A stretch of DNA of 64,000 nucleotides from Geosiphon pyriformis uo1 (Eukaryota > Fungi > Glomeromycota), in NCBI GenBank assembly GCA_016748015.1, contig JAAOMT010000570.1:66043-130042 (forward strand), given 5' to 3'. Positions 1 through 64,000 of the stretch are shown here, piece after piece. Position numbers and translations under genes: made by a program. Positions within the stretch are counted from its first letter, which is position 1. The number at the start of each line of letters is the position of its first letter. The notes below the pieces were generated by a model that was not told the origin of the DNA, ran no database searches, and was given only the letters and a program-made list of their open reading frames with translations.

Positions 1-2899
1 GAAGATGCTTTGGAGAAAGACCAGGAGCTCTGGCTAGTTCTGCAGAACATGCAGAAGACATATGATTTGGTGGACTGGAAACATCTTGAGAAAAGTTTAG
101 TCAGGATTAAGATGTGTGACAGATTCATTTGATTTTTTGGTAGTATCCATAGAGATCATACCAACCAAGTTATGACAGACTTTGGTTTGACAGATGGTTA
201 TCATGTACATGATAAACTGAATCAAGGAAAAATTTTCTCCCCTCTTTTGTGGTGTATATTTTATGACCCTCTGTTGTGTGAAGTCAAATGTTAAGAGAGT
301 GTATGTGAGTACAAAATCAATTCTTACTTTATTTCTAAAAGTGGTCGCACTGAATCTTGGGCTGGGTTTTCTTCTTTTCTTGCTGCTGGCGCCTTTGTTA
401 ACAATGCAATTTGGGTTGGCAGTAGTTAGAATACTACCCAACACATTCTTGATGTTGCTAGTGAATTTTTCCAGATTAATAACATTTCGATCAATAATGA
501 CAAAACTGTGGCTATTCTCATCAATAGTAGAGTCAGTCACTTATCTCTTTTTATCAATGGTTCACCCATTTCTGTAATCCATAAAAAAGAATCTCATTGG
601 TATTTTGGTATCTTTCTGTCAACTGAAGGTCTTTCTAAGCCTAGTTTGGCTAAGACACATTTGAATATTTGTTTCTTTACTAATTTGGTCTTAAAAAAGG
701 CTGTTTCAGATAAGCAGTTCTTGTATTTGGTTTTGGCAGTTCTCCATCCTATAGTTGGCTACAAAACACAGTTTAGCTTTATTCCTATTAGTGTTTGCAA
801 CAAATAGGATGCTTTGATTTACAAGGGCTTAAAACTGAAATCTGGTCTTCTACTTAATTTTCCTAGTGATACAATTCACCATCCTTTCTTTTATGGTTTA
901 AAGTTCTTTTCACAATGTCAGTCTGAAAGTAAGATTGCTTCACTTATCAGCTTTACAAACTCTGGTGGGATTCTGGATCATTTGTTCAGCCACAGGTCTC
1001 ATAATTTACAAGTTCTATGTTGGTGTCTCCTCTATCCATTGAGTTCTCCTGTTCACATTTGTGTTAATGCTTCCAATAATTTTTTGTCAGGTATGGTTCG
1101 CATTCTTTGTGACTGCAATTTGTCTTTGGGTGGCTCTTTGGCCAGCTCTTTTCGACTTCATGATGGGGTGCCTATATCTACTGTTTTGGGCAAGTCTCTG
1201 TTTTTCAAGTTTTTGCCTTCTCTCCAGCATTATGGCATAGCCTTTATGGACCAGCTTTGTGATTATCATGGTGATGTCTTTAACTAGTGCACTTTTAAGT
1301 AGTGGAAGAAACTGGGCCCTTGTGGGCCAGTTTCTGATTGTTCAAGATCTCTGTTGTATTTCTTATTGGTTTGCCCCCTTCTTCTCCAGCTTTAAGTAGT
1401 GTTGGCTCTCTGAATATTTGTGAGTTCAGTGATTTTGTGTCTATTTGCAATTGTCTTTTTCATGTTGGCTCTGATAGTCTGTCTGTTTATACGGATAGTT
1501 TCCTTAAGAATTTGGGCATGATTGGGTGTCAGGCTGATGCTGTTGTCTTTTTTGAGGACATTAATTTGGATTTGAGTGTCAGTGTTTGCGGTTTGGTATC
1601 ATCTACTTTGGCAAAGTTACAGGCTATCACCTTGGCCCTGGAGTGTGTACTCAGGTCTTGCTCTGTTTGCTTGTTTTCAGATAGTCAAGCTGCTTTGGAT
1701 GCTTGTAAATCAGAGCTAAATTTGATGCATCCTGACTTTTGCAATTGGTGTTGGGTTGAGCATCAGCATATCAGTAATATTATTTACAGCAAAAACTTAA
1801 GAATCACCTGGCGCAAGGTCAAGAGTCACTCTGGTATTTTGGAGAATAACTGTGCTAACAGTCTCGCTGATACTGCTTCTCTTTCTGGGTGGTTTCTTTC
1901 TCCTCATGTAAGTGAACATTTTTTGGTGGCCAATGGTGATATAGTCTCTGGTAATTCTAGGCACTTTGTTCAGGATGTGTTTTGTGCTGTCTGTCATGTG
2001 CATTGGGAGGTTGGTTCTGGTTCTGGTTTTCTGGTAGGTGGTTTGCTTTCAGATGTCAATTGGTTTAGCTCTTTCTGGATATGGCACCTTGATTTGCATA
2101 TGGTCGCAGATTTTACTAGCAGGCATACTGCTGATACTCGTACCTACTTTATGAAGACTTTGCACTATTAGCTTCTCATAGCTGTTTATAAATGTTTTTA
2201 TGATAAGTGTTATCCCAGTATTCTGTGCTTGTATTGTGAGGAGATAAAGATGTTTGATTATGTGTTTTCTTGTATGATCAATATTTCTGTTCGTCACAAG
2301 ATTTTGGAGTTCTGTGCATCCTTTTGAAAGGATTTTTCTAGTCATTCTCTTCTTCTTTCGAGTGTTTTGCAGCTGTTATTGGCCTGTGCTTCAGATTTTT
2401 TGGTGTCCTCAGCTCTTTTCAAGAGTTTTGTTTTCAATGGGTGGTTCTTGGAGACTGTTTCTGTCTTCTATAATCCCAAAATAGCTAGGATTAAAGTTGC
2501 TGAGTTTGTGTGCTCTCTTTGTCTCACTTTCAGAGATGACATTTGGATGGTTTATGCTAAGCATCACATCTTTATAAAAAAACATGGGCTGATCCCAATA
2601 GATGGTTCTGCTCTTGTTTCAGTTTCTGGCTTAGCTTTAAAGTTTTTGGCTGGTGTGGTTGAATTGCTTGGGATTTCTAAGGCTTTTGGTGTTCATTTTG
2701 GCTTTTGCAAATCTTGTTTGTTTTTTTCAGGTGTTAGTACCTCAGTTTTGGTTAATATAACTGCATAGTATTGTCCTGACTGGTTTGAATGACTGGTTAC
2801 ATGTAGTAAATACATAATTTACACTTAGTTTAGATCATTTCTTTGATGTATACTTCTAAGTGGTATTTGGACTTTGTTTGTTAAGTATTAATAAAAAAA
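1..2899 (+). mobile_element. LINE (non-LTR retrotransposon), 3' part: degenerate ORF2 (RT, RNase H, C-terminal Cys finger), 3' UTR and poly(A)
   Basis: Frame 1 reads EDALEKDQELWLVLQNMQKTYD...LNQGKIFSPLLW...GAFVNN (RT catalytic xxDD decayed to NN). ORF 1338-2171 has RNase H motifs VYTD, FSDSQAA and KVKSHSG. CLYC near 2225. ORF2 ends TAG 2766-2768, with an A-tail at about 2888-2899. Many stops. Confidence 0.9.
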
Positions 2900-3439
2900 A
2901 TATATTTTAATAAACAATAAAAAACAATAATTATTTTTAATTAAAAAATTAAAAATACTTTTTTATTAATTAATAATTTACCAGTTTTTATTACAAAAAA
3001 AAAATCTTATAAATATTTAGATATTTTTTTATTAACAAATAATTTGTTTAAATTTAATTTAGCCAAAACTTATTTAGATATCAAGTTTTTTTTTAATATA
3101 ATTTTATGAAAAACTGTTTTAAATAAACAATTTTTTTATTTAATTATAGTTATATTACAACTTATTATTAATTATTTAAGTAAATATAAACAAAAAAAAA
3201 GTGGCTTTAATAATAAGTTTTTTAAATACTAATAATATTTTTAGTTAATTATTTAATTATAAATTTTTAAATCTACAAATATTAAGCTTGTTATCTAATT
3301 ATTTATTACAATTTTTTGTATTTTTTTTAAACAATTTGTATATTATATTTTGTTTTATTATACTTTAATATTTATTGTTTTAAAAAATTTAGTCTTTTAT
3401 AATATATTTTAATTATAAATTTAAACTTTTTTTTTTTTT

Positions 3440-5662
3440 TTTATAATTATAATCAAAACAAAAAATAAAAAAGCTTTAAATATTTTTTTTTATAATAACC
3501 AATAAAATTTCAACAAAAAAGAGTTTTTTATTGTTAAAACAATAAGACAAAATATTTTAACAACATTTTTTTTAAATATTAATAATAATAAGCTGTTTTT
3601 AGTAATTTTTAAAACATTTTTTTTATCTTTGGCTAATAGTTTTTTTTTAATCAAAGTTTTTTTTAAAAAACACATTTAAATTAGTTTCAATATTGTTTTT
3701 ACTCTTTCTAAAAGCTTCAAAGTTTTTAATAACAGACTAGTTAATAAGTTGGTCTTCTTTGTTTTTATTATTAATATTATTACTATTACTATCCAAATAA
3801 CCAAAAAACCAAAAAGTCAAAAAAACAATAACAGTCATTTATGTTTATTATTGTTATATTAAATTTTTTGGTAATTCTAGATAAGATTTTAGATAAGATT
3901 TTTTTAATAGTATCTAGCTTTTTTTTTAATATTAACAACAATATTAACAACATATTTTCTAAGATAAGCCAAAATCAACTATTGGTTGTGTTGCTAAATA
4001 TAATGTTTTTTAACAAATTATTGTTAATTTTGGAAGCAAAGCAATTTATTAAGTTATTTAATCTAAAAAATTGGGCTGATTAGATAAAAATTGAATTGAT
4101 TTTTGCTCTTTTGTTTTTTGGTGATGTTTAAAAAACAATTTTCAATTATAAAAATTTTTTAAATAAGTGGTTTTTATTCTAATATCTGGTTTTACTTTTA
4201 AAATTAAATTGGCTTTTGCTTTTTTTTTATTTGTTATTTGGTTTTGTTGAATTCAAGTTAGTTTTTAAAAATAATATTAAGTTTTTTAGTATAGATTTTG
4301 TTTTTAAAGCTTCCTTAATTATTGTTATTAGTGTTATTATTAATAATTCTCTTTTTTTGACTACATTTAAAATTGTAAAATTTTTTATAATAAATTTTGG
4401 TTCCTTTTTTCTTATATTTGTTGTATTTTATAATATTTTTCTTAATATATTTTTTAATGATATTAAAAATGCTTTTGGTGTTTTTGGTGTTATTACTTTT
4501 GTTAAATTAAAGTTTGTTAATTTATAACAATATGCTATTGTTAATTTTAAGAACTTTTCTTTTGCTGCTATTGTTTTTAATAATTAATTTATACTGATAA
4601 AAAAAAACAATATTTTAATTTTTTTTTCTTAATTAGAAAAAAATTATTATTTTTAAAGATTTATTTAAAGTTAAATTAATTAATTTTTTTTTTGGTTGTA
4701 TTGCTTTTAAAATTAATAATATAATTTTTTAAATTGATAAATATATTTGTTTTATTTTTTATTTTTCTAATTTTTATTATTATCAATACTTTGTTGTTAT
4801 TACTTTTAAGTCTTATAAAATACTAGCATTTTTTGTAACAAAAACTAATACTTTTTTACAAATATTATATTTAATAGAAAATTTCTAAATATTATTAATA
4901 TTATAAATATTAGAATTTAGATTATTTGTCTATTAAATACAAAATGTTTTTATTTTTTCTATTTAAGTTAACTTTTAAGTCTGTTGTTGGCTTTAAGTTT
5001 TTTATGTTTTTTTGGCTTTTTTTTTTGTTGCTCTTCTAGTTGTTTTTGCTGCTAATTCTGTTGTCAAATTTAAATTAGATTTTTTAAAAACTTAAATTTC
5101 AAGTTTGGCTGCTCTAATAAAATCTGTTTTTAACTCTATTAATTCTTTGATTACTTTAATTATTAAACTTTTAAATAATAGTATTAATAAAGCTTTTTAA
5201 GTAAAAAAAAACTTTCTTTTTATAAAATATGCTGCTAATAATTTTTCTAATTTTTTGGTTGATATTTTTAAAAATATTGTCTGTTTTAAGTCTAAAATTA
5301 ATTTTGATAAGATAAACTATAATAAAATACTGACTGTTAAATTTTTTTTTGAGTAAAAATATTAATGAATATATTGTAACTTTGTAATATATGTTAGATC
5401 TTAATATTAAAAATAGTATTAAGTTAATTAAATTGTTTTTTAGTAAATTTATTATTAATTCTAAAAATTTAAATAATATTATTAAAAAAATTAGTGAACT
5501 AAATTTATTTTCAGCTTTTTTTGTTTAAATATAGTGTTGTTTTAACTAATTTAAATAATTAATTATGTATAAAAAATACATAATTCATATTTAGTTTAGA
5601 TTATTTAATTTAATGTATTATATTAAGCTATATTTAAGTCTCATTTGTTAAATAAAAAAAAA
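3440..5662 (+). mobile_element. ORF1-only non-autonomous LINE derivative (half-LINE), heavily AT-decayed
   Basis: Relic ORF1 fragments (3841-4083, 4216-4527; RRM-like) are homologous to ORF 20369-20788. Directly after them, 5532-5662 aligns colinearly with the LINE 3' UTR at 2766-2899 and ends in poly(A). There is no room for ORF2. Confidence 0.75.
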
Positions 5663-7899
5663 TTTCAATTATTTTTAAAATTTGGAATTATATTTATTAA
5701 CCAATTAAAAAAAAGTTTAATTTTTAAATAATTTAGAATAATAAATAATTATTTTTTAATATATGTAAATTTTATAACTTTGCTATGATAAAAAAGTATT
5801 TGTTAGAAATAAATTTAAATATAATTAATATATATAAATAATCTACTAAAAAAATTGGGTATATTAAAAATAAATTGTAATATAACTGTATTTTTTGTAA
5901 ATCTAAACTTAAAAGTTAATATTAAAGTAAGTAAATTAGTTTTTTAATAATAATTAAATTGTAAATAATTATATTAAAATAAAATATGTCTTAATTTCTA
6001 ATATTATTATAATAAACTTACATAATTAAGTCATTTTAAATATTTATTTAATTAAACTAAAATTAATATTGTCAGATTTCTATTATTATTGTTAACTTAA
6101 AAAATATTATATATTAAATATTATTAAAAATTTTATTTTTAATATTATAAAGTTTAAAGTTAAAAACTATTTAAGTATTTTGAATAATAAAAAGATTAAT
6201 AAATTTGCTAATATTATTTTTTGTTTAGTTTAAGTATTTTCTTTTAATATTTATAAAAAATTTATTAAAATTAATAAAATAAATATTTTTAAAAATACTT
6301 AATATTTTGTTTATAATACTTTTAAGATTATTTGTTATATTTATTAAAAATTTAAATTTAATATCAATATTATAAATAATAATATAATCAAAAATATTGA
6401 TTAAATACAAATTTTATTGGTTTAATATTTTTATTTATATATGATTTTTTAATTTATAAATAAATTTACAATTGGTTTATATTTTTATTTATAAAAGTTT
6501 TATATTACTATTTATTTCTTATAATTTAAAAATATTTATATAATAAAAAATATTCTAATATTTTATATCTTTATTATAGTAAAATTAAAAGTTTTAAATC
6601 ATGTTTTTACATATATAATAAATTCTAATACTTATAAATAATTATTAAAAACATGTATTTTATTATTATATAAATTATAACTGTTATTTTTTTGTTATTT
6701 AATAATATAATATATATTGTTTTGTATAAATATATTGTTTTTAAGAATTAATACTATAAAATTTTATTTGTTTTTAATAATAATAAGATTATTATTAGCA
6801 GATTTATTATTTTTAATCATAATTTGAAAATTGTTTATTGTACAAAATATAATTAATTAGATTTAAATATAAAATAATTATAAAAATAATATATTGGGTT
6901 TTTTATAATAGATTTTTGTTTCTAATTATTAATAATTTGTTATCTTTGTTTTTAGATTAAATAGTATTATTGACCAAAATTTGAGATATTATTTAGCATA
7001 AAATTATCTTTATAATTTTTATTATTAATTAAATATATTATTATTTCAATTTATTACTTATTATTTTATCAAATTATTCAAATTATTATTCAATTAATAA
7101 TCCAATTTGTACAAAACACAAATAAAACCAAATTGTAATAATTAAATCTTATAATATATCAAACTATATAATATTTAAAGTTTGTTAAAATATTTAGTAA
7201 TTTGATAAAATATCAATAATTTACCAAAACAATTTATAGTTTGCAAAAATAACTTATAGTTTGATGAAATATATCTTTAACTTATTAAAATATTATAAAA
7301 AAAAAGTGTTAAATTATAAAATAATATTATAATAAGTTATATAAAAGAAAAACTTCTTTTTTTGAAAAAATGTATCTTAATTAAAACTAATATTTTTTTT
7401 AATATTTTCTATATAAATCAATTCCAATAAAATTTATCTTAAAAAACACAAAAATTTTCAACTATTTTCATTGTAAAATTGACTATTTCTTATTAATATT
7501 TTGAAATTAATTAACTATTAATTTTAATAATTAGTAACTTCCAGATTTGAATTTAAAATAACTTTTTTAACATATTTTTTTATTTTTTATTTTAGTTTAT
7601 TTTTAGTTTATTTTTATTATTTTTTATTATTGAATAGTATATAGTTAAAATTTTTTGTTAAAAAATTGATTTTTACAGCAAAGTAACTATACATATTTTT
7701 AAAAAACTTACAGATAAAATTTTTTTGTAAAAAGTCAACTTTTACTGTAAAGTAATTATACAAATAATTAGCATAAAATTGGCTATTTTTTTATAAATCT
7801 AATAACATATACAATTTAAAATATAAAGAGATATTTTAAAAAAGGAATTAACTTATTAGAAATTTATTAACTTCTATTAACAATAGAATTAATAACAAA

Positions 7900-10890
7900 A
7901 CAATATTAATAATATTAAGAAAAAAATAGAAAAATAATAATAAAAATGCTTAATATTGCTAAAACAATTAGTATTTTTTATGATTTATATAAGTTTTATG
8001 TTTTTTTTGGTGTAAATTATTGTGTTTTAATTAAGATAAAAATATAATATTGTTTTTTTAACTTAATAAGTACAGTTTTATTACTATTTAGTATATAAAA
8101 ATAGACCAAGTATTTTTAATTAAATATAACTTATATATTTACTATATATAATTTATTCAAACCAATTAAAACAATATTATATATTTACATAAACTTTTAT
8201 ACTATTAGTAACACCAAAAAAAAAATCTTATGCAATTTAAAATTAACAGCAAATAACTTAGCAATATCAAGTAAATAAATTATTTTAGCTAACAAAAAAC
8301 TGAACAAGTTATAAAAAATATTAAATAAAACTCTTTTATCATCAATTAAACTACTCTTTTCTATATTTATCTTAAATTTTGATCTAAATATTATTATTCA
8401 TAGAAATTAGGAATTATAATAATAGATAAAATAGCCAATCAGAAATAAAAATAGTAAAATAAGAAATTTTAGAATTCTCTTGAGAAATTATTAAATTCTT
8501 AGAAATTTCATATAATATAAATTATATATATATAGTAAGAGTATTAAAAGCAGAAAAAATAATTTTAGGAGAATTCAAAAATACTTTTCTCTTTAAAAAA
8601 TAGTTTTCTATAACTTAAAGTAAAATTATTCTCATATTAATAAAATTATTCATTATTATTGAATCTATGTTATTATTATTTGATTAAAAATATTAATTAC
8701 TTACTTACTATTAACATTCTATGTTGTTAAAATTCAATCCTTAATTACATTAGACTAATAGTTTTTGATTATGGCTATTAACAGAATACTAATTTTTTCT
8801 TAATTTTTTCTTAATTTTTTCTATTTTCTTTATTTTTTTATTTTCTTTTGTTTTATTTTTTTGTTGTTTACTAATTAATTAAAAAAATTAAGTGTTGAGT
8901 ATTTAATATTAAAGATAGTCTGATAAAAGACCTGAAAATAAGAGTAAAAATTTAAGGATAGCTTATCAGAAGAGTATGGCTATCAGAATAAATTGGTTAT
9001 CATGCTAAAAAAAATTCACAGAAGAAACCATTAATTGAATTTTTGTTATTATATAAAAAACTCAATTAAACTTTTTAGAATTTAAAACTTTCAAAATTAC
9101 TAATATCATCAGCTATTGAGCACCAAGTTACAGGTTTGTTATTTGTTTTAATATTTCAAATAATCATCTATAACAATACTCTATCTGAATAAATTCAATT
9201 ATAATATACAATATTGTAAAGGAACTCATTATTAAAATACTAATGCTCTCTTTAGATTTACTATTTAGTAATAATACAACTTTCTTAAATCAAACCAACC
9301 TAATTATTAGTAATTTTTTTTTAAAACAAACACAATAATAGACTTAAACAACTACTCTGTCTTAATAAAATTTTTAAGTAAAGGACAATATCCATCAGAT
9401 TATATTTAACAGCAAAAAAAACATTTGCAAAAACAATCAAGTTTTTATTTAATCTGTCAGAACCAATTATATAAAAGAAATAAAAAAGATTCTAAATGCT
9501 TTCAAAAACTTATTAGATTTAAAAAAAGAGAAATTGTAATTTATAATATGCATATTAACTTATTAACTAAACACTTTGGAAAGACTAAAACAATTTAAAA
9601 AACTCTTGCTTGCTATTAATAACTTATCTTGAAAAAAACATTGTTAAATACATCAAAATCTGTAATATTTGTTAAAAAAAAGGAAAATTTAATTACAAAA
9701 AAGACATTTATTCAATCTTTATTGGTTAACTATTTAACAAAATTAATATAAATATTATTAGATCTTTAATTATAACTTTTAATGGAAATAGATACATTAT
9801 TACAGCTACTGACTATCTTACAAAGTAAGTAAAAACAAAAGTCATCTTAAATTAAACAGCAGTTTCTATTGTCAACTTTATTTATAAAGATATTATTTGT
9901 TATTATAGCTGTCCCAAAAAACTTTTATCTAATAGAAAAAGAGCTTTTTTAAGTACACTAGTTAAAAAACTTTGTAAAAAAATGGAAATACATTATAAAC
10001 TTTTTTCTTTTTATTATTTTTAAACAAATAGTCTAATAGAATGTTTCAATAAAACACTATATAAAACCTTAACCAAAACCAGTAAAGAAACAAACTTATT
10101 AAACAAAGTACTGTCTTTAGTTTTATTTGTTTATAGAACTGTAAATTATAACATAACAAATTATAAATCTTTTTATCAGTTCTATAAACAAATAGCAATA
10201 CTACCAATAAAAACTGACATTAAGACAATATTTTTTAAAAAAATTACAATAGGGAATTACAAAAACATTTTGTAAAGAAAACTTGATACTATTCTTGATT
10301 TATTGATAGAAACATAAATAATTATCTTTGAAAAGATAAAACAGTTTTAAGAAAAGCTTAAGAAAAAAAACTAATAAAACACTTTCTTTAAGTATTGGTA
10401 ATTTATTTTTAAAATACTATTTAGACAAAGACAATGTCTATAGTAATAAATTTTCTAGCTGGTGAAAAAAACTCTTTATAGTCAACAAAATTTTAAATAA
10501 TAGTTCTTATATATTACAAGATTAATATAGAATAATCTTTAATAATTATTCTGTTTATAGTATATAATTCAAGAAATATTACAAATAATCTGATCAGTTA
10601 TTTGTTGTGATAATACTGACTTAATTAATTAGCAAAAATTAGATATAAATAAATGCATCTTTTTCAAAACAGAAATATCTTCAATTAACATAAACAATTA
10701 TTTTCTAAATTAAAACATTTAAAACATTTTCTATATTTTTTATAAGTATTATATCAAAAATTATCCAAATATTACTTTAATCATTAAAAAACAGACTATT
10801 ATAATTGATAACAATAGAACACATACTATTATTAAACTAAAAAAAACTATTACCAGAAGAAAAAAAATTGGTAGCAAAATGGATAAGTAT
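7900..10890 (+). mobile_element. Old, decayed Ty3/gypsy relic (integrase region) hosting younger insertions
   Basis: Decayed integrase motifs: HFGKTKT (about 9572), GNRYIITATDYLTK (about 9784) and TNSLIECFNKTL (about 10024; cf. QTNGLVERFNRTL at 63.6 kb). Boundaries are approximate. Confidence 0.7.
8392..9175 (+). mobile_element. Solo LTR of the dUTPase-gypsy family (decayed)
   Basis: Starts TATTATTCATAG (cf. TGTTACTCATAG), contains AGCCAATCAGAA, and ends ATAATCATCTATAACA (cf. ATAATCACCTGTAACA). Flanked by ATAT/ATAC, a degenerate 4-bp TSD. Confidence 0.8.
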
Positions 10891-11662
10891 TGTTACAGGT
10901 GATTATTTCTGTTGTGGAATTGAATAACAACCCCATAACTTGGTGCTCAAAAGCTACTTTTGTGGATGATGTGCAGAAGGTATAGTATCTGAAGGTTTTG
11001 GTTGATCTGAAGGTTTTGTTGTGGAGTTCTTTGTATAATGAACAGAAATTCAATAAGGTTGATAGTGGTTGTATCCTCAAGTGGTTTTCCTAATTTCTTT
11101 CTCAGCGTGGTGGCTGGATTTAGTCTGGCAGTCATGTCCTTCTAGTAAGCTATCTGATAATATATATAAAGTTCTACCCTTATTTCTGGGTCTTTTATCA
11201 GGCTATCCTTGACGTTAATAACTCAGTACTTAATCTTTTAATCAATTAGTATACAACAACAAAATCAAAGAAAGAAAGAAAATAAAAGAAAATAAAAATA
11301 AAAAAAATAAAGAAAATAAGCCAAGCCAATTTGGTCCGTTAGTATCTCGTCAATAGCCATGATCAAGAGCTATTGTTCCAGCGTGGTTAAGTAGCAATTA
11401 CTATCCACATGAAGTGTTGATAGTGAATAGTGAATTGAGATATGGAATAATTATTTATTTGATGATTGGTTTTTTGGCTAAGAATTCTGTGGTATCGATT
11501 CTGTCTTTTTTGTTTCTAACACTACTGCTATATATACATAATTGGGATTCCTCAATTCCTTGATTCTTCATAACAGGAATCCTGGAATTCCACATTTACT
11601 ATGCTTACTTCTGATTGGCTAATAATTATGCTAATATATTTTTTATATTTCTATGAGTAACA
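10891..11662 (-). repeat. 3' LTR (772 bp)
   Basis: Direct repeat of 17634-18521 with TGTTAC...GTAACA termini. Preceded on the minus strand by the PPT. Confidence 0.95.
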
Positions 11663-11676
11663 TTATTCCCTCCTTT
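11663..11676 (-). promoter_or_regulatory. Polypurine tract
   Basis: Minus strand reads AAAGGAGGGAATAA immediately before the 3' LTR TGTTAC. A near-identical tract is at 62241-62254. Confidence 0.85.
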
Positions 11677-12700
11677 TAATATTGAGCTCCATCGAAATCT
11701 AACTCATGTAATTCTCTCTCTTGAAGTATTTCCTGGATTTTGTTTTCAAGAATTACTTGTGTTATTTGGGTCTGTAATTCTTCAAATTGAGCATTGGTGA
11801 TTTTTCTCAATTGATTACTGGTAACCCTATCCATTGCTCTATTGAGCAATATTTCTGGTTTATCTTGAAATGCTGTGTGTATTCGGTATATGGCTCGGGC
11901 TTGTGTGGATAAGTTGTTCTTTCCCACAAAATGTTCTAATTGTTGTAGTATTCTTTTGTCAAATAATTGTTTTGTTTTATCCGTATATAGATTTTGGATA
12001 TTTATATGTTGTCCCAAGAATTTGAGTTCTGTCTTGCCAAAGAAGCACTTTGTCACATTTAACTTTAGTCCTGCTCTTTTTAGTCTTTCGAACACTTGTT
12101 GAAGATAATGAAGATGATCATCAAATGTCTTTGAGAATACATTGGTGTCATCCAAGTATACAACTACTGATTTCTACAATAAGCCAGTATAAACAATTTC
12201 CATTAGCCATTGGAAAGTTGCTGGGGCATTGGTTAAGCCGAATGGCATCACTTCAAATTTGAAATTTCCTTCTCTAGTAGTAAATGCCATCTTCTTTTTG
12301 TCAGCTGGATTCATGGCTACTTGCCAGTAACCACTGTCCAAATCTAATGTGGAAAACCATTTGTTCCCACCAAAAGCATCAAATAATTCCTGTATTCGTG
12401 AAGTTGGATAACTGTCTCTACAAGTTACACTATTGAGTTTCCTGTAGTCTACACAAAACTGGATTTTTCTATTTTTTTTTTGGATGAGTACCACTGGTAA
12501 TGACCATGGACTCATTGATGGTTGAATCAGCTCATTGTCAAGCATTCTGTTTATTTCTTGACGAATAATCTCATGGCTGGCTGGTGGTACTCTGTATGCT
12601 TTTTGTTTGATTGGCATTATATCTCTAGTCTTGATCTGATGCTGGATGATGTCAGTTCGGCCAAACTTATTTTTGCTGGCAAAAATGTCATTGAAATTGT
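11676..12700 (-). pseudogene. Reverse transcriptase, fused in frame to the C-terminus of the element's 3' accessory ORF
   Basis: CVDYRKLN, LDLDSGYWQV, VMPFGLTNAPATFQ, YLDD and KCFFGKTELKFLG, followed by sequence matching 62254-62596. One internal stop near 12174. Confidence 0.9.
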
Positions 12701-13184
12701 TAAGTAATATCTTGAGCTGCATACATTGGAGTGGATCTAAGTTTCCCATATTCATTTGTTCCAATTGTTCTGGTTGGAGCAAATAACATTTGTCTTGTCC
12801 ATAGATTGTTTGTAATGTGATGTCAACATATCCACAAAGTTGTGGAAAGTCTGGAATGAGATTTGGTGGTTGGTCTTCTATTTTTGTGATTAAATATCCG
12901 ATGGTGGTTCCTTTTGATATGCTGATAATATTGCCAGTATTGTTGTAGATGGAAATTTTTATGCTGCTATAGCTTTTGGCTGGTATGTGGAGATTGATCA
13001 ACCCAATCTCTCCTGATTCACTAAGGGTTGCTTCTGCTTCAAAAATCTGTTTTTGCTCCTTTTCCTTCCTTTCTATTGTTAATATGTACTGGCTATATGG
13101 TGGAATGAAAATAGCTTGACCAGTTGAGATAATTTTTCTTTGGCCAACAACTTCTTCTTCCGCCATATTAACTGGTACATCTGT

Positions 13185-13580
13185 TCTACCTGTTGATCCA
13201 AATCCTTGTATTCCTCTCACTGTTATTCCTAATTTCTTTCTCTTTCCCACTGACACTAACTGAACTACTCTAATCAGAGACAGGAATATTGCCTGTGCTA
13301 TCTTTTTATTGAGCTCTATTATATAGGCCTTTTCTGAGTCATTTTGTAGCATGGTGATAATATTTCCTACATATCCCACATCAATTATTCCTCCTCTTAT
13401 ATTGATCCCTCTTTTTGCTAAGCTACTCCTAGATGCTAATTGAATCATTGTTGTTGCCAGAATCTCTAGTGCTATTTTCAGATTAATGCAGGTGCGTGAA
13501 TACAGTTCTAATTTGATGGCATCTTTTCCTGGATATCTCAGATCAAACCCTGCATCCGTATTATGCACACATTCTGGCAT
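13185..13580 (-). CDS. Retrotransposon-encoded dUTPase domain within pol
   Basis: All five trimeric dUTPase motifs: AGFDL, RSSLA, GIIDVGYVG, IAQ and RGIQGFGSTG. Confidence 0.93.
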
Positions 13581-14829
13581 AATACCTTCCCCATTGTTAC
13601 TATATCATTTCAACTCTTGTTCCTTAGAGAGATTTGGTAGTGCAATGTATTGTTCATAGTTTAAATCGGAGTTTGTATCTGAGTTGGAATCATTGTTGTT
13701 GTCATTGCTATTTTGAATGGAGCTTGAACCATTGTTGTTATCGTCATTGTCAGAGTTTGAATCTCGATTGATCGGTGATTCTGATTCTAATGTGCAGCTG
13801 CTGATTGGTTCTTTCTCTTCTGGGATCGTGTAGATCATGTGTGGTAATGGATTGTAAATGAGATCACACTCATCGCAATAAGTCACAGGGAATTAGGCAG
13901 TGTTGACATAGTCGAGTGTTCAACTGCTCTAACCATTGTTCTTGTTCTTCCCTTGTGGGTGCTAATTCTTGGTAGTGTTCATGGAATTGTTCCAGATCCA
14001 GGAGGTTTATGATGGGTTCTGCATCCCAGTCAAGCTCTAAAGGTTCTGGAGGGTTGTTTTTGATTGTTTTTATCTTTTCTGGTGTCGCTTCTTCGATTTT
14101 TGCAAGTGCCATTTACCAAATTTCATCATCATCATGTGGACAACTGTCCAGTTGCTGCATGGCTCTTCTCCAGGCTGCTTCTATTGGGGTTTTTTTTCTT
14201 ACCCAGTCACTTATTAGAATCATGTATTGACACAACATGTCACACGTTCTTCCATGTCCTGGGATGTTGTTCCATATCCCTTTATCTAACAGGATCTCTC
14301 CACAAGCGAGACAAGGTTGATTATTTCATTTTCCTTGTCTCTTTGGTCGTCCAAAGTGTTTGAGTAAGCATAGACGACAGTAGAATTTTGTTGTGGTGTG
14401 GTATTCCTCATCATCGCCACAGCATGTACCTATTGACGACAATTTCTTGCCACAATCAACACATATAAGCTTAGGTCGACGATAGGTAGATCATTGTGGA
14501 ATAGTGTAGGTATTATTATAAGTGGTAATGGTTTGGGTGGTCTCTTCTTCTTTCCCTTTTCCTTTATTTTCTTTGGCCTCTTCCCATTCCCAGCTTGAAG
14601 TCAGTTCACTCTCGTCATTGTTGGTCCATGTCAAGTTATCAGTCTTCCAGATAAGTTCTTCCTTTTGTTTCCCTTTTCCCTTGTTGTTGTCATCCCAGGA
14701 GAGTATTGGCAGTAATTTGTTGTGTTCTTTGTTAGCCCATGACACTTGGTAGGCTTCCCAGGTAGGCTTCGGTTTCTCCTTGTTGAAGTCAATTAGTGGT
14801 GCCGTGGTGCTGGTAGCCTTGAAGTGGCC

Positions 14830-15200
14830 ACACATTGCTGGTACTTGTGTGTGTCTTTCATTCTAGCTGAGTATTAACTCTTGGGTCGTCCAATTGAGCA
14901 CAGCGTTGGTTTTGGACAGCCAGTCATTACTAACTAGGGCTTGGTATTAGGTGGCATCCATTACTAAGACTTTGATGAGTACTATGATACTGTTAATTTC
15001 TATAGGAAAATCATCTATCTTGCCGATAAGTGTTTTGGTGGCGCCATCAGCAGTGATGATTCTAGTGCTGGCAGCTCAATCAACTCGGTGACCTAATTGA
15101 TCCATTAGCTGTCTTGTGATTATGCTGCCAGCTGATCCACTATCTAGGATGAGTTTGATGGGGTGACTATCAACTCTGGCATCCATGTACATTGCTGTTA
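14830..15200 (-). pseudogene. Retroviral-type aspartic protease domain (with stops)
   Basis: Minus strand reads IKLILDSGSAGSII...TADG...ALVSNDWL. Confidence 0.85.
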
Positions 15201-15333
15201 TGGGTTTCTCTTCGAGGGCAGCTTCACTGAATAACAGTATCAGTGTGTTTTCTTCAAGTTCAAAAGGAAAGATGGCTGCTAGGGATTTGTCGCTAGAGAT
15301 GGTTGCTGGTGAAATTGTGTTGGTAGGTACGTG

Positions 15334-17571
15334 CTAATTGAATTCTGTGTTGTTAGATGTGACATCTTCTGGGGTAACCAGGAGACTTAAATACTGTTGG
15401 GAATTTGGGTTTTGGATGTAACTGGTATCCAAATTCCGGGTGCGTGATCCTGATGGTGGGTTTAGCGAACTGAAGATCAGTTGGTGAACAACCATTGCTG
15501 ATCTCCAATTTTGAGTGACTCTGGATTGAAGGTTGCCTGCTGTCATTTGAGCTGAGTTCTGGGTTGGTGTTTGAATAAGTTGGGGTTGATAGATAATTTG
15601 TGGCTGTGGTTGATATATTACTTGTGGCTGTGGTTGATGAATTGGAGGTTGATATACTGGTGGTTGATAGATTGTTTGCTGCGTCATGGGCAGGTAATTA
15701 TTTTGATATTGGTCTTGACTCTGATTTGGATAATGATTTGGAGTTTGGAATCAGTGATCGGAGTTTCAATATTGATTTCCTGATTGTTGGTTATTTAGAC
15801 GCTAATAACAGTCAATTTGGATATGTCCTTGTTTACTACAATAGTGGCAGATATGCATTTCTTGTTGCCACTGTCGATTGGTTGATGGAGATAGACATGG
15901 TTGATTTTGGGCACGATTAGAGTTTCCTTGATTATTGCATCATTGTGGAGGCTGATAAATGGCGTAATTGTCAGCTAAGTATCCTTCCAATCTCTTATTA
16001 ATTGATTCACTGAACTTCTCCAATTTGGAATCCAATTCAGATGATCCATTCATTACTAGATTAACGGCTTGGACGTGGTTAGCCTCTGACTCAGCAGATT
16101 CAAAATCTCTGGCATGTGTGACTGCATCTTGAAGGGTGCCTGGATGCAATGGACATACATGTTGCAAGATGCTGCTGCGTAGACCATGGATAAACTGATT
16201 GAGTATCTGTGGTGCTGTGAAATAGTTGGCATCAATTGCTTGAATTTGGCATAGGTTTCGATGGAAGTGTCTTAGGTAAGTAGTGACTGCTTCAGTTTCT
16301 CCTTGTTTCATGGTAGTGAATGCATTGACTAGGCAATTGATGCTGTTATTGTTGCTAAAGTATCTTAGGAATTCTGCTTTGAAGGCATTAAAATCTTGTG
16401 GTTTATTAATCAAGCTCTGGTACCATGAATCGGCAGTATCTTTGAGAAAGTAGGGAATGGCTTGCATTGCTCGAGTGTCATTCCATCCATTGGCTACAAT
16501 GGCCTTTTCTATATCATTCAGCCATATTTGAGCATCATCCTTTTTGCCCATAAAGTTGTCAAGTTTTGCAATTGGTGCATAGGCCATTGGATCTAAGTTA
16601 GGTGGTTGTGGTGGCTGTTGAAGCAATTGTTGTTGTTCTGGCTGTTGGAGTGGTAGCTAAAGTGGCTGCTGTATGGGTTCGGCTATGAGATTAATTGGTG
16701 GTTGATTGATGACAATTACTGGAGGTAAGTTTTGCTGATTAATTAATTTGGGTTTTTGATTTTTTTGATTTGACGGCGTTCAAATATTCGGAGTTTCAAT
16801 TTCCAGATTTTCTAACTATTGCTGAGTTTAAAGGTTCGGGGTTTCAACTTCTGGGTTTTCAGTGATTGGGTGCTGGTAAGTGAATTCTTGATCCTCTGAT
16901 TTTTCTTCCTCCTTTTCTGATTCCGCTGCTTTCCACGGATCAGAGATTCCGAAATCTGGTGGAGACGGTGGTGATCAAAGTCCTGATGGGGTTGATAATC
17001 GCGAATTAAATCCCTCAAAATATTTGCCATATAGTCCTAACAATTCTGTTTTCTTTTGTCTACTTTAGAATGGGAATTGTTCAAATGCTGATGTCGCAGT
17101 CGATGGGAACACGTCTGTTGATGATATGTTGATGGCACTTCTAGGTGTATAGTGGTAGGATGGATTGCTTGGAGATTCAACTCTGTTTTTCTTCCAAGCA
17201 GGTGGCTGTATTTTTCTGGGTGTTACTGCTGGTGTTTGTAATTTTCCCTTGCCTTTACTAGCGTATGTAATTGGATATCTTTGTTGAGTGTGGTGTTTAA
17301 TTTTTTTGTTGATCTCAGTGATGATGAATGCAAAATTATGGTTTGTTGGTAGGTTGGTGTTTTGAATTAATTTTTTATAGAAAGTTTCTCTTGTTGATTC
17401 AGTATTTACTGGTGTACCTAATAAAGAGGAAATTTTTTTGTTGACGTAGAAATTAAAGGCTGATTCGGCGGATATATGATTGTGGTTTAATCCCAAGTAT
17501 TGACAATAGTGTTGAAATAAAGATTTTGCGAATCCTAAATGGTTTGCTCCTATAATTTCTGATTCTGCCAT
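15334..17571 (-). pseudogene. gag region (N-terminal extension, capsid-like domain, CCHC zinc knuckle), disrupted
   Basis: ORFs 17065-17571 and 15940-16626 (retrotransposon gag-like, KQGETEAV). CHYCSKQGHIQIDC at about 15808-15849. Confidence 0.85.
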
Positions 17572-17614
17572 TTTTGGTCTGGTGTTGTTGGTGCTGGTTC
17601 TCTGTAGGATTATA

Positions 17615-17631
17615 CCTTACAGAGAACACCA
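17615..17631 (-). promoter_or_regulatory. Primer-binding site
   Basis: TGGTGTTCTCTGTAAGG begins 2 nt after the 5' LTR. TGG is complementary to a tRNA CCA end. The cognate tRNA was not identified. Confidence 0.75.
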
Positions 17632-17633
17632 AA

Positions 17634-18521
17634 TGTTACAGGTGATTATTTCTGTTGTGGAATTGAATAACAACCCTGTAACTTGGTGCTTAAAAGCTAC
17701 TTTCGTGAATGATATGTAGAAGGTATGATATCTGAAGGTTTTGGTTGATCTGAAGGTTTTGTTGTAGAGTTTTTTGTATAATAGACAGAGATTCAATAAG
17801 GTTGATAGTGGTTGTATTCTCAAGTGGTTTTCCCAATTTCTTTCTTAGCATGGTGGCTGGATTTAGTCTAGTAGTCGTGCCCTTCTGGTAAGCTATTTGA
17901 TAATATATATAAAGTTCTACCCTTATTTCTGGGTCTTTTACCAGGCTATCTTTGACATCAATAACTCAGCGCTTAATCTTTTAATCAATTAGTATACAAC
18001 AACAAAATCAAAGAAAGAAAAAAAATAAAAGAAAATAAAAATAAAAAAAATGAAGAAAATAAACCAAGGCAATTTGGTTTATTAGTATCTCGTCAATAGC
18101 CATAATCAAGAGCTATTGTTCCAGCATAGTTAAGTAGCAATTACTATCCACATAAAGTGTTGATAGTGAATAGTAGATTGAGATATAGAATAATTATTTA
18201 TTTGATGATTGGTTTCTTGACTAAGAATTCTGTGGTATCGATTCTATCTTTTCTGTTTCTAACACTACTACTATATATACATAATTAGGATTCCTCAATT
18301 CCTCGATTCTTCACGACAGGAATTCTGGAATTCCTGGAATCCTGCGATTCCTTTGAGAGAAATTCTGGAATTCTGGAATCCTGCAATTCCTCATTGGGAA
18401 TCCTGAAATTCCTGGAATCCTGCAATTCCTGAGAGGAATTCTGGAATTCCACATTTACTACACTTACTTCTGATTGGCTAATAATTATGCTAATATATTT
18501 CTTATATTTCTATGAATAACA
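17634..18521 (-). repeat. 5' LTR (888 bp) with U3 tandem repeats
   Basis: Direct repeat of 10891-11662, with extra GGAATTCCTGGAATCCTGC-type repeats at about 18319-18450. Confidence 0.95.
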
Positions 18522-19039
18522 GTATTTACTTAAAAACATAATAACAAGTATGCTAGCATCTTTTAATATATTTTAAAAAACAATTAAAAAAATTTTACTT
18601 ATAAACAAAAACCTGTTATATAGAAAACAATTAGAGCTTTATAGTCAATTTGGTAAAACCAATAAAAACATGAAACTTATAAAAAAACAACTTTAGAAAT
18701 ACAAATAAAAATTCTAAGTATTATATAGTTAGATGTCTTAAGAGTTTTAACTATTATCAGAAAAGCCAAGACTCTTATACAAAAATTTCATTTCTTGGAC
18801 ACAAAACTTATTTTATTCCAAGTATTATATATTTTATTTACAAAAAACTTTATCAAACTAGTTAGTTTTAAATTAAACAAAACTTTTTAATTTGAATATT
18901 CTATAAATAGTTTGATTTTGTTAAAGCTTAATCTCTTTGGAAAGAATAATATTATGGTTAAAAACTATAATATTTATTAATTATTACATATATTAGTCAT
19001 TAATGTTACATAATTAGCCATTTTATTTTTAGATAATAA

Positions 19040-19180
19040 TTATTGATCTGATTAATGACTTAACTGTTGATTTGATTATTAACTTAATTATTAATCTGAT
19101 TATTGAATTGATTATTAACCTAATTATTAAATTGATTATTGATCTGATCATTAATCTGGTTATTAACCTGGTTATTAACT
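19040..19180. repeat. Degenerate 12-bp tandem repeat (TTATTGACCTGA-like)
   Basis: About 11 imperfect units such as ttattaacctgg and ttattgatctga, within TE debris. Confidence 0.6.
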
Positions 19181-19739
19181 ACTTTTAATTACTATATAAG
19201 TAATAAATTCTTTAGTTATAACAATATTAATGATTAAATATAAAAAATATAAAAAATAAAATAATAACTATTATCTTAATTCTTCTTATATTGCTTATTT
19301 CTTTTTTTTTATCTTTAAGTATTTAAATATCTTAGAATAAAAAATTACTTGTTGGCATTTTTTTACTTTTTTTTTAATTTATGTAATTGTAATATTTAAA
19401 GATTATTGAATAAAACATAATTGAAAAACATATTTAATACTTAATATTAAATTTTAAAAACATCAACATAAGACATAAAATTATACCAGTATATTATTAT
19501 TTGTTAATAGTACAGACTATTTTTCTACTTTCAGATTCTCTTATTATTTTTTGAAAAAAATAATAACTGAAATATTTTATAAGACTAATTTCATATATTA
19601 AATCTATATTTATTTAATTTACTTCTTACAGTTGAATTTTTTTAATTTATTCTATCATCATACAATCTTGTTCTTTTTTACTATCTATTAGCTTGTTACT
19701 TTAACCTATAATATTATTAATTAAATTTTTGTCTATTAT

Positions 19740-19864
19740 ACAAAGAACTTAACTAAAATTTTCAGACTTTAAAATCTTTAGAAATTACTATTATTAACAA
19801 CTATTAAGCATTAAGTTATGAGTTTATTATTTGTTTTAATACTCCAAATAATTACTTGTAATAA
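19740..19864 (+). mobile_element. Decayed LTR end fragment, same family
   Basis: Matches the end of solo LTR 8392-9175 (...tttgttttaatactccaaataattacttgtaata). Confidence 0.55.
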
Positions 19865-19869
19865 TATAC

Positions 19870-22800
19870 TAATTAAAACTAAATTTTTATTAACAAACTG
19901 TTTAAACACAACAACCAAAAAATCAACTAACTTGATAATAAATTTAATCAATATAAAAAACTTAACCAAATCAGCCTTTAAAAAAATTAACTAAAAAAAC
20001 CATAGAATTACTAGCTATTATATTAGCAGAAAAAGCAAAATCAACCAAAGAACTAAAAACTAAAAAAAACACAGAAATAATAGTTTTAGCATAAAATTTA
20101 ATACCAATAAAATAAGACACAAAAGTCTTGAAAAACTTAAAAAAAAAAATAAAGACACTTTATAATTAATAGCCAAATAATTTAAGTTTTGGTATTTAAA
20201 ACAACATTGATATTTAAAAGTTTTTTATTAAATGTAATATTTTTTCAAAATACCAATTTTAATAATAGCAATATCTAAATTATTCTATAAGCCAAATATA
20301 ATTAAAACAAACTAAAAATAACAACCAGAATTAAATAAGCAAAGTATAAAACAAGTTTGACTACCAATCTAAAAAATTATATTATTAATTTTAAAAACAG
20401 TATAATCAAGAAAAAAGTTAATTAATTTGGTCTTAAACTTATTATAAAACAGAATAGTTTTATTTTGATTTACTAAAAAAAAAATTCTATTATTATTCTT
20501 GCTTAATAAAACTAACCAATAATTCAGAACAAATATAACAGTATCTAAATTTTTAAAATAAACAATTATATATTGCCAAATGCCAGTAGACTTTAATACA
20601 ATATAAGAAACTTTATTAAATACACTAAAAGCTGTCTTAATATTAGCAGCAGATATATTTAAAAACACATTATACAGTACAATAACAACAAAAAAAGAAC
20701 TAGACTCAGAAATCATCAAAAATTTGGCAATTTTAAAAGTGACCAAATAAACAGAGCTTGTAAGTTCAACCAAAAAAACAACATCCAAAAATTTTTAAAA
20801 AGCAAACTTCAAACAAAAAAGCTTCATATTGTTCTTAGAAACAAATTTTGTGTTCAAAAAATTATATACAGACTGAAAAATAGTCTTAACATAAGTTAAT
20901 TTAATTTTGAAAGTTGTACAAGCATCAAAGTAGAGACTATTCATTCAGTAAACTTTAATAATCAGTAATGGTTTTTTAAGTATTATTAATAATAATACCA
21001 AAAACCAAAGAAAATAATTCAGTTTTTATTTATTTAGTTTAATTCTTAAAAACAGATAATTAAAGTTCTAATGTTTGGTTTAGTTTAGTTTAAATTCAAT
21101 TAAATCATTAAACTAAACTAAACTTGAACAAAAGATTTAACAAAATTTCAAACTTGAACTTGAACTAGACTTAAAATTACCAAACTTGAATCAAATCCAA
21201 ACATATGTAATAAGTCTGATTTAAGTTTAATTTAAAGTTCATAAACATGTTCAAATTTGATTATTAAAAACATTATATTATATTATATTATTATTTAATT
21301 TTTTTTTAATGGTTCTAATATTTATAATTAAAAACACTGTGTTGCTCTTATAATTTTAAGCATTAAACAAGACTTCATATCTGTAATCATATTTCTATTT
21401 GTAAAAAAGCATATTTAGAAGCAACAGATAATCTTTGAATTGCCAAATAATTACAAATCATATATATAAAACAAAGAAATTGTGTTTAATATGTCTAAAT
21501 ATTAAATTATTAATAAAATATTAATTTAAATAAATATTTTTTGTAATATATCTTCTACTATGCTATTATATTTATTTCCCTATTGATCATTTTTTTAAAG
21601 ATTTAATGATTAATTTTATTAAGTTTTTCTTTTTTATCATCATTAAAATTTGCTTCTAATATGAATTGTGTAATTAATATTATAATATTATTAAAATTGT
21701 TATTCAACAAAAAACTGTCATTTGATGTTGATATAATATTTAGTATATACTTTATTTTAAGGAAAGTATGTATTCTAAAAATTTATTTATTATGTAAAAA
21801 TTGGAAAATAAAACTGTTTGAATAAATTAATAACTTATAATTCTTTTATTTTATTAATATTATTATTCAAAAATTCTTTTTTTGTGAAATAATAAAATTT
21901 TCTCTTTGAATCTAATACAATACAGAACATTACAGTTATATTTGTTTTAGAGTAATATTTAACCAATTTTCTTTTTACTGTTCTAGCCATTATAACAAAT
22001 AATAGATCTAATATTAAATATGTTAAATAAATAACTAAATAAATACAATCAAAATTATAATACTTTACCAGATTTATTATTATCAACTGTGTTTTTGATG
22101 TGATTAAAAATAATATTAAAAAAGAGAATAATTAAAGAGGCAGTATTATTTAAACTAGTTAATATTTTGGTCATAATATTTTTAAATAGTTTAAAGAATT
22201 TAGTAATTTTATTAAAAACAGCTTATTGATTATGTAAAATAGCATATTGATAGAGATTAATATGAATGTTAATAAGGGTGTTTAATGTCTATAAATTTAC
22301 AGTTAGAATTTTTGTATTCAAATATACAGAATCAGAAAAAAATAACTTGCTAATTTAAGAAATAACCTATTTTTGACCATATTATAAGTAGAATTCTACT
22401 AAGTGAGATAATTCAGAATGAGTTTATAATATTTAATTTGATATATATTACTGATGCATTTAAGAAGCTTAAAATATTGAGGCAAAATACAGATTGCAAA
22501 GTTAAGTTTTTTAATTTTTAATTTATATAAAATTTACATTAAAAAAATTTCAGGTAAATATATTCAGTTTGGGTTTTTAACAATACTTTGGAAACATTAT
22601 TTTTTATTTTATTTAAAGCTGTTCATACTATTAAATTTAGAATATTAAAGCATTGAAATTGAAGATTTTTTAAGTTTTATTAAATGTTTTTCTTTTCTAA
22701 TTTTTTTATTAACTTTTTTATAAAAGTATTATTGTTTACAGTATTATTAAAAGTAATAACAAAAAGCTGTCAAAAAAAAATTAGGTTATAACTAATAAAA

Positions 22801-24940
22801 TTAATAGTAAACTTATATAAAAAAAAGTTAAATATAATTTTTTTTAAACTTTTTTTTTAACTTTTTTGGCTGAAAATTTGGCTTAAGACAATATGAAAAC
22901 CACTTAAATTAATATTAAAAAAATGTGGTTTTCAATAATATGAACATTATAATAATTCTAAGCCTTAGATAATACTAATGCTAAAAATTAAGCTCTAAAA
23001 CAATAATAAAAACCAACTTAAGTCAACAATAAGAAAATACAATTTTTGATAATATAGATATTATAATAACTTTGAGTTTTAGATAATACTAATATGCTGC
23101 ATAGTATGTTAATCTTATTATTAGTTATTAACTAATCCAAATTTATGTAAAAATATACATATATATCTTTGATATAATTCTATAATCTTTTAATATTTTA
23201 AAAAATCCATTTACAATATTTATTCTATCATATCATCTACTTATTAATTCAAAATTAATTATTGTTTATTAAAAGTTCTAATTGTTATTGATATAATAAA
23301 CAATAATGAAAACAAAAGCTTTGTTATTAAAAAATGTTTAGAAATCTAATATAAAAAAAATATTAGACTTGATAATATTTAAGTATGTCTATTATGTTAT
23401 AAATATAAATAAAAAAAAAGAACATTTTATAATAAAGATAGTACTTATTTTTAATTTTTGTCTATCCAAGACATAGAGTTCTATGATTTTATTTTTAATT
23501 AAATTAGCACAAACAAATTGAAAAATAGGGTTTAAATATTAAAATATTTTAATTAATTTAGAGTCTTTTATTATAAGAAGTAGTAGTTAACAGTTAATAG
23601 CCAAATAATAATCATATTACAAAGTTTTTTATTGTCAATATCAATAGTAGTTACTACAGAAGATTAGAACAGTTTTCTAGTTAAATTGGCCAAAAATTAT
23701 TAAAAAAAAAGCAATATTATTTGTTGAACTATTTTTTTAATTGACTTGTAATATTTTTAAACATTTTGCCTTTTTTTATAATATTCTTCTATCATAATAT
23801 ATACTATCTAATAGAAAGTCTTTAAATAATACTATAAGAGTTTGGTAGTGTTTATAGTTCTATAAGAAAATAGTTTATGTACATATTTTAAAACTGTACA
23901 TTTAATTGTTTTTTTTTTCATTTACTTAAATTTATTAAAATAGTTTCATACTTTATTCTAAAAACTATGTTTACCAAATATATTAATATTTAGACTATTT
24001 GGATTATTAAATTCTATTATTTCGAATTTTAAATCTTTGGTAATATTAGATAATACTAACAATGAATTTATTTTGGTAAGTTGAAGAGTAAAGTTGTTAC
24101 ATATACATAGTTTTATATTTTTTTTTAACTAATTATAATAATTAAACAAAATAATAATTAATAAACAAGTAGTACAAGTTATATTTTTTTTTAATTCTAT
24201 TAAACTTTAAACAAGTTTGTAAATTTTGAACCAGACTTAAACCAAACTTAAACTTGTCAAAAAAATTTAATATTAAACTTGAACTAAACTTATTTTGAAA
24301 AATTGGTTTGGTTCAGTTTAATTTGATTGAAATCCTATAAATAATTCAATAAAAGATCTTTGTTTTGTTTTCAAAACTAGTAAGAATCTGTTTAAAGACA
24401 TCATATTTGACAATACAGTTAGTAATTAATTTTAGCTTATATTAAACAATATGCTAAATAATACAATAAAAATCTTATCTAAAATTACAAAAAAATTTAG
24501 TGTAATAATAATAGAAACAAGTAACTGTTCTTGCTTTTAGAAATTTTTGGCTTTTTTGGCCATTTTCAAAAAAATAGTATTAGTAACACTAAATATAATA
24601 GCAATAATTAAAAAAACTAGTTTGTTAACTAGTCTACTATTAAAAACTTTTGAATTTTTAATAGAAATAGAGGCAACACTAAAATTAACTTAAATATGTT
24701 TCTTAAAGAAAATTTTAACTGGTAAAAAACCAGCCAAAAATAAAAAAAATGCTTTAAAGACTACTAAAAACAGTTTTTTACTATCAATACTTAAAGAAAA
24801 AGTTTTTAAAACATTCTGTTTAGCTGTTTTTACAACAAAAAAAACTTTTCTGGTTAAAACTTTATTAGATATCTTAAAAAAGATATTAAATACAGTTTTT
24901 TTACTCTTTGTTTTAATTGTGATTATAAAATTAAGATGAC
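19870..24940 (-). mobile_element. Second half-LINE-family ORF1 copy, split by a hAT insertion and truncated at its 3' end
   Basis: ORF 20369-20788 is homologous to 4216-4527. Segment 24346-24930 is reverse-complement homologous to 3440-4050, and the homology resumes at 21052. Confidence 0.8.
21061..24337 (-). mobile_element. hAT (Ac-like) DNA transposon, decayed
   Basis: TIRs TAAAGTTCTAAT and TAGGATTTCAAT(rc), consensus about TAGGGTTCCAAT. 8-bp TSD CAGATAAT/TAAATAAT. Subterminal AAACT(T)RAAC repeats. Minus-strand relic of the hAT dimerisation motif (NYLAIQRLSVASKYAF, cf. DYLAIQGSSVASERAFS) at about 21365-21480. Confidence 0.85.
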
Positions 24941-25554
24941 AAAAATAATATTTTTATATTATTGTAATAAATAGTAATAAAATTATTTTAAAAACTGATT
25001 TGTAATTAATATATGTTATAAATAACAAAAAAAATTATAAAGCTAAAAAAACAAATATTAGTAATAATAATTAATAATTAGTAATAGCAAATATTTTATT
25101 GTATGATAATTATTTTTTAATATTTAAAATATATTATTTTTTTATGTTATTATAAACAATTTATAATTTTAAGTAATTATTTTAAAATTAATAAAGTAAT
25201 TTGTAATAATTTATAAATATAACTAAATACAATAATTAAATTATAAAACATTTGCTAAAATTAAATAAATAAATTATATTCTGTTAATATTAACTATTTG
25301 TTTATTTATTATTATTATAATTTTAACTTTTTTTTATATTTGAAAAGTTAATTAATAAAATATATGAAATTTGCAAAAAATGTAAATAAATGTTTTCAAG
25401 GATATTAAAAGTAAAAATAAACAATATAAAGTAAATTAAATTAAATTAAATTAAAAAATTTATTAGAAGCAATTAACATTAATAATATTTCTATATTTTT
25501 TGGTTTTTAAAAACAATTAATAAATTTTTATGAATAATTACAACATTATATACT

Positions 25555-25965
25555 AGTGTAGTCAAGTTCTTAATGATGCTGTCGCGTCGGGTCGCCTATA
25601 TATGGCTGTGGCCAAGGGTTTTGTTTTCAAGGATTGGTATAGGAAGTCTTTTTCGCATCGTGAATTTTGTTCGTGGTTTTGTTGTTGAACATAGGGACCG
25701 CATTTAGTTGCCGAACTCCAGGCTCAGGGTGGAATATGAGAGAATGGATCTGATAATGAGGAGCGATTTTGTTCTGCCCAGTGTTCGTGGCCTGACAGTG
25801 GTTGAGTCATGGTTTGTCGGTTTCAGATGAATTTTGTAGTGCTTTCTGGGGCAGGTGGTTTGTCGCCCGAGTGGCTGGTCACATGTAAGCAAGGTGTGAG
25901 CCACACCTATTTTAGAGTATTTTCTTTGCTGTATTGTGGTAGGCAGTGGTTGGGCTACATTCGTA
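25555..25965 (+). mobile_element. Short LINE 3'-region fragment retaining CpGs
   Basis: Translates LYMAVAKGFVFKDWY...VNFVRGF, similar to ALFKSFVFNGWF...AEFVCSL in ORF 2367-2768. Confidence 0.6.
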
Positions 25966-26404
25966 AAATAATAATAATTATAAAACTAGTATTTATTTAA
26001 TCTAATCAATTTTTTTAAGAAATATTTTTGAACTACGACTTTAAATATTTTCAAAAAGTAATAAATGGATTTCACATGAAAAATAACATACTTTACAAGT
26101 AATAATAAATGCATTTTACAAAGAAAGAGATAAAGAAACCACAAAAAAATATATTCTAAAGTTTCTATTGTTTGCTTGCACAAAATTTTAAAATGTCTCA
26201 ATTTGGATTAATTTTTGTTTTGCAAAAACTTTTGCCAAGGTCTGTTGTATTAAACTCATAAGAATTGATTAATTTGGAGTACAGGATAAGGTATTCTATT
26301 TGGAAAGATATTTTTTAAAAAAAAACATGCAACTGTTAATTTAAAAAAACGAAAATAGAATCTAAGAAAATATTCTAGCGTATTTCCATCTATTTTATCA
26401 TTCC

Positions 26405-26450
26405 NNNNNNNNNNNNNNNNNNNNCCCCCCCCCCCCCCCCCCCCCCCCCC
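26405..26450. other. Assembly gap (20 N) followed by poly-C
   Basis: Seen directly. Confidence 0.95.
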
Positions 26451-27022
26451 ATCAAAAAAAAAGGTAATATTACCTTTAAACCAATTATCTAAATAAATTT
26501 TTTAAGTAATTCACCCATTTGATTGCGTCAATGCTTCAAAAATATCGTGTAAATATTAATAAGATCATGTCTCGATTTTTGGAATTAATAAAGCCCCTCG
26601 AAAATTATGAATTTTTTAATAATCAAATCAAAATTAAAATCAAATTAATTATTTACTTTCCTTAAACATTTAATCACAATGACTTTATCCATTCATTAAA
26701 AAGTTTCATCTGATTTGATATTTTTAAATTATTCCAAAATCAAAAATTATAAAAAGATCATTTGAAAGTGAATATTTTGGCTCTTTAGTCGACTTTCCAT
26801 CGATTCAATTTTAACGACCTTTTTACGATTATTCCGTTGTTCTTTTCTATTTTTTGCTTTACGAATCTCATTTCTTTCCTTTCCCATTTCTTGGTTTACG
26901 AAATTGAACGACGGAAACTTAATGAACCATTTTGGCTTCTAAATAACGACGAATTTTTTACAAAAATAACAATTTGCCACACAAACTAAATTATAAAACC
27001 ACGATTCCCGATTAAAATAATA

Positions 27023-28411
27023 ATGGTGTTAAAAACGATCACTAAAAAGCAGTTCATTTCATTAATCGTTGGTTCACTGACCCTTCTTCTCATAAATCAT
27101 AATCCAATTGTTGATTCGAAACCCATTCGTCTGTTCAAGCTTGAAAAACGTCTCACACATCGGGAATATGGTTTTCGTACGGAGGCTGGTCAATGGAAAC
27201 TCGCTTGCCTAGAAGCTGGTACACCAACTGGCACTTCACCTGTACAAACTGGTACCTCAACTAGAACAGGCACAGAGACTAGTGCACCAACTGGCACTTC
27301 GGCTGTATCAACTAGTACCTCAACTGGACCGGCCACGGGAACTGGTGGACCAACTGGCACTTCACAATGTACGGAAACTAGTACGCCAACTGGAACAACT
27401 GGACCGGCCACGGAAACTGGTACACCAACGTCTTCGGCTATACCAACTTGTACCTCAACTGGAACGGCCACGGGAACTGGCACTTGGGCTACTTCTACTG
27501 GAACGGGGACGGGAACTAGCGCACCAACTGGCACTTCGGCTATACCAACTGGTACCTCAACTGGAACGGCCACGGGAACTGATGCATTAACTGAGTCTTC
27601 AGCTGTATCAACTGGTACCTCAACTGGAACAGGCACGGGAACTAGTACACCAGCTGGTTCTTCGACTATACTAACTGGTACCTCAACTGGAACGAACACG
27701 GGAACTGGCACTTCGGCTACCTCAACTGGAACGGGGACGGAAACTGACACTTCAACTATACCAACTGGTACCTCAACTGGAACGGGCACGGGAACTGGTA
27801 CATCAACTGACGCTTCGGCTATATCAACTGATACCTCAACTGGAAAGGGCACGGGAACTGGTGCATCAACTGAGTCTTCAGCTGTATCAACTGATACCTC
27901 AACTGAAACGGGTACGGAAACTAGTGGAACAAAAACTGGCTCAGAAACTGCCCCACTAACTAGTACATTAACGAGCGCAAGAACAGGGACAAAAACAGGC
28001 ACTGCAACAGCCAAAGAAACTGTCCATTGCCCTCGATTTGAATTAACCGGACAATTCACAAATCTTAAGGGCTATCGTCCAAGCTACCAATTGCGAGCCT
28101 CCCTCCAATTTATTGACCCTTCAGGACAAAACCGGACTGTCGACCTTACCTCCCTTCTTCATCAAAATATCCAAGGTAGACCTGGGAGCACAACGACTCC
28201 TGCAACCATTCCATACCAAGCACAAGCACCATCTAATGAAATATTGAAAACTTTCTTTGAAGCACAAAATATTAAATCTTCCCAACTCCAATTTACAGAA
28301 AAGATATCATCTGGTGCCAGAAATTTTGTCTTCCCTTTGACGCCTGGGTCTGGATCATCATCGACATTAACACCAACATCGACTACCAGTGGCGTAACCT
28401 CACCTTCGTAA
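27023..28411 (+). CDS. Secreted Thr/Gly/Ser-rich mucin-like repeat protein
   Basis: Intronless 462-aa ORF with a hydrophobic N-terminal segment, a LEKR (Kex2-like) site, internal S(A)[13 protein letters not shown] repeats and a non-repetitive C-terminal domain. Confidence 0.85.
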
Positions 28412-30149
28412 ATATGTAATATCAAAATGTTAGTTTTTTTGTCGTGTGACCCTGATTGTAAAAAAAAATATTGTAAATATAAAAACAAAAATGTATTCAT
28501 CCCCTATGTAAAATTCGCTCGTTTTAGTTGTCAACATATGTCTTAAATGTAACAAGAGAAATTGCCCCAAATTATGTCCTCAAAATTTTAATAAGAAATT
28601 ATGTAAGCTTTTTATAATAATTATTATGAAATTCAAATGATTGTCGTAAATTCAATCAAAATTTTCTTTGGAAAATGAGAAATGATGAAACCCTTAATAG
28701 TAAGCACATTTGTACCATTATCAATGAAGATATTCAATTTTGATCCAACTGGTTTGTAAAAATGAATAAAAAACAAGCAAATTTTATTTCAAATTGTATT
28801 AAAAATTAATACGTATTATTATAGATATCCCATTGTGTCTACCCATACTTTTTTAGCATTATAATAAGTTATTTCTTGATCATGTAAATTAAATTTAACC
28901 ATTTTACTTTCGAAAGAAATTAAAAAAATAACACTATTTAATTTATTAAATTTGATCTATTTGTCAAAATATAAAGGTTTTGCATTTAAGAATAACCATC
29001 ATTAAATGAAATTAACAAATAAGTGTTTTAAACTAATTAAATTTTAAAAAAATTGGAATTTTACCAAATAAATAAATTTTCATATTCATAAATGATTAAA
29101 GTATTAAATTAATTTGTGTTATAATAGTTTTTAAATCATCAAAACACAACATTTAACATAATAAAATGTTTTATAAAACTATTTTTTCTTCAATCAAGCT
29201 AAATAAAGTTAGAATTTTGATTGTAATATACAATTATAACATAAATTAAAATTAATTATATTCATATAATTTGGAGTTATAACCACTTAAAATTTTTTAT
29301 AAAAATAAAAATAATAGTAATAAGTTTAACATATATAGTAATTAGAATTTTTTATTAATAAATATGTCATAAAAATTAAATTTAAATAATTATAAAATTA
29401 AATCTTAAAAACATATTTTATTGCACAAATTTTTAGTTAATATTTATTGAAAATAACAAAAACTTATTTTATATTGTATTAGTAAAAACTCTTTTTTTAG
29501 AATAATATATTTTGAGAACAAACTTATTTAAATAGTTTTATTGAAACATAAAATATTAAGTTTTGTTTTTTCTTGATTTTAAAATAAGAAACATGAATTT
29601 CGAAATATTTATTTAAAATATTGTAAATTAATTATGTTTTAAGCTTATATATACAATTATTTTTGTAATTATTATCAAGTTTGAAATAAATTTTAATTAT
29701 ATTTAAACTTAAATATTAAGTTTTTGTAAATAAATTATTTTAAAATTATGTCAAAATTTAAATTAAATAATAAATTAAGTAGTTTGTATAGAAATTATAA
29801 TATGTTATTATTTATATATTAAAAATAAAAACAATTTTTTATTTTTATATTTATTAAATTAAATTTTAATTCATATATTTAATTTTTTAAAAAAACCATA
29901 TAATAAAAATAATTTTATTTTTTAAAAAATTATAATAAAATGTATTTATTCAATACTATAAAGCTAAATTTTATAAATATTATTAATTATTAAAAATTTC
30001 AAGAAAAATATATTAAAACTTTAACAATTAATCTTTTTTTTTAAATTTTTAATCTCAAAAAAATCCAAAATTTTAAATTAAAAAATATAATTATTAAACA
30101 AATATAATAAATTTATAAAACTTACAATTATACAAAAATTAAAAAAAGT

Positions 30150-30715
30150 ATTAATTAAATATTATATAAACACTATTAATATTTTAATAATAAAACACCA
30201 AAAAAATTATTGTTAAAGCAATTAAAAAAGCCAAAATATTTATAATTTAATCACAACTTATCACATTTTAGCACAAAGTTTTATTTTTCTCTTAAAAAAC
30301 ACAAAACTGGTGGTTTAAGAAATGTTAAAAAAAACTTTTTTTTAAAATTTAAAGTTAAAATTAATGATAGTAATAATTGCTTCTTAGCTATTTTATTTTT
30401 CCAGGCCATTTGAAAAAAAAACATTAACTTTACTGCTGGTTTATTGTTAAAAATTTTTAAACTCTTAATAATAGTTGTGAAAACACTAAAACTGTTCTTG
30501 ATGTGTTGTTTCAAACTTTGGCTGGTGAATAACTTTAGTCAAAAAGAAAAATTACTTTAAATTTTTTTATTTAAATACTTTTACAACATTTTGTTTAGCT
30601 GCCTTTACTATTGAGAAGGCTTTCTCAGTTATTGCTTTCTTAGTTATATTATGAGCAATATTGGTTGCTTTTTTTTTCTTTTGCTCTGGTTGTGAATGTA
30701 AAATCTACAAGGCTA
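30150..30715 (-). mobile_element. 5' end of another half-LINE-family ORF1 copy
   Basis: ORF 30281-30514 (SLKIFNNKPAVKLMF) matches the ORF1 N-terminus at about 3700-3760 and 24620-24700. Confidence 0.65.
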
Positions 30716-30819
30716 AGAGAGTTTTTAATTATAATATAATATATATATTGTTAATTAATAAAACGGTCGAATTCGCATACCTAAACGTGTTTACTTTTCA
30801 AACCTTGTTTGATCTAAGC

Positions 30820-30921
30820 TTAAAATATTTTTTTCTAATTGTCCATAATCCCATATCTTGATGGTTTCATCATCAGAGGCTGATGCGAAAAAACTGCGAT
30901 TAGGGGAGGTTAGCTATTCGT
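30820..30921 (-). pseudogene. Isolated WD40 fragment resembling the VPS15 C-terminal propeller
   Basis: SPNRSFFASASDDETIKIWDYGQLEKNI, with an upstream frameshift and a stop shortly after. Confidence 0.4.
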
Positions 30922-31315
30922 CTTTGGCGAGGTAGAGCTTGTTTGGTCTTCTTTTCTCAAAATTCTGTAAGATATCAAGAAATGTTAATGAAAATTGTAA
31001 ATAGAGAAATTAAACGGATGGGAATACATATCATTTCCTCAGGGAGTTGTTGTGATCTAGCAATTATTTAACCATCTGATTTTTGATTATCGTCATTTTT
31101 GTTACTCTGATAACCGACAAAAGGGCTTTCTTTTCAATGACTTTATTAAATTGTGGCGAGAATCCGACAATTGTTTCTCGCTTTTTCAAAATATAATTCA
31201 TTACTAAACTGTTGAAAAAAGTGTAATTCCACTATCTTCAGCTAATATTACAATTTACAGTGTTAAAAACATTCTTTATTCTGTCATAATTATTTCTAAG
31301 GATTTATCGGGTTTT

Positions 31316-31941
31316 TTATCCTGTAACTTGTTTTATCAATTTTGCTAAATTTATGTCAAACAATTCGCTGCGGATTGGCATCTCAGGTGTATAAAATGGA
31401 TTCTTCATCACGAAATCGCCATAGATATCATAGGTGCGACGCAAAACTAGATCGATATTTGGATGACTTGGGTCAGAAAGTATAAGGAACTTCGTACCTG
31501 CGTTGGAAAAGAAACCATCATATTTTGAGGTTATATGACGTTATCATGCTTACACAAGTGCCAAAGAACTCGACACTGTTTGATAAGATTCAAACCTGTC
31601 AAAGTCTGATAGCAATAGAGCTTGAAGGTATCCGCATCTAGGACTTCTAATCCACTGGAGGTAGCATTACGAATTGGACTTATTTTTGAGGTAATAGCAT
31701 GGACACTTTGTTTAAAAGGATCAAAAGTTATCCATTTCTTTATAAGCTTCGACTAGATGATTTTTGATTTTTAAAAATCTTTGATTCCAGTCTTGAGATC
31801 TTTAAAACAATATATATACCTGTGAAAGGTTGCTGCTAATACCAAATACTCATTATCTGTCAGTTTAGCAAGTCCTTCACTAAAATCTTTTTGATATATT
31901 AGGCCGCCCGCTTTGTTGATAATATAAAGAGAGAATATCAT
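31316..31941 (-). CDS. TRS23: TRAPP complex subunit Trs23/TRAPPC4 (3 exons)
   Basis: [20 protein letters not shown]...[11 protein letters not shown] / [12 protein letters not shown] / [23 protein letters not shown], with GT-AG introns. Confidence 0.93.
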
Positions 31942-32829
31942 TTTGTTGTAATATTAAAAGTTTTACCACACAGAGACAATGTGATTTTTTAAACCACTCT
32001 CCTATCTAAAGCTCTATTTAATACTTCTGAATCCTGAAAATTTTAAAGAGGAAAAGAAAGGTTTAAATGTCTCCCTAATTTCCTAAATTCCAGGTTAAGA
32101 TCACTGATGCATCAAGTGATATGCACATTGCATAGTATTATTATTTAAATACCTCTAGGCTCGAGCTTTTAATATCATATTTTTGTTTTTGCATAAATTT
32201 TCGGCGGTGATCGTTCGTAAGTTTTCTATTTACATGAATTTATCATAGTTTTGGGCTTTGCTTTTCTTTCTTGATGTTGGCATCGTGATAAGCAACAGTG
32301 AGAGTGTCAACTTAGAGTGATGAAATCTTTGGTAACCGGAAATTCTTTTTTGGCTGCTACCCCCGTCACGCTGGCAACTACATTTTCCTTGTCTTTTTTA
32401 CTGAGACAGGTATTCGTGTTGCCGAACCTTTTTATAAGTGGTGTTTTGTCATTTATTACAAAAGCGCCTGGGTGTGTGAGTTTGCCAGGACGAAAAACAG
32501 GCGAATCTGATCAGTTGACAAGTTCTATGTATACCGAATCTTATCAAATATAGAATTCGATTCGATTCACTCAATTCTCATAACTAATTCAAATTTCCTT
32601 TTTTCCTCAATTCAAGAATTTAGGCTCTCAATTTCACAAATAATTGGCCCATTGCCAAATCTTGACAATTTATTTTCTTTCTCCTGGCCAAATTTACTGT
32701 AGCCTTTTATTTTATACATTATTTTTAGAATTCACATTCTTTTATCTATTATCAGCTTAATTCTCAACTTTCATTCCTTAATTCAAAGGAAAGTTTTATT
32801 AGCCACAAAAATCTCCGAGGTTTGATAAA

Positions 32830-35800
32830 ATGACTGCACCTCTTAATCTTCGTTTTTGCCACGAGGATTCCCCAGCTTTCCGGAAAGAACTTGTTGAGTG
32901 TGAAGAGTCTGTTGTTGAGCTTGAAAATACTATAAAAAATCTTGTCAAATCTGCGCGAGCAAGCGTAGAGCTGGCTAGGGGTAGGTATACTTTAATGTCC
33001 TACTAAATGAGTTGAGAATCTTGATGAGTTTATGTCCTAAGTTACTCCTGAAAATATTGTAATTTTTCAAAATCAAACAATAGATTTTGTAATTTACATT
33101 TTCTCTGAATTTTGTTTCCAACTGTTGTCATTGTAGAGTACACGTCCAAGCAATTGCAATTTGCGGAAGAGCTTGGTAACTTTGCGAAACAGCAGCCAGA
33201 TTCTTTGATAAGTGAGTTGATATGAGAAAGTTACCCTGGATCAAACTTATTTCTAACATCAAAAACTGAAATCAAAATGTACATAATTGGATCCAATCTG
33301 CAATTGACCCAATAAGAATCTGTGCTAGCGAAATATTCCTCGTCGCTTCAAGAGGTTGAAAGAAGTCGAATAATGCTAGTAAATATAAATCAATTCATAA
33401 ACAATTTCTTATGTGATTTCCCAATTAATACTATATTTTGACCCGCCAAATAGCATTTGCATATGTGTAATATGTTCATTGAACCAGTTGAAGCCTTCAG
33501 CAAAAATGAAATAGCTCCTTTGAAGGTTAAATAAAATATTTATTGAGGCTTTACTTTCTAAAATATGGGTCTTTAAACTGACTTGCACAACATTAATTAT
33601 CAGGAAGTCAAAAAAAATTTTGAGCGGGCTAGCAATGAAGCCGATAACGCCCTGGCAAAATATATGAGTAAAAGACCGAAAGATCAAATGATTCCTGAGG
33701 TAGCCTAAAGCTCGATTTATGCATATATTCTTATATTAATATTAAGAAATATTTGTTACACTCTGCTTTCTTCTCTTTAAATTAGGCATCCGCAGAAGTG
33801 ACGGATACACGGCGAGAGTTTCATCGGCGCTATCTTGAATACATTTCAAAGCTCAATCAACTCCAAGCAAAGAAAAATTTCGAATTTATGGAATATGTAC
33901 GTAGGATTTATAAGAAATAAGATTGTGATTAGTAGTAGCGAGATCTAACTTGAACCCATTAAAATTTTCACCAAAATATGTGCAACTTCCAGATTTTAGC
34001 GTTAATGTTTACGGAATCGGCGTTCTACCACCAAAATTATGAAACAATGAAAGACTTAGAGCCACACATGAAGGATGTAACAAGTAAATAGGATATTTCT
34101 TTTTGTGTGGTGAATGTCCACAAATGTTAATGTTAGTTTGCTATTTTCTTGATATTTTTAGGGCTTTTACACGAGGTATAGTTGTATTATAAAATAAAAC
34201 ATTTAAACCGATATCTAATAATTTTGGCTTAAATAGGCCAGGACTCAATACGATAATGATTTTTTAGAATCTCAAGCACTCAAGAAGAGTTTGATAGAGG
34301 TGCGAAAATCTGAGATGCTCTATTGAGATTCTGGCGTCGACTAAGTTCTTTTTGTTAATTGCAGACCGCTCACGAAACATACAACCCGATGCGTCCTTCC
34401 AAAGAAATCAAGAACGGAGATTATGTTCCCTCATATAAATCGAGTCCATCATCATCACACACCAACAAAAAATCAGGCTATCTCTTCAAAAAAGGGAATC
34501 AACGCGTCCTACAATCATGGACACGGCGCTATTTTATGATAGATGGTGAATACTTAACATCCTGTGCGCGAAATGGAAAGGTATTTCAACTTTTTATAAT
34601 CTCTTGACTTTTTAGGGTTCGAGATGTGATTAGAAAGGAATCACGGGTTTGATGGTAAGGGGTCTTTTGTGAATTTTCAAAAAGACAGTGTAAGCTGATG
34701 TGAAGGGTGATGGTCAAAAGGTTTCCAAAGACGATGAAGATACGGTGTTGATCAATTTAAGAGTCTGTCATATTAAGCCTGTAAATAATTCTGATCGGCG
34801 ATTTTGTTTCGAGATAATTTCTCCAATGAGGTGAATTTTTCCTGCTTTAGGGTACCTTTCTATTCTATGCAAATTATATTAACTATGGGCATTTCATAAT
34901 AAAATTTTTAAAGAACTTATGTACTACAGGCTGAGAATCAAGAGGAAATGGATGATTGGGTTCAGTGTTTGCAGACTGCAGCTAAAGATGCCCTATATGC
35001 TGGTCAATCGCCAACAAATAGTGACCGAGATGACGGCGAGGTCAATGTATGAACATCTTAAAATTTATTAAGACTCAAACAGGTGTCTGGCATGTAGAAC
35101 GTTTAAAAATAATCTTTTGACTCGTAGGAACTTTCCCAATATGAGGTTGTTAATGGAAACGACCTGCCTGAAGAAAATGGTGCCATTAATGGAACCCCTA
35201 AAAATTTACGACCTTCTATTCAACAAATCATCGATTTGCCTGGTAATCAAATTTGTGTCGACTGCAAATCACCGGGTAAGTTAAAAATTTGATTAAATTG
35301 CTAATTTTCTTTCAAGTACTAAATAAAAATGCCCCATTTCCCTCCTAGATCCGCAATGGGCCAGCACTAATTTTGGTACTTTATTATGCATTGAATGCTC
35401 GGGTATTCATCGTAGCCTTGGAGTCCATGTAAGCAAAGTTAGGTCTTTGGCCTTGGATAAATGGGAACCACATGCGATCGAAGTAATGTTAAGATTAGGG
35501 AATGAAAAAGCTAATCAGATATATGAGGGGCAAATAATGGACAATCAAAAGTTATGTGCCGAAAACTGGTTAGAATTAGACAGGTATTGATAATTAAATT
35601 TCCCATATTTTAATTATATCTTTTCATGAACAAAACTAAGATATTTTTTATAGATCTGAGCGGGAAAAGTTTATCCTAGCAAAATATGTTAAAAAGGAAT
35701 ATATAGCCAACAAGGAGGAAGTTAATTCACCACATATCCATTTGGTGAGTTCAATATCTTTGAGAATAGCAAATTTTAAATAAACTGCTGGCTAACTTCT

Positions 35801-36577
35801 TTCGTATTTTAGGCATTCTGGGAGGCCATGCAAAAAACAGATTTGGGCGAGGCCCTTAAATATTTACCACTTGGTGCAAACGTGGATTATAAGAACGAAG
35901 CTCAAAATTCCACAACCGCTTTGCATCAAGCGATACTGCGGAGTGATGATATAGCCGTGGAATTTTTGCTACAATGGTTCTGCGACATTAATGCAATTGA
36001 TAATGACGGGTGGAGTGGATTGCACCACGCCGCGGCAACGAATAATGCCCGACTTTTGCTCACTCTTATGAAGAGGCATGCCAATATTACCTTAAAAGAT
36101 AAACAGGGAAAGGTAATTTCTGGTGCACAAATTGATCATATTTTGTCTACATCCATTATTTCCCAAGATAATCAAACTTCTAATGTGTAGGCCCCTGTTG
36201 ACATAGCTGTCGAGCGCCAACACGTGCGAGCGGTTACAGCCTTGCGTCTTTATCAATTTGAGAATCAATTAACTCGATCAGAATATTCCAATTTTGGTCT
36301 AGATGAGGCTTTGTCAAGCGTAAGCAAACCCTCCTATCGAAGTGCATCTGCGAGTCTGGATTTGAAAATTTCAACAAATTCTGGGAGAGTTCATAGTGCG
36401 CCTTCAACCCCACCACCGTCTTCACGTCCGAATTCTGATGACTCCTTTTCCGTTCGGACTAGCGTTGATACAGCAATTCTAACGCCCCCAGTTCCTTCAT
36501 CTACGCAACCGCGTTTTACATTCTTAAAACTCCCGACTTTTGGACCGATGCCTTGGGAGGCCAGTGATAGTGACTAA
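32830..36577 (+). CDS. BAR-PH-ArfGAP-ankyrin protein (ACAP/centaurin-beta family), multi-exon
   Basis: EDSPAFR BAR start; PH KSGYLFKK...WTRRYF; ArfGAP CVDC...WASTNFGTLLCIECSGIHRSLGVHVSKVRSL; ankyrin repeats TALHQA and SGLHHAA. Confidence 0.92.
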
Positions 36578-36787
36578 AGTACCGAAATTCAATTTCTTAC
36601 CATGTCCCCCTAGCCGTTTAAGACCAATCGATTGATATTTATTGTTACCAAATATTGTATTTTTCCGAATTATTGTACATTATCACGCATTTTCAATCTC
36701 ACACACTAATAAGTCCATCAGTTATAAATAGTTTGCTTCTTCATATTGGTTCTTTTTTTTTGGGATAAAGAAATAATATCCTTTGAT

Positions 36788-37606
36788 TCAAACAATGGGT
36801 GGTGTAACACTTGGATTTAATTTCTTTTCTGCTAATGATTTTAATGATGATGCTGTGACTTGATCGTTTGCACCCACAGGTAGTAGTGGAGGTTTCCTCG
36901 ACCCTGGCAAGCTCCCATCAACAAACTCTGTTTTTCCAGGCAACTTATCGGCGACTAATTTCATCACCTCTTTTGCCACCTCTTTTCTCATTCCCCCGCC
37001 GCCTATTTCAAACACAATCTTGTTCATAGGGACACGACATGCCCAATATTCAACTGAACCTTTACCTTTGCCCATACGGCACTCATTTCCCTTAGAAGTA
37101 ACTGGGATATCAGGAAAAACACGCATCCACATTTTTGCCCCTCTGATAGGTTTAATTTTTCTCTTTATGGCATGGTGACAAGCTGTCAATTGAGCGCTAG
37201 TAAGCCGTATTCCAAATTTGACGCGTATACCATAATCACCAAAGGCGAGATAATTGCCTTTGGTAGACCCGCCAGTCCGTACAGGCACTCGACCTTTATG
37301 CGCCTTTTTATATTTACGGCGTTTAGGAACAAAGTCAGCTCGAAAACGTCTTTGTTCTGCTCGAATATTACCTGGTAAAAAGTTTGTTCTTGGCAAAAGT
37401 GTGGTATTTGGAAAGAAAACTGAGTTTCTTACTAATGCTGAGTTGAAAAAAGTGAAAAAAGTTCCAAAGTTACAAGGACGTGTGGTTGATTCAATTTTCA
37501 CTGGCCTATGTCCACGATTGATTTGGCTGTCCCGGGGAGACATATGGATATAAAAGGGTTTGAAAGGCACCGAAACATATCTTCTAAAAATCTCCCTAAA
37601 TCCCAT
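36788..37606 (-). CDS. MRPL16: Mitochondrial ribosomal protein uL16m
   Basis: PKRRKYKKAHKGR, RVFPDIPVTSKGNECRMGKGKG, and an N-terminal presequence-like extension. Confidence 0.95.
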   Translation of the reverse strand: MGFREIFRRYVSVPFKPFYIHMSPRDSQINRGHRPVKIESTTRPCNFGTFFTFFNSALVRNSVFFPNTTLLPRTNFLPGNIRAEQRRFRADFVPKRRKYKKAHKGRVPVRTGGSTKGNYLAFGDYGIRVKFGIRLTSAQLTACHHAIKRKIKPIRGAKMWMRVFPDIPVTSKGNECRMGKGKGSVEYWACRVPMNKIVFEIGGGGMRKEVAKEVMKLVADKLPGKTEFVDGSLPGSRKPPLLPVGANDQVTASSLKSLAEKKLNPSVTPPIV

Positions 37607-38256
37607 AGTGGCGAAAGAATCGTGTTTGATGCACCAAGTAAAATTTTTGATTTTTATAAATTAGAACACATAAAAAAAAATCTGAAGCCAACTTAGTTTT
37701 ACAAAAAATCAGTTTCAAAGATATTAAATAGTATAAATGTAAATAATAATCTTTACAACTTTTAAGTTAATAATATGACTTTTAATCAAACCAATTTTTT
37801 ATATAATTTCTCAAAGTTTCAGCAAAAAAAAAGTATTGGCATATTTTTAAACTAGTTGTAATTTAAAGCATAAAAATTGTGGCTTAAGTTATGTTTATAA
37901 TTAATCATTTCAGTTTCATCTCGAAAATTAATTTTTTTAATATTAATTCTTTTAAAACACATTAAAAATAAAAGCTATATATTTTATGTAATTTAAGTAA
38001 TTTTTTATACATGTTGGTAATTTTGATTTAATAATCCTAATATAAATTAAACAGTTTTTGATTGAAATTATTTTATAATTCAGTTTCAATTTAATAAAAC
38101 ACATTTTAATTGATTGATTATTATTAACATACAATTCACATCTTGACAACTGATTGTTTAGTGTATTCTTGATAAATTTTGTAAATGCACCTTTTTAATC
38201 TAAAATTTTTGCTTATCATTTACTAAGAGATCGAACTAAATTATTTCTGTATCTAC

Positions 38257-41200
38257 TTATTGTATTTCACGGTACAGGTTTCCAAAACGGTGCTCCTTTA
38301 TGTATTCTCCTCCCATCTCTTGATATTCTTGCTTGGACACCACGTATTGGTGAAATTCATCGGTGTTTGCCCATAGAGCGGCACCACGCCATGCGTCCAA
38401 TATAGGGTCACGGGCTTGAATTATTCGCAGGGAAGAAGCGTCAGATAAAGTAGCACGTAAAGAAATCTCAAAACGCTTCGATAATCCGGGGGTTTGAGTG
38501 TGACCTCCTGTGAGGAAAACCGCCTTTCAAAGAGAGGAATTGGTTGTTGAGTCATCTCAAAAGGACTATCTCAAATCAAATATATAAACCTACCTGAACC
38601 AACTGATTGCGGTCGTGTTCATTAAATCTCTTTACTACATCACTCACGGTTTCCACGACGCCCGCTTGGTCTAACCCGACAATGGTTGGCTGAAATAGAG
38701 CCTCTGGTACTCGAATCCGTTCAATATTAACATGCAACTGATGCATCTGGGCTACATCCTCGGGATCATAAGGAGCTACGCCATGGGTAAACATGTATAC
38801 GATGGATTTCCGCATCGAATTTTGAGCGTCAAATGTATGTTCGGGTAAAAAGCCTCCATCGAATTGTAGAAGCTTAGTCTCCAAATCTTTGAGCTGTGTG
38901 AGTTCCTCTTCCTCTTCCCAACCATCATCATCTTTGCTCTAGTAAACAAACATAGGTTAGAAAAGGTATAATAATAAAGTTTAATTCAAAGTAACTCACA
39001 ATTTCTTTATATATCTCCCAATCCTTATCGTCTGCGCCAAAAGTATCCTCTAAGAAAGAAAATACTTGAGATATTTTGTATTTAAATATCTTGATAGGCT
39101 AAAATAAGTTTCCTTACCATCTTGACCCCTTCGACGTCTTTTTGGGGGCGGAGCATCACTTGCCAACGTGGCGATCGATTTCATTCTCAATTGAGACGCA
39201 TGACTTCTTCTATCGGAAAGCTGTTCCTTTCTTCGTTTCAATATTTTTACTTTCTCAAGTTGGGTCTTTATAAAAAGAAATGAAGTGATTAGGAGATTAC
39301 CTTCAATATCAGAAAAACTTGCAAGAGACCTACTTGGTAATTATTTTTTAGATCGTTCAGCCACCCTTCAAAATCCGTATTTCTCTTAGCTTCTTCGATT
39401 CTTTCTTCATCTTCCTAGATAATCATGAAATGAGTGTTAAAAGTTTCATGCTTCTTCAGAATTAATTAATTTTAAATTATAATTGTAGCTAACCAGTTGC
39501 TTTTTGGCCAATTCTTTAGCCTCGCGTGCTCTTTGCCGTGACTCGTGCAAGCTTTTAGATGCTTGCTGTTTCTTTTTTTCTTTTCTCTCTCCCTCGTTGA
39601 GTTGGTCATCTGGTATATCTACTAGAGGAAAGGTAGGTTCTTCCTGGATAATAATATAGGTATTATTATATTAAATTCAATGGATTGTTAATCACACCTT
39701 TTCCAGGTATACAAACCTTAATCTCAATCTCATCAATCCCTAACAATTTATTTCGGGCTCGTTGTATTGATTTCTCTGCCTTTTTTATCATTTCATCCAA
39801 ATCTACCTCATCACGTATTTGGTGTTCTCTGAGACTTGCCTTCAATTCAATAAGATCGATCAGATCAAATATGGGAAACCAGCCAATAAATAAATAACCT
39901 ACTATAAATTCGGCTTTTCTCATTGATGATTTACTTTCTTTTAACGAGATGAAAAGATCGTAGTTTTGCTCTTGTTCTCTTAACTTTGGTGGATATTGAA
40001 AATTATTAACGTATGATCTATGTCTAATTATTCGATATAGTGTGAGAATAATAATAGGGTCAAGAATGAACCTTATTCATTCGCAATTTCTCAGCCTGGT
40101 CCTTCAATCTTCTAGTTTGTTCTGCTCGCCTTTCTTCAGCACGTGCAATTTCTTCTTCCGTTTTTTCCGTGATGGCCTATCAAAAACCGAGTTAATAAAT
40201 AGGCGTATCCAATAAATGAGAAACCCGAATCAAAATATATCTACCGGTGGAATGTAAGGAAACTGGATTATACGGTCTCTAAGGACAAATGTTTCTGGAT
40301 TCTCGAATTGTTTCAGCTCTTCCTGGTAGTTTTCGGCAACATAAGTATGATTATGTAAAAGATGCTAGCAAAGAATGACAATAATGGGACAATGTGATCA
40401 AATAAGGTAAGCAAAGGCTGAGACAGTAGAAAATGAAATGAAATTAGAAAGTACATACCTGTGCTTGGTTTATGGTCATCTTAGTAGGAAAGGTTGGATA
40501 TTTGAGTTGCATAAGTTTCAACATAAAATCTGTAGACGTAAAGCCACCATATGATATCCTGTAATTTATATATATATATAAATAATTAGTTTATAAAAAA
40601 ATAATAATATTTATATAGTTTAGGAGGTAAATATGGGAGCAGTTGAATTTCTTTTGATAATACCTTTTTGCCTGTTCTAATATTCCTCGACCACCGAGTA
40701 TAGGTATTATATGAGTAGTGGAATGGCCTGATGAGACTACAGTCCCACCATCATTAAAAGAGAGTCCATTGGCATGAAAACTGAAAAGCGCATCGATTCC
40801 ATAGCATACTGATGGAATACGGTAACATTCAAATAATAACTCAGACATGACTAAATATGAATAAATGAGATTTAAGTCAGGAGAAATTGATCTTGAAAGA
40901 ATTGAGATACAATCAAATAGATAACAGATGAGATACGTTTTCTTGATTGTGGTGGATTACAGACAGCCTCAGTCATTAATATCGGATGATCAAGGGTTTC
41001 CGTGTTAACACCTAACCTCACCAATATGTAGTCCATAACGGTTTCCTATGTAGGGGAGTGGGATTAAAATTTGGATCATCTTTATATTTATAAAAAACAG
41101 AGAATACCCACCATTGTCTCATAATTTATTACAATATTGCCATCAAATGCTGACTTTGCATTTGCTTTCGCGGTTGCATCAGTATAAATATCATTGCCAA

Positions 41201-41782
41201 CCAACAAGCAGCTCTGGGAAAGTTTACGATCGCGATATTTCGAGACCAGGTTATCGAATTGTACTTTTTAATTGTTTCAAAAACGCGTGAATTTAGCAAT
41301 GAAACCTAGTTGAATAAAATGAAAAAATTTACCGCCAGTTTGAAAAGTAAAATATCTTACATCTTGGACTATCATCAGTTGCCCAACCGACACGACATTG
41401 GTATGATCCTAAAAATCATTAAAAGGTAAACAATTAAATATCTTGTTTGATTTTAATAAGTGATGTAGCATTTCCATCAAAAATCAAGGAACATTCGAGG
41501 AAAGCAAATAAACTATTCATATAAAATTTCAGAGACCCATCATATGGTGAATTATTTCAAAAATAACCAGCCAAGAAATAGCTTAAAATATTTTTTCGCT
41601 TCACCTCCAACTTAATGTGATAATAAAATATTAACTAGTTATTTATCTTTACCATTGTCAATGACAAGGGGGACTTGGGAACCCCCAAAACTGAATTCAT
41701 AGTCCGTTGAAACAGTGTTTGGACTCCAATATCTTCGGTCGCCAATTAGGTGTATTTTTGGAGTGGATATTATTCCTGCCAT
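38257..41782 (-). CDS. ARP5: Actin-related protein 5 (INO80 complex), multi-exon
   Basis: PLVIDNG; MSELLFECYRIPSVCYGIDALFSF; charged insert with DRRSHASQLRMKSIATLA; QLHVNIERIRVPEALFQP; DPILDAWRGA. Confidence 0.93.
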
Positions 41783-42244
41783 AGGTATTGTTTGAGGTTA
41801 GCAAGTAAAAGTCTTGGTAAAAGCCAAAGTTTGGTTCCAATGAGCGGCAGGTAAACAACCTAAATAGGTGTGACGTTCTTTGTCCCTGCAGTTTTAAACT
41901 GGAAACAATGTCGTTGATAGCGAAACTTTCTTTCAGTGCGGTATACATATCAAATATCAAGTTACAAGAAATATGATAGCATTAGTCACAAAGATTTCTA
42001 TATTGATTTTTTTAACGAAATTGTGCCAATAGGACATTAGATAAAATTTTTAAATGGGAAAGGATATTCCCAATAATGGATCTATTTCAGTTTTTTCAGC
42101 AAGAAATAAAAGCTTAATTTCAATATTGGTCACGTGGTTGAAATTGTCCCACAATTCATTCGATTAATTGCGGGTATAATATAATTTATTAAATTTCCAA
42201 TAATTTTAGATAACGCTAAAATAAAATAAACGATTCAAACAAAA

Positions 42245-42413
42245 GCACTTTTTCAACAGATAAATTGCTCTATGTTGGGTGAATTATCAAGAACGAAAAA
42301 AGTCGTCATGAATTGGAGAGTAAGTTGGCATGGATCTCTGGGTGCGACTGCAGTTTAGAATAATCTTCGTTATTGTTCGTCTGGGGCGGGTCGCAAGGAT
42401 TCATAGCACAGAT
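42245..42413 (+). ncRNA. Candidate box H/ACA snoRNA
   Basis: Hairpin, then AGAGTA (ANANNA, 42317-42322), then a hairpin (TGCGAC/GTCGCA, ATGGATCT/GGATTCAT), then ACA (42408-42410). Pocket spacing in hairpin 1 is non-canonical. Confidence 0.3.
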
Positions 42414-42499
42414 TACATATGGTTGGTATACTGAACTGAACTTTAGTGAATCAATATTATGGAATATCATTTGATCGGATTTATCAAAATTTAGTGGGA

Positions 42500-45050
42500 A
42501 AATTTAATTAGTTTAATATATACTTATATAATAATTCAGATTTTTGTTATTTAAAGTTTGGTTTTTTTAACATTAAATTTTATATTAAGATTAAAGAACT
42601 TTTATAGAATAATTATATACATAATAATATAATTTTATTTATAACTAAAATTTTTTCATTATCTGAATTAATTTAAAATTTTAATTTAAATTCAAATTTA
42701 TTATAAAAAACAACAAGATAAAATACAACAAATAAAATAGTAATTTTAACTTAAAAATTAATCCAACAAAATTAATTTATAAAATATTTGAACATAGCAA
42801 ATAATTATAAAAATAATTTTATAATTAAAATTTAAATAATTTATAATAATGTTAATATTTAACTTTTTTTTCAAAATACCAGTTTTAATAATAACAGTAT
42901 TAAAAACTTTTTTTAATTTAAAAATAATAATAATAATATATATTATTATCAGTAATTAAATATAATTAAAAAAACATATTGTTTTAATAAAATATAATTC
43001 AATATTATAAATAAAATTCAAATTTTACAAATAATTATAATTTATGTATTTTTTACATACAATTAACTATTTAAATTAACCAAAATTATATAAATAACAT
43101 TAATAAAAATATTTAATTTATTACATATTAAATAATAATTAATAATATTAATTATTTACAAAAAACTTGGTTTAATTACAAAATTTAGCATAAAACAAAT
43201 GTTTTAACATAAAAAAATCTAATTTAATAAAACAAAACCCATATAATATATTAATATTATTTATTTTTAAAATTATTAATAATATTTTTTAAAAATAATA
43301 CATAATTTTGTTTTAAGTAATTATATTTTTTTTAATAAAAAGTAACAAAATAATAAAACTTTATTATTTTAAAACTATTTAACTTTACAAATCTAAAAGT
43401 TTTAAAAATATTACTAAACCAAAACTTAAATATAAAGCTTTTATTAAAACAATATATATTTTTTTATTAAAAAGATTTTACAAAATTTATTATAAAAAAA
43501 CAAAACACTAAAATTCGAAATTTTTTAATAATTAAATTAAATTAAAACTGTTTTATGTTAATTAATATTATTTATAAAACTTGTATTCAAAATTTTTTTA
43601 TAAACTTTAATTTTTATTAAATATAAACGTTATATACAAAATATTAAATATTATTAAAAATAATTATAATATTATATTTAAAAAAAATATGTTAAAATTT
43701 TAAAAAACAAAACATAATTAAAAAAACAATTCTTATTAGTTATATAATTTGTTATTTTATTATTTAAAACATTAAAATAATTATTAATTTTAATTTAATT
43801 TATTAATAAAGTTTTATTTTAAATAATATTGTTAATTTTTTATTTTATTGTTTAATAATTATCTTAAGAATTAAATATTAAATATTTACTAAATTTGCAT
43901 ATATAAATAATAATCAAATTATTTGTAAAAACATTATATTTTTGCTGTGTTAAAATATACTTTAAAACTATTAATTAAAATTAAAAATTAATAGTTAAAA
44001 ACCAATAATTAATTTTTATTTTATTTATTTCAAAAAACTTTATTTATTAATATATTTAATTTTAAAATTACTTTAATTAAAATTTTATATTTTAGTTTTT
44101 AAAAAACACAAAATTTTTTTATATTATATTTTTAAAAAAAAAATGCTGATTTTTTTTAATATTATTATTTTTAGTATAATTTTTTTAATAATAATTATTA
44201 AAAATAAAATATTAACAATTATTTTTTTATTTAATATTAACAATTTAAATTTTGATAAATTATTTAATAAAACTGTGCTTAATTAAAACAAATTAATTAC
44301 AATAATTTTTAAAATAATTTTATTTTTATTATTATAAATAATTTAATTGATAATTTTAAAAAAAATAACTTAAATACAAAATGTAAAAGATTATTTTTAA
44401 TCATAAAAATAATTAATAATAATTTATAAGTAAAAATTATCTGTAAAAAGTTTAATTTACATAAACTATAATTATTATTATTTAAAATTAAAAATTTTAA
44501 TAATATTTAATAATTATTAAATTGTTTTAAATACTAATTTAAATTTAATTTGGCAAATAATTTGTTATTATTATTGTTTAAAACAGAAAAAAATTTATTG
44601 TTTACAGCCAAAATAAAATTAAATACCATATTTAATATTAATAAAAAAAAATTACAGTATAAAAAAATTAAATCTTATTTTTTAAATAAAGAAAAACAAA
44701 CTTCAAAAAATAATAGTGATTTAAAATGATAACTTAATCATTGATTTATTATTAAGAATTCTATAACTTTTTACAATAATTGTAAAACATTAAAACTAGG
44801 GTTTAATATATCATTTTAAAAAAACTTTAAATAAAAAAAAAATTTTTAATCAAACAAAAAAAATGCTATTAAAATAGCTAAAAACTGTTTTAATTTAAAA
44901 ATATTTAAGAAAAGTGTTTTTATAATCTTTTGTCTAACTGTCTTTACAACTGAAAGAACGTTTTGAATTGTAACACCTTTAAAAACTATAGAAAAAATAG
45001 TGGTTGCTTCTTTTTTACTTTTTACTTTAATTATAAAAAATAGAAGAGAA
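42500..45050 (-). mobile_element. Extremely AT-decayed TE block including a half-LINE-family ORF1 copy
   Basis: 44800-45040 matches the ORF1 5' end (cf. 24700-24930). 42870-42905 matches 20245-20280. Confidence 0.6.
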
Positions 45051-45304
45051 AGTGTTTTTTTTAAAAATATAAAAATTATTTATAACACAATTATATAATC
45101 GTAAATATAAGAAAATCTATTTATAAGAAATTTTTTTATTAAATTACATAAAAATCTAGGCCGTTAACTTATGATGTCATAGTGCGCTATTGTGGAAATT
45201 GACTTTCGACGATCACGCAGATCTCATAATAGAAACTTGGTGAACTACGATTCATTTCCCAATGGGTCCCTCTTCTGCACCAAATTCAAATAATATAAAG
45301 GAAA

Positions 45305-46659
45305 ATGTCGGGCAAAGACACTGAAACTACTTCTGAGATGGAGACAAAAACTGAAAACGGAGCTGACTTTGATATAAGAGAACCGGTTATTGATCATTGG
45401 GAGAACGGTCGACTTCTTTGGGGCTTATCTGGAAATAATATTTACGCTCGAGACGGACAGACCATAGTTACAGTTGGACATTCCTCTGTAAACTCTGTTG
45501 CCCCTTTAGATTTATTACGATATATATATCTCCCAGAGCAGCCCCATTATCGTCTTTTTGATCCTAGTACAAGGACAATTTCATACCTTCAATCACGTTC
45601 TTTTGTACCAGTCAAGTCTTTGAATCCAATGGAGAAGAAGCGGATACTGGTTACGGGAGGGGCTGGTTTCGTTGGCTCCCATTTAGTGGATCGACTGATG
45701 CTTATGGGCCACGACGTCACTGTCATTGACAACTTTTTTACCGGGCGTAAGAACAATCTTGATCATTGGATGGGTCATCCAAATTTCGAATTAATTCGGC
45801 ATGATGTTGTAGATCCTTTCATGATTGAAGTTGATCAAATTTACCATTTAGCTTGTCCTGCTTCTCCACCTCATTATCAATACAATCCCATTAAAACGGT
45901 GAAGACGAGTGTCATGGGGACAATAAATATGTTAGGTCTTGCCAAACGTGTCAAGGCGCGGTTTCTCTTAACATCGACATCAGGTCAGTAATGTTCTTTA
46001 AAGTGATATTCAAACCAATGTTCATATATTAATAAATGATTTTAATCCGATTATCTTATCAATTAGAAGTATATGGTGATCCCGAGGAACACCCACAAGC
46101 GGAATCTTATTGGGGTAATGTTAATCCAATCGGTCCTAGAGCTTGTTATGATGAGGGAAAACGGGTGGCAGAAACCCTGACTTATGCATATATGCAACAA
46201 GACAAAGTTGATATACGGGTGGCCCGTATTTTTAATACTTTCGGACCTCGTATGAATGAAAATGACGGCCGTGTTGTGAGCAACTTCATAATGCAAGCAT
46301 TAAAGGGTGAAGATCTTACTATTTACGGAGATGGACAGCAGACGCGATCATTCCAATATATTCATGATTTGGTAGATGGTCTGATATTGCTCATGAATAA
46401 AGATTATAAAGAACCAGTGAATCTTGGAAACCCTGATGAGTATACAATTCGAGAGTTTGCTGAATTCATTCGAAATGAAGTCAATCCCGCTTGTAAGATC
46501 ATCACCTTGCCCGGAACGACAGACGATCCTAGAAAAAGAAAGCCACATATAAGTCGAGCAGAAGATATTCTTGGATGGAAACCCCGTTGGCCTGTCAAGC
46601 AAGGCATTGCAGAAACAGTTCAATATTTTCAAAGACAAATGGCAGCTGGGCTTATCTGA
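45305..46659 (+). CDS. UXS1: UDP-glucuronate decarboxylase (UDP-xylose synthase), 2 exons, intron 45984-46066
   Basis: [49 protein letters not shown]. Confidence 0.96.
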
Positions 46660-47035
46660 ATCGATAATAACTGGGGCTCTTTTTTTAGAAATTATGGATT
46701 TAATATATCATTAATCAAATTATTCCCTGGAATATTTTAATGTATTTATAATATTATGATGTAACCTCATTAATAGTCATTTATATACTAGAAGATATAC
46801 TCTAAATAAGAGTCCCACAGAAAATTTGCCCACTTAGGTTGATCAAAAACTTATTGATTGTAATTAGGTAGCACAACTTTTCATTATCTAAGATCTAATT
46901 CCCTGAGACGCGTAAATTTAATGATAGAAATCAATCCAACATTGGGAATATAAATTTTATGAATGGATTCAAATAAACCAAGATTCTTAAACGTGGATTT
47001 TCAAGTTCCAACCTCGAGATTGAATAACGACAAGA

Positions 47036-49308
47036 ATGAATTCGATTGATAAAGACAAAATATTTTCAGATTCTTCAAGTGACTCAAATATACATTTGGA
47101 AGACGAGTTAACAAAACCAAAGCTTAAACGTAGGGTGTCCAAACCGCCAACTCCAACAAGGCTACTTCGAAGCACAGCGAGCTTTTCGGAGGCTGGCGAC
47201 AGAGATCTAGAGCAAAAAACGCCCACCAGAAACTCGCAGAGCAATTCCGCCCAACATTCTTCCCTTTCCCCAGATGGCCGAGCTCTAAATTCCATAGCAA
47301 CAAAAAGACGAGGCTACATTCCCCTCTCAAAACCCCCGAGAAAGAGGTCCAGGTCTTGGTGTAGTAATAGTCCTAGGACAAAGACTAAGGAGGAGAACGA
47401 ACACACCTCCCCTTCTGGAGTTGAATTCACCAACACCAAGTTTTTGTCCTTCGAGGCAGTCGAGGTCCCCGTCAAAAGAACATCTTCGGGCAACCGACCA
47501 GAGGATTCGACGATATTAGGTTACTTATTAATTTTATCGAAACAATCATTTTAACGCGAAGGCGATCAAATAAATGGTTTGCAACATCTAAAGATACTAG
47601 ATATTCCACTTATGGGTTGACCCGAATAATACGAGGTCATTCTGAGACTGAGCTTGGAGAAAGTGATAATCGCACTGCGGTTTGGTGCTGTCAGTTTCAG
47701 CCTACAGCAGAGCTATGTAAGTTCTGATTATACCTTCCTATGTTCACCGCAGATTTTTTTTCGAACTTGTGATAAATATCTCTAAACCTTTGGAATGGCA
47801 GCCTCACGCTCGAAAATCGTGGCTACTTGTGGAGGTCCTAGCGTTTGCTTTATTGATTGTAGCTTAGGGAAAATAATCACCAAATATACTCATATTGAAC
47901 CAAATGAGGAATTGAAAACTTTAGCTTGGTCTGATTTAGAAGCTGAGGGGGTTGAAGAAAATAGTACAAGAAAGTATTACATTGTGGCCACTGCAGGTAC
48001 ATTAATAGCTTTTCTTGGATTCTTTTAACTATATGAGGTCTTTTTCCTTTCAAATCAAGCCTTTTAACTTAGGGAAGCTGGGCATAATCAAGTTGATTGA
48101 CTATGTTCAGGGTCAGTGCTACGATTATCTTATCGGACATACCGACGAAGTCTCCCAATTGAAATTCTCCAAACAAAATAAGCACTGGTTATTTAGTATG
48201 TATCATTCGCTGAAACCATTTTATTTGATTTCAAAGTCCTAACATAAATTTATTTTTAAACCAAGGTGCTTCCCAAGATGCTTCTATCCGTATGTGGCAT
48301 ATTGGGCTACCCCGATCAGATAACCAAGCATCATCAAAGTATAAGAAATCAAGGCTATCTTTACGATTTTATTGCCAAATTCTCTGTTTTACTTTGATGT
48401 TTTCAAATGGCTTATGAATATCTTTTTTTGTCGCTATACAAAGATGCCTGGCTATATTTCAAAGCCCAAAATATGGGTTTTCCTCATTATGCATATCAAA
48501 CGATTCAAAATCTTTATTCGCTGGATGCTGCTCTGGAACGATGGCTAAATATAATCTTAAAGATATTTCCAAGTCGACTAGCATTGAGAGTGCTCCAATT
48601 CAAATAGAACCGATTCAGCACTATAAAGCTCGTCGATATGTGGATTGGCATTGGTCCTACGTGGATGACATGTTCTATACACAAGAAGGGTCTATAGGTG
48701 ACTGATAAGAGGGTGATATTTTTGCTTTTAATTGGCTAAGTCAATCAAATTGCCCTTTTTAGTTTCTCGTGGTTCATTGGACGGGGAGATCATTGTATGG
48801 TACCCTGAATCAAGTGGAGCGAATGAACCCGACATAAAGTGTTTGCATGAGTGGCCCTCAGCGCCACCCGCTCAGGGAATGAAATTTCGAGTTGTAGACA
48901 CTGAGGGTAAATATAGAATATATTTTTGAATCATGATATCCAATCCCTTGTGATATCTCTTAATACATATGATGTTTTCATCTGATTTCTTAAAGATGAA
49001 TTGACTCTAATAACTGGCGGCGAGAATGGCAGGATATATATTTATGACCTGCGAAGACATTCTGAGGTCCTCGATTCTACAAATGATCGTGGATTTATTT
49101 TATCAAAATGCCTTGTCTCAATGGTAAGGGTTTTTTTGAACGTTTCTTGAATACATCTGTCTAGGTGAGAATATATCTTTCCCTCCTATGGCAGGTCCTT
49201 GATACTTTAGAATCAGACGGTGGAATACTTTGTGTTGATATAAGTGATGATCTTTCCACTATTGTTGCGGTTGACAATCACAATCGTATATTTGTATGGG
49301 AGAGATAA
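47036..49308 (+). CDS. WD40 protein with a disordered basic N-terminus, LRWD1/ORCA-like
   Basis: RGHSE...VWCCQFQP, VATCGGPSVCFIDCSLGKIITKYTH and IVATAGKLGIIKLID resemble the LRWD1 propeller. GT-AG introns; stop at 49306-49308. Confidence 0.7.
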
Positions 49309-49416
49309 CCTTATCAATATTGTAAGGAAAGGGTTTTAGGATCCTAGTTCTAACGAGTTTGTTGGATGACCCTCAATATCAATATTATATTCAGAATTTC
49401 ATATTCGATATGATCA

Positions 49417-51533
49417 TCAATGATTTGAGGATGATTCCATCTTAGAGAGCATCCTTTGCGCAATATTCATATAGCACTTAGTGTGATGGCTATCCGGTTT
49501 CGCGATTACAATCGGCTGACCAAGATCCGATAGCTCACATATATCGGCATGCAAAGGTACATCACCCAAAATATCAATACCCATTTCTTTTGCTGTTCGA
49601 GATGCTCCGTCATTGCCGAATATGTGCGTGGATTGGTGACAATTGGGACATAGAAAATATGACATGTTTTGCATGATTCCAATGATCTTGAAATATTCAA
49701 TTCAAAATGTCAATTTCATATTTACAAACCGATATATGGTTGAAATTCGAGGAATATGAATAGGATTTAAATCACACAAGATAAAAGACATGAAAAAAAT
49801 CACTACAAACCGGTACACCAACTTTTCGAAACATATTTGCCCCTTTTTTCGCGTCGATAAGTGCAATATCTTGAGGAGTCGAAACAATTACAACCCCTTT
49901 GGAACGAATTATCAGTTCAGGATTTTGATAATTCCAAACTTTTCTGTGAAAATACAACTGTACTTAATTACCATCCAATTCAACCTGCTGAGTGATAGTT
50001 AATTGTGTATCTCCTGTCCCGGGAGGCATATCAATGATCAGAAGATCCAGCTCCCCCCAGTAAACTTGATGAAGCAACTGCTGAAGAGCTTTCATCACCT
50101 ACGCGATGGAGTTTAAGCTTGACATCAAGGTTTAGAATACGATGCAATACATGGACATACCATTAAGCCTCTCCAAACCACAGGGGCATCTTCGCTCACC
50201 AGGAAACCCATTGACATGCATTTGACTCCATAATTAATCAAAGGAATCAACTGACCTTGATATCAAAAATATCATGAATTTAAGATTTTCAGAAAGCGGA
50301 ATAATCGAAAAAAAATGACAAGCTTTATGTCGAGAAACCTTTATCCGTTATATTTGGTTCGCCTTTCAAATTCATTAATCTCGGAAGTGAAGGGCCAAAT
50401 AAATCTGCATCTAATATTCCTACGCGTTTTCTTGACAAAGACGCAACGGCCAAGGCAAGGTTCACTTCAGCAATCAATATACAATTTGTACGTCAGAATA
50501 GTAAATTCTTCAAAAGCTACCGAAGCAAGGAAACAAAGGTCTCTTTCTCCATTTTTAGAAGACCCAAATGAAAAGTGATGTTAAGTTTCCATTCATAAGA
50601 TTCGTGTTAATCTGAGCTCGATCCAGCTAGTTTTTTACTTGATCATGTTGCCACAATGTATAGTGAAACCACAGATAAAGGTTGTATTAAAGAACCTCAT
50701 TGATCTATTAGCCATGGGAAGCTATTATTTAATAAGCCGGGAATACAAATATAGCATGCCTAATGAGGTTCAAGGGTGATAGATGAAAACCAACCCATCA
50801 TATTGAGAAAACTATTTATTCCGATTATAGGATAAGCCAAATCGAATAAATTCAATAAATGATGAAAGTCAAAAACCTTGTTCAGTAGATTTGCCGGAAT
50901 CTTTCGTTGTGCACTACCATTAACATTCCCTTGCATTATTATCCCTGAAATTAATCTTGTTTAGGGGATTCAAGAATACAAAGTGTTTCACCCTTCCTTA
51001 GACAAAATGGTCAGACTTTTCCGGGGGTAAATTGTAACATAACTGGGGTGATAATGGTAATACTCAACGATAGAAGGCCTTGTCAGTTACATTTCAAAAA
51101 GCCATCACTCCCCATTATGTGGAATTGAAGATTTTATTGAGTGACGAGTTAATTAATTCTAATCTTGAAATATACCTGTGGTTGTTGACTTTCCTACGCC
51201 ACCTTTTCCTGAAGCTACGGCAATTACATTCTTAATGTTTTCGAGTCGCCTTTTAGCAGGCAAACCACGTTGCATTCGAGCAATGCTCGCAGGAGACTGT
51301 TTCAAGGGCGAATTGGCGGAGAACTTTGAAAAAAGTCCCTGAATATATATTTTTAGACCAATCAGTAGACGAAGGAATTTTTAGAAAATTCCTTATGAAA
51401 GTTAGAATTTTTTTACTAGAGCATTCTCGCCCGCAAGAGGCAAACTATGAGAAAAGAATCTCTTTGCGTTGAGCAAAATTCTCTGCGAGGTGTATTTCTT
51501 TGGAAAATACCATAAAATATGCAACTTCCGCAT
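49417..51533 (-). CDS. IND1: Mitochondrial Mrp/NBP35-family Fe-S assembly ATPase (Ind1/NUBPL)
   Basis: Presequence-like N-terminus; [15 protein letters not shown]; [11 protein letters not shown]; VVWRGLM; [11 protein letters not shown]; [11 protein letters not shown]; [11 protein letters not shown]. Confidence 0.93.
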
Positions 51534-51752
51534 TTTTATGGAAGCAAAACTAGAAAGAATTTGGTTTGATTTATAAAACCACATGTGACGCCATTTATTT
51601 TCGCGGTGTGACGTAGTTATCAACAATTGACGCGTTGTTCCATTCTAAATGTGCGCCATTCGGTTTATGCTCCCTCACCAGCATTTTTCACAGTCAACTA
51701 AAGGCAAGTTTCCTTTCTTTTTGCCGTACGGACGCTTCATTCCCTCCAGTTC

Positions 51753-54379
51753 ATGTCCAGTAAAAGAATACACAAATATTTCGACCGCAAGCCCGCAGAA
51801 TGGAGCATGCTCGGATTTCTGAACGAATGCCATATAGAGCCGTTCAAACAGAAGATAGATGAATACCTCAAATCCCTTGCGAATATTATGGATTGCGGAA
51901 ATGACAAAAGACACGAAAAAGCGAAGCTCCTTTTCGATAGGTATAGGAAAGTATGGATCTTTTTGTCTGAAGGTGAGGGAAATAGTGGCGTGACGGGAAC
52001 CTTTTCGCTTCCTTGTCATTCAAGACTCTTAGTCGAGCCACAAAACCGGTGCTGGGGCACAGGTGACCTCTTCGCTTGCCTGATGTTCAAGACTCTTCGT
52101 CGACCCAGCACTGGTCCCATCAGGGCACAGGTGACCTTTTCGCTTGCCTGATGTTCAAGACTCTTCGTCAACCTGATGGGATGGGGATCAGAGGCATCTT
52201 AATCGAGAAACAGTACTAATATTCTATGACTTTCGTACCAGGATACTCGGCCTGATCGCCAAATTGCCAAAGATTGGGACAAGGGGCACAAAGCAGAAAC
52301 AACGGGAAGCGGACCCTCCTCAATATATTTCCAAAATTCGACATTTTTGGGGAGCGGGATTGAAACTATCAACCATGGAACTTACCTGCGAGGCAATCAG
52401 AAGATTGGTGAAGACAGTGCTCATTTTTGGCAAAAAAGGAAGTTACGCGAAGAGGTCAGTTACACCTTTCAACTTATATCAATAAATCATTTAGTGCTTT
52501 TGATGATTTTCTAACGGAGTTGAGTTTGGCTCATATTAGGCTTACGAAGACGATGCTATAGATGCCGAATCGTCTAATACAGATACTGAAGACGAAATAA
52601 TCAATGATTCATTTGGTATGGATGAACCCATAATCGTTAAGCCAGCAAGATCAGTGAAGAAGGTGAGCATATTTCCAAATCCGACTGAATTGCTTAGGTT
52701 CAAAATAACTGATAATGCCTCGCTCCTCATCAATTATCTAGGTAAAACCGAGTAGCAATATTGATTTTAGAAGTGATGACGATGTGGAGGATATCGATTT
52801 TGGAGTGGACCCAAATATCATTTTCCCTGAGTCGGAAAATGGAAGTGAGATGTCTGTCTGCAAATACCCCGCTGAAGACAGCTCACCTGACGTTTGGTTG
52901 TTACCTTCTGGAATCTCTGCTGCAAAGGCGATCTGTGGTCCTTCTTCCCTTCCTAGCGCTCAGTAAGTTCTTTTTTTTTGTCTTTTTATCTTCATTTTCA
53001 GTCTGACCTGCGGATACTTCTTTCATTTGCAGCCCGTCTCATATCGGTATCATCCGTGTTGGCCCAAAACTTCGACGACCTGATTGGATTCAACAGGTTG
53101 ATTGGAAGTATTTGTGGGAAAGTGCTGAACTTCCCGTACATCCAGTAATTGATGCTGCGCTGGCTCTCTTCCAGAAGCTTGCTGAAACCGTAAATATCTT
53201 AAGGCTCTCGATGGTTAATGTTGAGTTAACATTAACTTTCATTGTCAATGAATACAGGAATCTCGGGAAGAATATGGAAATTGCATTCGTCAAGCAAAGT
53301 CAGAAAGCCAGCCTGACAAACAGATGACGTTCTTCCTTAATGTACTGGAGTGGTTGTAAGTGTCTGAATATTCATTGAAGAGAAAACGCGATATTCTTCG
53401 CCACTGATACATTCTTGATATCACCTTGTAGTGCCGACACTGTGTTCAATCCTGACAGCGCTTTTCACAGCCCTCGCGCAAAGGAATCAGTTCTGGGATC
53501 CCTCCTCGTTCACCCGGTCCTTCAATATCTTATCAACACGAGTGATAGTGCCATCATCTATCTTCCGGGGGAGATCTATCTTGATGCTAGTGCAAATCAG
53601 CGCATGATCCGCCGTCATCTCATGCCCGAGGATGGTAGGCCATTGGGCCTCAAGGTCGATGGGATTTTTCAATCCCCTGGCAAAGGAGGACTCGAGATTG
53701 GCTTCTTGGAAATGTCCGGGGGCCATATGACTCACGATATGCCCCGGTATTTGAAGGATCACGTGCGTGGTTGTCAAGGGGAACGAGACATCCTTGACAA
53801 TGTAGCCGCGAAGCTTAAGTATGGCGATTATCAAGTCATGAGACGGATGCGAACTTGGTTCCTTCATACTCATGGTGGAGTATAGGTTATACGCTGATAT
53901 GCGTGTTGGGTTATGAGCCTTTGAACTCATTTTTATTTAAACATCTTCTCTTATTACTAGGGCGCGATGTGCAAGTGTGGGGGATGGATCTTCCGGTGAA
54001 GGGGGTCTACCGGATGATCCTCGCAGGAAATTTTCGGCTTCCTATCGACTGGGAAGATCATCATGAGCTACTGCATAGTCTACCAATCTTATGGAACCTG
54101 GGAGTAAGTGTTTACTCTTGGTAATTTATTTTATTGCCAAAAATGCTGGAAGTAATTATTTACTCTCGGCAATTTATTTTATTAAAGAAAGGTCTAAAGG
54201 ATACTGTCAGCACGCTCGAGGAGATCAGAAAATCGCATCGTCAGCAATTTGTTACGCACTCAAAGATTTCGAGGCCTTTGAAAGCTTATATTGGTGAGCC
54301 CTTTTGCACGCCTACAAAACCCAAAGGCAAGAAGTCCCGAAGCATCGATCCTTTTAAAAAGAAAGACTTATCATCATAA
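51753..54379 (+). CDS. Multi-exon protein with a C-terminal PD-(D/E)XK restriction-endonuclease-like (Crinkler-REase-type) domain
   Basis: Exons 51753-51950, 52242-52454, 52540-52662, 52742-52962 and later ones join in frame through GT-AG introns with branch points. C-terminal GEIYLDAS...KVDGIF...LEIGFLEMSGG...D motif. Confidence 0.75.
51985..52181 (+). repeat. Three tandem structured-RNA units in intron 1 of the REase gene
   Basis: Three 47-nt cores, each closed by its own different inverted repeat: GTGGC/GCCAC, ACCGGTGCTGGG/CCCAGCACTGGT and CCCATCAGG/CCTGATGGG. Confidence 0.85.
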
Positions 54380-56329
54380 GTGTCACTGATTGGATTATTT
54401 AAATTGCTGTAAATATTCGCATCTAGCACTATTATTGTAAGTTGTCCATAGACAAATACTTCAAGAACATTGGCATTGAATAATAAAAACTTTAGCACAA
54501 ATTTAAAATTACTTTATATAAAAAACATATATTTACATTAAATTCATTATGAAACCCACAGTACCATTAAAAGCATTTTGAAAGTAAAAAATTACCCAGA
54601 GTATATAATAGTTTTTTATTATAATTTTATAACAATATTAAAAAAATATTTTAATAAAATCCTAAATATTTATTAATTTTAATTAAATTATTAATTAAAT
54701 TTTTTTTTTATGTTTTACAAGATTTAAATTATAAATCAAACTATGTGAATTTAATTAAATATAATATATATACTTGTTACATATAATCATCATTTGGATT
54801 AATTATGATTTTATTGTATATTTATATACACCAAAATTTTATTATTTAAATTTAAAAAAAAAGAGCAATAACTACACAAATTAATATTTCATTAAAAATG
54901 GTTTAGTTATATTAAATATATGTATTATACTAACATAAAATTTAACTGATAATTCATGTAATATATAAAAAATCAACATATTATTACTTATTAAATTATT
55001 TTTTTCTATAGCAGTTCTATATTTAAATTTATACAACCAAATTTTGTTTTTATAATTAATAATTAATTAATAAATATAAAACTCTTATAAAAAACAGTAT
55101 ATAAATTATTTTTTAAAAAACAAAAAAACAGAATTTAAAAAATTAAAAACCAAAAAAACTATACATTAATTAATATATTTAATATTTATTTTATAAGTAA
55201 AAATATGATTTAAAAACTTTATTTTTTTATAATATAAACACAAAACTTTAGAATAAAATTTATCATAAAAATATTTTTTTATTATATAAATATACAAACT
55301 AATAGTAAGCTTATTAATTAAATTTAAATAACATATATAAATTAAAATACCAAACCAAAAAGATATATACCTAATTAAAATTTGTAATTATATAATTATT
55401 TATTATTTTAGCACCAGAATTTGTTTTTTATTGAATATAATACACAATTTTAAATATATTATAATCAAAATAACAAGCATTTTTAAAAATTGTAATATTA
55501 TTTACTAGGAAAAATTTTTTTTAAATAAAAATAAATAAAATAAATAAATAAATTATTTTATTAGTAATATTAAAGTAATTATTAACTTTAAATCAAATAA
55601 CAAAAATTTTATATCAAAACAATATTTGTAATTTGGTATTTTTTTATTCAACAGTAATTGTATTGATTTAGCAATAACAATTTAAGTTTAAAAACATATA
55701 TATTAAAAATTGCTTAATTATTTAAGTAAATTATTATTATATTAAAAGCCAATATATATTTAAAAACTAAAATAATAATTTATATCTTAATTAATATTAA
55801 TAATGCCAAGTTTTAAACTTAAATACTTATATTCAAACTTAAATTGACAAAAAATATTAAAATATTATTAATATTATTAAACAACTTTAAATTATTTAAT
55901 AGATTATTTGTAAAAATATTAATTTTGCTTTTTTTAAACACTTTTTTATCACAAAAAACTACTTAAATTGTAAATACTTTAACAACAAAAATCATAAATT
56001 ATTATTGAATTAGACAAATAAAAATTATTAAATCAAATAAAATTTATAATAATAATAAACCAAAAAAATATAAAGTTTTTTAAATCTAATTTTTTCTAAC
56101 AACAAAACATTTTTTAATTAAAAATAATATTATATTTATTAATAAAGTAATTACTAAACATTATATTAAATTTTCTTAAAAAAAACTACTTTATAATATA
56201 AAAAACATTTTATTATTTTAGCCAAAAAATTGTTAATTAAGTTAATTTTTAATTTAACAAAAACTATATAAGTTTTTTATTTTATTTTTTTCTTGTTATT
56301 TTCTTGCAAACATTTTTCAAGTAAATAAT

Positions 56330-59300
56330 CCTTTTGTGGTAAATCTGGTGGCTGTTTTAGGTAGTATTATGTTTAAAAAGAAAGCATACAAAAGAGTTCT
56401 TTATAATTCTATTAGAGATTCTTTTTCCCCAAAAAAAGATGTCTGTTGGTAATATTAAACATTCTGGTAATAAAAAAGATATCTTTTTAGTCAAATCTAA
56501 TACTAGTAGTAGTGTATTTTTAAATATAGACAGTAAATCTGATAATAATGAGAATAATAATATTTTTTTAGATGTTAATAGTGGCTTTCTTTTTGGTTTG
56601 GCAGCAAATACTCTTAAAATTAAGAAAGTGAATACTGGTTTAATTTGTGGTTTTTTTATTGGCTTAATTGATTATAGCATAAATAAAAATGAAAGATTTT
56701 TTTTCTCTCTTTTAATATTTTTCTTAAAAAAAAGTGGATTGATTCTAAAATAGTATTAAAAAATTCTTTGCATTAAACATTAATTTTTCAGTTGTTGAAG
56801 AAAAATTAGTAATAGCAAAGACTCAAGTAATTAGAAAACTTTTTTCAACAATTAATAATTTTGGAGAGACTATTACCCTCTCAAAATTTAAAGGGATTAT
56901 TTGATTTATATTTACATCAGAAAAAGCATAAAAAAGACTGTGTTATTGGCCAAAAAAAAAGAAATTATCATAAACAATGATATCAAAAAACAAAAAATTC
57001 GTTCAGATTAGGCTGTAGTTTTTAAGAAAATTCTTATAAATATCCCAAAAAAAATAATTATTGTAGCTCTTTTCAAGTTTGGTCAAGTAATATTAATTCA
57101 TTTACAACTAATTGGATTGTGATAAAAGACTGTAATGAAGTTTGTTAAATTAGTTTAGACAAATCAATTGGTAACAAAATGGTCATTTTTGATTGAAAAA
57201 AATTTAGTACACATAGTTAAAGCCATAGAAAATTATAATATTTAAATGTTAAGGGATTAGTTTAGGGCACTTTTATTTACTTTGTTGATAAAAACAACTG
57301 TTTATAATCTTGGTATTCTATTAAAAAGGGCTAATAAGAAAACTTGCATTATAAATTAATTATTTAAAATTGGCAACAGAGTTTACTATACAGTAATTGA
57401 CTTTAAATCAAAAAAGAAATTGGAGTCAGCTTTTTATACAAAGCTTATTTTAAGTAATGTCAAGCTCTTTTGGGCTAGAAAAAATCTGGTTCATTATAAA
57501 AAATATGAGTGGTTTGGTTACTTATTTCTTGAATATAATTTTTTAGGCCCATTAGTTTTTGTCTCAAAAAAAATTTATAAAAAGATTGTATTAAATAAGA
57601 ATTATCTTTAACTGGTCTATCTATATACAAAAAAAATGTTTCCATTGCTTATTCTGTTGCTTTTGGTAACAAATTTTGGACACAAATAGTTTTTTTAGTA
57701 GTTGGTTTTATTAATATTTATTTTGGTTCTTTTTACAAATTCTCTTTCACTGATAACTCTTATTTTAGTAGTATTCTTCTCATCTCTTAAGACATGTCTT
57801 TTTTTAATAATTGGCTGGCTTCTCTAGAATGCTCTTTAGAACTGTTAACAAATTAGATATCAATAATTATATGTAAGTTAAATGAGATAAATTTGGTATT
57901 ATTTGTGTTTATTTTTGTCTCTCCTATTTTAATAGATTTTTCAGTTCTAAATTTAAGTTTGGCTTCAAATTTGGCTACAAATATTTTCTTATTGGCATCT
58001 TTTTTTACAAATTTTAACATAGTACTAGATAATTTACAGATTTTATTTTCTTCTCTTTTATTGGCAATAACTGGGATTTTGGTTTTGAATTTAAGCAGTT
58101 CTAAGATATTAACTACTAAGATTTGAAGTTTGGAATTGAAGATAGTTATTCTTGAAATGTTTGTTAATTCAGTTTTGAATAATTAAATCAGTTGTGTACT
58201 AGCTTAAACTCTAAAGCACTCTTTTTACATTAATGATCAGTTTTGTTTAAAAGTTTATGACCTGTAATATTAAAAAAATAAACAATTTAACTAAACAAGA
58301 TAATGTTATTAGGTGGCATAAAAATTCAGATAATTTGGTTTTTATTATTACAGAAACAAAGCTAAAAAGGTGAACTAAACTATGGATTAAAAACAAATTT
58401 TTGGGTTTAAAAGTTTTTGTTTCTGAATTGAATATAAGTTATTTGAATTTAAGAGTAGTAGTAATAATGAATAATAATCTTGTCAAACATGTGTGCAAAG
58501 TTTTTAAGATTTTTGGTCATCTTATTTCTATCCATTTTTTTTTTGCCAATAAAGTTTCAATAACAATTTTGGGCTTGTATACTGGTGCTTTAATTAATGT
58601 AAAATTTAGTCAAGTATACAAAATAAACTTTTATATTACCAAGACTGTCAATTCAAGTTTTTATGTAATACTGGGTGGAGATTTCAATAAGAATTGAATA
58701 AAACACAATGCTAGTCATAAAAAATATTTGGATTTGGGTCTGCATAACTCTCTTTTAAGTAGTTTTTTTACTAAACTTTCTATATAAAGTAATTTAAAGA
58801 AGGTAAGAAAGACTATTGATTTTATTTTTGTTAATAAACACTTTTTAATGGCTGTAATGAGTAAAAGTTTTAATAGTGTATCAAATTTTTTTGAAACAAA
58901 TCATATAACTGTCTCTGTTTCTTTTGATTTGAGTAATCTCTTAGATAAATGCTTAAATACAATTCAAAAGCAAACTAACAAAGACTGCTGAAAGTTTAAG
59001 ATCAAAATTTGAATACAGCCAAGTGAATCTACTTTAAAGAGTGTTTTTCTGCCAAAATAGTAATATATTTAGATAAGTTCATGAATACAAAAGATTTTGG
59101 TAATCTGGATTTTATATGAGAAATATTAAGAACAATGATAACTAATTTGGTGAATTTGATTTTTTCTAAATATTGGTTTAATGTTTTCAATTATTTAAAA
59201 AATAGACAAACTTTTAAGTTTTACAAGCTTAAAATGTTAATTGCTAAGTTGGTTAAGACCTCAATCTTAGACAACAGTTCAGATTTTACTCATTTCATTA

Positions 59301-61445
59301 AAATCTGGTCAACTTTTAATAATATGCAAGCTTCTGAGTTTACTAGTTTAATTAGTAAGAGTGCTAATTCTATAGAAGTTCTTAGATACTTATTAATAGT
59401 CAAAAAACATTATCAAAAATTCTGGTATAGTAAAACAGAATTGGCCAAAGACAAATATATCAAAAAGGCAATTAAAAAGCATATAGAAAATTTTAGTTTA
59501 GATAAAAAAAGTATAATAAGAAGTGTTTTAAAATAACTTTTTTGTAAAGTGGTGTTTGACTATTTGGTTATTAAGAATAACTTAGTTTTGGAACCAAATA
59601 ATGTAAAATTTAAGATAGATAAAATTATAATGGATTTAACAAAAGAGCAAAGTATACATAAGAAAATACCAGAATTATGGTTTTGCCAATATATATCTTT
59701 AAATTATATAGAAGATAATTTTTTTTTTGGTGTAATAGAAAAAATTAGCATGAATGATTTGATTTCAGTAATTAAAAACCTGCTTAATGACAAAGCTGCT
59801 GGCCTTTTAAGAATTTCAAATAAACTTTAAAAACATTGTAATAACTCAATATTAAGATATCTTTTAAATATATTAAACTTTTATTTGGTTTATAATAATG
59901 TTTTAACTCTTTAGAAAAATGCCTGGATTTTAATGATCTCCAAACCTTATGAATAAAATGAAATACTCATAAATACACAGTCTATTGCTTTAATTGAAAC
60001 AATAAAAAATATTTTGTCTAAAATTTTATCGGATTATATTTTATTAGCTTGTAGCAAATTTAACATTCTCTAAAGTGACAATTTTTTAGTTTTAAAAGTA
60101 TTGTTATTCATAAAAATAGAAATTATAATAGATAGAAAAATAGTTAATAAAAAAGAAGCATAGTAAAAAAAAAATTCCAGGATTTCTCTTAAAGAATTAC
60201 AGAAATACAGAATTTTTTTCAAAAAAATTGAAGAATTTCAAGAAATTTTGTATAACACAAATTATGTATATATAGTGAAAGTATTAGAAGCAGAAAAAGT
60301 ATTCAAGACAATTCAATTCAGAACAACAATATCTCTCTTTTTAAAAGATAGTTTTCTATAACTTGAAATAAAATTATACTTATATTAATAAAACATTTAT
60401 TATTACTTAAATCCATGTTATGATCATTTAATTAAAAAAATATTAATTTATTTCACATTATCAACACTTTATGTTAATAAAATTCAATACTTAACTATAT
60501 TAAACCAATAGTTCTTAATCACAACTATTGACAAAATACTAATTTTTTATTTCTTTTCTTATTTTCTTTTTATTTTTTTTATTTTATTTTTTTTGTTGTT
60601 TACTAATTAATTAAAAGATTAAACACTAAGTAATTGATATTAAGGATAGCTTGATAAAAAACCTGAAAATAAGAGTAGAAATTTAAGAATAATTTATCAA
60701 AAGAGCACAACTGTTAAAATAAACTGGCCATTATGCTAAAGAAAAAAATTCACAGAATAAAATCATTAACCAAAATTTTTAAACTCCAAAATCTTCAAAA
60801 ATTACCAATATTTTCAATTATTAAACACCAAGTTACAAATTTGTTATTTGTTTTAACATTCTAAATAATTATTTATAATAGTATTATAACTCAATCTCCT
60901 ATTTTTACTATCAGTTCATTAGTCAAAGATGCTTTGAAAAAAAACCAAAAGTTTTGGCTAATTCTTTAAAATATACACAAAGCATATAATTTAGTTAGAT
61001 AACATTACTTAGAGGCTAGTTTAAAATGAATTAAAATATATGCCAAATTTATTAAGTTTTTTAGAAATATTTATTTAAATAGAACTAACAAAATAATAAC
61101 AGACTTTGGTTTTTTAAATAGCTATAAGATACTTGATAAACTTGATTAAGATGAAATCTTTTTTTTATTTCTTTGGAGAATTTTTTATGACCCCTTTTTG
61201 TACAAAATTAAGAGACTTAATCATTTATGCAAATACAGAGTTGACTTAAAATTTGTGGCAAAATTTGGCAAAGTGGAAGCTTAAGCTAGAATGATTACTT
61301 ATTTTGCTGCTAAAACTTTTGTGGATAATACAATTTGAATTGGTAACAATTAAACAGTAATACAATATATTCTAAACAAAATTAGTAAATTTTTTACAAT
61401 TAATAACATCTTTATAAACAATGATAAAACAATTGCTATTCTCAT
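56330..61445 (+). mobile_element. LINE (ORF1, then ORF2 APE endonuclease and RT), decayed and interrupted by two LTR insertions
   Basis: ORF1 relics at 56370-58230. APE motifs TCNI, ITETKL, ILGGDFN and TIDFIF at about 58260-58900. RT at 60925-61445 aligns with positions 1-522 (TFVDN). Confidence 0.88.
60102..60880 (+). mobile_element. Solo LTR with 4-bp TSD GTAT
   Basis: TGTTATTCATA...ATTTATAATA (decayed TAACA end). GTAT at 60098-60101 and 60881-60884. The LINE RT frame resumes after it. Confidence 0.85.
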
Positions 61446-62253
61446 TGTTATAGGTGATTATTTCTGTTGTTGAATTGAATAACAAATCCGTAACTTGGTG
61501 CTCAAAAGCTACTTTTGTGGATGATGTGTGGAAGGTGTGGTATCTGAAGGTTTTGGTTGAGTTCTTTGTATAATGAACAGAGATTCAATAAGGTTGATAG
61601 TGGTTGTATTCTCAAGTTGGTTTCCCAATTTCTTTCTCAGCATGATGGCCAGATTTAGTCTGGCAGTTGTGCTCTTCTGGTAAGCTATCCGATAATATAT
61701 ATAAACTCCTACCCTTATTTCTGGGTCTTTTACCAGGCTATCTTTGACGTCAATAACTCAGTGCTTAATTTTTTAATCAATTAGTATATAACAACAAAAT
61801 CAAAGAAAGAAAAAATAAAATAAAGAAAATAAAAATAAAAAAAATAAAAAAAATAAGCCAAGACAATTTGGTACGTTAATATCTCATCAATAGCTGTGAT
61901 CAAGAGCTATTGTTCCAGCATAGTTAAGTATCAATTACTATCAACATGAAGTGTTGATAGTGGAGAGTGGATTGAGATATGGAATAATTATTTATTTAAT
62001 GATTTTGTTTCTTGGCTAAGGATTCTGTGGTATTGATTCTGTCTTTTCTGTTTCTAACACTACTGCTATATATACATAATTGGGATTTCTCAATTTCTTG
62101 ATTCTTCATAACAGGAATCCTGGAATTCCTGGAATCCTGCGATTCCTTTGAAAGAAATCTTGGAATTCCACATTTACTATGTTTACTTCTAATTGGCTAA
62201 TAATTATGCTAATATATTTTCTATATTTCTATGAGTAACATTATTTCCTCCTT

Positions 62254-62913
62254 TTAATATTGAGCTCTGTCAAAATCTAACTCATGTAATTCCCCCTCTT
62301 GAAGTATTTCCTGGATTTCGTTTTCGAGAATTACTTGTGTTATTTGGGTCTGTAATTCTTCAAATTGAGCATTGGTGATTTTTCCCAATTGATTACTGGT
62401 AACCATATCCATCGCTCTGTTGAGCAATATTTCTGGTTTATCCTGAAATGCTGTGTGTATTCGGTATATGGCTCAGGCTTGTGTGGATAAGTTGTTCTTT
62501 CCCACAAAATGTTCTAATTGTTGTAGTATTTTTTTGTCGAATAATCGCTTTGTTTTATCCATATATAGATTCTGGATATTTACATGTTGTCCCAAGTAAA
62601 AATAACAATAGTTTTGTGGAAATTGTTGTATCCACCAATTCCAAATTTCTTTAGTCAACTCTTAATATAGTGACTTTTTTGTCAATTCTTTTATTGTTAA
62701 TTTTACTTTCGCCATGATTTTGTCCACAGTATTTTCAGTTTTCTTCTGTGTTCTGAGTTGAAATGTCTTTCTAGTATCTTGATATCAAATGATTTGTTGA
62801 TTGATTGTAATCTCCATTTCCTGGTGTTGGATTAATTGAAAGAGTTGTTGTGTTAGTGAGTGAATGTTGTCTGTAATTTCCATTTTTCTGATATTTCCTG
62901 TCGTGTCTACCAT
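62254..62913 (-). pseudogene. Accessory ORF3 (219 aa) between pol and the 3' LTR, function unknown
   Basis: Single frame MVDTTGNIRKME...WNWWIQQ...ELDFDRAQY with three in-frame stops (TGA, TAA, TGA), each a single C>T. The last is Arg in the 11676 copy. Confidence 0.75.
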
Positions 62914-62937
62914 GTCTTTATATATTCTTTTGATGGA

Positions 62938-64000
62938 TCAATTTAACGTGTTGTTGTCGATAATAATGATTGGTTCCAGATCTCGTGGAATCTTATCTGG
63001 TTGGACTAGTACTCTCTGTACTCCTAATTGTGGAATATTACTGGTAGATGATAGTGTGATGTTGTGGTATGGTTTTAGTCAATCTCCATGTGCTGCTTTG
63101 GTTAAAATTTTGTTATTCAGTCTTAATTTGTAAGCTCCATTTTCTAAAATTTCTTCTATGTGAAATGGTCCATCTCATTTGGGGTCAAATTTTCCACTCC
63201 ATTGTTTTTCCACTTTGGTACGATGTAGTAATACTTTGTCTCCGATCTTGAATTCAATTGGTTTGTCTGGTAGTTGACTATTGTGTCTTTCTTTCTGTGT
63301 TTTTTGTGACTTTTGAATATTATCAGCTGCTCTTTTTTGTTTGTTTTCCAATGTTTTCATTAAGTTATATGTTCTTCTCAGCAATGTTTCTTGAAAATTT
63401 TCTTCTGTTATTGGTTCAGCTGGATATGTATTAATTTCTCTCTCTACTGGTAACGTTGCTATTCTCCCATATACTAATTCAAATGGTATTGCTTGTGTAG
63501 TATCTTGTTTCGTTGTCCGATAAGCAAATAGTACTGATGGTATGAACAAATCCCAATTGTTTTGGTTTTCTTGGCTGAGCTTGGCTATTGCTTCACACAA
63601 TGTTCTGTTGAATCTTTCTACTAATCCATTGGTTTGTGGATAGTATGGTGATAATAATGGTCTCTTGATTCCAAATCTTTGGCTTAATTCTGTTAATGTT
63701 CTGTTCACAAAATGAGTTTCTTGGTCTGATAATAATTCTTTTGGACATTCATGTCGACAAATCAAATCCTGATGAACAAATTCAGCAATGGATTCTGCAT
63801 CCACTCTTTGAATTGCTTTCACCTCTGGCCATTTAGTGAGATAGTCCATAGCTACTGCTATGTATCTGTTTCCTCTGCTGGTGATTGTTAATGGTCTGAC
63901 TAAATCAATTCCCATATGGTCAAATGGTTGTCCCATTTTGATTGGTCTTAATGGTTTACTGGGTCTTGTTCCTTCTCTTCACTGACAAGCATCACAATTT
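62938..64000 (-). pseudogene. Integrase (rve core plus GPF/GPY module, no chromodomain)
   Basis: GIDL, LLSDQETHF, YPQTNGLVERFNRTL and FKIGDKVL...*DGPFHI. Confidence 0.92.

What the first reader, a model, noticed from the sequence alone, without database searches (positions are those of the whole stretch)
10891..18521. RIP-like transition-only hypermutation of repeats with a CpG plus TpC/CpC (not CpA) context
Seen: the first ~270 bp of the two LTRs of one insertion differ at about 24 sites by hand count, all C/T or G/A. The non-CpG changes are mostly in TC/CC (GA/GG) contexts. Stops in TE ORFs derive from CGA, CAA or TGG. In the end-stage relic 42541-43500, hand counts give about 57 ApC+GpT versus about 17 TpC+GpA, no CpG, and abundant surviving CpA. 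Established: Neurospora RIP targets CpA, and APOBEC3 deaminases prefer TC/CC. Inference: a repeat-directed cytosine mutator outside Dikarya whose specificity depends on the 5' neighbour.
Basis: partly seen in the sequence, partly recalled or inferred. Interest (0 to 1): 0.75.

Follow-up and report, generated by a model that had tools for sequence, protein, structure and literature searches.

The report
Pyrimidine-biased C-to-T erosion of Geosiphon transposons
Transposon copies in this early-branching symbiotic fungus have changed almost only by C-to-T mutation, fastest at CpG and next at cytosines that follow a C or T, while nearby genes keep their CpGs; this is likely the scar of transposon-targeted DNA methylation rather than classical RIP, and our searches found no report of it in arbuscular-mycorrhizal-type fungi.

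Summary
The window is Geosiphon pyriformis (names on all protein hits other than the window's own). The two LTRs of one gypsy insertion differ by 57 transitions and 1 transversion in 772 columns. Across about 120 copies elsewhere in the genome, C>T runs at 15.6% per site against about 0.15% for other changes; a LINE-like family agrees. Rates rank CpG > TpC ≈ CpC > ApC > GpC, with a 5' pyrimidine doubling the non-CpG rate (p=3e-8). 'Not CpA' is wrong: CpA is hit like CpC and CpT, just not preferred. Host genes keep CpG. Hits fall on both strands with no strand runs or patches, and LTRs are not hit harder than internal sequence. That argues against APOBEC-type bursts or a few RIP rounds, and for steady, likely methyltransferase-linked deamination (about 0.6). 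No methylome or DNMT gene could be tested. The scan found similar C>T erosion before on other DNA (Endogonales, different context; unchecked).

The parts
10887..10890 (.). left target-site duplication GTAT
10891..11662 (-). 3' LTR (772 bp; TG...CA)
11676..12173 (-). 3' part of reverse transcriptase, then sequence with no RNase H or integrase match (element likely internally deleted)
   Evidence: Pfam RVT_1 at residues 3-57, no RNase H or integrase hit; reading frames
12174..13604 (-). dUTPase plus 5' part of reverse transcriptase; main source of the family-wide spectrum
   Evidence: PF00692 E 6.6e-19 and PF00078 E 2.7e-15; 120 G. pyriformis copies listed
15940..16656 (-). gag / Ty3 capsid fragment
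   Evidence: PF03732, PF19259
17065..17616 (-). N-terminal ORF1 fragment, no Pfam match; second source of the spectrum
17634..18521 (-). 5' LTR (888 bp; longer internal tandem segment)
18522..18525 (.). right target-site duplication GTAT
61446..64000 (-). third copy of the family: LTR plus integrase; used as outgroup
8386..9190 (+). older LTR relic R1 of a related subfamily, opposite orientation
60096..60895 (+). older LTR relic R2, pair of R1
1..3000 (+). likely non-LTR (LINE-like) element with RNase H; same C>T excess
   Evidence: PF00075; 103 copies analysed; class inferred from recalled motif layout
42541..44950 (.). end-stage AT-rich tract (GC 9%), TpC depleted to 0.44-0.5 of expectation; relic origin inferred from weak matches to other repeats
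31000..42400 (.). host gene block used as control (CpG 307 of 350 expected)
45200..54000 (.). host gene block used as control (CpG 298 of 348 expected)

Best explanation
Transposon copies in Geosiphon accumulate C-to-T changes on both strands, site by site, and this is likely because cytosine methyltransferases mark them densely at CpG and more thinly at non-CpG cytosines, preferring a pyrimidine just upstream, and the marked cytosines are likely deaminated and left unrepaired. Shown: the spectrum (CpG about 10 : YpC 2.2 : RpC 1 in the LTR pair; other changes 50-100 times rarer), its confinement to repeat tracts, independent hits in each copy after insertion, and no strand or spatial clustering. 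Inferred: a CpG maintenance enzyme (DNMT1 or DNMT5) plus a DIM-2-like non-CpG enzyme set the site preferences; whether deamination is spontaneous or enzyme-assisted, and whether it needs sex, is open. The result is that ORFs fill with stops and old copies decay to about 10% GC.
For: 57:1 transitions to transversions between LTRs that were identical at insertion; per-copy rates CpG 0.44, YCH 0.12, RCH 0.057, transversion 0.0006 (upper bound 0.0036). In the dUTPase ORF across 120 copies: C>T 3421/21925, T>C 59/30945, transversions 156/111795. Median site frequencies CpG 0.30, TC 0.18, CC 0.17, AC 0.10, GC 0.07; regression gives 2.1x for 5' C or T and 1.6-1.8x for a pyrimidine at +2. The protein-based rates track DNA-level variant shares (Spearman 0.76, 17 sites). 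Strand skew chi 104 against 99±11 for independent hits; 32 single-strand rounds would give 160±22, 0 of 60 simulations as low as observed. No shared-descent signal (0 of 7140 pairs z>4). Genes keep CpG and fourfold GC 0.36. Literature (passages): AMF clade said to hold DNMT1, DNMT2, DNMT5, DIM-2 and RID (PMC8298701); high CG methylation of R. irregularis TEs (10.1101/2021.03.30.436303); CG and CHH methylation of Phycomyces TEs (PMC11258239); Dim2-dependent mitotic C>T in Zymoseptoria TEs (PMC8016269).
Against: No methylome and no DNMT gene of G. pyriformis was seen; the enzyme link rests on other species. In Zymoseptoria the methylated CG sites were not the mutated ones (PMC8016269), so mutation need not mirror methylation. 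The protein copies are the best-scoring annotated ORFs, which under-samples heavily or one-sidedly mutated copies and could hide bursts. The ancestor was chosen to best fit C>T descent, which favours the C>T class. The YpC bias is about twofold, and weaker in the LINE-like family (p=0.025 all sites, 0.06 unambiguous sites; +2 effect not significant). LTR copies against the two old relics gave a TpC excess for R2 (51/69) but little for R1 (42/69 vs ApC 26/49).
Confidence: 0.6

Rival explanations
1. True RIP: repeats are recognised by homology pairing and mutated by a RID/DIM-2 pathway around a cryptic sexual or parasexual stage, in very many weak rounds, with a CpG > YpC target.
For: Transition-only, repeat-confined, both strands, about 100-fold over other changes; GC and CpG drop within 100-200 bp at relic edges; RID reported for the AMF clade (PMC8298701, passage).
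Against: No CpA preference; no strand skew or runs, so more than 32 single-strand rounds would be needed for about 25 hits per copy; linked LTRs (0.093 per non-CpG C) not above internal sites of the same element (18/192 and 3/78).
Confidence: 0.2
2. Unmethylated cytosines in heterochromatin deaminate and escape uracil repair, adding a non-CpG load on top of ordinary methyl-CpG decay; no non-CpG methyltransferase is involved.
For: Independent, unclustered, both-strand hits fit a chemical process; CpG and non-CpG loads did not correlate across copies (rho -0.03 vs control 0.33), a hint of two processes.
Against: Needs uracil repair to fail in repeats only, since host fourfold sites hold 36% GC where the TE spectrum would tend to about 2% (arithmetic). 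The load comparison is confounded by silent G>A changes at the same CpG.
Confidence: 0.1
3. An AID/APOBEC-like deaminase edits retroelement cDNA or exposed genomic single strands at TC/CC.
For: YpC preference resembles APOBEC3 targets (recalled); the element carries a dUTPase, a known anti-uracil device (recalled).
Against: cDNA editing would give G>A on the sense strand only, but the LTR pair has 33 sense C>T and 24 sense G>A; no strand-coordinated clusters; RpC sites are still about 40-fold above transversions; CpG is the top target in all 5' contexts.
Confidence: 0.06
4. Ordinary CpG decay plus genome-wide AT drift, or a sequencing artefact.
For: CpG is the most mutated context.
Against: 41 of 57 LTR changes are non-CpG with 1 transversion; A/T-only codons vary in 95 of 8689 observations; YpC bias p=3e-8; contigs at about 80-100x depth in a public run carry the differences, though that run may be the source of the assembly.
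Confidence: 0.04

Closest known systems
Dim2-dependent mitotic C>T mutation of transposons in Zymoseptoria tritici (PMC8016269; passages read)
   Same: More than 95% C>T, confined to transposon regions, needs no sexual cycle, linked to a methyltransferase.
   Different: There more than 98% of hits are at CpA and CpG is spared; here CpG leads, the 3' base matters little among A/C/T and the 5' (and +2) pyrimidine matters. Enzyme and methylation are shown there, only inferred here.
Canonical RIP of Neurospora crassa (RID/DIM-2; PMC12543289 and PMC13297926, passages read)
   Same: C:G>T:A only, repeats hit, AT-rich relics, nonsense codons from W/Q/R.
   Different: No CpA preference, no strand-biased bursts, no excess in linked repeats; host is Glomeromycotina. 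The kingdom-wide screen placed RIP-like signatures in ascomycetes; its species table has no Geosiphon or Ambispora row (12 of 19 supplements searched).
TpCpG hypermutation of Pucciniomycotina (PMC3318451; passages read)
   Same: CpG first, with an influence of the 5' base; methylation versus RIP unresolved there too.
   Different: Here CpG is hit in all 5' contexts (ACG 8/11, GCG 3/5, TCG 3/8, CCG 2/2) and non-CpG cytosines carry most of the load.
APOBEC3 hypermutation of retroelements (recalled)
   Same: TC/CC preference.
   Different: Both strands hit after insertion, no clusters, CpG dominant, preference only about twofold.

Membership tests
RIP (Neurospora type) | Almost exclusively C:G>T:A transitions | tested here: met
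   57:1; 15.6% vs about 0.15%
RIP (Neurospora type) | Restricted to repeated DNA | tested here: met
   Within this window only: CpG 0-2 in relic tracts against 42-64 expected; genes 0.86-0.88 of expected; short in-gene tandem repeats ts:tv 53:22 and 13:9
RIP (Neurospora type) | CpA preference | tested here: not met
   Median CA 0.12, CC 0.15, CT 0.12, CG 0.30 over all sites; +1 C 1.23x and T 0.79x relative to A
RIP (Neurospora type) | Episodic, strand-biased clusters per round (feature recalled) | tested here: not met
   ORF-biased sample is a caveat
RIP (Neurospora type) | Homology recognition, stronger on linked duplicates (feature recalled) | tested here: inconclusive
   LTR 0.093 vs internal 21/270; family has hundreds to thousands of copies, so all parts are repeated
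RIP (Neurospora type) | Needs RID or DIM-2; acts before meiosis | not testable with these tools
   No genome held; no crosses
Dim2-type mitotic mutation (Zymoseptoria) | C>T above 95% in transposon regions | tested here: met
Dim2-type mitotic mutation (Zymoseptoria) | CpA-specific, CpG spared | tested here: not met
   CpG 16/26, CpA 21/95
Dim2-type mitotic mutation (Zymoseptoria) | Hits fall in 5mC regions and depend on dim2 | not testable with these tools
   No methylation data or gene inventory
AID/APOBEC hypermutation | TC/CC preference | tested here: met
   About twofold
AID/APOBEC hypermutation | Strand-coordinated clusters or sense-strand G>A only | tested here: not met
AID/APOBEC hypermutation | Deaminase gene present | not tested
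   No genome held
Pucciniomycotina TpCpG hypermutation | TpCpG as an outlier above other CpG | tested here: not met
   TCG 3/8 vs ACG 8/11; few TCG sites in protein data (n=4)

The most novel reading that the evidence does not exclude
Glomeromycotina have their own repeat-directed mutator, a RIP-type genome defence older than Dikarya, with a CpG > YpCpNpY target that CpA-based screens do not look for. It would point either to hidden sex in a lineage long called asexual or to a meiosis-free form of RIP.
Probability: 0.25. Interest if true: 0.85.

Novelty: new variant of a known kind. Interest (0 to 1): 0.62.

Why it matters
RIP signatures were reported absent from Gigaspora and Mucoromycotina (10.1101/2021.03.30.436303, passage) and confined to ascomycetes in a kingdom-wide screen that did not list Geosiphon (PMC12543289). 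A roughly 100-fold, repeat-confined C>T excess with a defined non-CpA context extends mutational genome defence to Glomeromycotina and gives a direct prediction for a methylome. Practically, LTR-divergence ages in this genome would be strongly inflated, and many annotated 'hypothetical proteins' are decayed transposon copies.

Tried and rejected
No whole genome was held, so no DNMT, glycosylase or deaminase inventory. Aligning young LTRs to relics R1/R2 was confounded because the relics are another subfamily; R1 vs R2 was used instead. The first read-laying run listed only 40 of 2436 variant rows, so it gave totals by change type (C>T 718, G>A 688 places) but no context. The second covered 63 central bases. 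A metagenome scan gave 10 distant gypsy loci with no DNA similarity in the two closest checked; uninformative. The CpG versus non-CpG load comparison is confounded and kept only as a hint. A coding-strand G>A excess (1.37x) vanished at unambiguous sites (1.11x, p=0.41). Classic indices are ambiguous in relics (TpA/ApT 1.02-1.11; substrate 0.84-1.13). Bewick 2019 was not held, so the AMF methyltransferase list is second-hand. Loss of Rev1 in all Glomeromycotina with Pol zeta kept in Geosiphon (10.1101/2025.09.02.673565, parts 1-2 of 4 read) might lower transversions; untested.

Full report
What the locus is. The finding spans one LTR retrotransposon on the minus strand: LTRs at 10891-11662 and 17634-18521, a GTAT target duplication on both sides, gag, dUTPase and reverse transcriptase remains, and no RNase H or integrase match. 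A third copy begins at 61446 and two older relics of a related subfamily lie at 8386-9190 and 60096-60895. Every listed protein hit other than the window's own proteins is named Geosiphon pyriformis: 119 of 120 listed, 120 of 120 listed (of 1883 found), 103 of 104. No whole genome was held.

Checking the observation. The third copy has the C/G base at 39 of the 57 sites, the weak base at 16. Normalised to available sites, CpG changed at 16/26, non-CpG C after C/T at 30/139 and after A/G at 11/102 (p=0.037); the first 270 bp alone give p=0.12. CpA changed at 21/95, so it is not spared. Per copy this is CpG 0.44, YCH 0.12, RCH 0.057, against 0.0006 for transversions. Of 12 stops covered by at least 5 relatives, 11 align mainly to W, Q or R.

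Family-wide spectrum. With no DNA for other copies, I read mutations from the protein copies. Codons made only of A/T varied in 95 of 8689 observations. In the dUTPase ORF C>T was 3421/21925 opportunities, T>C 59/30945, transversions 156/111795; ORF1 was similar. Over 303 measurable sites, medians at unambiguous sites were CpG 0.30, TC 0.18, CC 0.17, AC 0.10, GC 0.07 (YCH vs RCH p=3e-8). After dropping 7 non-CpG sites above 0.45 as likely subfamily variants, regression on 270 sites gave 2.1x for a 5' C or T, 1.6-1.8x for a pyrimidine at +2 and a small +1 effect. The LTR pair points the same way (YCHY 17/65, YCHR 13/73, RCHY 4/37, RCHR 7/63). DNA variant shares from a public run ranked like the protein rates (Spearman 0.76, 17 sites); that run may be the assembly's source. 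A second, likely LINE-type family (103 copies, 156 of 277 codons usable) gave C>T 15.4%, T>C 0.5%, transversions 0.28%, with a weaker 5' bias (p=0.025; 0.06 at unambiguous sites) and no significant +2 effect. Seven pooled relic pairs gave TCH 127/153 against ACH 112/183. Caveats: the ancestor was chosen to fit C>T descent, and the sample is the best-scoring annotated ORFs.

Confinement. Relic tracts hold 0-2 CpG where 42-64 are expected; the two gene blocks hold 0.86-0.88 of expectation, fourfold GC 0.36 (209/578), and short in-gene tandem repeats show ordinary ts:tv. GC and CpG fall within about 100-200 bp at relic edges. This was tested only inside the window.

How the hits are arranged. There is no per-copy strand skew (chi 104 vs 99±11 for independent hits; even 32 single-strand rounds give 160±22), no excess patchiness, and no sharing between copies (0 of 7140 pairs). 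Two of six skew tests were borderline (p 0.03 and 0.05), with no excess of same-strand neighbours in any of the six. The six DNA copy lists in the window show no strand runs. Linked LTRs are not hit harder than internal sites (0.093 vs 21/270). So each copy gathered its own hits after insertion, a few at a time, on both strands.

Mechanism. The most likely reading (0.6) is methyltransferase-linked erosion: dense CpG and thinner non-CpG methylation of transposons, then unrepaired deamination, with the 5' and +2 bias reflecting the non-CpG enzyme. The spectrum and arrangement are shown; enzymes, methylation and timing are inferred from relatives (PMC8298701, 10.1101/2021.03.30.436303, PMC11258239, PMC8016269; passages only). 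True RIP in many weak rounds remains (0.2), as does repair failure on unmethylated heterochromatic C (0.1). An APOBEC-like editor is unlikely (0.06).

Comparison and novelty. It works like Dim2-type or RIP-like genome defence but fails the CpA and burst tests for RIP and the CpA-only test for the Zymoseptoria process. Ten literature searches found no description of such a spectrum in Geosiphon or other Glomeromycotina; the two Geosiphon genome papers were seen only as citations and could mention it. An index-based RIP claim outside Dikarya exists for Entomophthorales (PMC11105155, passages). Papers seen as passages: those cited above plus PMC12543289 (and 12 of 19 supplements searched), PMC13297926, PMC3318451, PMC7862722, PMC11952901, PMC9453076; 10.1101/2025.09.02.673565 parts 1-2 of 4, supplements closed. 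Earlier scan notes report similar C>T erosion in Endogonales windows with a different context; they are unchecked and not counted as support.

Verdict. Real, strong and family-wide; a new variant of a known kind. Interest 0.62.

Noticed in passing
window 10887-10890 / 18522-18525; relics near 8386-9190 and 60096-60895; 61442-61445: Target duplications of this LTR family read GTAT/GTAT, GTAT/ATAT and ATAC/ATAC, and the third copy's one visible flank is TCAT: all centred on TA or CA. Identical GTAT on both sides of a young element suggests the target was already TA-centred rather than a CpG that decayed twice on each side.
   Followed up: partly
window 12174-13604 (-): The gypsy element encodes a dUTPase upstream of RT (PF00692); most of the 120 listed copies carry it.
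   Followed up: partly
window 11676-12010 (-): RT runs directly into the 3' end of the element with no RNase H or integrase; many contigs diverge near 12010, consistent with a private internal deletion.
   Followed up: no
window 26990-28411 (+): 473-codon Thr/Gly/Ser-rich open frame with 63-nt repeat units, no Pfam match, in a CpG-retaining island between relics; looks like a secreted or surface protein.
   Followed up: no
window 51988-52173 and 53379-53885: Three 51-nt repeats spaced 67-68 nt apart beside ORFs with no Pfam match; CpG retained.
   Followed up: no
window 19039-19180: 12-nt tandem array inside a CpG-free relic tract.
   Followed up: no
window 26405-26424: Assembly gap of 20 N.
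   Followed up: no

Follow-up and report, generated by a model that had tools for sequence, protein, structure and literature searches.

The first intron of a putative nuclease gene of Geosiphon pyriformis holds a tandem array of three structured RNA units, and the hairpin loops of such units change from gene to gene together with one residue of the protein domain encoded by the preceding exon. The reading we favour, and regard as probable, is that this N-terminal 'header' domain binds its own intron, holds it unspliced and limits production of the nuclease, so that header and intron together act as a self-recognition cassette. Three of its elements, namely binding by the header, the sign of the effect on splicing and the fold of the nuclease, are inferred. 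The window, i.e. the whole stretch of DNA analysed, is 64,000 nucleotides long, and the array was first noticed by a model working from these letters only (here the sequence-only reading).

The host gene and the array in its first intron

The host gene corresponds to G. pyriformis KAG9291731.1 (595 aa), and its parts are listed in Table 1. Pfam gave nothing for the header, or for any part of 10 full-length family members. The header also lacks a clear structural match; fold searches returned only weak helical or bromodomain-like entries, and no similarity to any RNA-binding fold was found. In the C-terminal domain the KVD, E and D positions are conserved and the predicted strand order fits PD-(D/E)XK; it is from the motif and the predicted strand order only that we infer this fold, the model of the domain having a pLDDT of 45 and fold matches that are all non-significant.

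Table 1. Features of the host gene and its intronic RNA array, in window coordinates
Feature	Position	Strand	Remarks
Exon 1	51753..51950	+	66-aa predicted all-helical N-terminal 'header' domain, the putative RNA-binding part
Codon 36 (Asp in the window gene)	51858..51860	+	residue covarying with loop base 5 (D:U, G/S:A, E:G)
Residues 40 and 47	51870-72, 51891-93	+	same helix face as residue 36; weaker signals
Intron 1	51951..52241	+	291 nt, phase 0; donor GT in the window gene and GC in most homologs
ORF on intron 1 retention	51753..52151	+	132 aa; header plus read-through, without nuclease domain
RNA unit 1	51985..52041	+	three-way junction; tips 52001-07 (loop UUUUC) and 52026-32 (loop UCUUA)
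RNA unit 2	52045..52115	+	12-bp P1; tips 52068-74 and 52093-99 (loop UCUUC in both)
RNA unit 3	52116..52180	+	tips 52136-42 (loop UUUUC) and 52161-67 (loop UCUUC)
Exon 2	52242..52454	+	conserved start RPDR..AK.W, the cassette end
Exons 3-9	52540..54379	+	acidic linker, helical region and, at the C-terminus, a putative restriction-endonuclease-fold domain; splice joints supported by RNA contigs
Exon 7	53433-53876	+	carries the KVD..E motif

The window copy is one of the few Geosiphon copies with an intact frame. Most Geosiphon paralogs are broken by stops and by C-to-T or G-to-A decay, a pattern that fits RIP-like mutation. Blocks at 9-25% GC occur in the window (on contig G000:C654) at 3001-11000, 19001-26000, 43001-45000 and 54500-58000, and intron 8 (54098-54183) contains a 38-nt direct repeat, 87% alike, which duplicates the donor region. 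By eye, the neighbours are NUBPL/Ind1-type P-loop protein-like (49417-50477, minus strand) and WD40-like (47795-48929, plus strand).

Each unit consists of a closing stem P1, a bulged stem P2 and a hairpin P3. The sequence-only reading had drawn P1 at 51985-89/52037-41, 52045-56/52104-15 and 52116-24/52172-80, and these coordinates and sequences were correct on re-reading; it had also placed the other elements correctly, from the bulged P2 stems and UCAA linker to the hairpin of P3 with its trailing RA. The window contains 3 matches to the unit pattern, where 0.00 would be expected by chance. Folded as a whole, the plus strand of the array forms three three-way junctions at -78.5 kcal/mol (z -2.0), compared with -68.4 (z -1.1) for the minus strand. 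Units 2 and 3 also fold well singly on the plus strand (z -3.6 and -3.2), and unit 1 weakly (z -1.7), its junction being the centroid structure rather than the MFE. That the sense strand is the one that folds, as had been proposed, follows from the family as a whole, in which G-U pairs outnumber A-C pairs by 304 to 55.

One element of the earlier description needed revision. The 9-nt loop that it called invariant is so inside the window array only; family-wide it is a C-G-closed pentaloop of gene-specific sequence. The tip of P3 carries the same pentaloop as the tip of P2, a point absent from that description. The best-conserved unpaired bases are an A-A before P3 and a G-A after it (unit columns 38-39 and 51-52; window 52022-23 and 52035-36), which may interact as tandem sheared pairs in the manner of a kink-turn-like junction. 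An origin as a tRNA-derived repeat was rejected, as there is no cloverleaf and the B-box-like 9-mer of units 2-3 overlaps the junction; ARAGORN found 0 tRNA genes in the window.

An RNA family linked to the header domain

A covariance model built from the three units, the check suggested by the sequence-only reading, recovered 54 units in the genome of G. pyriformis, and a second model 70, mostly in arrays of 2-4. An array is present at 23 of 26 header loci in this genome, and two of the three exceptions are AT-decayed. Conversely, the arrays sit behind the same exon-1 domain, and those without a detectable header are decayed loci. The header domain forms 360 clusters at 50% identity, with members in Rhizophagus, Funneliformis, Diversispora, Gigaspora, Dentiscutata, Racocetra, Acaulospora, Entrophospora and Jimgerdemannia. 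The RNA family is found in Glomeromycotina and probably also in Endogonales. Genes fetched by their protein alone had the array in the same intron in 11 of 11 cases; among the assemblies concerned is GCA_003990765, which we take to be Jimgerdemannia. Scanning metagenomes for the RNA pattern gave 17 true contigs (15 distinct), all with the array behind an exon-1 header domain; the other 47 of 64 matches, several of them on gut-metagenome contigs, were chance matches when scored with the RNA model. Viral contigs gave 0 exact-pattern matches and 0 in the protein scan, prokaryote genomes gave 4 pattern matches with 0 passing the covariance models, and no similar array lies near the nuclease-only paralogs L140 and L141.

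Homologs with compensatory changes support the claim of a selected RNA structure. Among 95 distinct units, 91.2% of cells were paired compared to 75.1% after shuffling, double changes were seen in 14 of 16 pairs, and slid controls paired in 33-54%; these counts lean towards structure, because the unit alignment was fitted to that structure. Conserved junction bases are G6-U35, U36, A38, A39, G51 and A52, with few others, and unit 3 lacks P3 in many homologs. No Rfam 15 match over the array was obtained at E up to 10. A MITE or inserted repeat was also rejected as the source of the arrays, which lie at one intron position behind the header and show no shared upstream or terminal motif.

The proposed link to an expanded fungal nuclease family held in part: the array does sit in intron 1 of an expanded fungal gene family, but it is tied to the header and not to the nuclease domain, whose closest relatives carry other headers. 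These C-terminal-domain relatives are mostly 50-60% identical, and the header itself sits on C-terminal domains of nine separate BLAST groups. Conservation begins at the start codon and reaches a few codons into exon 2, and the upstream DNA of family members shows no conservation and no shared motif. The best reading is that exon 1 and intron 1, together with the beginning of exon 2, make up a portable cassette that precedes several different nuclease-like C-terminal domains. Six Rhizophagus relatives by nuclease domain (P0191, P0189, P0192, P0195, P0197 and P0198) have a distant helical header with a weak match to the window header; an RNA array of another kind may be present in the first intron of these genes.

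Gene-specific loops and header residue 36

Throughout the family, the hairpins end in C, five nucleotides and G, a 7-mer of which the five inner bases vary. The P2 and P3 tips of one unit have on average 4.14 of 5 bases in common, compared with 2.63 in shuffled data (maximum 3.03), and tips share 4.25 bases within an array and 2.54 between arrays. The consensus loops of the arrays are of 26 different kinds, and a single intron displays 5-6 copies of one gene-specific pentaloop on 2-4 three-way junctions. Unit 1 of the window differs from units 2-3 in its stems and has the same tips, which rules out copying of whole units and points to a gene-specific selector of the loop. What variation exists within arrays is mostly C/U. 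In L054, L055 and L094 the same loop position is C in the P2 tips and U in the P3 tips of all units, a sequence pattern that may reflect a small difference between two binding sites within each unit. Internally duplicated and rearranged arrays (L056:1780-1900 and L139:480-600) keep the gene's loop at every tip. Two related arrays lie about 4 kb apart in opposite orientation at G000:C701:1147682-1152023, and a doubled four-unit array is found at G000:C737:575580-575856.

Base 5 of the 7-mer covaries with header residue 36 (K-I-D36-x-Y): Asp goes with U, Gly or Ser with A, and Glu with G. Over 40 loci, with the loop consensus curated by eye, this combination ranked top of 330 residue-base column pairs (z=12.7), followed by residue 40 (z=6.2); among the 66 header columns only residue 36 and its neighbours on the helix face track this base. 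The 29 loci with an unbroken exon 1 comprise D:U at 15, G:A at 6, E:G at 5, and S:A, N:G and A:U at 1 each, and no residue is paired with two bases among them. L073 (G36), whose tips are divided equally between A and G (three each), was scored as A, and L041 (Q36, mixed loops) was left out. Read-through protein sequences, in which the translation continues into the intron, were decodable in 8 cases and fitted the code in all 8; two more loci also agree. Predictions stated beforehand for two Glu and two Gly proteins were correct in all four cases once the DNA was fetched, an outcome expected about 1 time in 1000 from base frequencies, and further fetched loci paired Ser with A, and Asn with G. 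Besides L073 with its split tips, three pseudogenes depart from the code; they belong to a single clade, have E, N and Y at position 36 and keep U. Once base 5 is accounted for, residue 47 is associated with base 6 (z=3.9, 0 of 400 shuffles), which is suggestive only.

Codons for residue 36 vary synonymously, so the match is at the amino-acid level, and this excludes base pairing of the loop with the codon-36 region. Residues 36, 40, 43 and 47 lie on a predicted helix (31-48) and interleave with the conserved hydrophobic positions 35, 38, 39, 42 and 45, which suggests that they make up its exposed face. In a tree built with the scored codons and loops masked, and with L051 and L126 left out, base 5 requires 10 changes and residue 36 requires 9, with 7-8 for U alone across bootstrap trees. 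Supported sisters switch both, namely L054 (D/U) and L136 (G/A) with support 99/83, and L056 (D/U) and L139 (N/G) with 98/93. The tree is star-like, and its well-supported independent contrasts number only 2-3, too few for a sign test; independence of the co-changes is for this reason likely rather than proven. The covariation and the correct predictions support direct contact between header and loop, which we regard as quite likely.

Splicing of intron 1, alternatives and known systems

The donor of intron 1 is GC at 25 of 39 loci and GT at 7, the window gene included, while the other introns of the same genes are by appearance ordinary GT introns. At all loci, read-through meets an in-frame stop within 2-66 codons of the intron. 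The only RNA run found yielded contigs with GT-AG joints at introns 2-8 that are unbroken across both ends of intron 1. The dominant transcript in that run thus retains intron 1 and encodes the 132-aa header-only product, although this reading comes from a single run and from its assembled contigs, in which rare variants are lost and the annotated spliced form is not seen. Compared with the assembly, the RNA contig lacks 3 nt at 52217, near the intron-1 branch region, and has a T-to-C change at 52619 in exon 3, both probably strain or allele differences.

In the mechanism that we propose, the exposed face of helix 31-48 (residues 36, 40, 43 and 47) would read the pentaloops base-specifically, probably with several header copies per array. 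Header bound about 35 nt from the weak donor would keep intron 1 in, and the retained transcript would give header-only protein or be degraded. The resulting negative feedback would cap a potentially harmful nuclease whatever promoter precedes the copy, and with residue and loop changing together, each paralog of a genome would have a feedback loop of its own that does not cross with the others.

Header binding could serve other ends. Tandem structured repeats with gene-specific single-stranded parts beside a putative nuclease recall ToxIN (PMC8860590), and the intron RNA or units released from it, bound by the header, might act as a decoy that neutralises the finished nuclease instead of controlling splicing; the residue-base code fits this equally well. 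We consider it unlikely, since splicing control is indicated by the weak GC donor and its conservation, by the early stop and by the retention seen in RNA, since the residue that matches the loop is in the header and thus distant from the nuclease domain, and since neither a pseudoknot nor any sign of released units is seen. A positive role, with the header promoting splicing like a maturase or forming a cis-preference RNP for gene mobility, draws on the same covariation and could account for a dispersed family with unrelated upstream DNA and many decayed copies; transposon links of REase-type Crinkler-related domains are on record (PMC5289972). However, the genes keep many spliceosomal introns and are therefore not retrocopies, no reverse transcriptase or shared upstream terminal repeat was seen, and an activating header made from retained transcripts should drive splicing, yet retention dominates. 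This makes a positive role rather doubtful.

Other readings dispense with contact between header and RNA loop. Subfamilies might have fixed residue and base by shared ancestry, another factor reading the loops, and the poorly resolved tree with its few supported contrasts leaves room for this, as does the fact that conserved structure and GC donor need no header partner. It is improbable all the same, considering that only residue 36 and its helix-face neighbours, of 66 columns, track the base, that the best tree has about 10 state changes (7-8 for U alone), that sisters switch both and that the predictions were correct in 4 of 4 cases. Six copies of one short motif, and the helix-turn-helix DNA binders among Crinkler-related headers (PMC5289972), would suit an operator array in which the header binds the repeated 7-mer in double-stranded DNA, for transcriptional autoregulation or in a transposase-like manner; compensatory stems and the excess of G-U over A-C pairs (304 vs 55) would be needless for such sites, and the motif is always at a hairpin tip, so we judge an operator very unlikely. 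The self-cleaving ribozyme offered by the sequence-only reading is less probable still. A compact tandem three-way junction with conserved junction bases would be in keeping with one, and contig depth is higher 3' of the array, but the loops are the variable part and conserved bases are limited to a few junction positions. Moreover, there is no Rfam ribozyme match at E 10, an HDV-type pseudoknot can be drawn (by eye) for unit 3 only and the HDV-like loop sequence is not conserved, unit 3 is often without P3, and the contig break is explained by the repeat. We give hardly any credence to the guide-RNA option in the form of loops antisense to the gene's own exon-2 donor. A 12-nt perfect complement does link the unit-2 tip to 52446-57 (exon-2 end and donor), in the window gene only, and the C/U bias of within-array variation would agree with pairing; however, L054 has no complement anywhere in the locus, even with G-U, loops and exon-2 donors fail to match in L053 and L056, Glu-Glu is often encoded at the end of exon 2 regardless of loop, and no complementary target covaries with the loops.

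Splicing feedback through the header, our preferred reading, has its nearest counterpart in fungal introns of ribosomal-protein and tRNA-synthetase genes (RPS13, lysyl-tRNA synthetase), which have a conserved structure thought to be bound by the gene's own product (PMC8216456). The likeness lies in a conserved RNA structure in the gene's own intron, with product binding here being our interpretation. The family combines this structure with a donor that is mostly the weak GC, a premature stop on read-through and, in the one RNA run, retention, and of the three functions offered by the sequence-only reading it is the regulatory one that fits these features. The published introns reuse a housekeeping rRNA- or tRNA-binding activity at one fixed site (PMC8216456), whereas the header is a dedicated domain of 66 aa opposite 5-6 repeated sites, with a loop that varies among paralogs along with a single residue, and the whole is a cassette that moves between different C-terminal domains.

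Three further systems resemble parts of the cassette. In type III toxin-antitoxin systems such as ToxIN, tandem structured RNA repeats lie beside a nuclease gene and the cognate protein reads system-specific parts (PMC8860590); a conserved core with system-specific single-stranded parts in tandem repeats is common to both. Those systems are bacterial, and their RNAs are pseudoknots, transcribed upstream and both cut and bound by the RNase active site (PMC8860590), in contrast to the eukaryotic, intronic, nested three-way junctions described here, for which the matching residue is in a separate N-terminal domain. Membership was rejected, the units not being pseudoknots and the protein having no ToxN/AbiQ-type Pfam match. 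In the PUF code, base identity is set by helix residues i and i+4, and Glu reads G (PMC8384837); header residues 36 and 40 are likewise i and i+4, and Glu goes with G. PUF and PPR proteins are, however, repeat proteins on extended strands with one repeat per base, as opposed to a single small helical domain facing a hairpin pentaloop, and no sequence or fold similarity was found. Crinkler-related proteins consist of a header and a REase toxin domain, and unrelated alpha-helical headers have been described (PMC5289972). They share with this family a conserved N-terminal header, a variable nuclease-like C-terminus and an expansion in Glomeromycotina (PMC5289972). Their headers are supposed to have a delivery role (PMC5289972), while the header of the window gene appears to read its own intron. 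We rejected membership in the Crinklers (CRN) proper, as there is no ubiquitin-like LFLAK header, no Pfam match in the 10 full-length members, and the header is predicted to be all-helical.

The cassette is thus outside every RNA family, protein domain and system tested here, and no published description of the RNA family or of the header-loop code was found in the literature searched. By analogy, it probably works like ribosomal-protein splicing autoregulation, the new element being a residue-base code that names the header as the partner of the loops. On balance we lean, with little more than even confidence, towards a eukaryotic, diversifying protein-RNA self-recognition system, in which a 66-residue domain reads a pentaloop by a simple code and serves as a plug-in splicing governor for paralogous nuclease genes. 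If true, this would mean a new RNA family together with a new RNA-binding fold, and natural orthogonal pairs of small protein and hairpin, usable like MS2, PP7 or boxB tags. If binding is confirmed, the header would rank as an RNA-binding domain of very small size, for which nature supplies both a specificity code and no fewer than 26 loop variants. It would also assign a function to one of the unexplained helical 'header' domains of arbuscular mycorrhizal fungi, and would explain how these fungi tolerate large families of nuclease-like genes.
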